The notes beneath the pieces are model-generated. The model ran no database searches. It saw nothing but the letters and a program-made list of their open reading frames with translations, and had not been told where the DNA came from. From positions 832,001 to 896,000 of the forward strand of contig CP000070.1 in the NCBI GenBank assembly GCA_000002445.1: DNA of 64,000 bases. Reading direction: 5' to 3'. Positions 1 to 64,000 of the stretch are shown one piece after another. The first letter of the stretch is position 1. Every line of letters begins with the position of its first letter. The DNA is from Trypanosoma brucei (lineage: Eukaryota). The position numbers and the translations under genes were made by a program.

Positions 1-171
1 TTCCGTTTATCGTCGGGCAGTGACAATTCGGACTGTCAAACCCTGTCAAGGACGATATCTACGCTGAGTGTCAGAAAAACCTTAGCCCCTGTTCACGAGG
101 GTCACCGCTGCGCCTCCGTTTACCGACTTCTCGGTGCCGGAAGCAGTCTCAGCGAAGATACCACCGCCCAT

Positions 172-2019
172 ATGGCCCAGACTGAAGTTGAGCAAATATG
201 CTCTGGTGAAGCCGAGCCGTACACCTCATACCTCTTCTCCCCTGTCGTGCGTGTAGTGGATCTCAGTGAGGGGCGAAGCTCTCCAACGCCGCCTGGCGGG
301 AATGAAGACCGAATGGCTCCTGACGGGGACCTTGAGATGAAGGATGGGTGTACCAGAGTGAGTTTTTCCCCAAATGGGGAATGCTACGTAGTAGGGACAA
401 GGAGAGGTTTCTTGTGGCTCTTCACGACAGGTTCGCCGCCGGGTCAAAATAATATCTATGGTTACGGTGATGAAAAAGGCGATGGGGTTTGCCTTGACGA
501 GGAGCCACCAGTGGAGCCCTTGAAACTTCAGGCGCACGGCGGTCCCGTTACAGACGTGACTTTTAACGACGTTGGCACACTCTTTGCTTCAGCGGGTGGG
601 GACGCTTGTGTGATACTGTGGAATCAGCGCACGAGGTTGAAAGTCCGTCGTATCAACACAGGTGGTGGTGTGCCCACCCTCGTCCGTTTTGTGCCTGAAA
701 ACAACAATTACCTTCTTGTTTCACTCATGCAGCACCGCCTTTTGCGGCTTTACAATACTTCAACAGGCCGCCCCGTAACGCGCAGAGGAGCCGAGATGCG
801 GATAGAAGCGTCCACTGTGGCAGTTCACTTCTGCGCCGACCCGTTCTTATTCATTGGTGACACAAGCGGAACCGTGAGCATGTGGCGGTACTACTTAGGG
901 TGTGAACACACATGCGCTATGTGCCCCCTTGAACCAAGGCGAAGTGGGGAATGGCGAGAGGGCCGCGCTTCTTCCCCAGCGGTCACAGGTCTTCTCCCGC
1001 ATGGAGTCGCCTCAGGTGCTTCCTCCACAAGGGGAAGCATAAAAGAAAGGTGTTGTCAGGTCCCTGCGGTAGTGGTGGAAAACCAGCCTTGCTTCGAAAA
1101 GGCGGGATCGCTTCTGCTGGAAAAGGGCACGCCGGTGGGAGCACTCGCGGTGAGCACCATGACCCAAGAGCAGCTGCGCTATCTGAAGCGAGCCCAGCGC
1201 ATTGGGTGGAAGATTCCCAAGCGAGGACTCTTCGGAAAGTTGATAGAGGGAATACTCTCTGAAGCGCTCAACCGTAACAACTCCAGCGAATCACCCGGAG
1301 AAATGGATGCCAGTGACTGCTCCAAGTTGATGTGCGCCGTGATGTTGCTCGCGTCGTTGCCGTGCGATCGGATGGCCGTTCTGTGCATTCAGGCGAAGGC
1401 AGAAGACACCCGCGAGTACACGTTGGTGCCCATGTTGGTGGTGGACCGTGCCTGCCGCATCCGGCACATGAGCACTGGGGCTGCGTTCTGCACCGACAAC
1501 GTGCGCTCCCCAACCTTCACATCCACGTGCGAGGAGGGTTTTGTTCAAATTATCGCCTGTACTGCTGCCCGCATGCTGCCGGTGGCAAAGGAAGAGACCG
1601 CGGCCACGGGCTCCTCCGCTGTGGTTACGCCGTGGGCTGTCATGGCGACACTTCCAGTCCCTTGCGGCGGCAGTCCCTCCAGCCTGGCTTGGTCGCCCGA
1701 CATGCGAATCCTTACAGCCGTGACTGAAGAAGGGATGGTTTATCAATGGCGTCGCGTCCAGCTGCACCAAGGCACTACGGTTAACGAAGACATCAATCGT
1801 GACGCCGATGATGGCCTTCGGGCTTCAACGACGAGGGATGAGGTGGATGAGTGGCGGAGGCACTTTGAGAGGGAGAAGAAACGGCAACTGCACCGCTACC
1901 GGGCGAGAAAGAATGCCGCCAACCAACTTGAGGACACATCTCGGCCATACGGCGGCCTGAATGCCGGGAGCGGGTCGCGAACAAGTGTCGTTCAAAGCCT
2001 TTGTCATGCAAGCAACTGA
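172..2019 (+). CDS. WD40-repeat protein (615 aa), function unknown
   Basis: ATG at 172-174 checked in sequence. WD-like blades ('GGPVTDVTFNDVGTLFASAGGDACVILWN', 'GTVSMWRY') with a charged coiled C-terminus. No specific family recognised. Confidence 0.7.
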   Translation: MAQTEVEQICSGEAEPYTSYLFSPVVRVVDLSEGRSSPTPPGGNEDRMAPDGDLEMKDGCTRVSFSPNGECYVVGTRRGFLWLFTTGSPPGQNNIYGYGDEKGDGVCLDEEPPVEPLKLQAHGGPVTDVTFNDVGTLFASAGGDACVILWNQRTRLKVRRINTGGGVPTLVRFVPENNNYLLVSLMQHRLLRLYNTSTGRPVTRRGAEMRIEASTVAVHFCADPFLFIGDTSGTVSMWRYYLGCEHTCAMCPLEPRRSGEWREGRASSPAVTGLLPHGVASGASSTRGSIKERCCQVPAVVVENQPCFEKAGSLLLEKGTPVGALAVSTMTQEQLRYLKRAQRIGWKIPKRGLFGKLIEGILSEALNRNNSSESPGEMDASDCSKLMCAVMLLASLPCDRMAVLCIQAKAEDTREYTLVPMLVVDRACRIRHMSTGAAFCTDNVRSPTFTSTCEEGFVQIIACTAARMLPVAKEETAATGSSAVVTPWAVMATLPVPCGGSPSSLAWSPDMRILTAVTEEGMVYQWRRVQLHQGTTVNEDINRDADDGLRASTTRDEVDEWRRHFEREKKRQLHRYRARKNAANQLEDTSRPYGGLNAGSGSRTSVVQSLCHASN

Positions 2020-2317
2020 TGCGCGGCGCCGCCCACGGTGTGGCACCGCTTGCGCAATGAACGCATGGCCGAAATGTGCCCTTCGTAATATACAAAAAAA
2101 ACTCAGAGGGGTGGTGTTCCCTCGTTCTCCCCTCCCCCCGTCGCACGCCAACTGCACCTACTTGCACGGAAATCGACCGCGCTCTTTCTTTCTACTGGGC
2201 GCCGACTGATTTGCACCCCCTTTTCTAAACACCCACCCTTTTCCACCACCCCGTTATTTACCCCCGGCCCCGGCGTCAGCCGCCACTCGCAGTAGGATTC
2301 TTAGGGACATCTGGAGA

Positions 2318-2809
2318 ATGCTGCGCTCAACTCTGACCTCACTGAACACGTTTCTCACAAGCTCCGTCGCCACCCCACCGATATCTGTAATTAGAACGGG
2401 GCCGAAATGGTGGGCGGATCCCGAGCGCATGGTACGGCAGAAACTCATGTACTTCACGTTAGGGGTCGATCAGCTTCCACTGCGACGAACGGCGGTCATA
2501 CAGCGAGACCTGCAACGCTTCCATATGTGCAAACCGCCTCCCCGTGTTGGGGACTCAACGGGCTACAAACGCTCCCGGGCAGCTCAACTTAACACTTGGT
2601 ATCGCCGCATCCAGTACCAGGAGTATCACATGCAGCATCTCTTCACCAGGCATGTGTGGGGACTGTTGCGTGTGTACCCGGGGAACACTACGAAGATACA
2701 AGGCAAGGCAGATGATGGCTACGTGGGGTACGATTCGGTTCCGTTCCACCGATACAATCGGGCTCCTCTCCCGTTCCCCGCACGGGAACTTTACGAGCGG
2801 AGGAAATAG
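2318..2809 (+). CDS. Hypothetical small basic protein (163 aa), possible mitochondrial presequence
   Basis: ATG at 2318 checked. N-terminus 'MLRSTLTSLNTFLTSSVATPP' is R/S/T/L-rich. Same strand and spacing as the upstream gene and not overlapped by a better ORF. No motif recognised. Confidence 0.45.
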   Translation: MLRSTLTSLNTFLTSSVATPPISVIRTGPKWWADPERMVRQKLMYFTLGVDQLPLRRTAVIQRDLQRFHMCKPPPRVGDSTGYKRSRAAQLNTWYRRIQYQEYHMQHLFTRHVWGLLRVYPGNTTKIQGKADDGYVGYDSVPFHRYNRAPLPFPARELYERRK

Positions 2810-4328
2810 TCGAAAGGCATGTTGTATACGGAAGGACGGAGGGAGGGAGTTACAGTGGAAGAACGTCTTTTAAGAAGTGTGAACGTTTATCGCGCGTGCT
2901 TGGGGATGAGAGAAGTTCCTTGTGCATTGTCAATTTGTCTTGTACGTGGGGATGCTGCTGTCACACGCTCTTTTTCTCCACCTTCTAAGAAAGGAGTACC
3001 ACCGATAGGATTTTAGGATGAAGGAGTGCTGGAGGTGCCTAAACGAATTAAATAGCTTAGTAATATGAGGAAGGGAAGGAACACCTTAAATGTTCACGAA
3101 TCACCACCGGGGCACAAAGCCATAGCCGCTACCCACAAATCACGCTCAACGCGCCTCTAACGACAAAGCGAAGGGGTGCTGCAAACGGCTGGCGATAAGT
3201 GGAAATCACAACTACTATTGGGGCCGGCGTTGTGGGTTTTTTCAGTGTGCTTTCGCGTTGTGATGACAATGAGTTCCACTACCATTCACCAACCATCCAC
3301 AAAAGAGGGACGATACGCGGAGTCCCAAAATGAGGAGGACTAATGCGCGATCACTCTCCTCCTCGCGTTTTCGGAAGGGGCGAGGAAAAACTACTCTCAT
3401 AGACAGTTTTCAGCGCCGTCAAACCATGCCGGCGCAGCCGCGGAAACTTCCTAAGGTAACATCTTTCCTCTCCTCCTCCCCCATTTTCCAGAGCAGCCGT
3501 GCGCCTCCTCAGTGACGAGAAGAAAAAAACACCGTCAGACATGGGAACCTCTCTTGCCCAAAGACCGATGTAGATCTGTGACCTACGGCATGCCGTTTAC
3601 CTCCACCAAAAGTGACAAAATCACACCGTGAAATCCACTTTTTTTTTTTTCGACGGCGCTAAGCTACCCCCAGAAGCCAGCCGACCCGACTGACAGACAA
3701 CCACCAGCGAAACATGACCCCTCCTCTGCATCTTAGAAGTCACCTCCATTTCCAGTGCAATTCTTACCGTGCGAGAGAACGAAAGGAACTAGGACCACCA
3801 TTTGCAAAAATGGATCGCCCAAAGCACGAACAGCTTCGACCCAGCTTGCGGGTGGGTTAGGATAGTTGCAATTCCTTCTTTTGGACTATCATCTAAAGCG
3901 CACTAAAACAAAGATTCGGGGGAAGTGAAAACCCACGTCGTGACAGGTCGTTATTAACCTTAACTCTACAACTGTCGTTGCCTTAACCAGTAGGGTTAGT
4001 CCTGTCTCCTTTTATGGTTGGCATTATTCGCTTCTTCTTTTGTTGGGTAGCTAAATTTAAAAAAAAATCTCCGGAGTTTAGCGCAGTTGGTTATTACAGT
4101 TTTCCTTTACACCCCGCTCCATTTAATTCGATTTCCTAGTGTCCGGGTGTCGCCTGCCGAACGTGCATCTGTCCCTAGCTCTCCCCCCCCCCTCTCGCTG
4201 GAAACCTATGTTAGTCTCATCCCCTTATCCCCTCCCCCGAAATGTGTTTTTATTCTCTCTTTTTCCTTCCCCCTCCGTAATATTAATCAACAATACGAAG
4301 CAGGACGGTTTCGGCGGTAACATTCCCT
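2810..4328. promoter_or_regulatory. Convergent strand-switch region (likely RNA pol II transcription termination zone) between the + unit and the minus-strand array
   Basis: The + strand gene 3' end is at 2809 and the minus-strand gene 3' end at 4329. No ORF longer than ~65 aa, T13 tract at ~3640-3657, no tRNA-like T-loop or acceptor sequences found by eye. Confidence 0.5.
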
Positions 4329-5522
4329 TCAAAGCATTCGCAACAATAGAACTGCGGAACAAAGTGCAGCGGCACGAACACCCGAATGTGCTGCCGGATT
4401 GGACTCCGCTCTCATGACAGGTCTTCGCGCCGGTTCTGCAGAATAGTTGGATTTCAGTCGTACCTCCTCTTGTCCCCTTGAGGTGGATTCTTCGTTCACT
4501 CTCCTCGACAACTCCAAACTGTTCAGAATCTCCCCGATCAGTTCCTCGTGAAGCTGGTCATTAGTGAGTTCTGCCTCTTTGTGCCCTATGCATTTCGTCA
4601 ATTCATCCGCGGTAGTTTTTATTTTTTCCATAACCGCATTTTTTGCTTCTTCGAAACGCGCAAACAGGCGGATGACATCCCCAAATATACTCACTTTATT
4701 GGGATCTTCAGTCCACCGCACTGCACCGTAGGAAGTGACGTCACCGTACTCTCCCCCCTTTACATTTAGTTTGCCTTCCACACTTGATGCGAAATTCATC
4801 ACTCCACCACCCCACGTGAAGCTGTGACTCAATGACCCACCTTTTAATAAACCGTCTGTTGCCGTCCTCATCAAGTTGCAACCCCTGTCTTCATTTCGTT
4901 CAATGATGCTCTCCGCACCCAAGCTACTGAAGGAAATGGATGATAGCGCTTCGTGGAGTTGCAAGTTTTTCTCTGCCGACTTCGTTACATGTGAATCCTC
5001 GATTTTGTAAAGGGTTTCAGGTCCAATTGTTCCACGAAAACATTCTTGCAACTTGTCGTGCACCGCTGGCCTGCTCCCTCCCACGCTTATGCAAAACTGC
5101 GACGTCGTGCGTGCCGCCTGTGCAAATGCAAAAATCCACTCTTCCAGTCTTCCGGCTGCTAACCCAGCGGCGGCTGCTGCTAGCGCCGATGCATTCCTCA
5201 TTTCCTCTAACTCCTGCTGGAATGTAAACTCATTCTTCAATACTGTTTTCAAGAGTGTCCTGATGTCTTTACAATCTTTCTCACTAGAAGGTACGCTGTT
5301 TCGCATTACCGATAACTGCAACTGCGCGCTTTTGATCTTCAAATCTGACAGTTTCTTCATAACCGCAGCACTCCCGCTGTTTACTCTGTGTGCTACCCCT
5401 TTAAGATATGTCGATAACTCACACACTTTATTAGCGGCTGTCGCGTTTAGTGCATTCCTTTCATAATAATTTGCACGTGTTTCTTTTCCCAACAGCGCCA
5501 ACAGCACGAACCAAAACCTCAT
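4329..5522 (-). CDS. ESAG6: ESAG6-like transferrin-receptor subunit / VSG-fold surface protein (397 aa) with signal peptide and hydrophobic C-terminal tail (putative GPI signal)
   Basis: ATG at 5520-5522 checked. Signal peptide 'MRFWFVLLALLGKETRA', Ala-rich helices ('ALAAAAAGLAAGRLEEW'), N-glycosylation sites, 'FTWGGGV' motif. C-terminus '...AAALCSAVLLLRML' is hydrophobic. Size and signal peptide match my recollection of T. brucei ESAG6. Not searched. Confidence 0.7.
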   Translation of the reverse strand: MRFWFVLLALLGKETRANYYERNALNATAANKVCELSTYLKGVAHRVNSGSAAVMKKLSDLKIKSAQLQLSVMRNSVPSSEKDCKDIRTLLKTVLKNEFTFQQELEEMRNASALAAAAAGLAAGRLEEWIFAFAQAARTTSQFCISVGGSRPAVHDKLQECFRGTIGPETLYKIEDSHVTKSAEKNLQLHEALSSISFSSLGAESIIERNEDRGCNLMRTATDGLLKGGSLSHSFTWGGGVMNFASSVEGKLNVKGGEYGDVTSYGAVRWTEDPNKVSIFGDVIRLFARFEEAKNAVMEKIKTTADELTKCIGHKEAELTNDQLHEELIGEILNSLELSRRVNEESTSRGQEEVRLKSNYSAEPARRPVMRAESNPAAHSGVRAAALCSAVLLLRML

Positions 5523-5729
5523 TTTGTTCTCTTTATTTAATTATACTTGAGCTTTCACCTTCGTTACTGAGTAAAAACTAAATCACTCGTGCTATTCTTG
5601 ACACAGATTACCATTGTGGTGACAGTCCGGGAGAATACATTCTCAGTCCCATTTTGCTTTGTCCTACCAAACTCTCATTATAATAAACACCACTGCCTCA
5701 CACGCGTAGGTAGCAGCTACGTCCCCCCA

Positions 5730-5747
5730 ACACACACACACACACAC
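5730..5747. repeat. (CA)8 microsatellite upstream of the ESAG6-like gene; copy at ~8115-8133 is (CA)9
   Basis: 'cacacacacacacaca' read directly; length differs between the two duplication copies. Confidence 0.9.
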
Positions 5748-6160
5748 AACATTCCCCTCAATTGCTCACTTGAAAACAAATAGCAACAGTAATAACACAC
5801 ACACCGCAACAAATTGTACCTCAAATACTTGTTTCCTTCCCTACATCCGAACCATCTTATCCAGCCTCCACTCGACACAGTGTTTTGAAGGGAATAAAAA
5901 CCACTTCCAGGATATTGCTAACCAACAACCCTCCTTCTCGTTAATTAACGCCCTTTTCAACCGATTCTCTTTCGGTGTAGATGATACCGATCATCCCTTG
6001 CAGCTTCATACCACCCTACCCTTCATGGCAGCGCCTTGTCGCTTACTTCTAGCTCTGCGTCCGTGTATTATAACCAAGCGGTAGGTAAAACCAACAACCA
6101 CCAAAAAGATAAGAAAAATAATCCTCATTTAAAACCCCCAAAGTTGTACTTTCCTCAATA

Positions 6161-8374
6161 AACTAGGACCACCATTTGCAAAAATGGATCGCCCAAAGGA
6201 CGAACAGCTTCGACCCAGCTTGCGGGTGGGTTAGGATAGTTGCAATTCCTTCTTTTGGACTATCATCTAAAGCGTACTAAAACAAAGATTCGGGAGAAGT
6301 GAAAACCCACGTCGTGACAGGTCGTTATTAACCTTAACTCTACAACTGTCGTTGCCTTAACCAGTAGGGTTAGTCCTGTCTCCTTTTATGGTTGGCATTA
6401 TTCGCTTCTTCTTTTGTTGGGTAGCTAAATTTAAAAAAAAAATCTCCGGAGTTTAGCGCAGTTGGTTATTACAGTTTTCCTTTACACCCCGCTCCATTTA
6501 ATTCGATTTCCTAGTGTCCGGGTGTCGCCTGCCGAACGTGCATCTGTCCCTAGCTCTCCCCCCCCCTCTCGCTGGAAACCTATGTTAGTCTCATCCCCTT
6601 ATCCCCTCCCCCGAAATGTGTTTTTATTCTCTCTTTTTCCTTCCCCCTCCGTAACATTAATCAACAATACGAAGCAGGACGGTTTCGGCGGTAACATTCC
6701 CTTCAAAGCATTCGCAACAATAGAACTGCGGAACAAAGTGCAGCGGCACGAACACCCGAATGTGCTGCCGGATTGGACTCCGCTCTCATGACAGGTCTTC
6801 GCGCCGGTTCTGCAGAATAGTTGGATTTCAGTCGTACCTCCTGTCACTTTATTCCTAACCGCCCAAACCCCGCACTGAGGTCCCACTTCACAGCAACTCC
6901 AGATAGTTTTGTATCGCCTTGAATTGCCGTTCGTGAAGCTGGTCATTAGTGAGTTCTGCCTCTTTGTGCCCTATGCATTTCGTCAATTCATCCGCGGTAG
7001 TTTTTATTTTTTCCATAACCGCATTTTTTGCTTCTTCGAAACGCGCAAACAGGCGGATGACATCCCCAAATATACTCACTTTATTGGGATCTTCAGTCCA
7101 CCGCACTGCACCGTAGGAAGTGACGTCACCGTACTCTCCCCCCTTTACATTTAGTTTGCCTTCCACACTTGATGCGAAATTCATCACTCCACCACCCCAC
7201 GTGAAGCTGTGACTCAATGACCCACCTTTTAATAAACCGTCTGTTGCCGTCCTCATCAAGTTGCAACCCCTGTCTTCATTTCGTTCAATGATGCTCTCCG
7301 CACCCAAGCTACTGAAGGAAATGGATGATAGCGCTTCGTGGAGTTGCAAGTTTTTCTCTGCCGACTTCGTTACATGTGAATCCTCGATTTTGTAAAGGGT
7401 TTCAGGTCCAATTGTTCCACGAAAACATTCTTGCAACTTGTCGTGCACCGCTGGCCTGCTCCCTCCCACGCTTATGCAAAACTGCGACGTCGTGCGTGCC
7501 GCCTGTGCAAATGCAAAAATCCACTCTTCCAGTCTTCCGGCTGCTAACCCAGCGGCGGCTGCTGCTAGCGCCGATGCATTCCTCATTTCCTCTAACTCCT
7601 GCTGGAATGTAAACTCATTCTTCAATACTGTTTTCAAGAGTGTCCTGATGTCTTTACAATCTTTCTCACTAGAAGGTACGCTGTTTCGCATTACCGATAA
7701 CTGCAACTGCGCGCTTTTGATCTTCAAATCTGACAGTTTCTTCATAACCGCAGCACTCCCGCTGTTTACTCTGTGTGCTACCCCTTTAAGATATGTCGAT
7801 AACTCACACACTTTATTAGCGGCTGTCGCGTTTAGTGCATTCCTTTCATAATAATTTGCACGTGTTTCTTTTCCCAACAGCGCCAACAGCACGAACCAAA
7901 ACCTCATTTTGTTCTCTTTATTTAATTATACTTGAGCTTTCACCTTCGTTACTGAGTAAAAACTAAATCACTCGTGCTATTCTTGACACAGATTACCATT
8001 GTGGTGACAGTCCGGGAGAATACATTCTCAGTCCCATTTTGCTTTGTCCTACCAAACTCTCATTATAATAAACACCACTGCCTCACACGCGTAGGTAGCA
8101 GCTACGTCCCCCCAACACACACACACACACACAACATTCCCCTCAATTGCTCACTTGAAAACAAATAGCAACAGTAATAACACACACACCGCAACAAATT
8201 GTACCTCAAATACTTGTTTCCTTCCCTACATCCGAACCATCTTATCCAGCCTCCACTCGACACAGTGTTTTGAAGGGAATAAAAACCACTTCCAGGATAT
8301 TGCTAACCAACAACCCTCCTTCTCGTTAATTAACGCCCTTTTCAACCGATTCTCTTTCGGTGTAGATGATACCG
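6161..8374. repeat. Copy 2 of the 2.37-kb tandem duplication (ends at 'gatgataccg', then unique sequence) carrying an ESAG7-like gene
   Basis: Identity with 3787-5994 except for a 70-80 bp replaced cassette (6852-6935 vs 4469-4540) and a few flank SNPs or indels. Confidence 0.9.
6888..7907 (-). CDS. ESAG7: ESAG7-like transferrin-receptor subunit (339 aa), identical to the ESAG6-like copy over 330 aa but lacking the hydrophobic tail
   Basis: ATG at 7905-7907 checked. Identical to the 4329-5522 product until '...ELTNDQLHE', then 'RQFKAIQNYLELL*' with the stop inside the swapped cassette. The 339-aa size fits ESAG7. Confidence 0.7.
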   Translation of the reverse strand: MRFWFVLLALLGKETRANYYERNALNATAANKVCELSTYLKGVAHRVNSGSAAVMKKLSDLKIKSAQLQLSVMRNSVPSSEKDCKDIRTLLKTVLKNEFTFQQELEEMRNASALAAAAAGLAAGRLEEWIFAFAQAARTTSQFCISVGGSRPAVHDKLQECFRGTIGPETLYKIEDSHVTKSAEKNLQLHEALSSISFSSLGAESIIERNEDRGCNLMRTATDGLLKGGSLSHSFTWGGGVMNFASSVEGKLNVKGGEYGDVTSYGAVRWTEDPNKVSIFGDVIRLFARFEEAKNAVMEKIKTTADELTKCIGHKEAELTNDQLHERQFKAIQNYLELL

Positions 8375-9228
8375 CGACTACCGTTCGCCACAACTGTTGT
8401 GGTTGCTTCAAGTGGTGGTGAGCAAAGCGTTAAGGTATCACTACAATTTGAGGAGAACAAGAGGTCATCTTTTATTATACTGTGCGCTCCAACAGCGCTT
8501 CCTTGTACACAAATTATGTTTGCTAATTTCCTGTCCTTGAGGAGCTCCCTATTCCACAACGCGACACCAGTCTCAGTACAACTTTCCCTTCTTGAAGGTA
8601 CGTTTGCGATTGCGTCACGGGAACACGAAAGTAGCAACAACATTTTTTTTGCTTCACTCCTCCAGTGGACCTATTTGGTACTAATGCTTTTTGTTAACAC
8701 GTTGTCAAAAGGTTGCGGCATCCCATACCCCGAAGCACGCATCTGCATGATCCCCTAACCAACGGCGTACGAATAAGGCGATGCATTTGTTAACGCATGT
8801 TCGTTTGCATGTTTCCTCGCACTTCTGGGAGCGTGAGGTTGACGCGCCTCACCCGATCACTGCCGCACTATCAGCGCAGACGCAGTAACTCTAAAGGAGG
8901 AAGTGTGCCAACACATGTGTGAGGAAAGAATGGCAGTTCTTAAAGCTATGCCCCTAGTAGCTACAGTGGGGCCTCACACCTCCCGTGTGGTCAATGTTTT
9001 GTGCTTCGCTTCTGCAGTTGAATCACACTTGTCCAGTAAAAAAAAAACGGACGGAAGAAAGGAAGTAGATTGAGGACAGCACGGAGAGTGTAACAAAGAA
9101 ATTCCACAGACGTAGACACGCCTTCTTTTCAGCGCAAATCCCTCGGCAAGGGATTCCTACCTTCAGTGCATGCCCAACACAAACAATAACAAGTTACAAC
9201 ACCACCGGAAACAAAAAAAAACGTCCAC

Positions 9229-11652
9229 TCAACTCTCAACAAGAAAAACCATTTTTGCCTCAGGGGTATCTTGAATGCGAAAGTGTGCACGGTTCGCCTC
9301 AACCAATTTCAGCACTCCACCATAGTGTCGATTAGCCGCTTGCTGAACGCTAAGCGAAGCCCAGAGGAGCAGCTGCGAGGCCTCAACTCCTCGCGCCGGT
9401 ATCAAACTTCGCACCGCTTGCACGGCTTCCTCACGAGATAAAAAGTCGTTCTCTGCGAATTCCGCCTCCAAGTCGAGCGACTCACCAGAACATTCAGCTG
9501 AGACGTTAGCCTGGGAAGAGAGAGTAGAAATGGAAGGCGACCGCGCATCTCCAGACGTTCTCGGTGTAATGGGTGCCTCACCAAAAATATTGCCAGATCG
9601 CCCCCCACTAACTTTCTTCACTTTCCGCATTAAGAAAACTCCGGGCGACGTCTCTTTGCAAACGAAAAGATCAGGAAACAACTGCAAGACAGTGACGATA
9701 CGCGGTGGCAACACAGCCCGCATCGCAGGACTTGCGCACTGAAGGAAGAAGGCAGCTGTGCATGGTTCGTCATCGGGGGCCACATAGTGAAACACAACAG
9801 CCAAATCGCGCGGCGTTTGGTACGGATTCTCCTCACGGATGATGACACGTGTCGCCATATCGCCCGGTGCGGGTTCGGGCTCCTGTGAAGAAAGTGGGTC
9901 GGAGAGGTCTACGCGAGCAATGAAGTTCTCCCCAACACGAAATATGCGGGGATGACGATTCAGAATGTGCATCATCCCCTCAAAACCACCAACCATCACT
10001 TTCTCTTCTTCCGTAAGGCGAACATAGACATAGTGAGACCGATCCCACGTCGTGCATACGCGTCCCATGAGAATTATAAGACCTCGAACGTCTTCCGGAA
10101 ATTGCTCGAAGTCTTCAATGAAATGACCCTTCCAGCGGTCGCTGTTCGCCCCAATGCGCCTTCTCACAAGAGGCGTGTCCGTGTACCTTAGTTGAACTAC
10201 TTCGAATTGGGCAGGGTGATTCTTAACGCAGCCAATCAATTCGTTATGAGTTAAGTTTTTCTTTGTGTAGCGCTGCATCAGTAGGGACGAAGGAACAAAG
10301 TATCCGGGACAAACGCGCGAAACAAACTTCAGGATCGTCGCAAGCTGCTGAGACTCACCAGCCATGTTCGTAACTTCACCTTCCGCATTGAGAGGAATCA
10401 AACTATTGGCTTCCCCCTTTGCAATCTTGAGCTGTAACTGTTCGTGGGCTTCTTCGGGCGTTAGCCCATGCGCCTCAGGGTGCAACACTATGCTACGCCG
10501 GATCTCCGTCGTTCCTGCGATGCTACGGAGTTCAAAGTAGAAAGGCTGACGACGAAACCACTGCAACGTGGAGGAAATACGAATATGCTTCTTTTTTACC
10601 GCCGGTGGTAAGTTAAGGTTTCCAAAGTTTCCCCAGTTAACAGGAACGTACTTCAGGATTTCATACACATCTTCACGCGTGGGCACATTAGATGCAGCGG
10701 CCCAACCTCCATAGGCGTTCATGGAATTTGCGCCACGTGTTTGCGGCTGCGGTGACACGAAACGTGGAGGCTTTGACTCCCCAGCAAGTCGAGTGCAAAT
10801 GTACCTGTCGTGCAACACCCAGAATTCTCCCGCTGCGCGCGGCGTGCGGAGCAAACTAAGAAAGTCTCCGTACTTAACCGTATGGACAGTACCGCTGAGT
10901 TCACAAACTCGAGAGCCCTCCCGCAAGAGAAGGGAATAGGCTTCGCTGAGGGGTTTGTAATTAGGCTCATCCCTCTCACGCCGCCCAAGCACATCGTCGC
11001 GTAGGACGTCCAGGAGCTTTTCGGCGGCGCCCACCAGTCCCCTGTGCGTTCCTTCCGACGCATGCGACCCGATACGTTCGCCCGCTTCATTAACCGTCTC
11101 AGATTCGTCCTTATCGACATCAGCAAGGTAACTCTTCGGTTCGGCGGTAAGTTCCACATGACGAAGTCCATGAGCGTCCTCCACGAGCCGAAGGAGGAGG
11201 CATTTCTGCAACCATTCCTCGACACCCATTCCGCTGCCGAAGATATTGTCACGGCTTACTTTTGGCAGCTGCTCAACAAACACCTTAAGTCCTACACGAC
11301 CACTGGCATGCTGACGTGCAACTACCATTGCTGCAGCACGCTCCGCCACGGGGCGAGTATTAAAAATTGCAGTGAACTCATCTGGTGGAATTGCTTTAAA
11401 CCCGGGTTCTGAAAACGACAAAGCAAAGGGTTCATCACACCCTTCTGGTGAATCGGGTCCTGAGGATCGGAACCGCAGAGAAGCGAAGGGGCTGGCAGCG
11501 GGAATGTCACCGCGGGGTTTCCTCTTTCTTTCGTGAATAAGTTGGTGGTAGTGGACACGATTCTGGAGAATAAACTGCTGCCCTAGCAGCGAGCTGCCCC
11601 AAGGCAACGGTGTTGTGGAGAAAAGGAACTGAATTCGAAGGCGACGATGCAT
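9229..11652 (-). CDS. Conserved hypothetical protein (807 aa)
   Basis: The long ORF starts at TTG in the track. The first ATG is the next codon (11650-11652), checked as 'MHRRLRIQFLF'. No motif recognised. Confidence 0.65.
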   Translation of the reverse strand: MHRRLRIQFLFSTTPLPWGSSLLGQQFILQNRVHYHQLIHERKRKPRGDIPAASPFASLRFRSSGPDSPEGCDEPFALSFSEPGFKAIPPDEFTAIFNTRPVAERAAAMVVARQHASGRVGLKVFVEQLPKVSRDNIFGSGMGVEEWLQKCLLLRLVEDAHGLRHVELTAEPKSYLADVDKDESETVNEAGERIGSHASEGTHRGLVGAAEKLLDVLRDDVLGRRERDEPNYKPLSEAYSLLLREGSRVCELSGTVHTVKYGDFLSLLRTPRAAGEFWVLHDRYICTRLAGESKPPRFVSPQPQTRGANSMNAYGGWAAASNVPTREDVYEILKYVPVNWGNFGNLNLPPAVKKKHIRISSTLQWFRRQPFYFELRSIAGTTEIRRSIVLHPEAHGLTPEEAHEQLQLKIAKGEANSLIPLNAEGEVTNMAGESQQLATILKFVSRVCPGYFVPSSLLMQRYTKKNLTHNELIGCVKNHPAQFEVVQLRYTDTPLVRRRIGANSDRWKGHFIEDFEQFPEDVRGLIILMGRVCTTWDRSHYVYVRLTEEEKVMVGGFEGMMHILNRHPRIFRVGENFIARVDLSDPLSSQEPEPAPGDMATRVIIREENPYQTPRDLAVVFHYVAPDDEPCTAAFFLQCASPAMRAVLPPRIVTVLQLFPDLFVCKETSPGVFLMRKVKKVSGGRSGNIFGEAPITPRTSGDARSPSISTLSSQANVSAECSGESLDLEAEFAENDFLSREEAVQAVRSLIPARGVEASQLLLWASLSVQQAANRHYGGVLKLVEANRAHFRIQDTPEAKMVFLVES

Positions 11653-12382
11653 CAATGCACCGTGGTCGGATCCTCGCTATAGTTGCCGTACTCCAGAAGC
11701 AAGAGATTAAAGGATGGAGAAAAAGCCCTCTAAACTCCCTTTTAGTAATTACACATTCCACTAGGAACCAGTAGTTGTGACGTTTCAGAGAGTTGTTGTG
11801 AAGATCTCCTAATCACACTTGATCATGTTACCACAGTTAAACACTAGATACTAACGTAACGGAAAGCGAGAACTGGCAAAATAAAATGGAGAACGCTGAA
11901 CGAGAGGGACAGCCCCTGCTACAGACACGACCCTTACCCTCCTCAGCGCTCGGACCTACCGCAACCTCAGTTTCTCACCAAACATACACACACAGACACA
12001 CACAGCGGTGATCGATCCTGCAGTGGCCAGTGAGCATAATCGGACAACGCACGGGTACCGCTCTTGTGAAGGGTCGCGTCACATACGAAGCTCCCCATCT
12101 CCTCCTTGCTTATGGCCCCTTCGGCCACTACAATGGCGCCGGTGCGCGACCCTCTCCGTGAGCCTGTTTGCAGCAAAGATGTCGACAGCGAGCACAACAG
12201 TTCGTACAACACCGCACCCGCGGGGGGGGGGGAACGATAATGACAACAATCTCCACATGCATTCTCTTCATCGGTGGAATTCACAGCGAATCAATTCCTG
12301 CGATGTTAATAACGAATACACCCAAAAGTACTGCGTAATCAGTGCTGTTTTTGGCATACGGAACTGATGTTTACTTCAACCC

Positions 12383-14746
12383 TCATATGGTGGTCTTCAC
12401 TTCGGATTCTTCAGTGGGTTTATCTTCCCCACCCGTGCTTTCTGCCAACAGTGCCTCGGCTGCTGCTGTGTCACGCATTATTTTTTCCCGTAGCTCAGCC
12501 TTTTGGTACTCCTCAGCCACATCACGTGGCTCCTCGTAAGTCTCATACTGCTGGAGAATGTCCCCTGTGCGGAATTGGAATTCATCCTGCATAATTACAC
12601 CGCATTCCAACCCAAGCTCGACGGAAGGGACGAGCTCCTTAAAGCGACGTAGCTCCTTAATTTGCCCCTCATACACCACAACGCGGTGGCCAAGCATATC
12701 TTCATCACCAACACCCTCATTATCACTAACGCCGTCAGTTTCTGCAGTGCCCTTGACAAGGGGCGCCTTCCGACACACACGAAAAGTGAGGTGAGCTGCG
12801 ATAATCGTTCCTTTTGTAACCCGCATACCACCAGCATTCCCGCTCTTGCCGGCTTGCGACGCGCGGAACACCTGTAGACACTCTGCCTCTGCTGTGACAC
12901 GAATTTTCGTTATCTTTGGCAGCGCTCCCACCAATGTCTCCTTTAAGGCCTCAAGTCCATGATACAGAACATTGAACCGAATCACCGTCACGTGACTGGG
13001 AACATCCAGCGTGTTGGTATCCTTACAACCACCGTACAACAAAATGCAACCAGGCTGCCCGGAACTACCAATGAGAGCAACATCATAATCCCGCAACCCA
13101 CCAACCTCAGTCACTTTTATCTCTGTGGAAATGCCTTCCAATCTAGGAATCTCATAGATGGATTTCATCAGCGCCTGCAGCATGCCGAAAGTGGCGGCCT
13201 TACACGAGAGCACAAAGGCTTGCGTGCTGTACGTACGCACAAGGTTATTATCAGGTTTACGTGCATATAACATGCCGTGCTGTTCCTGATTTAGTAACTG
13301 CAGGTAGTCTTCCCGCCGCCCTTCCGCCTGGTAAACCTCCTTCATAAAGTGATAAAACTTTTGGGCATGAGACTCGCTGCTCACCTGCAAAAGGACCGAT
13401 CCCGGCTTGGGGTGGACACGAAAACCATGCAACACTACAGGCTGCGACGGGCCGGCCTCCTGTATAATCTGGCCGTGCTCATCTAAAACCTTTCGGACCA
13501 CAGCGTACGTCATACCAGCTACAAGCACCTGACCGGCACGCACCTTACCACAACGTACAATACCCGCTACCTCAGTTGTCGTGTTAACGCCATTTGTTTC
13601 GATCACAGTTACTTCACACCTTGACGGCTCGGGCGTACTTATCTCGCAAAGTTCGGCTTGCAACGCGATGGCCTCAAGGAGCTCAGGAACACCCCGACCA
13701 TCCCGAGCGCACACCGGAACAAACTGCGTGTCGCCGCCATCCTCCTCAAGTTCCACATTGCAATCACGCAGCTGCTGCTTCACATTCTCCACCCTTGGTT
13801 GGCGGTCAATTTTGGTGCAGGCGACAACAAAAGGTATGCCTGACTTGTGTGCAAGCTCAATCACTTCTTTTGTTTGTGGTTGAACCCCATCTACAGCGGA
13901 CACGACGAGGACGATAAGGTCGTTGGCTGTGGCGCCCACCTCACGCATGGTAGTGAACGCCGCGTGGCCCGGTGTATCGATGAATGTCACGAGAGTGTCA
14001 CCAAGGGTTTTCACCTGAAACGCCCCAACATTTTGTGTGATGCCACCAGCCTCCTGGGAGGCCACATTTGTTTTTCGAAGGTAATCCAACAAGGTGGTCT
14101 TGCCGTGGTCCACATGACCCATTATGGAGACAACAGGGGGGCGTGGTACATACCGAACCTTAGCCGCTGTATACTTGATATCGTACTCACGAATGAGTCC
14201 CGCTCGGTGCAGATTGTTTGCCGTGCTTAGTGGGTCGCGGAGGTTTGTGGCTGTGGTGAAGTATTCCCTGAGTGGGTGATCCTCAAGTGCCTTCGCCGGG
14301 TCAGGACCTGGTTTTGGTCGCGCCTTTTGTTGTGGTGTCTTTTGCATTTTGCTGCGGCGTCTCATGAACTTGGCACATCGGGGGTCATCACTCCCCACCC
14401 ACAACGGCCCGGAGCGTGTGGGAATATATACAGCATCCTTCGCAAACTCATGCCAGTCGTATACTTCCCCAAGGCCCATCTCACGCCGGTCATTCTGAAT
14501 AGTCGCCTTCACGTAGTGTGCGACTGTATCCGGGTTGAATCGCCGCATGTTACCAGAGGAAGAATACCGCGGATCCACCACACCCTCCTGCCACTGCAGC
14601 CCGGGTTGGCCGCGGGAGCTCTGCGATTGCCAGCGCCGTGACGTCCAAACGGAAAATCCTGAGGGAAGGTTGGTGAAATGATGTAAGTTTGCGACACTAC
14701 CAAGTGCGGCAACGCGCCGCACACAATGGCAAAGTCCCGACTGCAT
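12383..14746 (-). CDS. Translation initiation factor IF-2, organellar (mitochondrial) type GTPase
   Basis: G-domain motifs '[19 protein letters not shown]', 'DTPGHAAF', 'ACTKIDR' and C-terminal IF-2 beta-barrel regions. The track ORF (to 14998) begins at GTG. The first in-frame ATG is codon 85 (~14746, 'MQSGLCHCV...'), so the true start is uncertain. Confidence 0.8.
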
Positions 14747-15492
14747 GGAAAGGGGACTGGGATTGTCTGCGCACGTAAAAGATTCCCTCTTTGTACAGTG
14801 GTGCCTTGCGACGGGGGGGGGAGGGGAAGAAAACCGAAAGGTGCAAACAAAGGTGCGGCAGTACAACGACAATATGGAGAGATTAGACAGGATGAAGGAA
14901 GGCACTGGAGGAACACGGGAAATGAGCACCGAAGTAACACCACTACGTTGTGCCCATTGGGTACTGGACAATTTCCTTCCCACCAGCAGCGCTGCCACGG
15001 TTTTGACCGAGTCAAACTAACTTTCCGGTATTCTCCTTCAGTAATCAAACCAAGAACTTTCATTTGCACACAAAAGACAAGCATCTGAATCGTTAGGCAG
15101 TATTTGCAGAATTCCAACGATGTGCACGCGCAGTGCTTGTTAACATGGGTTTGGCGTGTTAGAAAGACGCCGATCCATACCTTGTCAGGCAAAATCAACC
15201 ACAGGATGATGATTATTTCCTTTTTAGAGTGGTAGCTCGCAAGGACTAGCACCCACAACCCATGCTTTGGGTGATGCTGGGCTCACTACAATCAGAAAAG
15301 GTACAGAAGACAAGGGAAGGTAGGGGCAAAGAAAACGACAGACTTGGGAGTAACCCCAGTCGTGTGGGCCACGGTGTACAAGTTTCACCAATACAAAGCA
15401 CAGGAGGGAGGCCCATTACGCGCGCCAAATTAACCGTCACAACGACGGCGTCATTAGACACAGCAGTGACCTTCAACCCACACACCGTGTCG

Positions 15493-16614
15493 TCAACACC
15501 CATCTCCACCGCAGCACGTCTCCGTGAGGAAGGGCAACCTCCACACCCGCATCTCTCCGCCGTCTGTCCCCGTGGCCAACACGTCTCGTGCTGCGGATAC
15601 AGCCGACGCCATAACAAGTCCCTCATGAAGCTTCACTTGCCTTACCGGGTTAGAGGTGCGCAACGACCACTCAATTACCGTTGAGTCATCCGAAACCGTC
15701 AGCAGGGTATCGTCGCCAACAAATTCCAGCCCTCGCACGTAATCTTGGTGACCAGTTAAGGTCCGCGCCCCTTCCCCCAATGCCCCGCTTACGGGGTCCA
15801 AATCGACGGCAAAAATGAACTCAGAACACGCGGCGTAGAGCCAACAGCCGGAGTGTCCACCCTGTCCCTCATCCTGCACAAATTGGGTAACACGGGGGCT
15901 GTTTATGACGGCAATGTGGTTGACGGGGTTTTCGAACTCGTCGAATGAGGTCACTAGACGTTCGTCCTGCGTCCGCTGCCCGCCAAATATTGGCCCGATG
16001 TCCCACAACCGTATGGCGCAATCTTCCGAGGCTGTGAGAAGCAAATTTGGGTTCGGGGAGAGCACCAAATCGTTCACTGTACTCGTGGAAGCCATGAAGC
16101 GATCCACCAGATTCCCTGTAGAGGAAAAAGTGTCTCCCGCTCCCTCCACGGGCATACCCGACTGGCGTCGCGTGTCACCACACAAGGCAACATCGTGGAT
16201 GTAAACGGCGCCGTCATCACATGCACTGACTATGAGACAGCAGGCGCCGCCATTCACGCAGGCATTTCCGCTCCGCCTGGAAACTGGGAGCCGCAGCATT
16301 TTGTTAATTCCATCCCCAAAACCACGAATTACCGCGACCGGTTGGCTGATCTCCCGCACATCCCAGTACGCTATGGTACGGTCGTCAGATGCGGTAAGCA
16401 AACACGGCTCACTTTCTTCTATAAACAATGCGTGATTGACCGGCTCGCGGTGGTGCGTTAGTCGTGCGATATTACAACTATCCGAGGGGTTACGCAGATC
16501 CCAGAGCGCAGCTGTGTCGTCACCTGACGTAGAGCACAAGACACTGGCGTGGTGAGGAGAGAACTGAAGTGATGTAATCACTTCGGTATGTGCTTCGGGG
16601 ACAGAGAGCAGCAT
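15493..16614 (-). CDS. WD40-repeat protein (~373 aa)
   Basis: Repeated 'WD' blades ('SGDDTAALWDLRN', 'ASDDRTIAYWDVRE', 'ASEDCAIRLWDI', 'VSDDSTVIEWSL'). The track start at 16659 is GTG; the first ATG is codon 16 ('MLLSVPEAH'). Confidence 0.75.
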   Translation of the reverse strand: MLLSVPEAHTEVITSLQFSPHHASVLCSTSGDDTAALWDLRNPSDSCNIARLTHHREPVNHALFIEESEPCLLTASDDRTIAYWDVREISQPVAVIRGFGDGINKMLRLPVSRRSGNACVNGGACCLIVSACDDGAVYIHDVALCGDTRRQSGMPVEGAGDTFSSTGNLVDRFMASTSTVNDLVLSPNPNLLLTASEDCAIRLWDIGPIFGGQRTQDERLVTSFDEFENPVNHIAVINSPRVTQFVQDEGQGGHSGCWLYAACSEFIFAVDLDPVSGALGEGARTLTGHQDYVRGLEFVGDDTLLTVSDDSTVIEWSLRTSNPVRQVKLHEGLVMASAVSAARDVLATGTDGGEMRVWRLPFLTETCCGGDGC

Positions 16615-18270
16615 TCTGCGTGTCCGTTTGCGGTAAGTTAGCAGAACGCCGTTAGGCACAGACTAAGGAGAAAGACAGCACGCTAAATGGGTTTAACGGC
16701 GACTACCCTATCGTCTCGGTGAATCTGTCCCTATCCTTTTTATTCCCCCGTTACAATATATTTGTTTATATGTCTATGTTATATTCCCTTGTCCAGCCCA
16801 GTTTCCTTTTGAGCGCAGCAAGTGTTGTGTCTAGGGGTGCAGTCAGTCTGTTAGCAGGTGAGTAAGAGCTGACAAGGAAGCATGGGGCTGCACTCCCAGT
16901 GCAAGGAAAAAAAAACAAACACATTTCATAAGGAACAAAGCACCACAACCGCCACAAGCTTCGTGAACTGGGTTGGGCGTTAGGGAACCCGAAAGCAAAG
17001 GACCCACAACCCAAGCAATGGCCCTCCCATCAATCAATGTACTCCCTTCCCTCATTTTTTACATTCCACACTAAAGTATGTGGGAAAAAGTGCTTGTAAG
17101 GTCACTGAAGTTGATCTCCACTTGGCTCTGTAGAATGGAAACGGATACCTCCACCTCGGATCGCAAAGTTATTTTCATTCCTTTCCTGCCACACACGGTG
17201 CAACGAGTATCATGTAATCAAACGAAGCATATTAGGGATGGTAACACGAACGAGTTTTCATACTGCTTAAGCGTTCGCATTTACAATATACCTCGAACGA
17301 ACAAATACCCCTCAAGTTGGAATACATAACCCTGCACTCTGTTTTGTCCAATCGGTGGTGCCACTCACGGAAGTGCACACGCACCCACTTACCTCATTCT
17401 TTCTTTCGTATTTGTGCCTGTCCTGCTCACAACCCTTCCCTCCTTCCCCATCGGCACGTGAAACAAAAGTCTGATACTCTTTTTCATTCTGTAACGCAAA
17501 CCATTGTTCTAGGCACGTACCGGCCGACAAAAAAAAAGGAAAATAATTTGCACAAGTGAAAGAGACGCTAAACAAAAGGGAAAAAAATTAAGAAAATCGA
17601 AAGATGAGGCGGGGAAAGAAACAAAATCAAATGGTGGAAACAAGGATCATTACATATGTATTACAAGGAAACCTTACGGGAAATAATGAAGAAGAAGCTG
17701 TCATGAGAGGAAAATGGAGTAGTAAATAGCACAAAGCTCCTGATGGATCTTTAACGAAGGCTTTCGCATTTATATCCGCTCCTTCAGCAATGTATAAGAT
17801 TAGCATAGTTAAAATAATAAGAAACATCCCCCTCCCTTAAAAAGGAAAAAAATAAAAATAAACAAACACAAACAAGTTTAGGACGCGATGTAATCTGTAA
17901 TTTTCTGTGCGCTGAAAAATAAGCCAAATATGGACGATGCTAATGTTGAGATACTATCATGTAAACATAAAAAGTGACTAAACCAAGTGATTGAATAACA
18001 CATTCAGCCGCGGCGTAGAACCATAGTAGTCACGGGATTCACCGTTAGACACTCTTTAACAATATGACTGCGCGTTCACAAGCGGTGGCACTGTCAGGAA
18101 AGAACCCGCCAAATAAAATATTTCCTGCGTACCATAACCAAATAGAACTACTCTCTCAGCAACTCTCAAGAAAGGAGCAATGATTCTGTTGATGTAACCT
18201 GAGGAGATCGGACGGTGTCACGACCCACACCACCTAGTACTCGGTGTGGGCATGCAGTAACAAATGCATC

Positions 18271-20793
18271 TCAAATTTCAGCGTCTTCGAGCATTAGCAG
18301 AAAAAGACCCCGAAGTTCCTCCCCGCAAGCGCGCGCTTTCGTAAGACACAGGGAAAGATTGTTCAGCTGCCGGACAACCTGCCGCCAACGGTTCTTGCGC
18401 GAATGTGCGCATGTGGTTGCTGTAACAATGGCAGCTGCAGACGCGAGCGGTGGTGATGCAGACCCTCCGCGCCTCTTTGTACGGTAGAGGTGGTGACGAT
18501 GTAGTTTAGAAGCAACCGAAGATGTCCCAGGGGTGGGTGGCCGCATATGCACTCCTCCACGCTTCATTTTAGTTTTCAGCCTCTTTTGCCCTTTCACACC
18601 CTTAGGTGATACGAACTTCCCACGTTCGCGGAATAAACCGGATGTCTCGTCAGTTTCAGTACATGCAGTGGATGGAGACGCGTTCCCTAGAGTCGCACCA
18701 ACGTCGGTGCGGATGTTGTCGGTAGGCGGTAGCAGCGAAGCATCCACGTGGTACTCACTCAACGGAGAGAGCGTGCAAAACGAATATTGTCCTGAAGGCA
18801 GGCGACCTGCCTTCTGCGTCGCGTACGCTGAATCTGTACATCCATTCAACAGAGATTCCCCGGGAAGTTGCGGCTGGTTGTCGTGTGGATCATTAGAAAC
18901 ATCTGTGTTCTGCACGTCTTGCGCCAACGGGCTTGGTTCACGATGAGCTTCGCGTGATAGGTAAAATGCCCGCGGGTTGATGAGCGGGGTCTCGTATTCG
19001 GATGCAGCGGAACCTGTAGTAGCCTGGTATGGGACCGGGGATTTGATAGGATCGAAAGAAGGGTTACGGCTTGCAGTACGTGCCGGTGCCTTCGGTGATA
19101 TTATATGTTTTTCTTGAGTCGTAAGCGCCGTTGCTTTCGGCGGTGGAGTTGCGACTTTCGTCGCTTCTGCGGTTGAGATGGCCTTTGTACGTCCCTTTGC
19201 TGTAGGACGGCGCGACGGTTGCTGCCGCGTTCCCGCGCGTTTTGCCGTAGGGCGGCGGCGCCCAGGCAAAACCGCATGCAAGTCTGCCAGTAACTTGTGG
19301 GTGTCCGACGTTACGGGAAGATGATCAGCAGCGCTGGGAGCTGTAATAACGTCGGCGAAGTTGTATGCTGCGGCTGCCTCAGTGGCACTATTGTTATCGG
19401 CGTTCCCACTACTTTTACTAACCTCGAGAAGGGCAGAAGCAGGTGTGCCTTTAAATGGTACCGTATTGTTCGTGGGACACTCCTTTCCCCTCGGCGGCCG
19501 CTCTGCAGCTGGTGGAGGTACCGAAACCGTCGCTTCTTGTAGGGAGAGTGGGACGACAAGCTGGCCACGGCGGGTCTGAGGTGCCGGTCGCCCCCGCACT
19601 CGCTTGCCTCGTTTTAGTGGAGTTTGCGGGTCTTCATCTAATGCTGTTGGGTCATCCTTTACGCATTTCTCTGTATTGAACAGATGGCCCTCGGTGGATG
19701 ATCGCCCCTTCTTGGACCGGGATTTACGGACAAGGATAGCCATATCGGAAGCTGCCGCCTCGCTTTCCCCACATACAGAAGCAGCACCCGGAATCGCCTC
19801 TGTCTCCTCCTTTTCCTTATCCCCCCCACCTCCCAGTCGAGACGGCTCACAAGCAAGCAGTTGGCTGCGCTGTACAGTAGATGCACGGGAGAATTTTGCC
19901 CCCGAAGCGTCAGACGAAAGATCCACACTCTCCAAGCGGCACAAAAGTTTTTCGTTAACCTCCACTGTCGCTCCTTTTCTTTCCGAGAGAGCGGAAGTTG
20001 TGGTGCTCAGCCCCCGGTCACTCCTTGCATGTCTCATGGGTTCGCGCTGTGTAGATCCAGTTTCTGCACTACACGACGCCCTCTGTGACAGGGACGCAGA
20101 AGCCGAAGATGGCCTTCCCGGTTTTGGGGCGCTGAGAAGAGAGACTGAAGGACAATGCGAATTATCTTTATCGCTAGCCGCTGCCCCATCCCGCAACACC
20201 GAGTTTGGACGATTACAATCTTCATCCTTGGAGTTGTCACAGCTTCCTTCTCCGTCACTCCCACAGTCAACACCGCGTGAAGAGGATTCTGTAGCGCTGA
20301 CAACTTCAGTACCGTCGGGGTTCTGTGGACAGTAACTCAGTGGGAGCACCTCTGTGATACTAACACGCGAGAGCGACCGTGTCCGCCTGCTCGCTGCTAC
20401 CACGGGGGCGATGCATTGTAGGAAGTGTGCCATGTCGTCCACGCTCAATTGCTGAACGAGAGCGCATGTCCCCTCGTACCTACCGCCATCCGCGACAGCA
20501 TGACCGTCGTCACCAGCACCGAGCTCCAGAGCAAATCCGTTGGATTCTGCCCACTTTTGTACAGTGACTCGTGGAAGCTCTATGCGCATCAACTGTTGCT
20601 CCCGCACGACACGGAAGTGAATAAGGTCATCGTAGTGAATGCGCAATGGTGTAGTGGTTTCGCCTTCAACATCCATGGCAATGAGCTCGGCACAGTGTGC
20701 GCCAAAACTGAGCTCACCACCAGCAAACTGCGCCGCAGACACGATGCATCGGAGCAACGAATAGCTTGTTAGCGACTGTGATACGCATTCCAT
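18271..20793 (-). CDS. Hypothetical protein (~840 aa): structured N-terminal region plus a long Ser/Pro/Ala/Thr-rich low-complexity region
   Basis: Long minus-strand ORF in line with neighbours. The track start is GTG; the first ATG is codon 18 ('MECVSQSL'). Internal ~450 aa dominated by S/P/T/A/R. Confidence 0.6.
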   Translation of the reverse strand: MECVSQSLTSYSLLRCIVSAAQFAGGELSFGAHCAELIAMDVEGETTTPLRIHYDDLIHFRVVREQQLMRIELPRVTVQKWAESNGFALELGAGDDGHAVADGGRYEGTCALVQQLSVDDMAHFLQCIAPVVAASRRTRSLSRVSITEVLPLSYCPQNPDGTEVVSATESSSRGVDCGSDGEGSCDNSKDEDCNRPNSVLRDGAAASDKDNSHCPSVSLLSAPKPGRPSSASASLSQRASCSAETGSTQREPMRHARSDRGLSTTTSALSERKGATVEVNEKLLCRLESVDLSSDASGAKFSRASTVQRSQLLACEPSRLGGGGDKEKEETEAIPGAASVCGESEAAASDMAILVRKSRSKKGRSSTEGHLFNTEKCVKDDPTALDEDPQTPLKRGKRVRGRPAPQTRRGQLVVPLSLQEATVSVPPPAAERPPRGKECPTNNTVPFKGTPASALLEVSKSSGNADNNSATEAAAAYNFADVITAPSAADHLPVTSDTHKLLADLHAVLPGRRRPTAKRAGTRQQPSRRPTAKGRTKAISTAEATKVATPPPKATALTTQEKHIISPKAPARTASRNPSFDPIKSPVPYQATTGSAASEYETPLINPRAFYLSREAHREPSPLAQDVQNTDVSNDPHDNQPQLPGESLLNGCTDSAYATQKAGRLPSGQYSFCTLSPLSEYHVDASLLPPTDNIRTDVGATLGNASPSTACTETDETSGLFRERGKFVSPKGVKGQKRLKTKMKRGGVHMRPPTPGTSSVASKLHRHHLYRTKRRGGSASPPLASAAAIVTATTCAHSRKNRWRQVVRQLNNLSLCLTKARACGEELRGLFLLMLEDAEI

Positions 20794-21859
20794 ATCGATT
20801 AATGAGTGAACGCAACTTGGCCTTCTTTCTGGGCACGAGAGCACCTACTCTTTTCTCTCAATCTGTTTGCCCGGCTGTTCTCCCCCTGCGCGTGCCCTTG
20901 AAGCCGTTCTTCCTTTTTCTCGGTAACTTCGTAAATTAACCAACACATATTGGGAAGGGAGAAACGAACATAAACAGTTGGGGGCAAGGTTACATAATTG
21001 CACACATCAGTCCATTGAACGCCGCAACAGATCCAAAAGCAGTTGAGGTTACCTACCATTTTCTCTCAATGGCTACTACCGAACTTGCCCCTGGTAAGGC
21101 ACGCTCGTGTAGTGACAATCTAAAATACACATCAGGAGGGAACGCTAGCAGGTCACAAGCCACCGAAGATGCACACGGAAGGGGATAATAACAAAAAAAA
21201 GAAAGAACAATATGAATATGGTTGTAGCTGAGCAGATGCCCGTGTGAAGGGGGATTATGAGCAAAAGAACTGTAAAATGATAGTGGCACACATTGGTTTG
21301 ACAGCGGGAGCACAAACCCACCCACTTCCACTATGTGGTAGGGGCCATCGAATTGAGTTACCCATCAGGAATCCCCATTTCCCTCCTGGCGAGCAAGAAC
21401 ACTAAAAAGCTATGCATACAGAAGTATTTCTACAGGATGAAAAGTATCATAAGGTGGTGCCCGCTTTGAGTATCACGTGCATCTCCCAAACCACTTAAAG
21501 ATTCACCGAGGTCAAAACCCCAAAGAAGGGAGAAACAATTTGGGAAAGACACATACACATAGTGAAGGGTTAAGTTTGGCCATTCCCTCAGTTGGGCGTC
21601 ATTTTACATTGTTAATCCCCCCTCCCTAATTTCCCACCCGGTGGTGTGCTATTCCCACACTAACAGGTTGCGGTGCATATTACATTGAGGTAGGCCTAAG
21701 TGACTGACCTTCAATCGCTAATTTACACATGCGCCAAGCCATAGTACGCATCGGCTTCACTTACCTTGGCATCCTTTGTGATGTATCAACCGAACGCAGC
21801 TTGGTAATCAGTACCAACAGCTCTAGGGTGTACGCCCCTCCGAAGATCTTACAGACTGT

Positions 21860-22846
21860 CTACAGAGAATCCTCTACAATATTAAGACAGTGAGAGCTCT
21901 TCTCACTCGAGGAGCGACTACGCGGCGACATGAACGTATCACTCTTGACCCTAGCGGCCGTCGACGCCAAAGCCGCTGCCTCAATCGCTCGACGCATCGC
22001 CTCAGACTCGAGTGGTTTTATGATCCTGAGCGTCAGGTTCGTCGCCAGCCGTTCACCATCAATCATAGTCTCTTCCCGACCTGCACCACCCTGCGCACCG
22101 ATGAAAGGTGACGCCTGAAGCTCCATGCGGGAGACAACACTCTTCCGCTGCTCTTCATCGCTCCAGAACTCCTCGGGGACGTCCGAAAGGCAGCGCGGTT
22201 GGCCTTGTGCGAAGGTTGCCGGAGTTTTCGCTTCCGCAGCAACACATGGCGCAACGACGAGTGATTTGGCCCACTTCCTAGACTGTGGCGCCCTCTCGCC
22301 ACCTAGCAGTGCCTGCAGCGGGAGGACAGGCATCACCTCACGCAGGTGCTCTGCCCACAGTCGTCTATCGCCTTTACGGCAATACAGCCAGTTACGGGCG
22401 AGTGTGCTGTTGCTGCTAGTGTCAACAGGTGGGGCCTCTACTTCCTCCCCTTCCCCAGATACAGATGCGTTAGTTATCTGTTTATCAGATTCTCCTGTAT
22501 TACCAGACTGCTGAGCTGCTAAAATAGTTCCAGTCTCGCTCACTTCAGGTGTCAAGGGCCCACCAGCAGAGGGGTCAGGAATCTTCGTCTGTTCGCCGCT
22601 GCCGTAAACCAGACCATCTGAAAATACAAATGCACCAGACACATTGCGACCGTTTTCCCACACACCAACATAATGACCGCCCCCACGCTCCTTGGCGAAA
22701 AAGAGGGTTCCATGCCCGTGCATGCAGCCATCCCTGTGGGCTCCGACGTACGTGTCGCCGTTGGCGAAGGTGAAAATCCCCTGCCCATCGAACCGGCGGT
22801 CATCAGAGGTTCGCTCCCCTCGGTAGCTGCAGCCCGTGTAAAACAT
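21860..22846 (-). CDS. MORN-repeat protein (N-terminal MORN repeats, divergent C-terminal half)
   Basis: 'YEG/YVG..G..HG.G' MORN units ('FANGDTYVGAHRDGCMHGHG', 'GGHYVGVWENGRNVSG', 'FSDGLVYGSGE'). An upstream ATG at 22930 adds 28 Cys-rich residues and lies in or next to the pyrimidine tract. I prefer the ATG at 22846 ('MFYTGCSYRG'). Confidence 0.7.
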   Translation of the reverse strand: MFYTGCSYRGERTSDDRRFDGQGIFTFANGDTYVGAHRDGCMHGHGTLFFAKERGGGHYVGVWENGRNVSGAFVFSDGLVYGSGEQTKIPDPSAGGPLTPEVSETGTILAAQQSGNTGESDKQITNASVSGEGEEVEAPPVDTSSNSTLARNWLYCRKGDRRLWAEHLREVMPVLPLQALLGGERAPQSRKWAKSLVVAPCVAAEAKTPATFAQGQPRCLSDVPEEFWSDEEQRKSVVSRMELQASPFIGAQGGAGREETMIDGERLATNLTLRIIKPLESEAMRRAIEAAALASTAARVKSDTFMSPRSRSSSEKSSHCLNIVEDSL

Positions 22847-23889
22847 AACTGCAGGTTGTGCTGATGCTTTTTTTTTTGTTCCTTCCTTGTATGTACAGAC
22901 CCGTATACAGGCATACATGCATATACACATTTGTATAAATCAACCACATGTAAAGGATGAAGGAAAGGGATAAATTTCCCGTTAATTTTCGGAGTATTGA
23001 GGGTGACGTGAAAAAAAATAAATCACACAGTAACGTGAAAGGGATAAAAGCACGGAAAATGAGTCGTGTGCACACTCACACTATGTCCATGTGCAGATGT
23101 GAGACTGCAAAAGACGAATCGGGCGCCTCGGAGCCTGGTACTGTCAAAAAAACTGAACTGCCTCACAGATGAGCAAATAGGTAACTCAGCCGCAAAGCAT
23201 GGAAGGGAGGGGAAGAAAATATGAGACCATGGATCTCAATCGGAACAAAGCATAGCCTTTTACAGACGCGCCTCGTGTACACAAGTCCTTTTTCTTAAGC
23301 ACATGTTACCACCCAACACATGAAAACTGTCACGGGTACTTATGCACCTGCAGTGGGCAGTGTACGCTATACCACAGTTGCAGCGACCTGTAGAGCAACA
23401 ACAATGAGGGAACGGAGAAACCACAGAACCTCCTCAGCAGAGTAACGGAAGGGAAAGGTGATCGAAATCAGGGGCAATAGGTTGTTCAAAGGCGACTAAA
23501 ACACGTACGCGGAATGCCCATATTAATATGTTGCAAGAAGGTGACGCGCCCAAGCGAGAGCTCCTCGGAAGGCGAAAGGCCAAAGGCGCCAAAGAAAGAG
23601 GAAAAAAAAGAGAAAAAGCGGGGAGAGGAAGGGGAAGAACACAAGAAAGAGGTTCGCCGCGACTCTCATTCGCACCCACGCACACAAACACCCACCCACG
23701 TGCGCGGAGGCCAGTGTGGAGATGCAAACAAAGAGTTCCCCAACTGTGTGAAACTATATACAAATATGTAAGAATCATGCATATATATATTTGCCTGTTA
23801 AAGGTGAGTTGTAGAATTGTGACAACCCTCCTGGAGGATCATAACACCATCCTCTCCCTGCAAGTGAAGGGGAACACATCACCGCATGT

Positions 23890-24294
23890 TCAACCAAATG
23901 TATTTTCCACACCATACGACACGTACAGAAAGCCATCAGGGTCTTTTGCCCTTGCGTAAATGTCTCCCAAGCAGGCACTGTTCGGCGGTAGTTCATTTCC
24001 TATAAACACAAATACGGCTTGACCCTCTTCTAGCAGCAGCCGCTGCCGCAGCGCCATCATGAACTCCATAACGGTAGCAGTTTCAGGGAGAAGAAACTTA
24101 TTACAGTCCAGCTCGCGCTGCACCTGCTGCCGTGTGGAGAAGAGCCTCACATCACGCGGTGTAGAGGCGCTAGCGGCTGAAGTGGGCTCGCAAAGGATGG
24201 GAATGTGTTTGGGGTAGCGCAAGCGCGCGGATTCTGTTTCCTTCGCGCGTTCAGCAAAACTACGTGTGTACTGGTACCGGTAGTGTGAAGGCAT
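23890..24294 (-). CDS. ATG8/ATG12-family ubiquitin-like protein (134 aa) ending in an exposed C-terminal Gly
   Basis: ATG8-fold signature throughout; C-terminus '...DGFLYVSYGVENTFG*'. ATG at 24292-24294 checked. The 151-aa track ORF starts at GTG. Confidence 0.8.
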   Translation of the reverse strand: MPSHYRYQYTRSFAERAKETESARLRYPKHIPILCEPTSAASASTPRDVRLFSTRQQVQRELDCNKFLLPETATVMEFMMALRQRLLLEEGQAVFVFIGNELPPNSACLGDIYARAKDPDGFLYVSYGVENTFG

Positions 24295-25111
24295 AAATGT
24301 AATGACTGTGAAACTGGTACCTCTGCAGCCCCGTAATACAGTCACTGATACTACTATTCACTTGCAATACGAAGCTCACCTTTCTTCCTTCTCCCCTTTG
24401 CCTATAATGACACACACAAAACGCACACGCGGTCCCTTGATATCTAACAACTCCCGCCAACGCCTACAAGGCTCTAATGCTCTTCGACTAGACGGTGTTT
24501 AGGGCAATGAAACGGAGGAAGGGGAACAAGCACAGATTATACCTTGTAGAGAAAGCTGCACAAACATGTTCGTATGGTCTGAAACGATAGGGAGAACAGC
24601 CAAAGCAGCTCCAAAGGGAAGGGTAGCGATGCTATTTTCTTATGCACACGCAAGAACGTGCACATGTAACGCACTCGGGTATACGTCACACAGTTTTTCT
24701 TCCGAAACGACGGGATGACCAAAGAAGAGGAGAAAGACATTCCGTCACGATGACGCCGCTGTCACCTACTTTCAAACCACTCCAAGAATGGGCAAACTAG
24801 GAACCACTACACGAACCTGCTGGTCTCAGCATTTAAAAAAAAAAAAACATCGCAGCGCATCCCCTCCCCGAGTTTCAAAGTAATCCGTGTTGCAGCCGTC
24901 ATATGCTTTCACGTTACCTTCGTATTCACCTATACCTGGTAGCGCACGCAATCGTAAGATCCGTGAAAACACACATACGACACCTTACCAGACACTGCAC
25001 GAGTCAACACAATGGCTTCCTTGTAAGCATCTAAGCACCTAAACGAACGGACATGTATTTATATTTTTTTTTATACCTACAGAACACACAAGTCAACATC
25101 AACTGCTTCAC

Positions 25112-25131
25112 GTGTGTGTGTGTGTGTGTGT
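25112..25131. repeat. (GT)10 microsatellite in the 2.6-kb intergenic region
   Basis: 'gtgtgtgtgtgtgtgtgtgt' read directly. Confidence 0.9.
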
Positions 25132-26887
25132 CTATGGAGGGAGCGACGACAACGATGAATAAAGAAGGAAAAAAGTTTAAGTCCACAAAAGAAAGTTTAA
25201 GTCGGAGGCCTCCACTGACACCGTTGGCTCAGCAGAGAAAGGGGTGGAGAAGGAGGAGGAATGGGTAAATGAGAGATGTAAAAAAGATCGTGACACCAAT
25301 GAAGTTATAAAAAGAGACCAGAGACGGAATACCTTGGACGCAGACCGTGTCAACATACCAACAAAAACAATTTTAAAAACAAAAAAATGAAGGTATTCTT
25401 GCCAATGAAAAGGGAGAGAACAGTGCGAAAACAGTCAACAGACAAGCACTTGGTATTCACGGACAGTGCAGAGACATTAGAGCGACCCCATCAACCGAAG
25501 GAAAAAAAAGAGAAATAGAAAAAGGGAGGCAACCGCGCGATGATCACAAAACAAAAAAAAATCTTACTCCCTCTCTCTGTTTTACAGCTTTTTCTTCTAT
25601 TTCCTATGCCCTCAGAAGCTGATCGTAGTGGTATAAATAATATACGAACAGTTAAAATGGGAAAAGGAGGAGAGTTACTTACTTTCCTCTCATCCTTCGT
25701 TTTGCTGTCGTTCCTTCTTCACTTGTGTTTCTCCCCATACGAAGCTTTCCAAACTACTTCTAAACCTTTCTCCTCGTCGTTGGCCACCGTCCGAAATTAC
25801 TTGGAAAAGAACAGCGACAAAAAAAAAATCACATATACACATACATACGTATGGACAAACGCTGGGGAAAGAGTGGCAAAAAGAAAAAAAGAAAGAAAAG
25901 TGCGACCAAAAAAAGGAAAACAAAAACCGTGGAATAAAAGCGAGACTGGGTCGCAGAACCGCGTGATATCCGCTGCCGAATATAAAACCCCTCCTTCCCC
26001 TTCGTATCAACACCTAATCGTAACTGTTAACGGTTAGGATGTTGAAAGCTTGCGAGGAAACCTGCGCGTGTGGGGTGGCATTATCTAGTAAAGGAAAAGA
26101 GTTGGGTCAACCGCAAATGCATACGTCTTATTTTTGTTGTTGTTGTTAAAGGGAAAACGGGGTTTACGCAATGAAAAAAAAATGCATACATGCGGGTGCC
26201 CACGCAGCTACTCCGTGCAGTATCGGGCAACATGGGAACGGCAGGAATGGAAAGACGCCAACCCCGTCGATACACCGTGCACTAAAAAGTGCAGTTCATC
26301 CGTAACGACAACAAGCAACAGTAAGGCAGCAGGAGCGTTAAACGCCACCATCACGGAAAAGAAGATTGCCGCCGCGTGCAAGTGGTTTGCACGACAGTAA
26401 CCCGGGAGCTTGCTGCTGCATTGGCACATGACCCTCTAAAAGAAAACAAAAACTTAACCCTCCTGTTATAGGCTCACAGAGGCTCGGTGGGCCGAAAAAT
26501 GGGGGGAATGCAAACCAAGAGACGAAAGGGAAAGACGTATATAAAGGAAAAAACGGCCGCTTCTGCCGCAGCTGCTACTCTGCGGCATCAACTATTTCAT
26601 TTGCAGTGTCTCAATGACACCTTAACTCACCGTTTTTCCTGAACTTTCTGTTTACTCTTTTTGTTCTTCCCCCGTAAATTGGATTCCCCTATAACGTGAA
26701 GACCTCCCTCCCCTCCGGTAAATACATCTTTCCTACCCCCCCCCACGCAGCTGCTTTCGCTGCACCAAACACTCCATCCACTAGCAAAGCTCTATTGAAA
26801 CAAAAATATTCGTTACATTAGACATCATTCATCGACTGTAACCTAGGTAGTGTATGAGATACCGTATCAATTACACACTGAGTGTCA

Positions 26888-29800
26888 TCAATGGTGCGCC
26901 CATGGCCCTCCCAAATGCGTTGTTGGGCAACCGGTTGCGTCGCCCTCGTCCTCATCGTCTTCACCTTCCTCAACAGAGCGCAAAAGCGATATCTCACGCA
27001 AAAGCTCCTTTGCACTCGTGGCAGAAACCTGACAACCACGAATGCGCGAGTCCAGATCCGTCATCAGTCCACCTATGTTGCGATTTAGCTCATCCACCAC
27101 ATCGTCGTGTTGTCTCCCTTTAGACTGTAATTCGACCATAAGTGCCTCTTTTTCACGCTTCAAACGCTCAAGCTGATGGCGCATCGAGCTAATGATATCT
27201 GTCCCACCCACGGCCAGATTGCTTGCAGACGGTACAGTCACCGCTGAGGTGGTGGAATTGCCAGTCTCTCCGAGATGCTCTGACGATGTCCAGGGGAGGG
27301 GAACGGGCATACCACCCTGTAGTTCCTCGATTCTGGCCTCCAGTTGTTGCATGACTGCCTCCACCTCACGCATCTCGTCGTCCTTAGCGTCTTGCAGGTC
27401 AAAGAGTTCCTGTTCACGGGCCTCCAGGGCCATCAACGCCGCCTTCTCCGCTGCTCGGGCTCCTTCAAGGACATTAACAAACTCATCGAGTTTACCAATG
27501 GTGTCAGTGTATTCAAACCCCTTCTCGTCCAACTCAAGCAACAGTGCAGCAATTTTTCTGTTAAGTGCATCAAGATCCTCTTTGTGAGTGATCTCCCGCT
27601 GTTCTAACTCTTCCCTCAGGGCAGCGTTCTCTTCGCTAAGTTTCTTAACCTCCTGTTCAAGTTCACCTACGAGATAAACGCCACTCATTAACTCTTCAAC
27701 CTTTCCACGGGCCACCTCCACGTGCGAACTTCGTGCCTTTTCAAGCATGTTGAACAGTGAGAGAAGCATCTCGTCACGGAACTTTTTGTCCCTATCTTGG
27801 GTGCAACGAAGTTCAAGTAACTCTTCCTCACGGGCAAAAAGCTCACTGCGCACCGTGCACTCAGCCTGACGAGCCTCATCCAATAGTACGACCATCTCCT
27901 CCATATTCTCCAGCATTTCGGTGTGTTCTGTGGCCCGCTCCTCAAGTTCGTCAAGTAAGTCACCTTCACGTTTCGCGCGAATACGGTCACGGTTGAGGAA
28001 CCCAACGACCAATAAGCACTGCAGCGAAGACAAAGAAGAGCGTTCAATAACCAAACGAGACAAGACCTCATCAACGAAAACACCCTGCTCATCAACCATG
28101 ACACCGCAGGCACGCCGCAAGAATGAAGACATCGTCAAATTGCCGCCACCAGCATCGTTAGTCCCAATACTACTGCCCAAAAGCAGCCGCTGCGTTTCCC
28201 TGAATGGGTAATGCTGAAGCCGTTGAGCAATTTCCGAAGGATGAATGCTTGAAGGATGGGTGACATCAAATTCAACCACACGACCACTCGGAGTGAACGT
28301 TACATTACTCACACAATCCCTGTAGACACGACATGCATTAGCAGCATCAACAACAACAGCACAACGTAACTCTTCCGGTTTATTCTTCAGCAACTCATCT
28401 AACCTCTCACCTTGAAGTTGAACACACTGAGAACTTACCATGCAATCTCCCTCCATCGAAGCCATCCACCGAGAATCATGTTTGCGCTCCTCCTCGCCGC
28501 CACGCGAAGGCTCATTCAACGCTTCCTCTAAGTCGTCCAGAGCGTTCGACATCAACACAGAAGGGCGATCATTGTGCGAAGAAGCGTCCACCACATCGAC
28601 ACCACTCCTCAGTTTTTTCAAAGCATCTACAGCTTTACGAAGCCCATCGCTCTGAGATACCAATTCATTGGTCTTGCGCTCATTCACAGCCTGCAGTTCC
28701 ATCACCTGCTCCTCCATATCACGAAGTCGTCTTTGTTGCTTGTCCAACTCATCTACCCTCAGTTCATCAGTGCCCCGCAATTGTTCATTCTGTGTCAGAA
28801 ATTCTTTCAGACGGTCACCAAGTTCCTGAAGTAGTTCGCCCTGAACAACAAGTTCATGAGATTTAATATCAAGTTCCTTCCGCAACTCGTCGTTTTCCGA
28901 AGATATCTCAGAGAGCTTCAGACGCAATTCCTTCACATCAGATAAAAGACATTCGATTTCTTTAGAATTTTCATCATCAACACTACGGAGATCGATATTT
29001 TCCCGCTTCACAAGAATCAACTCATTTTTGATAACACCAATACCATCACCGTCACCAGAAACATCCACATCAGCACTCTTCTCCTTCAAAAGATATTCAC
29101 CATCAGAATCAATTTTCATAGCACCGTCCTTCGCATCCCGAGAAACATCACGATCATCATTACGTAAAGAAAAAAGTTCGTTACTTCGTCTCAGTTCCTC
29201 ATTCTCAGTGCGTAGTTCAGCAAGTTGCTCCTCCATCTCATGAAGTTTCTCATTCTGCACATCAAGTTCACGTGCCTTGTCCCCTTCAGTATTGCGAAGC
29301 TCCTCATTCTCAGCGCGTAGTTCAGCAAGTTGCTCTTCCATCTCATGAAGTTTCTCATTCTGCACATCAAGTTCACGTGCCTTGTCACCATCAGTATTGC
29401 GAAGCTCCTCATTTTCAGCGCGTAGTTCAGCAAGTTGCTCCTCCATCTCATGAAGTTTCTCATTCTGCACATCAAGTTCACGTGCCTTGTCACCATCAGT
29501 ATTGCGAAGCTCCTCATTTTCAGCGCGTAGTTCGGCAAGTTGCTCCTCCATCTCATGAAGTTTCTCATTCTGCACATCAAGTTCACGTGCCTTGTCACCA
29601 TCAGTATTGCGAAGCTCCTCATTTTCAGCGCGTAGTTCAGCAAGTTGCTCCTCCATCTCATGAAGTTTCTCATTCTGCACATCAAGTTCACGTGCCTTGT
29701 CACCATCAGTATTGCGAAGCTCCTCATTTTCAGCGCGTAGTTCAGCAAGTTGCTCCTCCATCTCATGAAGTTTCTCATTCTGCACATCAAGTTCACGTGC

Positions 29801-32800
29801 CTTGTCACCATCAGTATTGCGAAGCTCCTCATTTTCAGCGCGTAGTTCGGCAAGTTGCTCCTCCATCTCATGAAGTTTCTCATTCTGCACATCAAGTTCA
29901 CGTGCCTTGTCACCATCAGTATTGCGAAGCTCCTCATTTTCAGCGCGTAGTTCAGCAAGTTGCTCCTCCATCTCATGAAGTTTCTCATTCTGCACATCAA
30001 GTTCACGTGCCTTGTCACCATCAGTATTGCGAAGCTCCTCATTTTCAGCGCGTAGTTCAGCAAGTTGCTCCTCCATCTCATGAAGTTTCTCATTCTGCAC
30101 ATCAAGTTCACGTGCCTTGTCACCATCAGTATTGCGAAGCTCCTCATTTTCAGCGCGTAGTTCAGCAAGTTGCTCCTCCATCTCATGAAGTTTCTCATTC
30201 TGCACATCAAGTTCACGTGCCTTGTCCCCTTCAGTATTGCGAAGCTCCTCATTTTCAGCGCGTAGTTCAGCAAGTTGCTCCTCCATCTCATGAAGTTTCT
30301 CATTCTGCACATCAAGTTCACGTGCCTTGTCACCATCAGTATTGCGAAGCTCCTCATTTTCAGCGCGTAGTTCAGCAAGTTGCTCCTCCATCTCATGAAG
30401 TTTCTCATTCTGCACATCAAGTTCACGTGCCTTGTCACCATCAGTATTGCGAAGCTCCTCATTTTCAGCGCGTAGTTCAGCAAGTTGCTCTTCCATCTCA
30501 TGAAGTTTCTCATTCTGTACATCAAGTTCACGTGCCTTGTCACCTTCAGTATTGCGAAGCTCCTCATTCTCAGCGCGTAGTTCAGCAAGTTGCTCCTCCA
30601 TCTCATGAAGTTTCTCATTCTGTACATCAAGTTCACGTGCCTTGTCACCATCAGTATTGCGAAGCTCCTCATTCTCAGCGCGTAGTTCAGCAAGTTGCTC
30701 CTCCATCTCATGAAGTTTCTCATTCTGCACATCAAGTTCACGTGCCTTGTCACCATCAGTATTGCGAAGCTCCTCATTTTCAGCGCGTAGTTCAGCAAGT
30801 TGCTCCTCCATCTCATGAAGTTTCTCATTCTGCACATCAAGTTCACGTGCCTTGTCACCATCAGTATTGCGAAGCTCCTCATTCTCAGCGCGTAGTTCAG
30901 CAAGTTGCTCCTCCATCTCATGAAGTTTCTCATTCTGCACATCAAGTTCACGTGCCTTGTCACCATCAGTATTGCGAAGCTCCTCATTCTCAGCGCGTAG
31001 TTCAGCAAGTTGCTCCTCCATCTCATGAAGTTTCTCATTCTGTACATCAAGTTCACGTGCCTTGTCACCATCAGTATTGCGAAGCTCCTCATTCTCAGCG
31101 CGTAGTTCAGCAAGTTGCTCTTCCATCTCATGAAGTTTCTCATTCTGCACATCAAGTTCACGTGCCTTGTCACCATCAGTATTGCGAAGCTCCTCATTCT
31201 CAGCGCGTAGTTCAGCAAGTTGCTCCTCCATCTCATGAAGTTTCTCGTTCTGCACATCAAGTTCACGTGCCTTGTCACCATCAGTATTGCGAAGCTCCTC
31301 ATTTTCAGCGCGTAGTTCAGCAAGTTGCTCCTCCATCTCATGAAGTTTCTCATTCTGCACATCAAGTTCACGTGCCTTGTCACCATCAGTATTGCGAAGC
31401 TCCTCATTCTCAGCGCGTAGTTCAGCAAGTTGCTCCTCCATCTCATGAAGTTTCTCATTCTGCACATCAAGTTCACGTGCCTTGTCCCCTTCAGTATTGC
31501 GAAGCTCCTCATTCTCAGTGCGTAGTCCATTTATCTTCTGTTCAAGTTCTTTTTGTAGGTAGAGAAGTTGCTGATTTCTTACTTCTAGTTCTCTTAATTT
31601 AGCGTGCTGCTCCTCTCGTATTCCTGTATTTTCGGTGCGCACTTCTCGGAGTTGTTCAACTAGTTCTTGGACTCTTCCTGATTGGACGCATAGATCGAGT
31701 GACTTTTCCACTTCGTGTTCGCGTAGCTGTTCGTTTTCTTTTTGTAGTTCGTTGGCATCTTGCTGTAGTTGTCGTAGTTGTGAATTTAGCTCCTCTATTT
31801 GATTTGTTTTACTGTTACAAATTTGCTGGAGATTGCTGTGAGATTCAGATAAAGTTCTCATCTGCCGATGTACATCCTGTATGTATTCGCTCTGCTTTTT
31901 TGCATCTACAGATATAATTTCATTATTTTTACAGAGTTCCTCATTTTCCCTAGCCAGAGTATTTAATTGGTTCTCTACAGCAGTTAGCCGCGCCTGTTGT
32001 GCAGCTAGTTCATTTGTTTTCTCCTCTTGTAATCGGAGAAGATCATCCCTCTCAGACGAAACATCATGCAGTTTTGCGCCAAGTTCACAGAGTTCTTGTT
32101 CTAGAGTATTCAGTTGTTGACGGCCTTCGTCGATTTGCTCCTTCAATAGATCTAGGCCATCCTTAGGTTCATTTAATTTCAACAGCAGCCGCTGCGTTTC
32201 CCTGAATGGGTAATGCTGAAGCCGTTGAGCAATTTCCGAAGGATGAATGCTTGAAGGATGGGTGACATCAAATTCAACCACACGACCACTCGGAGTGAAC
32301 GTTACATTACTCACACAATCCCTGTAGACACGACATGCATTAGCAGCATCAACAACAACAGCACAACGTAACTCTTCCGGTTTATTCTTCAGCAACTCAT
32401 CTAACCTCTCACCTTGAAGTTGAACACACTGAGAACTTACCATGCAATCTCCCTCCATCGAAGCCATCCACCGAGAATCATGTTTCCGCAGCTCATCATT
32501 TTCAGCACGAATCGCCTTCAGACTCTCTTGTAGCAAAGAAATTTTGGACTCAACGTTAGCAATCAGTTCATTAAGAGACTCAATTTCCTTTGCGTTATCA
32601 GATTCGGCAAGACGAAGTTGCTCATTTTCCTCCTTAAGTTGTTGCAAATGTCGCTCCACCTCGCACACATGTTTCTTGAGCAAATCAAGCTCACGGGCTT
32701 TTTCTTCTTCAGCACGGTGGAGCTCCTCGCTTTCTTTACTCAACTTTTTGATGTGTTGATCCTTTGCCGAACAGAGTTCATTTTGCGCATCAAGCTCAAT

Positions 32801-35800
32801 CACCTTCTCTCTGACACACTCCCTCAATGCATCCACTTCCTCTTGCATCTTCTTCACCTTTTCCTCCATTTCCTCCAGATGACGACTCCGCAAGTCAAGT
32901 TCACGTGCCTTTTCGGCCTCCGAATCCCGAAGCCCACCGTTTTCAGTGCGAAGTTCAGCAAGTTGCTCTTCCATCTCATTAAGTTTCTCATTCTGCACAT
33001 CAAGTTCACGTGCTTTCGCCTCATCAGAGCCGCGAAGTTGCTCATTTTGAACTAAAAATTCTTGAAGCTTACCGTCCAAGTCACCTAGTAAACCTTCCTG
33101 AACAACAAGATCATTCGACTTACACTCCAAAGTTCTCTTGAGATCACAATTTTCTTCCACTAAAGCATCTAATTGGTTCTCTACAGCAGTTAGCCGCGCC
33201 TGTTGTGCAGCTAGTTCATTTGTTTTCTCCTCTTGTAATCGGAGAAGATCATCCCTCTCAGACGAAACATCATGCAGTTTTGCGCCAAGTTCACAGAGTT
33301 CTTGTTCTAGAGTATTCAGTTGTTGACGGCCTTCGTCGATTTGCTCCTTCAATAGATCTAGGCCATCCTTAGGTTCATTTAATTTCAACAGCAGCCGCTG
33401 CGTTTCCCTGAATGGGTAATGCTGAAGCCGTTGAGCAATTTCCGAAGGATGAATGCTTGAAGGATGGGTGACATCAAATTCAACCACACGACCACTCGGA
33501 GTGAACGTTACATTACTCACACAATCCCTGTAGACACGACATGCATTAGCAGCATCAACAACAACAGCACAACGTAACTCTTCCGGTTTATTCTTCAGCA
33601 ACTCATCTAACCTCTCACCTTGAAGTTGAACACACTGAGAACTTACCATGCAATCTCCCTCCATCGAAGCCATCCACCGAGAATCATGTTTCCGCAGCTC
33701 ATCATTTTCAGCACGAATCGCCTTCAGACTCTCTTGTAGCAAAGAAATTTTGGACTCAACGTTAACAATCAGTTCATTAAGAGACTCAATTTCCTTTGCG
33801 TTATCAAAATCAGTAAGACGAAGTTGCTCATTTTCCTCCTTAAGTTGTTGCAAATGCCGTTCCATCTCATGAAGTTTCTCATTCTGTACATCAAGTTCAC
33901 GTGCCTTGTCACCATCAGTATTGCGAAGCTCCTCATTCTCAGCGCGTAGTTCAGCAAGTTGCTCCTCCATCTCATGAAGTTTCTCATTCTGCACATCAAG
34001 TTCACGTGCCTTGTCACCATCAGTATTGCGAAGCTCCTCATTTTCCTCCTTAAGTTGTTGCAAATGCCGTTCCATCTCATGAAGTTTCTCATTCTGTACA
34101 TCAAGTTCACGTGCCTTGTCACCATCAGTATTGCGAAGCTCCTCATTCTCAGCGCGTAGTTCAGCAAGTTGCTCCTCCATCTCATGAAGTTTCTCATTCT
34201 GCACATCAAGTTCACGTGCCTTGTCACCATCAGTATTGCGAAGCTCCTCATTCTCAGCGCGTAGTTCAGCAAGTTGCTCTTCCATCTCATGAAGTTTCTC
34301 ATTCTGCACATCAAGTTCACGTGCCTTGTCCCCTTCAGTATTGCGAAGCTCCTCATTCTCAGCGCGTAGTTCAGCAAGTTGCTCCTCCATCTCATGAAGT
34401 TTCTCATTCTGCACATCAAGTTCACGTGCCTTGTCACCATCAGTATTGCGAAGCTCCTCATTCTCAGCGCGTAGTTCAGCAAGTTGCTCTTCCATCTCAT
34501 GAAGTTTCTCATTCTGCACATCAAGTTCACGTGCCTTGTCCCCTTCAGTATTGCGAAGCTCCTCATTCTCAGCGCGTAGTTCAGCAAGTTGCTCCTCCAT
34601 CTCATGAAGTTTCTCATTCTGCACATCAAGTTCACGTGCCTTGTCACCATCAGTATTGCGAAGCTCCTCATTCTCAGCGCGTAGTTCAGCAAGTTGCTCC
34701 TCCATCTCATGAAGTTTCTCATTCTGTACATCAAGTTCACGTGCCTTGTCACCATCAGTATTGCGAAGCTCCTCATTCTCAGCGCGTAGTTCAGCAAGTT
34801 GCTCTTCCATCTCATGAAGTTTCTCATTCTGCACATCAAGTTCACGTGCCTTGTCACCATCAGTATTGCGAAGCTCCTCATTCTCAGCGCGTAGTTCAGC
34901 AAGTTGCTCTTCCATCTCATGAAGTTTCTCATTCTGCACATCAAGTTCACGTGCCTTGTCACCATCAGTATTGCGAAGCTCCTCATTCTCAGCGCGTAGT
35001 TCAGCAAGTTGCTCTTCCATCTCATGAAGTTTCTCATTCTGTACATCAAGTTCACGTGCCTTGTCACCATCAGTATTGCGAAGCTCCTCATTTTCAGCGC
35101 GTAGTTCAGCAAGTTGCTCCTCCATCTCATGAAGTTTCTCATTCTGCACATCAAGTTCACGTGCCTTGTCACCTTCAGTATTGCGAAGCTCCTCATTTTC
35201 AGCGCGTAGTTCAGCAAGTTGCTCTTCCATCTCATGAAGTTTCTCATTCTGTACATCAAGTTCACGTGCCTTGTCACCATCAGTATTGCGAAGCTCCTCA
35301 TTTTCAGCGCGTAGTTCGGCAAGTTGCTCCTCCATCTCATGAAGTTTCTCATTCTGTACATCAAGTTCACGTGCCTTGTCACCATCAGTATTGCGAAGCT
35401 CCTCATTTTCAGCGCGTAGTTCGGCAAGTTGCTCCTCCATCTCATGAAGTTTCTCATTCTGTACATCAAGTTCACGTGCCTTGTCACCATCAGTATTGCG
35501 AAGCTCCTCATTTTCAGCGCGTAGTTCAGCAAGTTGCTCCTCCATCTCATGAAGTTTCTCATTCTGCACATCAAGTTCACGTGCCTTGTCCCCTTCAGTA
35601 TTGCGAAGCTCCTCATTCTCAGCGCGTAGTTCAGCAAGTTGCTCCTCCATCTCATGAAGTTTCTCATTCTGCACATCAAGTTCACGTGCCTTGTCCCCTT
35701 CAGTATTGCGAAGCTCCTCATTCTCAGTGCGTAGTTCAGCAAGTTGCTCCTCCATCTCATGAAGTTTCTCATTCTGCACATCAAGTTCACGTGCCTTGTC

Positions 35801-38800
35801 CCCTTCAGTATTGCGAAGCTCCTCATTTTCAGCGCGTAGTTCAGCAAGTTGCTCCTCCATCTCATGAAGTTTCTCATTCTGTACATCAAGTTCACGTGCC
35901 TTGTCACCATCAGTATTGCGAAGCTCCTCATTCTCAGCGCGTAGTTCAGCAAGTTGCTCTTCCATCTCATGAAGTTTCTCATTCTGCACATCAAGTTCAC
36001 GTGCCTTGTCCCCTTCAGTATTGCGAAGCTCCTCATTCTCTGCGCGTAGTTCAGCAAGTTGCTCCTCCATCTCATGAAGTTTCTCATTCTGTACATCAAG
36101 TTCACGTGCCTTGTCACCATCAGTATTGCGAAGCTCCTCATTCTCAGCGCGTAGTTCAGCAAGTTGCTCCTCCATCTCATGAAGTTTCTCATTCTGTACA
36201 TCAAGTTCACGTGCCTTGTCACCATCAGTATTGCGAAGCTCCTCATTCTCAGCGCGTAGTTCAGCAAGTTGCTCTTCCATCTCATGAAGTTTCTCATTCT
36301 GCACATCAAGTTCACGTGCCTTGTCCCCTTCAGTATTGCGAAGCTCCTCATTCTCAGCGCGTAGTTCGGCAAGTTGCTCCTCCATCTCATGAAGTTTCTC
36401 ATTCTGCACATCAAGTTCACGTGCCTTGTCCCCTTCAGTATTGCGAAGCTCCTCATTCTCAGCGCGTAGTTCAGCAAGTTGCTCCTCCATCTCATGAAGT
36501 TTCTCATTCTGCACATCAAGTTCACGTGCCTTGTCCCCTTCAGTATTGCGAAGCTCCTCATTTTCAGCGCGTAGTTCAGCAAGTTGTTCCTCCATCTCAT
36601 GAAGTTTCTCATTCTGCACATCAAGTTCACGTGCCTTGTCCCCTTCAGTATTGCGAAGCTCCTCATTTTCAGCGCGTAGTTCGGCAAGTTGCTCCTCCAT
36701 CTCATGAAGTTTCTCATTCTGCACATCAAGTTCACGTGCCTTGTCCCCTTCAGTATTGCGAAGCTCCTCATTCTCAGCGCGTAGTTCAGCAAGTTGCTCC
36801 TCCATCTCATGAAGTTTCTCATTCTGCACATCAAGTTCACGTGCCTTGTCACCATCAGTATTGCGAAGCTCCTCATTCTCAGCGCGTAGTTCAGCAAGTT
36901 GCTCCTCCATCTCATGAAGTTTCTCATTCTGCACATCAAGTTCACGTGCCTTGTCACCATCAGTATTGCGAAGCTCCTCATTTTCAGCGCGTAGTTCAGC
37001 AAGTTGCTCTTCCATCTCATGAACGTATCCCTGCAGCTGGACGTCACCTGATGCTGCTTCCCTAATGCGATGAAGCTCCTCATTTTCAGCGCGTAGTTCA
37101 GCAAGTTGCTCTTCCATCTCATGAACGTATCCCTGCAGCTCGACGTCACCTGATGCTGCTTCCCTAATGCGATGAAGCTCCTCATTTTCAGCGCGTAGTT
37201 CAGCAAGTTGCTCTTCCATCTCATGAACGTATCCCTGCAGCTCGACGTCACCTGATGCTGCTTCCCTAATGCGATGAAGCTCCTCATTTTCAGCGCGTAG
37301 TTCAGCAAGTTGCTCTTCCATCTCATGAACGTATCCCTGCAGCTCGACGTCACCTGAAGCTGCTTCCCTAATGCAATGAAGCTCTTCTTTTTCTATTAGT
37401 TGTCCTATTATCTGTTGATGTGGTCGCATGGGGCTGTGTTGTCCTTGTTTGTCTTCTTTTATTCGTACTGCTTTTCTTTCTTCGGGGGACTCTTCGCTTA
37501 ATGGTTCTTCGGTTTTTTGTTGCCTCTGACGATGTGCTCTTATGTTACATATATTATCTTTGTCGTGATCACGTAACGATTCGTCTTGTTCATGTAGCTT
37601 GCTGTGCTCTGTTGGGGTTTCTTTTCTGTACGTTTCCCTTGTCTGACATTCTTCTGAACTTTCGACGGATGTGTTGGTGCGGGTTGTTTCTTCTTCGCTA
37701 GTTTCTTTCTCTAAAAGATATCCGTCGTCTTTTGCGTCCTCGGTTTTTGTTTGAATAACTTCTTCTTTGTTTTCTTTTGTCCGGCGTAGTAAAGTGTTTT
37801 CGTCATTCAGTATGCGTAGCCTCTCCTCCAATGCTTTTATGTGCCCTCGTAGTTCCTCAATCTGAGCAATTTCCTCCCTGGTGGACATGAATAAATCACC
37901 ATCGTCCAGGGTTTCGTGCAAACTGTGAGAATAAGAAGGACTGTCTTGGTGATCTCCTTCCCTCCGGCCTCTATTGCTGTGTTGGTGAGGGTCACTTTCT
38001 CCTTGTTTCCCGATCGTTTGCATTAGTTGCAACACTGAAAGAAACTCTGCCCTCCTGACCCGTTGTGCGAGATCGTATTGTGACACGGAAGGAGGGTGAG
38101 AGACGGTGAACACGACAGATGTGTAGTACTCATTGAAACAAATATCGTCAATATCACTGATATCTACCTGGCAAGCACGAGCGGCATCCACAAGAACGGC
38201 TTTGTTGATATCTTCTCTATTGTTGATTATGTGCGTCCTCCATTCACGGAGATCGATATTCTTTTTGAGTGTGGATGTGACCCTCTCCCCATGTTGGTCT
38301 TTATGTCCCTCGATGATGTAGCCCTCTCTGCTCCCACCGCGAGTTGATGCATGCAGCGGAGACTCGTGCTCACTTACCCCCTGGTCCGTAGCGTCGTATC
38401 CTCTAATCTGATCACCGCTGCTTTCCCTTTGTAGTTCCTCTATTTCTTTGCGGTAGTGCTCCAGCTGACGAAGATCTTCGTCATGGCGCTGCTTAAGTTC
38501 GCTGATCTTGATTATCCCTTCTTGGCGCGTCTTCTCTGCCAGTTCACGCTGCTCGTTCAGGAGCTGCTGTAGCTCGTTGTTCACCCGCTGCGCTTCTTCA
38601 ATTTGTTGTAAGAGGTCACTGTTCTCTTCATGGGCAATATCAGTGGAATTTTGCCGTGGCTGAGAGTCCACTGCTTCGTCCTTCGGCTGCAAACCACCAC
38701 AGCTGAACCCCCCTTCCAACGCATGATGAAGAGCAACGTGGAGCAGCGGGCGGTGAATGGTAGCGCACCAGTCAATGAACTGCACATCCTTGTCCGTAAT

Positions 38801-39892
38801 GCTAACGACATCACCATTATCATCCGAAATACTCAAAACTGTCAGAATACAAGAACGGGAAACGTTGGTTGACGGCCTATCAGCAGAGGCAACGAACGTA
38901 AGGTACTGTTCGCTCTCATCTTCGCAAGCCCCATCGTCAACACTGCTTCCCTCTTCAGCACTGCAGTGCAACTTTGTTTCAATGCGCTTGATTTGCGTGT
39001 TCAGTTCCTTTATGTGAGCTATGTGGCTGGTAATATTCGCGTGCAGCTCGTCTGTGGACCGCTGAGAGTTTACGATCTCACATATGACGTGAAACATGCC
39101 CATCTGGGCAATGATCCAATCAAAAAGAAGAGGTAGCAGGGTGTCAGTACCGGACCTCGACCCGCCGGTCGTTTTCCCACTTAGTTGATTGCAGTAGAGG
39201 TGGACATCGGACATGTAGGCATCGTTGATGTCGTTGTAAAGTTCTACGCTCATATCAGTCATTGGGTCAAATTCCAGCAACCGCTGTATGTAGGTCGGAT
39301 CCCTCACAGCGGCCCGCAGGTCCTCCCACGACCATGAGGAATCAACAACCAAGTCCTCATTTAGAAGTGCGACAGTTGCCTCTAGCGCAAGCCGAAGTTG
39401 CACCGATGGAACCCGTGTGTTGAACACTTCGTGAAGTCGCACCTCCTCTACAGCCGCAATAGCACGACGAACGGCATCGGAAGACTCCTTTGCACGCCCC
39501 ATGGCCGCCTCATTGTTACGCCGAACAGCCGCCATCTCCTCGCGCAACGCCATAACACTCATGTGGCGGTGCCTCATCTCCTCCATTTTCCTCTCTTTGT
39601 CGATCCTTAGTGTGTTGAGAACAGCGGGATCGTGGCTGTTCTGTGGGAGCAACACACGCACCGTAGCGGAACGTGAATCCAGCTGCAACACGCGCCCCAG
39701 AAACCATCGCCGCTTGGAAGCTTTGCCTAATAATTCATAGGCCACAAGAGACCCCACGCACAAGGGGTCTTTCACACTATTAAGTAACGACTTCACACGG
39801 CTGTGGGTCGGACTAGCGCCTTTGTCCAACGCATGCAGAGAATCTGCTGTTTGTGACCACTCCTCATCGAAATGGCCTTCGGCGGTTGCCAT
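26888..39892 (-). CDS. FAZ10: Giant (4334 aa, ~0.5 MDa) coiled-coil repeat protein; candidate FAZ10-type flagellum-attachment-zone protein
   Basis: Single uninterrupted minus-frame ORF. The track start is GTG; the first ATG is at 39890-39892 ('MATAEGHFDEEW'), checked. ~750-aa non-repetitive N-terminal region, then heptad-rich coiled coil built from 35-aa repeats 'EELRNT(D/E)GDKARELDVQNEKLHEMEEQLAELRAEN'. The FAZ10 assignment rests on size and on recalled neighbouring genes, not on a search. Confidence 0.85.
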   Translation of the reverse strand: MATAEGHFDEEWSQTADSLHALDKGASPTHSRVKSLLNSVKDPLCVGSLVAYELLGKASKRRWFLGRVLQLDSRSATVRVLLPQNSHDPAVLNTLRIDKERKMEEMRHRHMSVMALREEMAAVRRNNEAAMGRAKESSDAVRRAIAAVEEVRLHEVFNTRVPSVQLRLALEATVALLNEDLVVDSSWSWEDLRAAVRDPTYIQRLLEFDPMTDMSVELYNDINDAYMSDVHLYCNQLSGKTTGGSRSGTDTLLPLLFDWIIAQMGMFHVICEIVNSQRSTDELHANITSHIAHIKELNTQIKRIETKLHCSAEEGSSVDDGACEDESEQYLTFVASADRPSTNVSRSCILTVLSISDDNGDVVSITDKDVQFIDWCATIHRPLLHVALHHALEGGFSCGGLQPKDEAVDSQPRQNSTDIAHEENSDLLQQIEEAQRVNNELQQLLNEQRELAEKTRQEGIIKISELKQRHDEDLRQLEHYRKEIEELQRESSGDQIRGYDATDQGVSEHESPLHASTRGGSREGYIIEGHKDQHGERVTSTLKKNIDLREWRTHIINNREDINKAVLVDAARACQVDISDIDDICFNEYYTSVVFTVSHPPSVSQYDLAQRVRRAEFLSVLQLMQTIGKQGESDPHQHSNRGRREGDHQDSPSYSHSLHETLDDGDLFMSTREEIAQIEELRGHIKALEERLRILNDENTLLRRTKENKEEVIQTKTEDAKDDGYLLEKETSEEETTRTNTSVESSEECQTRETYRKETPTEHSKLHEQDESLRDHDKDNICNIRAHRQRQQKTEEPLSEESPEERKAVRIKEDKQGQHSPMRPHQQIIGQLIEKEELHCIREAASGDVELQGYVHEMEEQLAELRAENEELHRIREAASGDVELQGYVHEMEEQLAELRAENEELHRIREAASGDVELQGYVHEMEEQLAELRAENEELHRIREAASGDVQLQGYVHEMEEQLAELRAENEELRNTDGDKARELDVQNEKLHEMEEQLAELRAENEELRNTDGDKARELDVQNEKLHEMEEQLAELRAENEELRNTEGDKARELDVQNEKLHEMEEQLAELRAENEELRNTEGDKARELDVQNEKLHEMEEQLAELRAENEELRNTEGDKARELDVQNEKLHEMEEQLAELRAENEELRNTEGDKARELDVQNEKLHEMEEQLAELRAENEELRNTEGDKARELDVQNEKLHEMEEQLAELRAENEELRNTDGDKARELDVQNEKLHEMEEQLAELRAENEELRNTDGDKARELDVQNEKLHEMEEQLAELRAENEELRNTEGDKARELDVQNEKLHEMEEQLAELRAENEELRNTDGDKARELDVQNEKLHEMEEQLAELRAENEELRNTEGDKARELDVQNEKLHEMEEQLAELRTENEELRNTEGDKARELDVQNEKLHEMEEQLAELRAENEELRNTEGDKARELDVQNEKLHEMEEQLAELRAENEELRNTDGDKARELDVQNEKLHEMEEQLAELRAENEELRNTDGDKARELDVQNEKLHEMEEQLAELRAENEELRNTDGDKARELDVQNEKLHEMEEQLAELRAENEELRNTEGDKARELDVQNEKLHEMEEQLAELRAENEELRNTDGDKARELDVQNEKLHEMEEQLAELRAENEELRNTDGDKARELDVQNEKLHEMEEQLAELRAENEELRNTDGDKARELDVQNEKLHEMEEQLAELRAENEELRNTDGDKARELDVQNEKLHEMEEQLAELRAENEELRNTDGDKARELDVQNEKLHEMEEQLAELRAENEELRNTEGDKARELDVQNEKLHEMEEQLAELRAENEELRNTDGDKARELDVQNEKLHEMEEQLAELRAENEELRNTEGDKARELDVQNEKLHEMEEQLAELRAENEELRNTDGDKARELDVQNEKLHEMEEQLAELRAENEELRNTDGDKARELDVQNEKLHEMERHLQQLKEENEELRNTDGDKARELDVQNEKLHEMEEQLAELRAENEELRNTDGDKARELDVQNEKLHEMERHLQQLKEENEQLRLTDFDNAKEIESLNELIVNVESKISLLQESLKAIRAENDELRKHDSRWMASMEGDCMVSSQCVQLQGERLDELLKNKPEELRCAVVVDAANACRVYRDCVSNVTFTPSGRVVEFDVTHPSSIHPSEIAQRLQHYPFRETQRLLLKLNEPKDGLDLLKEQIDEGRQQLNTLEQELCELGAKLHDVSSERDDLLRLQEEKTNELAAQQARLTAVENQLDALVEENCDLKRTLECKSNDLVVQEGLLGDLDGKLQEFLVQNEQLRGSDEAKARELDVQNEKLNEMEEQLAELRTENGGLRDSEAEKARELDLRSRHLEEMEEKVKKMQEEVDALRECVREKVIELDAQNELCSAKDQHIKKLSKESEELHRAEEEKARELDLLKKHVCEVERHLQQLKEENEQLRLAESDNAKEIESLNELIANVESKISLLQESLKAIRAENDELRKHDSRWMASMEGDCMVSSQCVQLQGERLDELLKNKPEELRCAVVVDAANACRVYRDCVSNVTFTPSGRVVEFDVTHPSSIHPSEIAQRLQHYPFRETQRLLLKLNEPKDGLDLLKEQIDEGRQQLNTLEQELCELGAKLHDVSSERDDLLRLQEEKTNELAAQQARLTAVENQLNTLARENEELCKNNEIISVDAKKQSEYIQDVHRQMRTLSESHSNLQQICNSKTNQIEELNSQLRQLQQDANELQKENEQLREHEVEKSLDLCVQSGRVQELVEQLREVRTENTGIREEQHAKLRELEVRNQQLLYLQKELEQKINGLRTENEELRNTEGDKARELDVQNEKLHEMEEQLAELRAENEELRNTDGDKARELDVQNEKLHEMEEQLAELRAENEELRNTDGDKARELDVQNEKLHEMEEQLAELRAENEELRNTDGDKARELDVQNEKLHEMEEQLAELRAENEELRNTDGDKARELDVQNEKLHEMEEQLAELRAENEELRNTDGDKARELDVQNEKLHEMEEQLAELRAENEELRNTDGDKARELDVQNEKLHEMEEQLAELRAENEELRNTDGDKARELDVQNEKLHEMEEQLAELRAENEELRNTDGDKARELDVQNEKLHEMEEQLAELRAENEELRNTEGDKARELDVQNEKLHEMEEQLAELRAENEELRNTDGDKARELDVQNEKLHEMEEQLAELRAENEELRNTDGDKARELDVQNEKLHEMEEQLAELRAENEELRNTEGDKARELDVQNEKLHEMEEQLAELRAENEELRNTDGDKARELDVQNEKLHEMEEQLAELRAENEELRNTDGDKARELDVQNEKLHEMEEQLAELRAENEELRNTDGDKARELDVQNEKLHEMEEQLAELRAENEELRNTDGDKARELDVQNEKLHEMEEQLAELRAENEELRNTDGDKARELDVQNEKLHEMEEQLAELRAENEELRNTDGDKARELDVQNEKLHEMEEQLAELRAENEELRNTDGDKARELDVQNEKLHEMEEQLAELRAENEELRNTDGDKARELDVQNEKLHEMEEQLAELRAENEELRNTEGDKARELDVQNEKLHEMEEQLAELRTENEELRRSNELFSLRNDDRDVSRDAKDGAMKIDSDGEYLLKEKSADVDVSGDGDGIGVIKNELILVKRENIDLRSVDDENSKEIECLLSDVKELRLKLSEISSENDELRKELDIKSHELVVQGELLQELGDRLKEFLTQNEQLRGTDELRVDELDKQQRRLRDMEEQVMELQAVNERKTNELVSQSDGLRKAVDALKKLRSGVDVVDASSHNDRPSVLMSNALDDLEEALNEPSRGGEEERKHDSRWMASMEGDCMVSSQCVQLQGERLDELLKNKPEELRCAVVVDAANACRVYRDCVSNVTFTPSGRVVEFDVTHPSSIHPSEIAQRLQHYPFRETQRLLLGSSIGTNDAGGGNLTMSSFLRRACGVMVDEQGVFVDEVLSRLVIERSSLSSLQCLLVVGFLNRDRIRAKREGDLLDELEERATEHTEMLENMEEMVVLLDEARQAECTVRSELFAREEELLELRCTQDRDKKFRDEMLLSLFNMLEKARSSHVEVARGKVEELMSGVYLVGELEQEVKKLSEENAALREELEQREITHKEDLDALNRKIAALLLELDEKGFEYTDTIGKLDEFVNVLEGARAAEKAALMALEAREQELFDLQDAKDDEMREVEAVMQQLEARIEELQGGMPVPLPWTSSEHLGETGNSTTSAVTVPSASNLAVGGTDIISSMRHQLERLKREKEALMVELQSKGRQHDDVVDELNRNIGGLMTDLDSRIRGCQVSATSAKELLREISLLRSVEEGEDDEDEGDATGCPTTHLGGPWAHH
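29195..31525 (-). repeat. Array A: ~22 tandem copies of a 105-bp coding repeat (35-aa unit) inside the giant gene
   Basis: Period measured from 'tcagtattgcgaagctcctcatt' recurring every 105 bp. Copies differ only at a few mostly synonymous positions (ctgcacatc/ctgtacatc, ctcctcc/ctcttcc) and a D/E site. Confidence 0.9.
31960..32650 (-). repeat. ~690-bp intragenic module, duplicated at 33165-33855 (period ~1205 bp); a 300-bp partial third copy lies at 28183-28483
   Basis: 'cagcagccgctgcgtttccctgaatgggtaatgctgaagccgttgagc' appears at 28183, 32187 and 33393, identical over ~300 bp. Encodes 'KHDSRWMASMEGD...VVVDAANACRVYRDCVSNVTFTPSGRVVEFDVTHPSSIHPSEIAQRLQHYPFRETQRLL'. Confidence 0.85.
33856..37020 (-). 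repeat. Array B: ~30 tandem copies of the same 105-bp repeat
   Basis: Same unit as array A, separated from it by ~2.3 kb of unique or duplicated module sequence. Confidence 0.9.
37020..37385 (-). repeat. ~3.5 copies of a diverged 102-bp (34-aa) repeat at the protein-N-terminal side of array B
   Basis: 'gcgatgaagctcctcattttcagcgcgtagttcagcaagttgctcttccatctcatgaacgtatccctgcagctcgacgtcacctgatgctgcttccctaat' recurs with period 102. Protein unit 'EEQLAELRAENEELHRIREAASGDVELQGYVHEM'. Confidence 0.85.
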
Positions 39893-41065
39893 TGTAGGAA
39901 AGAGAACACGGAACACTAGCTAAAGCACCCAAAAGTACCTGGTCCCAAAACCCTGGTTGACACTTTGCTACTCTCCCCCTTCCCTCAATCGCTCTACTAC
40001 ACCTCGCTCACAAGTTCTACTGACTTCGCACTCAGCGGAGTTCGGATTCTTCCAAGACACGGCCAAATCCTCTCCTCCTCCTCCTCCTGTTTTTGCCCTT
40101 TTTTTTTCGTTCTATTACAAAAATTAAACAAAACTTTTGTCCTCCCCAACACTCACCCTCGCGGTGGCAAACACCAGTAGCAGTGGTGGTGTCGCCTCGT
40201 CACACTCGAAATGAACTACCGACTTGGGTGTGTTAACTCAGCCTTTCCACGGGGTTAGATCGCTCTTCAACTTTTCTGGCCCCTGTAGGTGCGGTTCTGA
40301 CCGTTCTTCGGGAATACTATAATGTACAACGATGCAAGCAGAGGAAACAGGAGAAATGAAATGATGGACACGACCCACTTGTAAAATCGACTAGTGCGTG
40401 GGTCTAAAGATAACACACAAATGCACAGTTATTTGTTTCTTACAAAGAAATCCGCACACTCAACGATACTTTTTCGACCTCTTCCTGCCGCTTGCAGTCT
40501 GACGCTCTTGCAACGATCCGCAAAAGCACAAGGCCAACACCAAACAGATACGATGCGATATGATATTATACGTATACCCACGTAATATCCAGAAAGTAGC
40601 GCATCTGCATCCTCCCCCCCCCCTCGTTGCAGCCACCTGTTTCTACGTGCGGGCACAATAAAGGAAGAAGGTCGCTTCCTTCTCACTATCAAGTGGAGGT
40701 CAAAGGAAAGACCACCCCTCTGGTCTGAGGCTTAAAATGAAAACAACGATGTGTCGGCAACTTCTGCAGTTCATTCAGGAGAATGGCACAACGTCGCATG
40801 TACGACCACCGTCGCCACCAGCAGCGGCACCGACAGAAGTTGATAGTTATAATTTTTTCCCCCTTTTAAAGTTCTGTACCGCGTAATCACCCGATGCCTC
40901 CTCCCTTCCTGTCGTTTGCTCGATGGGGAAGATAAATGTGAACGACAAATGTGGCAGTCACTTGTGAAGGGTCAAAATCAAAACATACCAATACACCACC
41001 AACTACGTCCTCAGCCTGACACCGCACCTTCCCACGCACGCACTCGCATGGGGCACCACACGCTC

Positions 41066-42847
41066 TCACATCTCGGATGGATGGTGCGTGACGAACACGT
41101 GCAGTGGGTCAAAGTCCTCGAGCAAGGGATTAAACCCACTTCGCGTAGTGAAGATAGATGTTTTATCACCCCCGAATGTTTTCCAAAACTGAGGGTGCGA
41201 CATGCTTGAAACCTCTTTATATGCACCGCATATATTGCGGTACACCGCCTTAAGAAGGTCGAAATCTGTAGGAAAGCAAATGTCGATCATTCCTGCGTTG
41301 CCATGCAGGGAATCCGCAGGACGACGGAGGTAAATGTCCTTGGCAATACGCGTCTTGCTTTGCAGCACCGGTCCATTCACGCCTGGGAGGCCTTGACGCA
41401 CCGACCCCCAATCTACAAGGAAAAGATGATGACGGGGAAAATACGTTGCACAGGTCTCAAGGAAGAGCATCGAGACTGTTGGCAGCCACAAGGTGCGGAA
41501 CGGGCTGTGCATCCACATCATCTTTGTAATAACTACCCGCAGAGGGTCGTACATGTTTGGCTCGATGCTCGTAAAGGGAGGTGGATCGATGTTGTCACGT
41601 CCACCGGTGAGGCACAGTACCTTGAGGCTATGAAACGACTCCTCCTGCATCCAGCGTGCATAGCGCAAGTAGCGAAGTATGACCGGATCCTTCACTGAAA
41701 AATACCTCTCGTGAGCAGTGGAAAGATTGTCATGTTGCTGGAAGTGAAACCATTGCTCATTACATACTCCATCGGCACTCAGCACGACACAATCGTGCGG
41801 CATACCAGAGAGTAACTCCACGCCGAACACGACGCAGCGCCTACGCTCCACTTCCCTCCAGTTCAAAATGGAGATGTTGTGAATTTTGACATGGTGGTAG
41901 TGCATAATAAGACGGTTACGAAGCACCTGCACGAGCTGAGGGTTTATTTCCACCACATGATACTCACACTGTTCGTACACAGAAGGGAAGTGCTCGCTCA
42001 GGTAGTCCAGAACACTAACAGCAAGTGCCCCTGAGCCCGCCCCAATATCGTACACAACCAGCGGGTCCCGAGGATCGAACTTCGCTCTCATCATGGTTAC
42101 CAGGTACTCTGCAATCACCCAACCGTAGTGTGGTTGAAAGAGTTGGGTGGGTGTGACACATGAGGGTGTAGAATCGTGAATCTTCCCCACGTAGCGCTCA
42201 TAGTCCTGCTGGTTGCGCAGGCTACCAAACGGAATGGGGTCAAAGTAGCCGGTGGTCATGAGTTGGCGGTATTTGCGATACAGTTTTGGGTAGTATCCCC
42301 ATTTCTTATGATACAAGGCAAAATGAATGAAGTCTCGCATAATCAACTCCGTTCCAAGTGACTCGTGGTCGGCGACAGCCCCACCTTCAAAAACAAGAAG
42401 GTCCTCGAATAGTTTTTTTTGTCGCGTCACTCGTCGCTCCTCCTCCTCAGCTGCAAGCTCGTGAAGGCGTGATTCTGACACAGCCTCATTACACGATGAC
42501 AATATGTAAGGCATCCCACTACCTACCGATGGAAGCACCGGGGTCGAGCTCATAGCAGCAGCATGGGGCCCCACGACGGCACCTGATGCAGTAGTCATAC
42601 TGCAATCAACAATGTTGCCCTGCGAGACACAAGAAGGGGCGCCATCGCAGCTATTATTACCATCATTTCCCTGATTGCTGTAATGCGGGGGCAGGAGAGC
42701 GGCGCTGCCGTCGCCTGGCGTACTGAAGGGACTGCGGCTTCCGGCAGCACCAGCAGCGGGAAAGGAATACCATCGTCTCCCCGGGGATGATGGGATGGAG
42801 CGGGGCGAAACCCGAAGGGTACGCCCACCGAGTGGGAAGTACCTCAT
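41066..42847 (-). CDS. Putative SAM-dependent methyltransferase, NDUFAF7/MidA (Methyltransf_28/DUF185)-like, with N-terminal presequence-like extension (593 aa)
   Basis: ATG at 42845-42847 checked. 'VVYDIGAGSGALAVSVLDYL' (DxGxGxG SAM-binding loop) followed by 'YHVVEINPQLVQVLRNRL', resembling the NDUFAF7 'hlVEiSp.L...Q' motif. N-terminus 'MRYFPLGGRTLRVSPRSIPSSPGRRW' is Arg/Ser-rich. Confidence 0.65.
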   Translation of the reverse strand: MRYFPLGGRTLRVSPRSIPSSPGRRWYSFPAAGAAGSRSPFSTPGDGSAALLPPHYSNQGNDGNNSCDGAPSCVSQGNIVDCSMTTASGAVVGPHAAAMSSTPVLPSVGSGMPYILSSCNEAVSESRLHELAAEEEERRVTRQKKLFEDLLVFEGGAVADHESLGTELIMRDFIHFALYHKKWGYYPKLYRKYRQLMTTGYFDPIPFGSLRNQQDYERYVGKIHDSTPSCVTPTQLFQPHYGWVIAEYLVTMMRAKFDPRDPLVVYDIGAGSGALAVSVLDYLSEHFPSVYEQCEYHVVEINPQLVQVLRNRLIMHYHHVKIHNISILNWREVERRRCVVFGVELLSGMPHDCVVLSADGVCNEQWFHFQQHDNLSTAHERYFSVKDPVILRYLRYARWMQEESFHSLKVLCLTGGRDNIDPPPFTSIEPNMYDPLRVVITKMMWMHSPFRTLWLPTVSMLFLETCATYFPRHHLFLVDWGSVRQGLPGVNGPVLQSKTRIAKDIYLRRPADSLHGNAGMIDICFPTDFDLLKAVYRNICGAYKEVSSMSHPQFWKTFGGDKTSIFTTRSGFNPLLEDFDPLHVFVTHHPSEM

Positions 42848-43280
42848 CTGAGTTGAGCGAATCCACAGAAGAAAAAAAATGGAGGAAGCAAATTAAAGAA
42901 ATACGAAAACAAAATAAGAAAGAGCAGGAAAAGTGAAAAAATATTAGAGTCGCGAGCACGCACCTTCATACACAAATATACATGCATGTACAGGGACGTA
43001 AATTGCTCAAAGGGTTCCTCTCTCAAATCGTGCAGCAACACGCAAAAACAGAGTAAAAGGAAAGAAACAAAGACGCAGCGGCACCGCAGCAACACTCGCT
43101 AAATACGGTTTTCAACGCCGAAAAACAGAAAAACAAGAGCAAACATAAAGCATTACGTATGTATATACACGCATGGTCTGCGCGAGAAAATGCACATACC
43201 TTGGTTATGCCGCCTCAATTGGATGGCCCCATACGCATGAACACGAGACCACATAACAACTCGCAGTGGTACACGAATGT

Positions 43281-44354
43281 TCAAGCAATAGGTTCGTTAT
43301 CATGTGTTTCTCTCTCTAACCGCACACCGCCTTTATGGTCACTTGTAGTTTCCCGTATCTCGCATGTCTCCCCCGGCTGGCTTGTGTCTCTACTCGGGTA
43401 GGCACCATCAGTCGCATTGTCCCCAAGGTTGTGGACCCCGATATCGGGAACGGCACCACTACTTCCTGCCGGATTCTTTTTATATCGGCGAAAGTCACGA
43501 CGCTTCTGGATTGCTAAGCACCCGCATGGCCCTTTACTTCTATCCGTGGCGACGAGTGGCTTTGACTGCTTCGATAACTTTTCACGCCTTTTCGCACGTT
43601 TGCTCAGCACGTGTTCGTACGTGGTTCGGCGGGTTAAGCAGAGATTGATATGAAACACTATGAGATTTCCCAATGCGGCCAGTCCAGCAGCGGAGAGCGC
43701 AAGTGTGAGAAAAAGAAAAACCATGTACGTCACGTAGCTACTGACTCCAAAACGCTCCTTGAGGCGGTCACTGAAGTCCTGCTTGTGTATAAATGCATTA
43801 GAGATGACGTAAATGCCAACGCCGAACACAAGGGCGATAGAACACCATGCTGTGCCCATGAAGCAGCAGAACATGACATAATTCCCCTCCCCTACACACG
43901 TGTTCAGCCAACGACAGTGGTGGTCGAAGCCGGGGACACACTTGTCACACACACTGCAGTGTTTGCTGCCCAAAATAACAAAGCGTCTGCAAAAGACGCA
44001 AGGCTCAGTACCAGGCGGGGCGGCTTCCTGCACAAGTTCCTCTTGTGCATAGCGTGGAACGTCCGTGGCAAAGACAATTGGGTCCTCAATCCGACTACAG
44101 GAAAGCGCTAATTTCAGCGCCGCTGTAGTGAATGTTAAGAAGCCAGAAATGGGGGAAATTATGCAAACCAGCAAACTATCGAGCATCGGAACGTGCAGTG
44201 TGAAATGCAGCGTAGCAAGCGTGACAATGACAGACCAAGCTATTACCTGAAGGGCGTCTAAAGGACACTCAAACCCACTGCGCCGCGGCCGTACAGGGCC
44301 CCCATAAATGTCAATCCACTGCCCAACAGGAGGCTCACAGCAACAGCTGCACAT
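43281..44354 (-). CDS. DHHC-type zinc-finger palmitoyl acyltransferase (~357 aa, 4 predicted TM helices)
   Basis: 'CVFCRRFVILGSKHCSVCDKCVPGFDHHCRWLNTCVGEGNY' is a canonical DHHC cysteine-rich domain flanked by hydrophobic helices. The track start at 44468 is TTG; the first ATG is codon 39 ('MCSCCCEPP'). Confidence 0.8.
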   Translation of the reverse strand: MCSCCCEPPVGQWIDIYGGPVRPRRSGFECPLDALQVIAWSVIVTLATLHFTLHVPMLDSLLVCIISPISGFLTFTTAALKLALSCSRIEDPIVFATDVPRYAQEELVQEAAPPGTEPCVFCRRFVILGSKHCSVCDKCVPGFDHHCRWLNTCVGEGNYVMFCCFMGTAWCSIALVFGVGIYVISNAFIHKQDFSDRLKERFGVSSYVTYMVFLFLTLALSAAGLAALGNLIVFHINLCLTRRTTYEHVLSKRAKRREKLSKQSKPLVATDRSKGPCGCLAIQKRRDFRRYKKNPAGSSGAVPDIGVHNLGDNATDGAYPSRDTSQPGETCEIRETTSDHKGGVRLERETHDNEPIA

Positions 44355-45006
44355 TAAAAGATTACAAGGACACACCGAACTGTGAACCTTCCAATTTGTT
44401 GAAGGGAAACAAGAAGCAACAAACCAGCAGTAACAGTAGAAGATGCTACGGCAAATCCGCCCCCACAATAATTTACGTCTACTCCCCTCCGGTCCCGCTC
44501 CCTGCTGTTAAGTGTGCGTGTATGTTTGTGTCGCACTACAGCGTGTCCCCTTTTCCGATCCTGCTACTTTCTTCCACTCGTCCTCAAACAGTTCCTTAGG
44601 GTTTAGGTGTACCTCCCCTCACCTTATCCAACTAAACGTCGGGCAATCCAGAGGGACAGTGCTGAAGCAACGAGCAGATGCGGGGCCGATGCAATGGCAG
44701 CGCCACGTGTATCCCCCACCCTACTGGTCCTTAACCCCACCTCCCCACCGGCCCCTCCGTGTTATCAAAGAACTTTACTTCTTGCCGTTGTTTTTCCTCT
44801 TATTTCGCTCTCTGAGCAACTACTTTTTTTTTGCGCTTTCCGCTTTCCTCACTCTATTCCTCTCCCCCACCCCTTTCCCCAATGGAGCTTTTGATGCGTA
44901 CTTATGCGGGTGAAGAACCCACCGTATATGCGCACACACACAAACTGATGACACCGTGATGAGGAGCTGATGGTCAAAAATTGGCGATGAAGTCCCAACA
45001 GTAACA

Positions 45007-45032
45007 ATATATATATATATATATATATATAT
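45007..45032. repeat. (AT)13 microsatellite
   Basis: 'atatatatatatatatatatatatat' read directly in the intergenic region. Confidence 0.9.
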
Positions 45033-46018
45033 GTGGCAATGGAAACAATTAAAGACTGTTACCACACGATCAGTGCCCAGACCAAACGCCCTAGACACTG
45101 TCTTCACTCACCTGTGGAGTGTAAAACCAAGAGGCCTAAGGAAAGAAACAGCGACAGTAGAAACAAAAACAGAAGGGGGCGATGAAAGTAATGACAGACA
45201 TTTGTACAAGTTATTCCCCAACATTAAGGGCACATCGCTGCAAATAGGAGTGAACAATTTTGCGGAAACAGAACATGAAGAAACGGACAAACAATGTTAA
45301 ACAAGGGGGAAAGCAACAACCACCAGGAAGTTAGAAAAAAAATTCAGAAAAGATGAAGACAGAGGCTTCCCAAGACGCCATCAACGAATGGCAGACACTT
45401 CTCTCCCATGTAAATTACAAACATGAGTAGAACGTCGCACGGTTACAGTTGGGTGAGAATTGCGTGCGAACAAGGATGGGTGGTAACGGGAGGGAAGTTA
45501 GCGATGACGAATTGCACTCCACACAAAAATAAGCGGGAAAGAGAAAATTAAAACGCCGACAACCAAAGGCTAAGTGGTAGCTCACACTTACGAATGACCC
45601 CTTTGGGCCCCCCGGGCCAAGCATAACCCATCGAGACGGCAAGAACCATATAATGAAAAAAAAAGAAAACGTAACCGAAGAAAAAAGTCGATAACCCTAC
45701 TTCACACGCAGGAAATTCCAACTCGGTAAAGAGCACAGACACACACAAGCACCGGCCACCACTCCATTGTACCGCACGAAACCTTTGTGCCTTCACCGCA
45801 CCGAGCCACCCGCACACAACACAATTTGTTCATTCACCCCGTCACTCTCTAATGCTTACACATAGGCGGTTGAGTCCCCTCTCCACACCTGCTGCCAACA
45901 ATGTGCCTCCTACCCTGCACTTTGACAATCGATAGATTTTCCCCCACTTACACTCCCCCCTTCACCTGTGTTTGCATCAACTGCAGGATACGCATTACTA
46001 CCATCGAGTCGCTGTCCA

Positions 46019-47122
46019 TCACTTCTGGCGCTTGTAAGTCTTTCCCCACAGAGTTTCTACGCTGGCAGCAAATCCTGGTGAGCAAAGCCTCAGTTTCTCA
46101 ATAAGCTCCTTCACCTGCTCTGCCACCGCAGCCTCGTAGGCTACATAATCCTCCTGCAGATCCGCTTCCTCATAGAGCCGCCTCACTGTGGCCACCTTCT
46201 CCGAGTCTCCACTGCCGTAGTTTGCTTTGAACTCAGCAATCTGCGCACTGCTCGCTTTTGCGAGAAATGTTACGGCCAACCAAGAACACTTTGCATCCTG
46301 AATGTCAGTTCCAACTTTTCCTAGCCGCTCGGGTGGTGTAAAACAATCCATGACGTCGTCCTGCACCTGAAAGTATTCGCCCATAAGCATGGCCAACTCT
46401 TCCGTAACGCCCATGTCAACGGTGGGAAGAGCCTCACTAACAATAAGCCCCATAACTAGTGGTAGAAGGTAAGTGTAATAAGCTGTCTTGTACTTCACAA
46501 TCCGCTTGTAATTGGAAAGGGTGAACTCCGCGAAATCTGTCGTAGTGGGCTGCGATACGTCGGGATCGAGTTTGTTTGAGTCAAACATTGACGTCACATC
46601 GTATAACTGCCCGACAGCTGTGGTGTAATCCACTCTGTTGAAACGACAGAGCAAATCCTGCAAAAAAGGACGGTCTGCAAAGAAGTGCATCGCCATCATG
46701 TGAGTCCACGACTTCAATAGCAGACCGTCATTTATAGCACACTGCACCGTGACGCCTGGGTGACGGTACCAGCATGGCTTACCACGCCGCGTGACGCTGT
46801 TGTCCATAATGTCATCTTCCACCAAGTAATGGGCCTGAAGGAACTCAATCATCCAACCACAAACACACGCATCGTGTAGAACACGTTTCCGCCTTGCCCC
46901 ATCGTCTTTTTCACCGTTGTTGTTTGGGCTTAGGGAAAGAAGGGACTCGGCCACATCGATCACCGTCAGGCCACGGTTGTATTTGCCGCCCAAGCATGTG
47001 GTGTCCATCATTTTCCGGAGGTATCTGACTCGATTCGGATCCATGTCGAACTTAAGTTTCAGTTCTTCGAGCAGAAACATCTGAATCTCATCATATACCT
47101 GCATAAACATTTGCATTACCAT
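46019..47122 (-). CDS. FPPS: Farnesyl pyrophosphate synthase (367 aa)
   Basis: First aspartate-rich motif 'LVEDDIMDNSVTRRGKPCWY' and second 'GEYFQVQDDVMDCF'. ATG at 47120-47122 checked ('MVMQMFMQVYDEIQMF'). The 367-aa length and sequence match my recollection of T. brucei FPPS. Confidence 0.95.
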   Translation of the reverse strand: MVMQMFMQVYDEIQMFLLEELKLKFDMDPNRVRYLRKMMDTTCLGGKYNRGLTVIDVAESLLSLSPNNNGEKDDGARRKRVLHDACVCGWMIEFLQAHYLVEDDIMDNSVTRRGKPCWYRHPGVTVQCAINDGLLLKSWTHMMAMHFFADRPFLQDLLCRFNRVDYTTAVGQLYDVTSMFDSNKLDPDVSQPTTTDFAEFTLSNYKRIVKYKTAYYTYLLPLVMGLIVSEALPTVDMGVTEELAMLMGEYFQVQDDVMDCFTPPERLGKVGTDIQDAKCSWLAVTFLAKASSAQIAEFKANYGSGDSEKVATVRRLYEEADLQEDYVAYEAAVAEQVKELIEKLRLCSPGFAASVETLWGKTYKRQK

Positions 47123-47959
47123 TATACTTTCGCTGTGTGCGGTGATACCGCCTCTTGCTACTGTAGTTAAGTTTTTTTTCCTTCTGAAACAGAAGAGATA
47201 AATATTTTACAACAAGGAAAACTGTGCACTCAACACCACATCGAGAACACAAACATGTCTGGGGATAACCGCAACGCCTTTCTATCCCCGACTAAAAGAA
47301 GGAAAGCGTTAGGCACGTCAATATGCGGAGAGGGGGCACATGTCGACAAAGCAAGCGGTAAAATAATTCTTTAGCTGATAAGTAGAGAGTTTCTTATCTG
47401 TAAGCAATATGTTGCACTTCCGGCAAAACTCAAACAGATGCATATACATGGTTATACAGTCACAAGCAAAGACGTATATATACGTGTATGTCTGAGCAAT
47501 GAAACAGGTATCAAACTCAAGCACGCAATCGTAACCGCGCATGGACCGCAGAGTTTATCGGCGCGCCTAATACCACCTCCTCACCCCTTCATTCGTACAG
47601 GTAACAGCCACTTACATGCAGCACACATGGATCGGAGAAAAACAGTGCCGCGAGGGTGGCCATTGAAATGCGTCACACTGCACCGATTGGTACCTCAAAA
47701 GACAATGGCACGTCAGACAGCAACGCCTTGTGGGTTGACACACAAAAATGCTTACCCCTATCACTAGTACCCACACGCACGCAGCCCCAAACATACTCCA
47801 TTCTACGTTTCTCTATAAGTACGGCGTGTCCTCCTACTCCCAATGAACACTCATATTTTGAATGCGGAGCACCGTTTAGCCGAAACATTTGCCCTCTCTT
47901 GCCTTTCCTTTCCCAAACTCATATATTTGTTTCCTCATCTCGTCACTTTCCCTGTAGAG

Positions 47960-49750
47960 TCAGCGGTCACCAACCATCAGGACCGCACCTCCGCCCACGG
48001 AGGTGCCACGCGCCTGCTCTGTTTCTTTTAGAAGTATATTAATCTCATCCACAAGACGCAAGCACTCTGTCTTCAATCCAACGAAGTAGCTCTCCCTCCC
48101 CTTCAAACGAACAAATTCTTCGAGTGTGAAAGAGGACTGACGCAGTTGCCGCAGGCGTCCCTCAAGTGTGGACATGGACCGGTACGAAGTGTCTTCATTC
48201 AACTGCTTGCGCAAAGTGTCGACTGTTCCACTAAGCACATTTAGTTGCTGCTTGCTTGAGTCACGCAGCTTTATCAAGAATGTTCTTTCATTGAGAAGTT
48301 CCGTGCGGCGGGCGTCCACGTTGCGGCGCAATCCGTCCATGTCACCGTATTTGATCATCTCTTGTGACTGCTCTTCCATCTTAAGAGCGTGTGCCTGCAG
48401 CTCCGCCTTGATCTTTGTGTCCAAGTTCTCCACCTTCTCAAGTTCAACCTTGCGGTCCATCAACTCCCTCTCAAGTCGCTGGTGTGTCATTGTGTCGTGC
48501 TCAATCTGGTTTCGCTTTGCGTCTACCTCACTTTCTAGCGCTTGAAGGGCGTTTGGTGACCCTTCTTGTGGCATTTGCTTCTTGAGTTCTAAAGCTTGAG
48601 AGATTCGCTCAAGCAGTGTCGCGATGTTCCTCTGCACCTCGGTAATTTTGTCCATCTCCTCCTTCAACTTAGCAGGAAACGAGTCCATGAAGCTTTGCAG
48701 TTCGCGGTCCTTTTCCTGTAGCTCCTGGAATGCCTTAATGTTATCCCCACTGTAACTCTTCAACTCTTCATCCAGGGAGGCGCAGCGGTTCTTTGATTCG
48801 CTAAGAGCATCGCGCGTCTCATTCACCTGACGTTCAAGGACCTCAATGTCCCCACGGGCCGTCTTCACCTGTTTGATCAAAAGTTGTCGCTCCTCCTCCA
48901 CAGAAAGCGCACACTGTTTGGTTAACTCCTCCTTCAACTGACGCTTAGATAAAATACCACGAAGCACCTCAGCCGCTCGCTTCTTGTCGGGATCCGTCGA
49001 AAGCTTCGTCATCAGTAACTCCTGCTTCGCCGTTAGCATGCGTATTTGGTGCTGGTGGGAAAGAACAGCGTCTGACACATTGAACGCTTCGTCACGCGTT
49101 GCCTTGTATAAGCCGAAGTCCTGATTCTCCGCAAGAATACGACGGTCCAAGTTTTGCATTTCTTCTTCCAATGTTTGGGTATTCTTTTTCGTCAGCGCCT
49201 CCATTTCTTTGGCATTGAGAAAGAGCTGATCCACTTGTTTACGCTTTTCCCCATTCACCTGGTTTAGCTTTGTTGCTTGGTCCTTCACGCTGCTGGGGTC
49301 TTGTGTCGTGCTCTTCTCCAAAGCTAAATTAATATCAGCGAGAGTCCCCTTCAACTTTGCCGCCTCATCCGTCAGGGCCTTGTTCCGCTGCTGCAGTTGC
49401 GTGAGAACAGAGCCTCCTTTGACGATTAGTTCCTCTTGTTCGTTGAGACGCTCAATCTCCGTTGTTAGCTCCGTGATTTTCGGTCGCAGTAAGCCAATAT
49501 AGTAACTGCGATCACCCACCTGGCGGCCTGGTCCTGCGTTACCGGACCGTGTGGCTGCACGCATCCCCTCTAGTGTCACCGGGGCCTGTGCACTCACCGA
49601 AACGGCTTGTTGCAAGCTCTCACCCATACCGGCAACGCGGGCACCCCGCATTTGCGATCCAGGCCTCATCTGCGATCCGGGGCGCATCTGCGATCCCGGC
49701 CTCAACCCACTCGTCTGGTTGAAATTAGTCCGACCAAATCCCCCCTGCAT
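47960..49750 (-). CDS. IFT74: Intraflagellar transport protein IFT74/72-like coiled-coil protein (596 aa)
   Basis: ATG at 49748-49750 checked. Basic N-terminus with '(RPGSQM)x3' and 'RPGT/S'-type repeats, then ~500 aa of continuous coiled coil, as in IFT74. Confidence 0.7.
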   Translation of the reverse strand: MQGGFGRTNFNQTSGLRPGSQMRPGSQMRPGSQMRGARVAGMGESLQQAVSVSAQAPVTLEGMRAATRSGNAGPGRQVGDRSYYIGLLRPKITELTTEIERLNEQEELIVKGGSVLTQLQQRNKALTDEAAKLKGTLADINLALEKSTTQDPSSVKDQATKLNQVNGEKRKQVDQLFLNAKEMEALTKKNTQTLEEEMQNLDRRILAENQDFGLYKATRDEAFNVSDAVLSHQHQIRMLTAKQELLMTKLSTDPDKKRAAEVLRGILSKRQLKEELTKQCALSVEEERQLLIKQVKTARGDIEVLERQVNETRDALSESKNRCASLDEELKSYSGDNIKAFQELQEKDRELQSFMDSFPAKLKEEMDKITEVQRNIATLLERISQALELKKQMPQEGSPNALQALESEVDAKRNQIEHDTMTHQRLERELMDRKVELEKVENLDTKIKAELQAHALKMEEQSQEMIKYGDMDGLRRNVDARRTELLNERTFLIKLRDSSKQQLNVLSGTVDTLRKQLNEDTSYRSMSTLEGRLRQLRQSSFTLEEFVRLKGRESYFVGLKTECLRLVDEINILLKETEQARGTSVGGGAVLMVGDR

Positions 49751-50630
49751 CTTTGGGAAGTATTGTATTCCGGTGCAGCAAAAGTGACTCCGGTACTCAA
49801 GCTCTTCCGTTCCTATTCAAATTGTATTCTCTTCGTCTAGGCGATGTCCAGCTCCGCTTTCCCCTCCTTTTACCAGCGATACTAAACTGTTATTCGCTTT
49901 TTATTCCCTGAAATCCCTGGCGGATCCTTCACGTGTTGTATCGTGCCCACAGCGCAAAAGAGTCGAATGAAATGACAAGAGGACTTGTGAAAAAAAAAAA
50001 AGAATGCGCCAAGCTGCTTAACCAATAGTGAAGCGGCTGCCAGTCACTCCCTTTGTCTCCCAAGCCACTAAAGCACCACGGGTTTGTGAAATAAGGGGGA
50101 CACGACATGATGTATATATGTATATATACGTACACATGAAAATTATTAGTGACCACTGAAAATGTTGCTATCTCACCCAGCAGTATTTACCATCAGGGTA
50201 TCTCCTCACTCGTATCAGTAAGGATTAGAAAAAAAAAAATGGCACACAACATGCTTACTCGGTAGAGGAAGGAAGGTAGAATTACGGATAGAGGGCAGAA
50301 ATAATAGTCAACAAACCTTCAGGCATCAAAGTCGCGGCCCACAATTACTGCTTCTGATTTCTCTTTTTTAAAACGTTGCCGCTGATTGTGTGAGTGTGTG
50401 TTACCTTTATTCGCGCGCTTCAGAGCGCTACCCCACTTTAAAATAACACACAACAGAGGACGCACGGCGGCCAGGAAACTATGCCTTACCTGTCTGTCGA
50501 CGCATTTTCCGCTCCCGCAAGTACAAGAGAAATACACAACAGCGGAACTGTCGAAATCACCACTTAGTACTGCTCCCACTTCACTTTCTTTTGGAGGCTC
50601 TGCTCTCTGTGCAAACTTCGGACTTATCAC

Positions 50631-51461
50631 TCACCAATCCAAATCAGCCGTGCGGACCCGCTTAGAAACGGGCTCTTGCTCCACCTCTTCCTCAATTACA
50701 AGCCGCTGCCGCCGTGTTCCACGACCACTACGGTGCACCACCGAAGAATCACCCCTTTTGCCTATTTTTCTATTGCTTTCCTCCATTTCTTCTTCCTCAT
50801 CCAACTCATCGTCCATCACAAACTCGGGGAACTCCTCATCCTCCTCATCTTCTAACGCTTCGAACTCAGTGCGGTCCTCCTCACGATCGAGTACCCGCTC
50901 AAATGCCTCAAGACTGCAATTGATCACGCTGTCATATGTCCCACTTCGCAACCGCTCCAACAGCTCCTTCTCCACTTCCAGTTCCAACCGTGCCGCAGCT
51001 TCTGCCTTTGCCTCGCGACGGATCAACTTATCCTCCTGGCGCTTGTTTACGGAAACGTACTCCACCTTTGGCTCTAACAACATCTTTCGGCGCCGCATCA
51101 AATACTGCTTAAGTCGCAGCAGCCGGGCCTTGACCTTGTTCACAAGCTTTTGGTCCCACCACTGTAGCTCTTCATCAATCTGAGCAAGCGCACGTGGAAA
51201 ATTAGCGTCAAGTCGGACTTTCTCCCATTGCCGCCGAGGCAGGTGCGCACGCTCCGCTGTCTTGACATAAAGGTAAAGCTCATCGTCATGTTCGACCACT
51301 GTGGCGTATTGTGCGTTTGAAAGGGGGCATACACCACGTTGGCAGAGACCTGTCACGTTGTACGGGTTGCGGCAGAAACGAGCCTTATCGTCGTGCGTCT
51401 TAACTTTAAATGAACAGAAAGTTTGCCCCATAACGTTCCACATCGCATCATCATGGTTCAT
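50631..51461 (-). CDS. MAK16: MAK16 / ribosomal L28e-domain nucleolar protein (276 aa)
   Basis: 'MNHDDAMWNVMGQTFCSFKVKTHDDKARFCRNPYNVTGLCQRGVCPLSNAQYATV...YLYVKTAERAHLPRRQWEKVRL' matches the conserved MAK16 N-domain, with an acidic C-terminal tail. The track start (51527) is TTG; ATG at 51459-51461 checked. Confidence 0.9.
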   Translation of the reverse strand: MNHDDAMWNVMGQTFCSFKVKTHDDKARFCRNPYNVTGLCQRGVCPLSNAQYATVVEHDDELYLYVKTAERAHLPRRQWEKVRLDANFPRALAQIDEELQWWDQKLVNKVKARLLRLKQYLMRRRKMLLEPKVEYVSVNKRQEDKLIRREAKAEAAARLELEVEKELLERLRSGTYDSVINCSLEAFERVLDREEDRTEFEALEDEEDEEFPEFVMDDELDEEEEMEESNRKIGKRGDSSVVHRSGRGTRRQRLVIEEEVEQEPVSKRVRTADLDW

Positions 51462-51774
51462 CGCTCCAGTGTACTGAACACACGCGTCGCTAGTGTGTGA
51501 AAAAAGCGGCCGTGTACTGGCAAGCAATGGGTGTATGCACGCTGTCCTACGTAGAACCTCTAAACGTAACCTTCGCGGAAGAGAGCCCTCAGATCAGCAA
51601 GGAGATGAGAATGGGCGGTTGTTTTCCTAACAAGATAAAGTGATGAAAAAGGGTGATAACAGTTGTCAACTATATGCTCAGACTGATGAAGCTAGAAAAA
51701 AAATTGATAGTAAAACCTGTCAAGGCACTTTCCTAGCCTCTAGATGGGGATAAGTCATTTGAATGATTCCCTTA

Positions 51775-52956
51775 TCACGAAGGCACGTCCGTCAGCTGAA
51801 ACAGTGGGTGTTCTGGTCCAACATAATCTCGAACGGACGAAAGAGCTACAGCGCCAAACGGCACACCGAATGCATGAAGCTTCAACGCCTCCGTGAGGCA
51901 GCGCTCCAGGTCACCCGAAAGAAACAAGGTCACAACAAGGGCACAACGGTGATCGTGCTTGTGCGGATCGTCCGCGAGAATTGACCGTAGTCTCTTTTCA
52001 CTACATACATCGCCTTTCCACTTAATTGTCAAAGAGTGCATCATTCGTTGCGTGGCACATACGCGCGCAGCGTCGCTTTCAAATTCCACGCAAAACTCCT
52101 CGTAGTCTCCCCGCAACCGTTGCAAGTGGTCGTCTGCACACCTTCCCTGGACCAGGATAGCAAGACTCACCCATGCGAGGCACATTGCTGTGCTTCCCCT
52201 CAGTCTGGTATCACTTCCACAGTTTGAAGACATTGCATCTAGAGTGCCAAGCGCGCGGCCAAAGATTTTCTCTGCATACTCCGCCCGGCCCGTCGTCATC
52301 AAACGCTTGCCCATCTCAATCAACCGAGCGATGTCTACTGTCATTCGCTGTCCGACAACTGAAGCCGTATCAACTGCGTCGTCTTGCACTGGCTGTTGCG
52401 GGGATAACGGAAGTGATGATACTACGGCAATACTGTCACCACGTTGGTACGAAGCCAGGCGTTGGCATACCAACGCCACCTCAGAAACCAGATTCGCAAG
52501 TGGCTGGTGTAGCATGTCCGCAATCTCTCCCCTGTACACAATGAGAAGGAGCGGCGTCCCCTTTTCCTTGCCCAGCTGCGTTCTGGCGGCACCGAAGGCG
52601 TCATCGCTACAATTCCACAGGTGCAATCCCAACCTCGTGCCAAACTCGGTAGCGGCGGCCTTAACAACCCGTTCAAAAGCGATCAAATCTGCTGCAGTGA
52701 CTGCATCAACATCCGCCTCGTAGCACAGTAGCAGGTGATCAAAACTACTGGAGGTGAAAATAGACTGAAAACTATCTACGCTGTCAACTACGGACACGCA
52801 GAATTCGCCTAACGATGCCATAAAGTGCCTCAAAAGCAAATAAGCGAGGGTACGCATGTGCACGTAATTTTTGTTCCACAGTAAAATGGAGTATGGGAAA
52901 AGCGCAGTGAAGAAGGCAGTCATACACTGTTGTGTAAAAAAAGCACGTAGAAACAT
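51775..52956 (-). CDS. Conserved hypothetical protein (393 aa)
   Basis: ATG at 52954-52956 checked. Long minus-strand ORF in register with neighbours. No confident motif (weak thioredoxin-fold-like stretch 'WNCSDDAF...PLLLIVYRGE'). Confidence 0.6.
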   Translation of the reverse strand: MFLRAFFTQQCMTAFFTALFPYSILLWNKNYVHMRTLAYLLLRHFMASLGEFCVSVVDSVDSFQSIFTSSSFDHLLLCYEADVDAVTAADLIAFERVVKAAATEFGTRLGLHLWNCSDDAFGAARTQLGKEKGTPLLLIVYRGEIADMLHQPLANLVSEVALVCQRLASYQRGDSIAVVSSLPLSPQQPVQDDAVDTASVVGQRMTVDIARLIEMGKRLMTTGRAEYAEKIFGRALGTLDAMSSNCGSDTRLRGSTAMCLAWVSLAILVQGRCADDHLQRLRGDYEEFCVEFESDAARVCATQRMMHSLTIKWKGDVCSEKRLRSILADDPHKHDHRCALVVTLFLSGDLERCLTEALKLHAFGVPFGAVALSSVRDYVGPEHPLFQLTDVPS

Positions 52957-53080
52957 ATTGAAACTGAGGTGTGGTCCGAAATCACGGCAAACAGTAGCAA
53001 CTGCGTACTAACGTACTGCAACCGGGTATCCAGCCGTTTTCCTTTTCTGACTTTGTAAGGGAAGCATTATTTTACATGGG

Positions 53081-54394
53081 TCATGTTGGTGCATCCGCCA
53101 TACAATCGATCACCTCGTCTGGCAAACCCAACCGCATGTTGAGCACCGGATCCGGCTCTTCTGGAGCAATTGGGGCACCCCTTCCCCCACAGTAGGAAAG
53201 AGAGGTCCCCTCAAGGTTACAACCAGGGACTACCTCACAGTGAGGCTCGTCATGGCTCCACGTGCCACGGAAAACGCGGCCATCCCGTGTTTTGATTTCA
53301 CCCACACCATGTCTCCTGTCATCTAGCCAGTCACCAGAGTACTCAACTTCCCCGCATTGGTACACACCTCGTCCGCAACGCTTACCGCCTCGAAACTCAC
53401 CCTTGTAGCTACATTTTTTGTCTTGGGAAACAAACTCACCATCGCCATCGTATAGTCCCCTACACCAGGAACCCTTATACATGGACCCGTCGGCGTATGT
53501 GCATTTCCCGATGCCATGAACAGCACCACTGCTCCACCCTCCTTCGTACTGAAGCAACTTACTTGTATATGTCCCCGTGCCGTGCTTCCGTCCGTTACAC
53601 CAATCTCCGGTATAAACATCCCCATTGTAGTAGGTCATCGTTCCACGGCCGTGCTCATAGCCGTTTCGCCACTGGCCTTCGTACCTAGCCCCGTTAGTAT
53701 AGAAAAATGTTCCCGAGCCTTCGTACACGCCATTCACCCAATCGCCTTTATACGCATATCCCTCACGGTACAGGTACTCTCCGTATCCCCGTATTTGGCC
53801 GTCAACAAAATCGCCAATATACAGCCCTTCAGGTTCCGCCAGCTCGCCCCGACCATGCCATTTTCCGGCCAGCCACTTCCCGCTGTAAAGTGTTCCAAAG
53901 TTAGGGCTGCAGCACATGCCATTACCATTGCGCACTCCGAAGAACCATTCACCCTCGTAAATATCGTTATCTGCCACTCGGCGCATGACGCCCGTCCCGT
54001 GCATTCGGCAACTTTTCCAATTGCCTTCATACATATCGCCGTTGTCAAAAGTAATGGATTGATACCCTTCTGGACTCATTGCCTTCAATCGTTCACGTAC
54101 AACAATGAGCAGTTCGTCAAGAAGAGCCTGTGTGCGCTCAGATGCACGCTGCTCCACTAACTGCAGCTCCTCTCGCCGCTCATTCTGCTTTCGCAGCAGG
54201 TGTCTTAGCGACTTCTTGAAGTTCAAACATTCTATATGACCAGCCTCACGCTCTCTAAATGTCCTCTCAACTTCCTCCTGTGCTTCCAGCGACTGCCGCA
54301 GTATCTCTATCCCGCCCTTAGGGAATGTTGGGGGGTTCACGGACGGACAGGAACTCCACATCGGCACTAGGCCGATTCCTGATCCCAAAGCCAT
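53081..54394 (-). CDS. MORN-repeat protein (437 aa, ~12 consecutive MORN units)
   Basis: ATG at 54392-54394 checked. Units 'YEGNWKSCRMHGTG', 'YEGEWFFGVRNGNG', 'YSGKWLAGKWHGRG', 'YKGDWVNGVYEGSG', 'YEGQWRNGYEHGRG', 'YTGDWCNGRKHGTG' and further. Confidence 0.85.
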   Translation of the reverse strand: MALGSGIGLVPMWSSCPSVNPPTFPKGGIEILRQSLEAQEEVERTFREREAGHIECLNFKKSLRHLLRKQNERREELQLVEQRASERTQALLDELLIVVRERLKAMSPEGYQSITFDNGDMYEGNWKSCRMHGTGVMRRVADNDIYEGEWFFGVRNGNGMCCSPNFGTLYSGKWLAGKWHGRGELAEPEGLYIGDFVDGQIRGYGEYLYREGYAYKGDWVNGVYEGSGTFFYTNGARYEGQWRNGYEHGRGTMTYYNGDVYTGDWCNGRKHGTGTYTSKLLQYEGGWSSGAVHGIGKCTYADGSMYKGSWCRGLYDGDGEFVSQDKKCSYKGEFRGGKRCGRGVYQCGEVEYSGDWLDDRRHGVGEIKTRDGRVFRGTWSHDEPHCEVVPGCNLEGTSLSYCGGRGAPIAPEEPDPVLNMRLGLPDEVIDCMADAPT

Positions 54395-54749
54395 TGTGTG
54401 CGGACCTTTTTACCTTTGGACCCTGGAGACAAACAAGCAAAGCTGGCGCAGCCTAAGCGGCAGGAAGCACCAATAGGACCTCTACCCAGGCAGCAATGTA
54501 GGGAAAGTCAAACACAGCGACAGGTGAACGACACGGAAGCCGCCCCTCAGACAGTGTGATCAACGTCTTCGATTACACAAAGAGGGAGAAAGTATGGAAA
54601 TAGGAAAAAGGGAGGAAGTAAAGATAGTTTATAAAACAGTAAAAGTGGGGTGGAAGCTGTAAGGTCAACAGCGGATGCGCACGGAGATCGAATGGAAGCT
54701 CTTCTGTCAGCTCCAACACGCATACATACCTAAAACAGCATAGACCCAT

Positions 54750-55199
54750 CTATTTGCCACGCATCTGCATCATGACGCTCTTAAATTCTTCAAACGACAC
54801 TTCGCCATCGCCATCTTCATCTGCTTCGGCAATCATCTCTTGCAGCACGTCATCGCCGGGGTTTTCTCCAAGGAGCTTAGCCACCTCCTTCAGGTTTGCA
54901 AACGAGATTTTCCCCTTTTTGTCCAAGTCGAATAACTGGAACGCCTTTAACACTTCCTCTGGGGAGTCCTTCTGTGCCATCCGTGACTTGACCATCCGCT
55001 CAAACTCCCCATATTCAATGAGACCATTGGCATTGGTGTTCATCGACCGTACAGTCCGTTCCACTTCATCCCTTGGAAGGTCTCCGAAACCCAAACCCTT
55101 CATTGCCAGTGCCATTTCCTCCGCGTCGATAGCTCCGGAGCCGTCCGCATCGAAGAGATTAAACGCTTCACGGATCTGTTCATCAGTAAGCGCCGCCAT
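54750..55199 (-). CDS. Centrin/calmodulin-family EF-hand protein (149 aa, four EF-hands)
   Basis: ATG at 55197-55199 checked. '[23 protein letters not shown]' and three further EF-hand loops ('[13 protein letters not shown]', '[13 protein letters not shown]'). Centrin-like spacing. Confidence 0.85.
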
Positions 55200-56760
55200 T
55201 GTGGCAAAACAAGCTCGGGCCCTGTTACTGATTATTTCGTTAACAGTGGTGTCCCCTTAAGCGCACACAGCTGCAGAAGTGAATATCTACTTCCTTGGAG
55301 AAATGTAGCTCACTAAGATGAAGCACCAAGAAGCAGAAGATAAATCAACGGTTCATATAAGGGAAGGAGAGTACAGCTCCACCACCCACCAGCAACCTAG
55401 CGTAAGTACATATAACCGGATAATGGTATGTGGTACGAAAAAAACAAACCCCACACATACAATTGTACCTACTTGGACGACACCAAATGAGGTTAAACCA
55501 ACCACATGGAAAAAAAAGGCACAGCATGCCCAACTTCTTCGCAGCCGAGTACCCTAACACCACAACGGTTCAACAACACCCTGCCATCCCACACTTATCC
55601 TTTTCTTCTCGTTGCACGCCTGTCAAGGGTTCACCTGATGCTTCCGTTTCAAAACGACATGGCGGCTACAGAAAGTCACTAATAATTCACCAGAGATAGC
55701 AGATGCGTAAGCAATGGACTTCACTAAACAACACACAAATTAGTGAGAAACGCAAAATACCCTGTCCGCACCCCACACACACCACGCATGAACGCAAACA
55801 AACTGACGATGCTAAATCCCGGAGACATACAAGTTGGAAATATAAGCGGAAAAAGAAGCACTCGATAAAACGCACAAAGGATAAACCAATCCCCGCACGA
55901 GCGGTTTGCGATCGCATACCCACACCTCCGGAAACGAGGACCACAGATAATGTACGCTAGCACCGGCTTCAAGAAAAGTAGCGGAAGCAGCAACTTGACA
56001 TCAGGGAGTGAATTGGTGCCAAACCATGTTTGCACTCCTATCCCAAGGCACCGCAGTACAGCAAACAAACATCAAATGACCACATACAGGCAACGCTTCC
56101 CGGGGGTCCGTCGGACCGAGATGAGATAACACAAAGCAGACCGGGGGGGGGGGGTTCTGCCTTCCTTTTGAGGGGCGCTTGACAACATCATTCACAGCGG
56201 CTGCCAGTTGCGTGGTCGGGGGTAGAGCGTGGTCTATAATTGCTCAGTTGTCAACCGGGCTCGGAGACCTACCATCACTGAAGGCAGTGTCTCAGTCGGC
56301 CCGCAGCCACCGTCCACAAGCATGCGCTGCACCGCTCAACGGCAGCAAGCTACACCAAATAACCTCCATTGATAACTATTGTACGACCCCACACCATCGG
56401 GAGCCCACACCTCCTCTCAACATCCCTGTCCCACTTTTGCTAACAAACAACAAAACAAAGGGGGAACAAGACTTTACCCATATAACACAACGACCCTAAA
56501 TTTTGGCTCTCACCCCCGGTATTCCCAGCAGTGAGTAGCTCTGTGGATGTCACTTAAGCACAGCCTTTACAATGACAACCTCCATTTATTTCACACACTC
56601 ACCAACACCCCCGCACATACCCGTACGTCATGCAGATTACTTTTTCGGGTGCTTCAGCAAAAGTGCAAGACACGAGGCACGTATTGATTATAACAGGAGC
56701 ATTTTTTCCCTCCAGTTCTCAGATAATTTTACATACGCAGCCGCAGCGCTACCACAATTC

Positions 56761-57099
56761 TCAAACAACATCCAACAGCGTGACCTCAAACACAATGACA
56801 GTGTTAGGAGGAATTATGCCAGGGAAACCAGTTGACCCAAAGGCCAGTGATGGAGGCATGGTGAGCCGACTGCGCTCACCCTTTGACATCTGCACAATTC
56901 CCTCGTCCCAGCCTTTGATGACCTCTCCGCATCCAACACGGAAAACAAACGGCTTCCCCCTTTCAATAGTGGAGTCGAACTTTCGACCATCAGGCAGATA
57001 TCCAACATAGTCCAGTGTCACGATACTCCCCTGACGCGGTATCGTTTTGCCATCGCCCTCAATGATCTTGTCCATCATAACGCAGTCATTTCGCGACAT
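56761..57099 (-). CDS. FKBP12-type peptidyl-prolyl cis-trans isomerase (112 aa)
   Basis: ATG at 57097-57099 checked. 'GDGKTIPRQGSIVTLDYVGYLPDGRKFDSTIERGKPFVFRVGCGEVIKGWDEGIVQMSKGERSRLTMPPSLAFG' is the FKBP fold signature. Confidence 0.9.
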   Translation of the reverse strand: MSRNDCVMMDKIIEGDGKTIPRQGSIVTLDYVGYLPDGRKFDSTIERGKPFVFRVGCGEVIKGWDEGIVQMSKGERSRLTMPPSLAFGSTGFPGIIPPNTVIVFEVTLLDVV

Positions 57100-58291
57100 T
57101 TCCGCCCTACCGATTGGTTTGCTTCAGCTCTAGGTAAATAAAGTCCACTTCAAAGACTTGTTAGTCTTCCCTATAATCGTTTTGTTTCTAGATTTCCTCC
57201 TTTGGAGGCAAATTACCTCACCTGACGATTGCTCTCCCTCTCTCTTTCTCTCTATTCGAAAAGAATTCGATTTGTAGCCTAATGCACTACTCTGTTATTG
57301 CCTTTTACTTTATTCTATAAAGGCGATGGGGCTTCTTGCTTTGTTCCACGCAAACTACGAATCAATAACAAGTGACTAGGTAGAGGGAGGGTGAGTTGTT
57401 TGCATTGGAACGCTCTTCGTTTCAATGCATGCAAAGAAACACTCTGGGAACTGTTTACTTGCCCCTCCAACGCTGTGAACACCCATTCGCCTACGACTCT
57501 GCGTCGAACAGACGTAAAAATTGCATTATATCCGAGGAACGGCAGATACCCATCGGGGTGCAAAGGTGCGCCATTTTTTCATGAATACACGGTACGGAGC
57601 TTTAAAAAAGGGTCATTGCTCCAGCAGGAATGGAGTCTTATCATCACCAGCCAAGTAGTTAACACGATGAACACGTTAACGAAGAAGAGATTTTAAAATA
57701 TAATAAGTAGGGAAAGTGTTCAGTTGAATATTCACCTGAACGGTGGCTCCAATCGATACGGCCGACAGTTTGCACACAGTTAGATAGAGTCCCACACCGG
57801 AGGTGCGAACCATAGCGTTAGGCCCTTTTTTTTTAGAAAAGGGGTTTAACTCTCGTGTGGTAAGCTCAATAGTCCTGCCAAACGAGTAAGTGGGAGTAAC
57901 TTCCCAATCAAACCAATCCGGTGGATCAAACAACCTACTGTCAGAATAGATATCCATCTCTGATGAAACCAGCTCCTGCAAGGTGAAGAATCACTAAAAC
58001 CTCGGTGGTCAAAGTGATCACTTCGGGCATTGCAGTATTTCGTAGGACTTCCCGCAGACCTCACGTTAGTAGGGGATATTGTTCCCTGCCACGAAGCAAA
58101 CCAAGCAAATTCTGCAAATGCACCCAGTTAACTAAAGGGAAACGTAAAACAACAGTAGTCTCCACCAAAGACAATGCTTATGGGTGAACGATCCATAAGA
58201 AGGCATACCACTCACATAAACAGGTAACGGAGGCAAAACGAATCCCAAAATATATTTATATATATTTGAAAATATCGCGTACGCACCGCCA

Positions 58292-58987
58292 CTAATAACG
58301 AGGAGACAGAATGTCAAGAACCTCCTTGCCTGGCATCGTGTGCAAAGCCCGCTCCCCTGACAACGCACGTTCCGTGTCCTCAAGCTTATCACCACTACTC
58401 TGACCGCATTCTGTAATCCACGCTCGACTAACCGGCGTACCACAGCTGGAGCCAGATAAAACGGCGACACGGTCAACCACTTCCCATCCATCGATAACCT
58501 GTCCGCAAACAACAAATTTGCCATCTAAATGGTCATTCCGTGCTAAGTTGAAAAAAAACTGTGAACCGTTTTGATTGGGGGCGCTGTGCGCCATTGCCAC
58601 CGTTCCTCGAAGATGTTTCCCTGCCTTACCCTCAAAACTCTCGTCCGGGAATGGAAATCCGAACACACTAACATTTCCTCGTCCATCCTTCAGCAAAATA
58701 TCACCCCCTTGCACGATAAACCCAGGGATGACACGATGAAATGGAATACCTTTGTAAAACAAGGGGCATTGGCTGTAACCTCGCTCACCAGTGCATAGTG
58801 AACGAAAATTTTCGGTTGTCTTGGGAACGATGTCGTGGAAAAGCTCAACACTCACACGGCCGAGTGCATCTCCCTCCACGGTGACGTCCATGAAAACCAC
58901 GGGGTTCACCTCATCTCGTTCGTACGGTACGAAATACTGCAGTATCCTCCCGTTAATTAGCTGTGCTAAACGCGTACGATGTAGCAT
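58292..58987 (-). CDS. Cyclophilin-type peptidyl-prolyl isomerase with ~30-aa N-terminal extension
   Basis: 'EVNPVVFMDVTVEGDALGRVSVELFHDIVPKTTENFRSLCTGERG...YKGIPFHRVIPGFIVQGGD' aligns with the cyclophilin A core. The track start at 59008 is TTG; the first ATG is codon 8 ('MLHRTRLAQLINGRILQYFVPYERDE...'). Confidence 0.8.
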   Translation of the reverse strand: MLHRTRLAQLINGRILQYFVPYERDEVNPVVFMDVTVEGDALGRVSVELFHDIVPKTTENFRSLCTGERGYSQCPLFYKGIPFHRVIPGFIVQGGDILLKDGRGNVSVFGFPFPDESFEGKAGKHLRGTVAMAHSAPNQNGSQFFFNLARNDHLDGKFVVCGQVIDGWEVVDRVAVLSGSSCGTPVSRAWITECGQSSGDKLEDTERALSGERALHTMPGKEVLDILSPRY

Positions 58988-59471
58988 TAACACTAGCAAC
59001 GCGACCAACTACCGATAATACGCTACCTTACCCTTTCTTTAACAGTTAAAAGAAAATAAGCCGCGCGAACACACAAATCAAATATGATAAGTTACCTAAA
59101 GACTCTAAAGGAAACATTGCGACTGCTTCGCGCTGGGAGCAGTAAAGACCACGAATCACCTTGTGCTTGTGTACAAGTTGTTTCTCTTTAATCTCCTACT
59201 TCATCCCTATATCGCACAACGTGGTAGTGCAAATATATGCTCACATGTTTCCTATTAACCTTGAATCCACCCTCAGGCGGACCAGCTTCTTTTCTTTGTT
59301 ACCCAATCAGTTTTGACGTACACATACCATATACAGGAAAAGGGATAAAGCTGCCTCAAACCTACTAAACCCGGAACAGGGCGTGCGCTCGGTTGAACAC
59401 GCAGCGATTCCCCCACAAAGATATAAACATTCGTGTTCACAACACCATATATGTACGGAATATCCAAGTTT

Positions 59472-60212
59472 TTAGCACCCGCAACCTGCCTTTTGCTTCG
59501 GTGGCGGTGGGCGCTGAGCCTCCGCCCTCGCTCTCGCTTCCGCTTCTGCCCTTGCTCTTGCTTCTGCCTCTGCCCTTGCTCTCGCTTCTGCCTCTGCCCT
59601 TGCTCTTGCTTCTGCCTCTGCCCTTGCTTCCGCTTCTGCCTCTGCCCTTGCTCTTGCTTCCGCTTCTGCCTCAGCTTCCGCGTCGGCTTCGGGGTTGGCC
59701 TCATCCTCCACGATGGGCTCGCCCTCAACCTCAATTTTCCGTCGCATGTATTCCCTCCTTATTTCTCTCATAGCCTCTCTCCCTTCTTCACCATACAGCG
59801 CATCCATAAACTCATCCACTGACACGTATCCCCGGTTATCCGAGTCCAGTGCGTTAAAAAGCGCATCGACCTCTTCAACACTGAGTGTGTCTTGAGTGGA
59901 ACCAACCTTTCCAGCGGTTTCCTGAAGTGTGGCGCGGGTAAAAATGCCATCAGGGGCGAGGGCAACAAGGTGCTTCGCCATTGCGTATGCGTCCCGAATG
60001 TGCTCACTCTCTTCACACATCAGCAAAAATTCATCTTCTGTTAGCAAGCCTGGAAACTGGCCTCGACGCGCGACATCCTCCACAGCCGACAACTTAAATA
60101 AGAATCCAGATTCCAAACCGGCAACAAGGGCTATAGATGGAGGGACAACTTTGTTTCCATCTCTCCTCTTGAAGTGCCGCTTTTCGAATGCAACATCTGG
60201 AGGGCAGAGCAT
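59472..60212 (-). CDS. EF-hand protein with long acidic Glu/Ala-rich repeat tail ending '...PPPPKQKAGCGC' (246 aa); possibly I/6-autoantigen-like cytoskeletal protein
   Basis: The track start is TTG; the first ATG is at 60210-60212 ('MLCPPDVAFEKR'), checked. EF-hand loop 'DALFNALDSDNRGYVSVDEFMDAL'. C-terminal '(AEAEARAR)n' encoded by imperfect 24-bp repeats ~59540-59665. Confidence 0.65.
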   Translation of the reverse strand: MLCPPDVAFEKRHFKRRDGNKVVPPSIALVAGLESGFLFKLSAVEDVARRGQFPGLLTEDEFLLMCEESEHIRDAYAMAKHLVALAPDGIFTRATLQETAGKVGSTQDTLSVEEVDALFNALDSDNRGYVSVDEFMDALYGEEGREAMREIRREYMRRKIEVEGEPIVEDEANPEADAEAEAEAEARARAEAEAEARAEAEARARAEAEARARAEAEARARAEAEARARAEAQRPPPPKQKAGCGC

Positions 60213-61212
60213 TATCTTGAATAAGGTAACAACAACTTTGAATATGTAAGGTTCTTCACCTACATGGACGGGGGAATTTAAAAGGAATGAAACGTAACTG
60301 CAGCATGGCGGGTAACGACAAGTACGCAACCCACGTAGAATTTTGAAGGAAATACTAACATGTGAGTTTGGGAAAGAATCAGCATATCGAAGACATTTGT
60401 ATTAAGCACATATGATAAAGCGAGCGACTGCAAATTTATTCCCGTCCCCTCACTTTCTAGGATAAAAGATTTAACAAATTCATCTGAATTTCTGTTGCCT
60501 GTCCACCCATTCCAGATCCGTTCACAACTCTGCCTCTTCATCTGCTTCCGCCTCCTCGTCCGCTTCTGCATCCACTTCCGCATCAGCTTCAGGGTTGGCC
60601 TCATCCTCCACGACGGGCTCGGTCTCAGCCTCAATTTTCCGTCGCATGTATTCCCTCCTTATTTCTCTCATAGCCTCTCTCCCTTCTTCACCATACAGCG
60701 CATCCATAAACTCATCCACTGACACGTATCCCCGGTTACCCAAGTCCAGTGCGTTAAAAAGCGCATCGACCTCTTCAACACTGAGTGTGTCTTGAGTGGA
60801 ACCAACCTTTCCAGCGGTTTCCTGAAGTGTGGCGCGGGTAAAAATGCCATCAGGGGCGAGGGCAACAAGGTGCTTCGCCATTGCGTATGCGTCCCGAATG
60901 TGCTCACTCTCTTCACACATCAGCAAAAATTCATCTTTTGTTAGCAAGCCTGGAAACTGGCCTCGACGCGCGACATCCTCCACAGCCGACAACTTAAATA
61001 AGAATCCAGATTCCAAACCGGTGCCAAGGGCTATAGATGGAGGAGTAACCTTGTTTCCGCTCCTCTTGAAGCACCGCTTTTCGAATGCAACATCTGGAGG
61101 GCAGAGCATTATCTTGAATAAGGTAACAACAACTTTGAATATGTAAGGTTCTTCACCTACATGGACGGGGGAATTTAAAAGGAATGAAACGTAACTGCAG
61201 CATGGCGGGTAG
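59670..61212 (-). repeat. Tandem duplication (period 900 bp) giving the two EF-hand genes; high identity over ~640 bp per copy (59670-60312 vs 60570-61212), divergent 3' parts
   Basis: 'gcctcatcctccacga[tc]gggctcg' at 59700 and 60600. Upstream flank identical to 'catggcgggta', then unique. Confidence 0.85.
60522..61109 (-). CDS. Tandem paralogue of the EF-hand protein (195 aa) with a short divergent acidic tail ('...EADAEVDAEADEEAEADEEAEL')
   Basis: ~95% identical to the 59472-60212 product over the N-terminal 170 aa. The track start is TTG; ATG at 61107-61109 checked. Confidence 0.65.
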   Translation of the reverse strand: MLCPPDVAFEKRCFKRSGNKVTPPSIALGTGLESGFLFKLSAVEDVARRGQFPGLLTKDEFLLMCEESEHIRDAYAMAKHLVALAPDGIFTRATLQETAGKVGSTQDTLSVEEVDALFNALDLGNRGYVSVDEFMDALYGEEGREAMREIRREYMRRKIEAETEPVVEDEANPEADAEVDAEADEEAEADEEAEL

Positions 61213-61319
61213 CAAGTATGTGGCTTGTAAAAACCTAAACTGGGTATAGGGGAAAGCAATACATATATACTGAGTTTCCCGTATTCCGCAAACTCTCACA
61301 ATGTGGGCCTTGCTTGATA

Positions 61320-62669
61320 TCATAACCTCTCCATCGATCTCGATGTGGAAATAAAAGATCCCAGGTCCCCAACCCGTCGAAATACAGACCCCATTTCATT
61401 GTTCCGTGGATCCATCTTACTGGGATATAGCTTATTTTTGAACTCCACCCAATCAAACTCGTTGCTGAACCCCTTTCCACTTCCACTAAGCAACCCCCGC
61501 GACTGTTGTGAAGGAAGGTGAGACCGACTCTCTCTTAAAGAACGCGGCACCTGTTTATAGACGGATGGCTGCTCTTCACGTAATGCCTGCAATTTGTTCG
61601 CTAGTTTTTCAAGATGTTCGTTTCCAACATACAAAGTGAGACCATCCTTCACGATCGCCTCAGCTTTCTCAAAGTCATCTTGATATGCTGCCGCCGCCGC
61701 CCATCCCACGTAACCCCTTGCGCAAGCGGTGCTCGTTGGCTTCACCTGTGGCTGCAGCAACGCCGCCTCTCTCCCGTTGTACTCTGCACCTTTGAAGTCA
61801 GCATTTAACAGTGAAGCAAATGAGATATTAGCGTGAGTAGTGGCCTGGGAATCAGGATCATGACAAAACATTAAGGCGTCAGCTAGCACGGATGCTGCAT
61901 CGCTATAGTTACCAGCATTAATGCACCCTTCTGAAATGGTCGTGAGCAGAAGAATTAGGCTTCTTTCATCATCTGCCGTCGTCTCAGCGGGGGACACTGT
62001 GGCCCCGATAAATGTACCTAAACTTTCGCTGATCTCCACTTGATGTTGTTCAGGCAAGCATTTTTCGCATTCCCCTAATACAGAAAGTGACCCTTCGAAA
62101 CGACTCCTCGCCAGCCGCCGGTGAGGCGTGCTCCCACCCTTTTCAACATAAGACTTATAATCAAACAGATCGTCTAGAAACCGGTCTTTTAAAACGGGGT
62201 TGGATAGTACGGATCTGAGACCAACAGGGGATATCTTAACCCCAAGTTGCTCCTCGAATTTTTTCATCGGAACGAGGAGAGGAGCAATACTGGGTTGCAA
62301 CGTCTTGTATCCACGTGCTGATTCAACCTCTGGGTACACTTCCACAGCTTTAAAGAAATCGTTAGAAGCGTTGACAAGCTCGCTAAGGGGATCTTTTATG
62401 TAGCAACGAAGCCACTCCTCCACCTCAACAGGTACGTGTTCCTGTTGATACGTTGAAAGAAATTCGTGTAGCCGGAATGGCACCTCCATACCAGTAGGAA
62501 AACACCCCAGTGTCCACCAGTACTTCATAGTGTACGGTCCTGGGCCGTGTGGACCCGGGAAGCGGTAAAGGTACAACGTTGGGTTCAGTGTCATATGTTT
62601 CTGATGTTTCGATCCTGGGCTCCATCCGCCCCTTTGGTAATTCTTACATGAAACACTCCGGAAAAGCAT
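61320..62669 (-). CDS. Conserved hypothetical protein (~449 aa), possibly helical-repeat (TPR-like)
   Basis: Long minus-strand ORF. The track start is TTG; the first ATG is codon 6 ('MLFRSVSCKNYQRGG', basic N-terminus). No confident motif. Confidence 0.55.
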   Translation of the reverse strand: MLFRSVSCKNYQRGGWSPGSKHQKHMTLNPTLYLYRFPGPHGPGPYTMKYWWTLGCFPTGMEVPFRLHEFLSTYQQEHVPVEVEEWLRCYIKDPLSELVNASNDFFKAVEVYPEVESARGYKTLQPSIAPLLVPMKKFEEQLGVKISPVGLRSVLSNPVLKDRFLDDLFDYKSYVEKGGSTPHRRLARSRFEGSLSVLGECEKCLPEQHQVEISESLGTFIGATVSPAETTADDERSLILLLTTISEGCINAGNYSDAASVLADALMFCHDPDSQATTHANISFASLLNADFKGAEYNGREAALLQPQVKPTSTACARGYVGWAAAAAYQDDFEKAEAIVKDGLTLYVGNEHLEKLANKLQALREEQPSVYKQVPRSLRESRSHLPSQQSRGLLSGSGKGFSNEFDWVEFKNKLYPSKMDPRNNEMGSVFRRVGDLGSFISTSRSMERL

Positions 62670-62922
62670 CTGAGGAGTCCTCAAAATGCAATACCTTGAA
62701 AATTACACGAAACATGAGGATTCTTTTTTTTTTCGAATGGTGCAAATGAATAAAGAAACAATGTACACAACGTAAGTTCGCACTGTCAAAACTTATTTAA
62801 AAGGGGGATGAGAAGTAAAAAAAATTGAAGATAAATCCGCAGGAGCCTCAATGAAAATTCCAAACGTTTGCACCCCACGAATGCAACGCGAATGCATTTT
62901 CTTGTGTTTCGTGATCAATGAT

Positions 62923-63705
62923 TCAAGTAGCGAACTGTTTAAGTAAGCGCAACCAGTTAAGATATTCTTCCTGCTCCAGAAAGTGCGCCTGAGCCATCAT
63001 ATACTCAGCAAAGCCGTTATTTACACCACGTTCATCCAAATAATCTAGTATTTCATCAGTTAAATCGTCATCAAGTTCATTGAGCATCGGTCCGCGGTAA
63101 CGATAATCCCTGCAGCGTCTGCATTCGATATTCAGTTTCTGCCCGAAAGAAGTACCTACACTTGTTGTTTTACCTGGACCTAAAGCTCCGATAGAGTAGT
63201 CCATTTCCCTATCCGTGCTGTGAACCACAAGCGAATCCATCACCAATTCCATGTCAATCGAAGTTAACCCAAACTCCACGCCCCCTGAGTGTTGATGTTT
63301 CTTTATAAAGAGGTTGAAAACTAGATATTCTTCACCGTTCCGTTCCCCATTGTCCATCCGATATGTTTGTTCATATTTTTTTGGCTCCATCAAGGCAACG
63401 ACGTGCAAATCTTCCCTTGCACTATCATCGGCACCCATTGTTTTTGTCAAATCAAACCTGCAACTTCCAATTTTGTGCTCCATGCTCCATCCCGCCGGCA
63501 CAGCGGGTTTGGGGGGCAAAAAATCGCGTATGGCCTCTTCACTCAATTCACGCGTTGTAAGATCATAAAGCTTCCGGTGGCGGTAAAACGGTACCCGCCT
63601 TATCTGTTGAGGAGTTACCGCAGTGACTGGGTATCCCTGCGGGGAAACTTGGGAGTACAGGCGGTACTCACAAATCGCTTTGCGTGAAGCAACTACACGC
63701 CGCAT
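62923..63705 (-). CDS. p32/gC1qR/MAM33-family mitochondrial acidic matrix protein (260 aa)
   Basis: C-terminus 'LDYLDERGVNNGFAEYMMAQAHFLEQEEYLNWLRLLKQFAT' matches the conserved MAM33 C-terminal helix. I chose ATG at 63703-63705 ('MRRVVASRKAICEYRLYSQ', presequence-like) over the 76-aa Phe/Cys-rich upstream extension in the track ORF. Confidence 0.75.
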   Translation of the reverse strand: MRRVVASRKAICEYRLYSQVSPQGYPVTAVTPQQIRRVPFYRHRKLYDLTTRELSEEAIRDFLPPKPAVPAGWSMEHKIGSCRFDLTKTMGADDSAREDLHVVALMEPKKYEQTYRMDNGERNGEEYLVFNLFIKKHQHSGGVEFGLTSIDMELVMDSLVVHSTDREMDYSIGALGPGKTTSVGTSFGQKLNIECRRCRDYRYRGPMLNELDDDLTDEILDYLDERGVNNGFAEYMMAQAHFLEQEEYLNWLRLLKQFAT

Positions 63706-64000
63706 TTTGGGTGAGAACACCTTATACGTATTTTTTTTCCGTTTATGTGAATACCGGTAACAACAAACGAAGCTTATAAGAACAAAAATTGTCACGGATG
63801 TTCTAATTCGAAAGCTGTAAAAAAAAAAAAAGACAGACAAACGTATTAGTCGTTCGAGAAGATCAAGGGATATACACGGAGCACGCCGACAAAATTCTGC
63901 AAAACGTGTCGGCTTGCAGTGAAATATCGCCAAAATGCAATGCCACTAGAGGTACTCATATCATTACAACGCGAAAAATAGAAATACTGTGGTTACGCAT

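What the first reader, a model, noticed from the sequence alone, without database searches (positions are those of the whole stretch)
28183..28483. Unassigned ~70-100-aa globular module repeated 3-4 times inside the coiled-coil giant
Segments at 28183-28483, 32187-32485 and 33393-33690 are 100% identical DNA. They encode 'NKPEELRCAVVVDAANACRVYRDCVSNVTFTPSGRVVEFDVTHPSSIHPSEIAQRLQHYPFRETQRLLL'. A diverged fourth copy near 38100-38400 ('INNREDINKAVLVDAARACQVDISDIDDICFNEYYTSVVFTVSHPPSVSQYDLAQRVRRAEFLSVLQLMQ') keeps the pattern 'VDAAxACxV...V(T/S)HP...'. The mix of beta-strand-like and conserved Cys/His residues embedded periodically in a coiled-coil rod suggests spaced protein-binding or anchoring domains. 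I do not recognise it as a named domain.
Basis: partly seen in the sequence, partly recalled or inferred. Interest (0 to 1): 0.55.

Follow-up and report, generated by a model that had tools for sequence, protein, structure and literature searches.

The report
FAZ10's repeated FAZ1-type globular domain
The repeated 90-residue module is real, but it is the already catalogued "FAZ1 conserved domain" (Pfam PF23398), present four times in the known Trypanosoma brucei flagellum-attachment giant FAZ10, so the finding is ordinary, although the domain's function is still undefined.

Summary
Three 302-nt blocks (28182-28483, 32184-32485, 33390-33691) are 100% identical. On the minus strand they encode the quoted peptide inside one 13,005-nt ORF (26888-39892). 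A diverged fourth copy lies at 38018-38287.

The interpretation "unassigned domain" does not hold. All four copies match Pfam PF23398 "FAZ1, conserved domain" (82 and 64 bits against a cutoff of 27.5; 279 bits for the whole protein, four stretches).

The ORF is T. brucei FAZ10 (Tb927.7.3330). It has the published 13,005 bp and 4,334 aa, about 55 35-aa repeats, and D2070 and P2576 exactly where a 2026 preprint sets the "central region". That preprint had already modelled, expressed and measured this globular domain: 12 kDa, monomeric, three strands plus four helices.

My AlphaFold model (pLDDT 90.5) gives the same fold, a generic ferredoxin/SEA-like alpha+beta sandwich. No solved structure matches it significantly.

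The identical copies are unlikely to be an assembly artefact of one copy. Each has unique in-frame flanks. Two were PCR-cloned together from strain 427. Giant homologues in Leishmania and Angomonas show the same pattern of one diverged copy plus identical copies, which points to concerted evolution.

The likely role, inferred and not shown, is non-dimerising knobs or docking nodes at coiled-coil junctions. Novelty: already known.

The parts
26888..39892 (-). FAZ10 (Tb927.7.3330) coding sequence, 13,005 nt including the stop codon, 4,334 aa from the first ATG
   Evidence: ORF list and translation. Length and residue landmarks match PMC5358337 and bioRxiv 10.64898/2026.05.05.722045. D2070 and P2576 verified.
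38018..38287 (-). D1: diverged FAZ1_cons copy (aa 536-625), about 33% identical to D2-D4; keeps the family Trp that D2-D4 have lost
   Evidence: Pfam PF23398 E = 1.5e-17, model positions 7-92 of 93. Own profile gives 79.9 bits. Coordinates.
33386..33655 (-). D2: FAZ1_cons copy (aa 2080-2169), at the N-terminal end of the published 'central region'
   Evidence: Pfam best stretch 2083-2168. Own profile gives 112.8 bits. AF2 model pLDDT 90.5. Coordinates.
32180..32449 (-). D3: FAZ1_cons copy (aa 2482-2571), at the C-terminal end of the 'central region'
28178..28447 (-). D4: FAZ1_cons copy (aa 3816-3905), between the second repeat array/linker and the C-terminal coiled coil; this is the finding's own segment
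   Evidence: Pfam E = 2.4e-23.. The same context appears in T. equiperdum fragments P0003 and P0081.
28182..28483 (.). 302-nt block, 100% identical to 32184-32485 and 33390-33691
   Evidence: Exact extension.
32184..32485 (.). Second copy of the 302-nt identical block; it lies inside the 595-nt block 31964-32558, which is identical to 33170-33764
33390..33691 (.). Third copy of the 302-nt identical block; it lies inside the 595-nt block 33170-33764
32165..33685 (-). Published 'central region' D2070-P2576: D2, then about 310 aa of parallel coiled coil, then D3
   Evidence: Residue mapping. Paper sections read.
33861..37329 (-). 35-aa (105-nt) repeat array 1, 33.1 copies, 96% matches
   Evidence: TRF; the repeat finder.
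29196..31526 (-). 35-aa (105-nt) repeat array 2, 22.2 copies, 98% matches
   Evidence: TRF; the repeat finder.

Best explanation
The segment encodes copy 4 of the FAZ1_cons domain (Pfam PF23398) of Trypanosoma brucei FAZ10 (Tb927.7.3330). FAZ10 is the giant coiled-coil protein of the flagellum attachment zone 'staples'. It carries four such domains: one diverged copy near the N-terminus and three DNA-identical copies.

Each domain is a compact fold of about 90 aa (strand, two helices, strand, strand, two helices). It sits where one coiled-coil segment ends (motif KHDSRW) and the next begins (motif PKDGLDLL after D2 and D3).

Shown by others: the rod dimerises through the parallel coiled coil, while the isolated 12-kDa domain is monomeric.

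Inferred: each junction therefore displays a pair of non-dimerising knobs. These interrupt or hinge the rod and most likely act as docking surfaces, either for other FAZ components or for lateral FAZ10-FAZ10 contacts. I put about 50% on docking as the role.

The DNA identity of D2-D4 is best explained by intragenic duplication and gene conversion. This is the same homogenisation that keeps the 35-aa repeats 96-98% alike.
For: Domain identity. PF23398 scores 82.3 and 63.8 bits against a cutoff of 27.5. There are four stretches and 279 bits on the whole protein. All 85 aligned family instances hit PF23398.

Protein identity.
- The ORF is 13,005 nt and 4,334 aa, the same as in PMC5358337 and the 2026 preprint.
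- D2070 and P2576 fall exactly on the preprint's central-region limits.
- There are about 55 35-aa repeats.
- T. equiperdum fragments are 98.5-99.8% identical.
- Neighbouring ORFs carry the African-trypanosome VSG-type domain.

Fold. The AF2 model has pLDDT 90.5 and pTM 0.79, with order b1-a1-a2-b2-b3-a3-a4. This matches the preprint's '3 antiparallel strands + 4 helices'. The preprint's SEC-MALS and CD show a monomeric 12-kDa domain and a dimeric coiled coil.

Concerted evolution. Angomonas P0001 (7 copies), L. infantum P0004 (5 copies) and L. enriettii P0006 (4 copies) also have 100%-identical internal copies. P0001 and P0004 additionally have a diverged N-terminal copy.
Against: No binding partner or function of the domain has been demonstrated. 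The preprint says explicitly that its biochemical function is undefined.

FAZ10 migrates at about 2,000 kDa against 502 kDa predicted. The assembled gene may therefore be incomplete, and the true number of modules is uncertain.
Confidence: 0.85

Rival explanations
1. The three identical copies are an assembly artefact: one real copy was pasted or collapsed into several places.
For: The gene is highly repetitive. Other T. brucei-clade assemblies break it at the arrays (P0002, P0003 and P0081 are fragments). The protein runs about four times larger than predicted, and the authors suspect misassembled repeats. No reads are available here.
Against: Each copy sits in frame between different unique flanks: array 1 and the central coiled coil, the central coiled coil and array 2, the linker and the C-terminus.

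The D2-coiled coil-D3 region was PCR-amplified from strain 427 and expressed as a 66-kDa protein, and it is length-conserved across strains.

The D4 context recurs in independent T. equiperdum assemblies. The same pattern of identical copies recurs in Leishmania and Angomonas genomes.

If anything, the assembly under-counts copies.
Confidence: 0.04
2. It is a new, unnamed domain family.
For: The 2017 FAZ10 paper reports 'no recognizable motifs'. The 2026 preprint does not cite any family. The search for homologous proteins returned nothing.
Against: The Pfam PF23398 match is far above threshold for all four copies. UniProt naming of homologues derives from that family. PF23398 is cited as an enriched signature in a 2026 repeat-protein survey. 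There are 78 representative homologues in the 1.8-billion-protein library.
Confidence: 0.02
3. It is a Cys/His metal-binding module (zinc- or copper-binding), as the conserved Cys/His residues might suggest.
Against: Only one His is conserved in the family. The 'AC.V' Cys is replaced by Leu in half the members, and the other Cys are not conserved. There is no CxxC motif. The HMA similarity is at the generic ferredoxin-fold level.
Confidence: 0.03
4. It is a divergent intracellular relative of SEA or SEA-like domains, acting as a mechanical (force-bearing, possibly self-cleaving) element and not as a docking site.

For: hhalign against the MUC1 SEA domain aligns in the structural register (P = 0.011).

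25 of 85 family instances have G-S-hydrophobic in the b2-b3 hairpin, where SEA domains cleave at G|SVVV.

The FAZ is a load-bearing structure.
Confidence: 0.06

Closest known systems
Pfam PF23398 'FAZ1, conserved domain' (FAZ1_cons), named after T. brucei FAZ1
   Same: All four copies match the model nearly end to end, far above the gathering score. They occur in the same kind of host protein: trypanosomatid giant repeat and coiled-coil cytoskeletal proteins.
   Different: Nothing categorical. D2-D4 depart from the family consensus at four well-conserved positions (H26->Q, W35->L, W105->Q, Y108->L). D1 keeps the Trp at position 35.
T. brucei FAZ10, Tb927.7.3330 (Moreira et al. 2017, PMC5358337; Osorio-Mogollon et al. 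2026, bioRxiv 10.64898/2026.05.05.722045)
   Same: It is the same gene: 13,005 bp, 4,334 aa, 35-aa repeats, central region D2070-P2576 flanked by two globular domains with 3 strands and 4 helices.
   Different: The papers do not state four things: that the two central globular domains are sequence-identical, that two further copies exist (D1 and D4), that they belong to PF23398, or what fold class they resemble.
SEA / SEA-like domains (e.g. MUC1 2acm, TMPRSS11 2e7v, MUC16-like 1ivz, Gpr126 SEA)
   Different: There is no significant sequence or profile similarity. It has three strands, not four. It is intracellular and cytoskeletal, not extracellular and juxtamembrane. FAZ10 has no G|S cleavage motif.
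mL100, a kinetoplastid-specific mitoribosomal protein (PDB 7aih chain BG)
   Same: The family profile matches residues 1224-1273 at E = 6.9e-8, covering strand 1 and helices 1-2.
   Different: Only the first half of the domain aligns. The host is a ribosomal protein, not a coiled-coil cytoskeletal giant. I did not check whether that region is ordered in the map.

Membership tests
Pfam PF23398 FAZ1_cons | HMM score above the curated gathering threshold (27.5 bits) | tested here: met
   82.3 bits for D2-D4 and 63.8 bits for D1. 279.1 bits and 4 stretches on the whole protein.
Pfam PF23398 FAZ1_cons | Near full-length coverage of the 93-position model | tested here: met
   Model positions 3-90 (D2-D4) and 7-92 (D1) of 93.
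Pfam PF23398 FAZ1_cons | Family-wide conserved positions (the His of V-x-H-P, the Asp of F-x-x-D-x-A, the hydrophobic core) | tested here: met
   H83 (77 of 83) and D53 (64 of 85) are present in all four copies. Four other consensus positions are substituted in D2-D4.
Pfam PF23398 FAZ1_cons | Occurrence in kinetoplastid proteins | tested here: met
   Named homologues come from Trypanosoma, Leishmania, Angomonas, Leptomonas, Porcisia, Strigomonas and Lotmaria. The window carries African-trypanosome VSG-type ORFs.
T. brucei FAZ10 (Tb927.7.3330) | ORF of 13,005 bp encoding 4,334 aa | tested here: met
   Window 26888-39892 is 13,005 nt and 4,334 aa. Published values read.
T. brucei FAZ10 (Tb927.7.3330) | Two arrays of nearly identical 35-aa repeats (about 52) separated by a central region D2070-P2576 | tested here: met
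   33.1 + 22.2 copies of a 105-nt unit. Residues 2070 and 2576 are D and P and bound the D2...D3 segment.
T. brucei FAZ10 (Tb927.7.3330) | Localisation to FAZ intermembrane staples; RNAi phenotype | not testable with these tools
   Taken from PMC5358337.
SEA domain | Four-stranded antiparallel sheet with beta-alpha-beta-beta-alpha-beta topology | tested here: not met
   The AF2 model has three strands; the position of strand 4 is taken by helix a4.
SEA domain | Significant sequence or profile similarity to SEA | tested here: inconclusive
   hhalign against the single MUC1 SEA sequence gives Prob 3.9% and P = 0.011. No SEA hit appears among the top families when the 85 members are scanned against Pfam. 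No full SEA profile was available.
SEA domain | G|S[VI]VV autoproteolysis motif in the b2-b3 hairpin (canonical cleaving SEA) | tested here: not met
   The FAZ10 copies have TPSGRVV and NEYYTSV. 25 of 85 family instances have GS plus a hydrophobic residue.

The most novel reading that the evidence does not exclude
The FAZ1_cons module is a divergent, strand-truncated intracellular relative of SEA or SEA-like domains. It would serve as a mechanical, load-bearing node at coiled-coil junctions of FAZ giants. In the roughly 30% of family members that carry G-S-hydrophobic in the b2-b3 hairpin, it might even self-cleave or sense force.

A related possibility: the real FAZ10 gene (about 2 MDa protein) may contain more module-plus-array super-repeats than the four assembled copies, and these could set the periodicity of the FAZ staples.
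Probability: 0.08. Interest if true: 0.5.

Novelty: already known. Interest (0 to 1): 0.12.

Why it matters
The host protein (FAZ10) and the domain family (PF23398) are both catalogued, and the very domain flagged here has already been modelled, expressed and biophysically characterised. The finding therefore adds little.

Small increments over the literature:
- FAZ10 has four copies of the domain, not just the two described.
- Three copies are identical at the DNA level.
- The pattern of one diverged N-terminal copy plus identical internal copies recurs in giant homologues of other genera, which points to concerted evolution of whole domain-plus-rod units.
- The fold is a generic ferredoxin/SEA-like sandwich with no close solved relative.

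The real open question is what the domain binds or does in the flagellum attachment zone. That needs experiments, not sequence analysis.

Tried and rejected
- The search for homologous proteins with the 121-aa module returned no hit at E <= 1e-3. The word index missed the family; the exhaustive representative search later found 78 members.
- The look-up of encoding contigs found no record of the exact 4,334-aa protein.
- The afdb50 fold library was unavailable.
- Foldseek against the PDB gave nothing at E <= 0.001; the best was 0.079, to generic alpha/beta folds.
- phmmer of the single module against PDB sequences gave only a marginal mL100 hit (E = 0.11). With the 85-sequence profile this became E = 6.9e-8.
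- SEA homology: hhalign against MUC1 SEA gave Prob 3.9%, and the GS hairpin motif is present in only 25 of 85 instances and absent from FAZ10. I kept this only as a low-probability lead.
- The metal-binding idea was rejected because the Cys are not conserved.
- The assembly-artefact idea was rejected for the existence of separate copies. Repeat and module number may still be under-assembled.
- A tRNA scan of the window found none.
- I could not analyse surface conservation or the geometry of the N- and C-termini, because model coordinates are not exposed.

Full report
**1. Observation**

The window contains a single 13,029-nt open frame on the minus strand (26888-39916). From its first ATG (39892) it encodes 4,334 aa.

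- Exact-match extension shows three 302-nt blocks that are 100% identical: 28182-28483, 32184-32485 and 33390-33691. Copies 2 and 3 are identical over 595 nt (31964-32558 = 33170-33764).
Its starts for copies 2 and 3 are 2 nt off register.
- The quoted peptide is encoded at aa 2101-2169, 2503-2571 and 3837-3905. The diverged peptide is at aa 556-625, window 38018-38227.
- The identity ends abruptly on both sides of copy 4, and each copy lies in frame between different flanking sequence.
- Two arrays of a 105-nt (35-aa) unit, with 33.1 and 22.2 copies at 96-98% matches, fill most of the rest of the gene.

**2. What the module is**

A Pfam scan of the identical copy gives PF23398 "FAZ1, conserved domain" with E = 2.4e-23 (82.3 bits, gathering score 27.5, model positions 3-90 of 93). 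The diverged copy gives E = 1.5e-17 (63.8 bits). The whole protein gives four stretches and 279 bits, and no other credible family.

An exhaustive profile search of 1.84 billion representative proteins found 78 proteins at E <= 1e-3 and 35 at E <= 1e-10, many with several copies.

- Those that carry names come from Trypanosoma, Leishmania, Angomonas, Leptomonas, Porcisia, Strigomonas and Lotmaria.
- UniProt calls them [quoted passage not shown]. Other source names are "flagellar attachment zone protein, putative", "microtubule-associated protein Gb4" and "kinesin".
- All 85 domain instances that I aligned hit PF23398.
- A profile built from them finds exactly four copies in the six-frame translation of the window, all in this ORF.

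**3. What the protein is**

The literature identifies the host.

- Moreira et al. 2017 (PMC5358337) describe T. brucei FAZ10 (Tb927.7.3330) as a 13,005-bp ORF on chromosome 7. It has 52 nearly identical 35-aa repeats in two coiled-coil regions separated by a central region. 39892 - 26888 + 1 = 13,005.
- A 2026 preprint (10.64898/2026.05.05.722045) gives 4,334 aa and defines the central region as D2070-P2576. In my numbering, residues 2070 and 2576 are D and P, and they bound the segment from just before D2 to just after D3.
- Fragments from T. equiperdum assemblies are 99.8% (aa 3818-4334) and 98.5% (aa 3553-4334) identical. A Logan contig product is 98.2% identical to aa 1-821.
- Two neighbouring ORFs carry the African-trypanosome VSG A-type domain.

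The window is therefore T. brucei-group chromosome 7, and the "coiled-coil giant" is FAZ10.

**4. What was already known about this domain**

The preprint modelled the central region as a parallel coiled-coil dimer about 51 nm long. It is flanked at each end by globular domains of the same fold, "three antiparallel beta strands and four alpha helices".

- The authors PCR-amplified the central region, the coiled coil and the globular domain from strain 427.
- SEC-MALS showed that the central region (124 kDa) and the coiled coil (65 kDa) are dimers, while the globular domain is a 12-kDa monomer with a mixed alpha/beta CD spectrum.
- They state that the domain has no defined biochemical function and may mediate FAZ10-FAZ10 or FAZ10-partner contacts.
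- They do not mention Pfam, the sequence identity of the two domains, or the two further copies.

**5. Structure and comparison**

With the 85-sequence alignment, AlphaFold2 gives a confident model (mean pLDDT 90.5, pTM 0.79). The order is b1(21-29), a1, a2, b2(65-70), b3(76-84), a3, a4, preceded and followed by helices that belong to the flanking coiled coils. This agrees with the preprint.

- The top of the list mixes SEA and SEA-like domains (Gpr126 6.2, 2e7v 6.1, 1ivz 5.8, IA-2 5.6, TMPRSS6 5.4) with other ferredoxin-like folds: IS200 transposase, the MscS C-terminal domain, MrpE, RRM and HMA.
- Foldseek finds nothing at E <= 0.001.
- hhalign of the family profile against the MUC1 SEA domain aligns in the structurally expected register, but with probability 3.9% (P = 0.011).

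The robust statement is that this is a generic ferredoxin/SEA-like alpha+beta sandwich lacking the fourth strand. Homology to SEA is not established.

By sequence, the profile also matches residues 1224-1273 of the kinetoplastid mitoribosomal protein mL100 (7aih_BG, E = 6.9e-8). This match covers the first half of the domain.

**6. Conservation**

- Only the His of V(T/S)HP is nearly invariant (77 of 83).
- D53, G32, W35, A49 and the hydrophobic core positions are conserved at 60-87%.
- The Cys in "AC.V" is Cys in 36 and Leu in 36 of 85 instances, and the other Cys are not conserved. The "conserved Cys/His" hint therefore reduces to one His, and a metal site is unlikely.
- D2-D4 depart from the consensus at H26Q, W35L, W105Q and Y108L. 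D1 keeps W35.
- In the FAZ10-like subfamily the domain is preceded by HD(E/S)RW and followed by PK.G.D.L. These mark the end and the restart of the coiled coil.

**7. Why identical, and is it an artefact?**

- The copies have distinct in-frame flanks.
- D2 and D3 were amplified together from another strain, and the region is length-conserved across strains.
- The D4 and D1 contexts recur in independent assemblies.
- The same pattern occurs in other genera. Angomonas deanei P0001 has 7 copies, Leishmania infantum P0004 has 5 and L. enriettii P0006 has 4. In each, the internal copies are 100% identical, and P0001 and P0004 also have a diverged N-terminal copy. Several smaller proteins show 97-100% identical pairs.

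This pattern is what concerted evolution produces (unequal crossover and gene conversion of domain-plus-rod units), as it does for the 35-aa repeats. It does not fit an artefact of one copy.

The opposite error is possible. FAZ10 runs at about 2,000 kDa against 502 kDa predicted, and the authors suspect under-assembled repeats. Four modules is therefore a minimum.

**8. Mechanism**

Shown: the domain family, the fold prediction, the position at coiled-coil junctions, the monomeric isolated domain and the dimeric rod.

Inferred: the domains form paired, non-dimerising knobs that interrupt the rod. They probably provide docking surfaces for FAZ partners or lateral FAZ10 contacts, with a possible hinge role. 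I give about 50% to docking. The rest is divided between a purely structural spacer or hinge and a mechanical role.

**9. Verdict**

The interpretation "unassigned domain" is not supported. The feature is already known: PF23398 in T. brucei FAZ10, and the same domain has been characterised biophysically. Interest is low. The only open matter is the domain's function, which sequence analysis cannot settle.

Noticed in passing
window 29191-31602 and 33769-37353, both strands: Long ORFs of 776-1194 aa in other frames and on the + strand overlap the 35-aa repeat arrays. They arise because the 105-nt unit lacks stop codons in several frames. They are not genes.
   Followed up: partly
window 26888-39892 (whole FAZ10 gene): The published protein migrates at about 2,000 kDa against 502 kDa predicted from this ORF. 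Other T. brucei-clade assemblies break the gene at the arrays. The repeat number, and possibly the module number, in this sequence may be under-assembled.
   Followed up: partly
PDB 7aih chain BG (mL100), residues 1224-1273: The FAZ1_cons family profile matches the kinetoplastid-specific mitoribosomal protein mL100 at E = 6.9e-8, covering the first half of the domain. So the module is not confined to FAZ or cytoskeletal giants, and part of it may already be present in a solved structure.
   Followed up: partly
homologues P0001 (Angomonas deanei), P0004 (L. infantum), P0006 (L. enriettii): Giant homologues in other genera carry 4-7 copies of the domain. The internal copies are 100% identical, and P0001 and P0004 also have a diverged N-terminal copy, mirroring FAZ10. 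This is concerted evolution of domain-plus-rod units across the family.
   Followed up: partly
alignment A2, b2-b3 hairpin (query positions 71-75): 25 of 85 family instances carry G-S-hydrophobic in the hairpin at the position where SEA domains self-cleave (G|SVVV). FAZ10's copies have PSGR or EYYT there. This may be coincidental turn chemistry.
   Followed up: partly
window 4329-5522 and 6888-7907 (minus strand): Two paralogous ORFs (397 and 339 aa) match the trypanosome VSG A-type domain PF00913 (E about 2e-10) at a chromosome-internal position. They are probably VSG-related or ESAG-like surface protein genes.
   Followed up: no
window 172-2019 (+) versus all other large ORFs (-): The only large + strand ORF, a WD40 protein, faces the minus-strand gene run. 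This suggests a convergent strand-switch region around 2,000-4,300. No tRNA genes were found anywhere in the window.
   Followed up: no
window 36900-37330 (aa about 860-985 of FAZ10): The first four units of array 1 are a distinct subtype (…ELHRIREAASGDVELQGYVHEMEEQLAELRAENE), unlike the main unit (…ELRNTDGDKARELDVQNEKLHEMEEQLAELRAENE). Main units alternate NTDGD and NTEGD variants.
   Followed up: no

What the first reader, a model, noticed from the sequence alone, without database searches (positions are those of the whole stretch)
59472..61212. Tandem EF-hand gene pair with divergent acidic tails; one ends in a CGC motif after 24-bp Glu/Ala repeats
Both genes share an N-terminal EF-hand region (~95% identity), but the 3' ends differ. 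Copy 1 carries ~8 imperfect 24-bp repeats encoding '(AEAEARAR)n', then 'QRPPPPKQKAGCGC*'. Copy 2 has a short 'EADAEVDAEADEEAEL*' tail. The terminal Cys-Gly-Cys could be a lipidation (acylation or prenylation-like) site, which would target only one paralogue to membrane or cytoskeleton. The conserved 50 codons upstream of the first ATG ('CYPPCCSYVSFLL...') are also identical in both copies, hinting at a conserved 5'UTR element or a non-ATG-initiated extension.
Basis: partly seen in the sequence, partly recalled or inferred. Interest (0 to 1): 0.5.

Follow-up and report, generated by a model that had tools for sequence, protein, structure and literature searches.

The report
Known trypanosome I/6 antigen gene pair
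This is the already described Trypanosoma brucei cytoskeletal "I/6 autoantigen" gene plus a neighbouring duplicate that has lost the ancestral tail; that tail ends in cysteines conserved across kinetoplastids and is probably the lipid anchor, so the locus is largely ordinary.

Summary
Two head-to-tail genes lie on the minus strand: copy 1 (60212→59472, 246 aa) and copy 2 (61109→60522, 195 aa). They share a 656-nt unit at 96% identity. Copy 1 is the T. brucei I/6 autoantigen (Tb927.7.3440): 99% identical to SwissProt AGI6_TRYBB over residues 1-166, in conserved synteny (MAM33 – unknown gene – I/6 – cyclophilin). I/6 is already reported as cytoskeletal, raft-associated and palmitoylated.

What comparison adds:
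- A polybasic stretch ending in CC or CGC is present in all 15 fetched relatives other than T. congolense (Trypanosoma, Leishmania, Phytomonas, Angomonas and unnamed). The anchored copy is therefore ancestral. Copy 2 and T. congolense TCIL3000_7_2700 (both ending AEL) are a derived, anchorless form.
- The AEAEARAR repeats are modelled as one 59-residue Ala/Glu/Arg helix joining a degenerate calmodulin-like domain to the tail.
- The identical upstream stretch is 102 nt (34 codons, not 50). It holds the trans-splice signal and a 47-nt AUG-free 5'UTR, not a coding extension.
- The SwissProt entry reads the repeats in the +1 frame, probably from two compensating sequencing errors.

There is no link to calflagins. 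Interest is low to moderate.

The parts
59472..60212 (-). Copy 1 coding sequence: I/6 autoantigen (Tb927.7.3440-type), 246 aa plus stop
   Evidence: ORF and translation. 99% identical to AGI6_TRYBB over aa 1-166. Predicted mass 27,050 Da against 27.03 kDa listed for Tb927.7.3440.
59475..59516 (-). C-terminal tail QRPPPPKQKAGCGC: proline/basic patch plus the terminal Cys244-Gly-Cys246 (Cys244 at 59481-59483, Cys246 at 59475-59477), the candidate S-acylation anchor
   Evidence: Translation. Homologous tails ...KKAMCGC...KTKACC...KKKKASACC and ...KAKGGCC occur in 15 relatives. Disordered in the AF2 model.
59517..59693 (-). Ala/Glu/Arg region (aa 174-232), modelled as one continuous helix. It contains the 24-nt (8-aa AEAEARAR) repeat array at 59518-59670.
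   Evidence: TRF: 6.4 copies, score 229. AF2: helix 174-232 with pLDDT about 85-96. Composition 29 A, 17 E, 11 R of 59, with 21 opposite-charge i/i+4 pairs.
59811..59846 (-). Only recognisable EF-hand loop of copy 1 (aa 123-134, DSDNRGYVSVDE), with Arg at ligand position 5
   Evidence: Pfam EF-hand_8/EF-hand_1. Family alignment shows loop ligand positions are not conserved. The literature calls it a non-functional EF-hand (PMC5617996).
60213..60259 (-). 47-nt 5'UTR of copy 1, with no AUG
   Evidence: cDNA-derived P0002 starts ARDYI|GEEPYIF, which back-translates to adaptor GCACGAG + spliced-leader 3' end ACTATATTG + GTGAAGAACC. It departs from the genome exactly after the AG.
60260..60314 (-). 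AG trans-splice acceptor (60261-60260) and pyrimidine-rich tract, forming the upstream end of the duplicated unit
60522..61109 (-). Copy 2 coding sequence: anchorless paralogue, 195 aa plus stop, acidic tail ending EEAEL. Its EF loop is mutated to DLGNRGYVSVDE (60711-60746).
   Evidence: Closest tail type is T. congolense TCIL3000_7_2700, ending GGDAEL.
61110..61211 (-). Copy 2 5'UTR (61110-61156), predicted AG acceptor (61158-61157) and pyrimidine tract. 102 nt identical to the copy 1 equivalent.
   Evidence: The splice site is inferred by identity with copy 1.
58292..58987 (-). Downstream neighbour: cyclophilin-type peptidyl-prolyl isomerase (synteny marker)
   Evidence: Pfam Pro_isomerase, E = 7e-40. 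Same neighbour in T. grayi L001 and in L002.
61320..63933 (-). Upstream neighbours: a 454-aa ORF with no Pfam domain (61320-62684) and a MAM33-domain protein (62923-63933), both synteny markers
   Evidence: Same order in L001 and L002.

Best explanation
This is the I/6 autoantigen locus of Trypanosoma brucei chromosome 7, carrying a tandem duplicate.

Copy 1 (the downstream gene) is I/6 itself and keeps the ancestral kinetoplastid architecture:
- a degenerate calmodulin/centrin-like EF-hand domain (aa 1-162), probably not a calcium sensor;
- a short hinge;
- a roughly 9-nm charged single alpha-helix made of AEAEARAR repeats, which is the local version of the Glu/Arg/Lys-rich linker seen in all relatives;
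- a proline/basic patch ending in Cys-Gly-Cys.

The most likely mechanism is that the terminal cysteines are S-acylated (palmitoylated). Together with the basic patch they would fix the C-terminus to the inner face of the plasma or flagellar membrane. The helix would hold the N-terminal domain at a distance, where it contacts the subpellicular microtubule cytoskeleton.

Copy 2 is a derived paralogue, also present in T. congolense, that replaced the linker and anchor with a short acidic tail. Its 5' processing signals and core are kept nearly identical to copy 1 by gene conversion.

Shown: gene identity, architecture, conservation of the terminal cysteines, synteny and single-copy state in two other kinetoplastid contigs, and the published palmitoylation and raft association of I/6. 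Inferred: which cysteines are acylated, the single-helix spacer role, the microtubule-contacting part, and any function for copy 2.
For: Identity:
- AGI6_TRYBB is the top hit, 99% identical over aa 1-166.
- Predicted mass matches Tb927.7.3440.
- Neighbours FPPS-like, IFT74-sized, cyclophilin and MAM33 fit chromosome 7.

Ancestral anchor:
- 16 of 18 family sequences end in CC or CGC after K/R-rich residues. These are T. grayi, Phytomonas, Leishmania, Angomonas and nine unnamed Logan/JGI sequences, plus copy 1.
- The gene is single-copy, with the same neighbours, in T. grayi L001 and in L002.

Lipidation:
- PMC5617996 reports I/6 as abundant in the raft proteome and DRM-associated. It cites I/6 as high-confidence palmitoylated in Emmer 2011.
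- T. cruzi I/6 lacks Gly2 yet is enriched by azidomyristate labelling (PMC4974623).

Structure:
- The AF2 model has mean pLDDT 81: globular 1-162, helix 174-232, disordered tail.
- Foldseek matches centrin/calmodulin over about 140 columns, E about 1e-4.
- The helix contains only A, E and R, so it has no hydrophobic seam.

Gene conversion:
- aa 32-123 differ at one nucleotide, and the 102 nt upstream are identical.
- The tails and 3'UTRs share nothing.
- Copy 2 shares Gly30 and the AEL end with T. congolense P0068, where T. grayi has copy 1's Val.
Against: - The acylated residue has never been mapped. Cys3 (MLCPP), present in both copies and in T. congolense, is an alternative site.
- The C-terminal eGFP fusion of I/6 still partitioned into detergent-resistant membranes (PMC5617996). 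This neither proves nor excludes the terminal cysteines.
- A predicted helix is not proof of a stable monomeric single alpha-helix.
- Linker length varies from about 40 to 130 residues across species, which argues against a strict ruler.
- I could not read the original 1997 paper or the palmitoylome paper.
- Whether T. congolense also has a CGC-tailed copy is unknown.
Confidence: 0.6

Rival explanations
1. The lipid anchor is at the N-terminus (Cys3 of MLCPPD, plus Cys13 in copy 2), as in other trypanosome acylated proteins. The terminal CGC is then incidental or has another role, and both paralogues would be membrane-targeted.
For: - Cys3 is present in both copies and in T. congolense.
- I/6 tagged with eGFP after the CGC still behaved as a DRM protein (PMC5617996).
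Against: - Cys3 is absent from every other family member (MP..., MS..., MV... N-termini), while the terminal CC/CGC is the only cysteine feature common to all anchored members.
- T. cruzi I/6 starts MP yet is fatty-acid labelled (PMC4974623).
- S-acylation does not need a free C-terminus, so the eGFP fusion result is uninformative.
Confidence: 0.15
2. The C-terminal CXC/CC motif is doubly geranylgeranylated, as in Rab GTPases, or otherwise prenylated.
For: CXC and CC are the classical Rab geranylgeranylation termini (established knowledge).
Against: - There is no Ras/Rab domain, only EF-hand models and a calmodulin-like fold. Rab geranylgeranyltransferase acts on Rab-REP complexes (established knowledge).
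- There is no CaaX box: the cysteines are at positions -3 and -1.
- PMC5617996 describes I/6 as palmitoylated, citing the Emmer 2011 palmitoylome. I recall that study using acyl-biotin exchange, which detects thioesters rather than prenyl thioethers, but I could not read it.
Confidence: 0.04
3. The real I/6 repeat is the basic Gln/Gly/Lys/Arg-rich one in the SwissProt entry (QGQRQKQE...), which would bind acidic tubulin tails. The acidic reading of this window would then be strain-specific or wrong.
For: - AGI6_TRYBB residues 167-227 equal the +1 frame of the same DNA.
- A basic repeat would suit a microtubule-binding protein.
Against: - In the window, only frame 0 links the ATG, the repeat and the QRPPPPKQKAGCGC end without interruption.
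- The SwissProt protein needs two compensating shifts (-1 nt after GAGCCC, -2 nt in GAGGGCGGAGGCT), both in G+C-rich runs.
- The independent cDNA-derived P0002 carries the same repeat allele but not the 3' shift.
- Tails of T. congolense and T. grayi score 82 and 50 against frame 0, versus 26 and 24 against frame +1.
- The Tb927.7.3440 mass of 27.03 kDa fits frame 0 (27.05 kDa), not the SwissProt sequence (27.76 kDa).
- PMC8625193 lists I/6 among T. brucei cytoskeleton-associated proteins with negatively charged repeats.
Confidence: 0.04
4. Copy 2 is a decaying, functionless duplicate rather than a specialised anchorless isoform.
For: - There are 11 non-synonymous against 2 synonymous codon differences in the core.
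- Its EF loop lost Asp at ligand position 3 (DSD→DLG).
- It has no anchor.
Against: - The ORF is intact and the trans-splice signal and 5'UTR are identical to copy 1.
- A similar acidic, AEL-ended protein is retained in T. congolense.
- Homogenisation by gene conversion would keep it expressed.
Confidence: 0.2

Closest known systems
Trypanosoma brucei I/6 autoantigen (SwissProt AGI6_TRYBB; Tb927.7.3440; Detmer et al. 1997, Eur J Cell Biol 72:378)
   Same: Copy 1 is this gene. It is 99% identical over aa 1-166, has an identical last 15 residues, carries the same 8-aa repeat DNA and matches in mass. I/6 is reported as cytoskeletal, with a non-functional EF-hand, palmitoylated and raft-associated (PMC5617996).
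   Different: The SwissProt entry reads aa 167-227 in the +1 frame (pI 9.7 against 4.8) and has 6 nt fewer in the repeats. Copy 2 is a separate, unstudied paralogue without repeats or anchor.
Kinetoplastid 'I/6 autoantigen-like' or 'EF-hand domain pair' proteins (T. grayi XP_009314305, Angomonas deanei CAD2218466, Leishmania, Phytomonas)
   Same: Same N-terminal domain (27-51% identity), charged helical linker, polybasic patch and terminal CC/CGC, and the same synteny.
   Different: The T. brucei linker is a young 24-nt tandem array of Ala/Glu/Arg, whereas others are Glu/Lys/Arg-rich and mostly non-repetitive. Only T. brucei, and by inference T. congolense, has the anchorless duplicate.
C-terminal Cys-Cys S-acylation anchors (yeast casein kinase Yck2 -GCC palmitoylated by Akr1; plant type-II ROP polybasic + GC-CG box). 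Recalled from established knowledge.
   Same: Terminal cysteines without a CaaX box, next to basic residues, on a peripheral membrane protein. This is what the I/6 tail most likely works like.
   Different: There is no sequence relationship. Acylation of the I/6 terminal cysteines has not been demonstrated.
ER/K single alpha-helix (SAH) linkers (myosin VI/X, caldesmon; synthetic Ala-based E/K peptides). Established knowledge.
   Same: A long helix of only Ala, Glu and Arg with opposite charges at i/i+4 and no hydrophobic seam. AF2 models a single helix.
   Different: It is half alanine and has an 8-residue period rather than E4K4 blocks. Monomeric stability is untested.
Calflagins / FCaBP (flagellar calcium-binding proteins)
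   Same: They are also EF-hand proteins of trypanosomes that are acylated and raft-associated.
   Different: Calflagins are anchored by N-terminal Gly2 myristate plus Cys3 palmitate and have working EF-hands (established knowledge; PMC4974623 reference 38). I/6 starts MLCPP and has a degenerate loop. Neither calflagin nor FCaBP was named among the hits that carried a name.
WCB (C2-domain corset protein; Baines & Gull 2008, cited in PMC8625193)
   Same: It is a repeat-containing protein of the plasma membrane-subpellicular microtubule interface, combining a membrane-binding module with repeats.
   Different: Membrane binding is through a C2 domain rather than a lipidated tail, and the sequence is unrelated.

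Membership tests
I/6 autoantigen family (kinetoplastid) | N-terminal domain homologous to AGI6_TRYBB | tested here: met
   Copy 1 is 99% identical over aa 1-166. Copy 2 has 11 substitutions and one codon indel in aa 1-172 relative to copy 1. phmmer gives E = 2.6e-71 to T. congolense and 1.8e-40 to T. grayi I/6.
I/6 autoantigen family (kinetoplastid) | Conserved gene order: MAM33 – unknown gene – I/6 – cyclophilin | tested here: met
   Window compared with T. grayi L001 and the Logan contig L002.
I/6 autoantigen family (kinetoplastid) | Charged helical linker followed by a polybasic patch and a terminal CC/CGC | tested here: met
   Met for copy 1. Not met for copy 2, which ends EEAEL and is therefore a divergent member of the family.
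Functional EF-hand calcium sensors (calmodulin/centrin type) | Canonical 12-residue loops with ligands at positions 1, 3, 5 and 12 | tested here: not met
   There is one recognisable loop only. It has Arg at position 5 in copy 1 and Gly at position 3 in copy 2. Position 12 is R, Y or D in relatives. The fold is calmodulin-like. The literature calls it a non-functional EF-hand (PMC5617996).
Calflagin / FCaBP | N-terminal Met-Gly-Cys dual acylation motif | tested here: not met
   Both copies start MLCPPD.
CaaX-prenylated proteins | Cysteine four residues from the C-terminus (C-a-a-X) | tested here: not met
   The tail is ...A-G-C-G-C*, and relatives end ...A-C-C* or G-C-C*.
Rab-type CXC/CC geranylgeranylation | Rab GTPase fold recognised by REP | tested here: not met
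   No Ras-family Pfam hit. The fold is EF-hand.
S-acylated (palmitoylated) peripheral membrane proteins | Thioester-linked fatty acid on cysteine | not testable with these tools
   Reported at the proteome level for Tb927.7.3440 (PMC5617996 citing Emmer 2011), and fatty-acid labelling is reported for T. cruzi I/6 (PMC4974623). The site is unmapped. Only conservation of the terminal cysteines was tested here.
ER/K single alpha-helix domains | Long helix rich in E and R/K with i/i+4 opposite charges and no hydrophobic seam; monomeric in solution | tested here: inconclusive
   The sequence pattern and the AF2 helix 174-232 are met. Monomeric stability cannot be tested computationally here.

The most novel reading that the evidence does not exclude
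The I/6 family may be a conserved kinetoplastid tether. A dually S-acylated polybasic C-terminus would sit in the plasma or flagellar membrane. An ER/K-type single helix of species-specific length would act as spacer, and a calcium-insensitive calmodulin-like head would grip the subpellicular microtubule array. African trypanosomes would have added an anchorless, acidic-tailed paralogue, kept homogenised by gene conversion, that competes for the same cytoskeletal site and so tunes membrane-corset coupling.
Probability: 0.2. Interest if true: 0.5.

Novelty: already known. Interest (0 to 1): 0.27.

Why it matters
I/6 is an abundant, immunogenic protein of the trypanosome cortex that is reported as acylated, and its function is still unknown. 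The comparison gives three concrete, testable points:
- The terminal CC/CGC after a basic patch is the conserved candidate anchor.
- The repeats are an Ala/Glu/Arg helix, not the basic repeat shown in SwissProt. This changes expectations for charge, antigenic epitopes and peptide identification.
- T. brucei carries a natural anchorless version next to the anchored one, which offers a ready-made contrast for localisation experiments.

None of this overturns current understanding.

Tried and rejected
- An exact look-up of both proteins found neither in the collection. The look-up of encoding contigs also failed for P0002 and P0068. I therefore could not read the T. congolense locus or the cDNA behind P0002.
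- The first homology search with the full protein was swamped by low-complexity Ala/Glu hits from bacteria. It was repeated with the core only and with a family profile.
- I looked for residual homology between the two 3' regions, to see how copy 2 lost its tail. The best local score was 20, against 18.7 ± 2.2 for shuffles.
- Tail similarity of distant relatives to frame 0 versus frame +1 does not discriminate, because both are low-complexity and charged. Only the Trypanosoma sequences discriminate.
- Rfam and tRNA scans of the window found nothing, so no RNA gene explains the conserved upstream stretch.
- The afdb50 fold library was unavailable.
- The palmitoylome paper (PMC3067466) is not held, and terms containing 'I/6' could not be searched. 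No paper mentions candidate IDs for copy 2.
- Rejected: the calflagin relationship, prenylation, an upstream coding extension, and the basic SwissProt repeat.
Full report
**What is in the sequence**

The region holds two head-to-tail genes on the minus strand.
- Copy 1 runs from the ATG at 60212 to the stop at 59472-59474. It encodes 246 aa ending ...AEAQRPPPPKQKAGCGC.
- Copy 2 runs from 61109 to 60522-60524. It encodes 195 aa ending ...EADAEVDAEADEEAEADEEAEL.
- The duplicated DNA is 59659-60314 vs 60559-61211: 656 nt at 96% identity. It begins 102 nt upstream of each ATG and ends where the tails begin.
- Copy 1 has a 24-nt array at 59518-59670: 6.4 copies, 87% matches, TRF score 229. It encodes AEAEARAR-type units.
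- Both proteins match Pfam EF-hand_8, with E = 5e-14 and 2e-12.

**Identity**

- The best database hit is SwissProt AGI6_TRYBB, the T. brucei I/6 autoantigen. It is 99% identical over residues 1-166 and identical over the last 15 residues.
- The raft-proteome paper equates I/6 with Tb927.7.3440 and lists it at 27.03 kDa. Copy 1 computes to 27,050 Da.
- Other genes in the window fit T. brucei chromosome 7. These include a 367-aa polyprenyl (farnesyl-diphosphate) synthase, a 596-aa ORF the size of IFT74 (Tb927.7.3370), cyclophilin and MAM33.
- The exact proteins are absent from the searchable collections.

**The SwissProt entry is in a different frame**

- AGI6_TRYBB residues 167-227 (SWRMRPTPKPTRKLRQKRKREQGQ...) are the +1-frame translation of the same repeat DNA. 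Residues 1-166 and 229-243 are in the window's frame 0.
- This needs a 1-nt loss after ...GAGCCC and a 2-nt loss in GAGGGCGGAGGCT. Both sites are G+C-rich.
- All three frames are open through the repeats, so such errors would not have been obvious.
- Five observations favour frame 0:
  - It is the only uninterrupted ORF in the window.
  - The T. congolense and T. grayi tails score 82 and 50 against frame 0, versus 26 and 24 against frame +1.
  - The copy 2 tail continues in the acidic frame.
  - The genome-annotation mass fits frame 0.
  - P0002, a frame-hopping translation of an independent cDNA with the same repeat allele, lacks the 3' shift.
The protein is acidic (pI 4.8), not basic (pI 9.7).

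**The identical upstream stretch**

- P0002 begins ARDYIGEEPYIF. Back-translated, this is GCACGAG, which I recognise from memory as a common cDNA-cloning adaptor, followed by ACTATATTG, the last 9 nt of the T. brucei spliced leader (also recalled), and then GTGAAGAACC...
- It departs from the genomic sequence exactly after the AG at 60261-60260.
- So the 102 nt consist of a pyrimidine-rich tract (TTTCATTCCTTTTAAATTCCCCCGTCC), the AG trans-splice acceptor and a 47-nt 5'UTR without any AUG.
- MLCPPD starts at the first AUG of the mature mRNA. An ATG at 60306 is out of frame and lies upstream of the splice site.
- No coding extension or special element is needed. The stretch is the upstream end of the duplicated or converted unit.
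- No Rfam family or tRNA is present.

**Comparative evidence on the tail**

- An exhaustive phmmer search and a profile search recovered relatives from T. congolense, T. grayi, Phytomonas, Leishmania and Angomonas, plus several unnamed assemblies.
- Sixteen of 18 sequences, counting copy 1, share one architecture. It has a domain of about 155 aa, a Glu/Arg/Lys/Ala-rich linker of about 40-130 residues, a basic patch, and a terminal CC or CGC. Examples are T. grayi ...KEQKKAMCGC, Leishmania ...KKKKASACC and Angomonas ...KEKAKGGCC.
- The terminal cysteines are the only cysteine feature common to all of them. Cys3 occurs only in T. brucei and T. congolense.
- In T. grayi (L001) and in an unnamed kinetoplastid contig (L002) the gene is single-copy, between a gene of about 400-450 aa plus MAM33 on one side and cyclophilin on the other. 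This is the same arrangement as in the window.
- The anchored form is therefore ancestral and copy 1 retains it. The only exceptions are copy 2 and T. congolense TCIL3000_7_2700, both acidic and both ending AEL.

**Evolution of the pair**

- Within residues 1-172 the copies differ at 13 codons (11 non-synonymous, 2 synonymous) plus one codon indel. The differences cluster at aa 13-31, at 124-125 (EF loop DSD→DLG in copy 2) and at 162-167.
- aa 32-123 differ by one nucleotide, and the 102 upstream nt are identical.
- The tails and 3' regions share no detectable similarity.
- Copy 2 shares Gly30 and the AEL terminus with the T. congolense protein, where T. grayi has copy 1's Val.
- The simplest reading is an inference: the duplication predates the brucei/congolense split, and later gene conversion homogenised the 5' two-thirds in T. 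brucei.

**Structure and mechanism**

- AlphaFold2 with a 10-sequence alignment gave mean pLDDT 81. The model has a globular domain at 1-162, a low-confidence hinge at 164-172, one helix at 174-232 (pLDDT about 85-96) and a disordered tail at 233-246.
- The globular part matches centrin and calmodulin over about 140 columns (Foldseek E about 1e-4, about 20% identity).
- Only one EF loop is recognisable and its ligand positions are not conserved. This agrees with the published 'non-functional EF-hand' (PMC5617996).
- The helix contains only Ala, Glu and Arg, with opposite charges at i/i+4 and no hydrophobic seam. That is the signature of an ER/K-type single alpha-helix. Fifty-nine residues would span about 9 nm.
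- Published work bearing on lipidation:
  - I/6 is abundant in the raft proteome, and I/6-eGFP is DRM-associated. I/6 is cited as a high-confidence palmitoylated protein (PMC5617996).
  - T. cruzi I/6 starts MP yet is enriched by azidomyristate labelling, and the authors did not consider it misannotated (PMC4974623).
- My best explanation has three parts. The terminal cysteines are S-acylated next to a basic patch and anchor the protein. The charged helix acts as a spacer. The calmodulin-like head contacts the microtubule cytoskeleton.
- The acylation site, the spacer role and the binding partner are all inferred. Cys3 acylation is the main rival.
- Prenylation is unlikely because there is no CaaX box and no Rab fold.
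- There is no calflagin relationship: both copies lack Gly2, and the family and locus are different.

**Verdict**

This is a known gene with a known class of modification. The tandem paralogue and the comparative points are useful refinements rather than discoveries: the conserved CC/CGC anchor, the single-helix linker, the trans-splice explanation of the upstream identity, and the frame error in SwissProt. Interest is 0.27 and the novelty class is 'already known'.

Noticed in passing
window 59517-59700 (minus strand), compared with P0001 (AGI6_TRYBB): The SwissProt I/6 entry reads residues 167-227 in the +1 frame of the repeat DNA (pI 9.7 instead of 4.8). It returns to frame 0 for the last 15 residues. 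This is probably two compensating sequencing errors in G+C-rich runs. All three frames are open through the repeat.
   Followed up: yes
P0002 (metaclust, 337 aa): This database 'protein' is a frame-hopping translation of an I/6 cDNA running from adaptor and spliced-leader remnant into the 3'UTR. It is useless as a protein but reveals the trans-splice site, and it shows the mRNA reaches at least about window position 59255.
   Followed up: partly
window 43281-44468 (-): A DHHC palmitoyltransferase gene (Pfam DHHC, E = 1e-26) lies about 15 kb downstream on the same strand as the palmitoylated I/6. This is probably coincidental, and no link was tested.
   Followed up: no
window 26888-39916 (-): A giant 4342-aa ORF contains two arrays of a 105-nt (35-aa) repeat: 29196-31526 (22 copies, 98% matches) and 33861-37329 (33 copies, 96% matches). 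By size and position it may be the giant flagellum-attachment-zone protein FAZ10 of chromosome 7. That identification is from memory and was not tested.
   Followed up: no
window 4329-5522 and 6888-7907 (-): Two neighbouring ORFs (397 and 339 aa) both match the A-type trypanosome variant surface glycoprotein domain (E about 2e-10). They form a VSG-related gene pair inside a chromosome-internal gene run.
   Followed up: no
window 2019-4329: The only plus-strand gene, a WD40 protein at 172-2019, converges on the long minus-strand gene run, so this gap looks like a convergent strand-switch (transcription termination) region. No tRNA genes were found there.
   Followed up: partly
window 60711-60746 (-) vs 59811-59846 (-): Copy 2's single EF-hand loop carries Ser→Leu and Asp→Gly changes (DSDNRG→DLGNRG) that remove a calcium-ligand position. 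T. congolense keeps DSDNRG.
   Followed up: partly
window 60304-60306 and 61201-61203 (-): An out-of-frame ATG opening a 16-codon ORF (MLQLRFIPFKFPRPCR*) sits in the identical upstream stretch. It lies upstream of the inferred trans-splice acceptor and so should be absent from mature mRNA.
   Followed up: partly
window 53081-54394 and 21860-22930 (-): Two MORN-repeat proteins are encoded in the window. The matches are strong for the first (E = 6e-36) and weak for the second (E = 3.5e-6).
   Followed up: no
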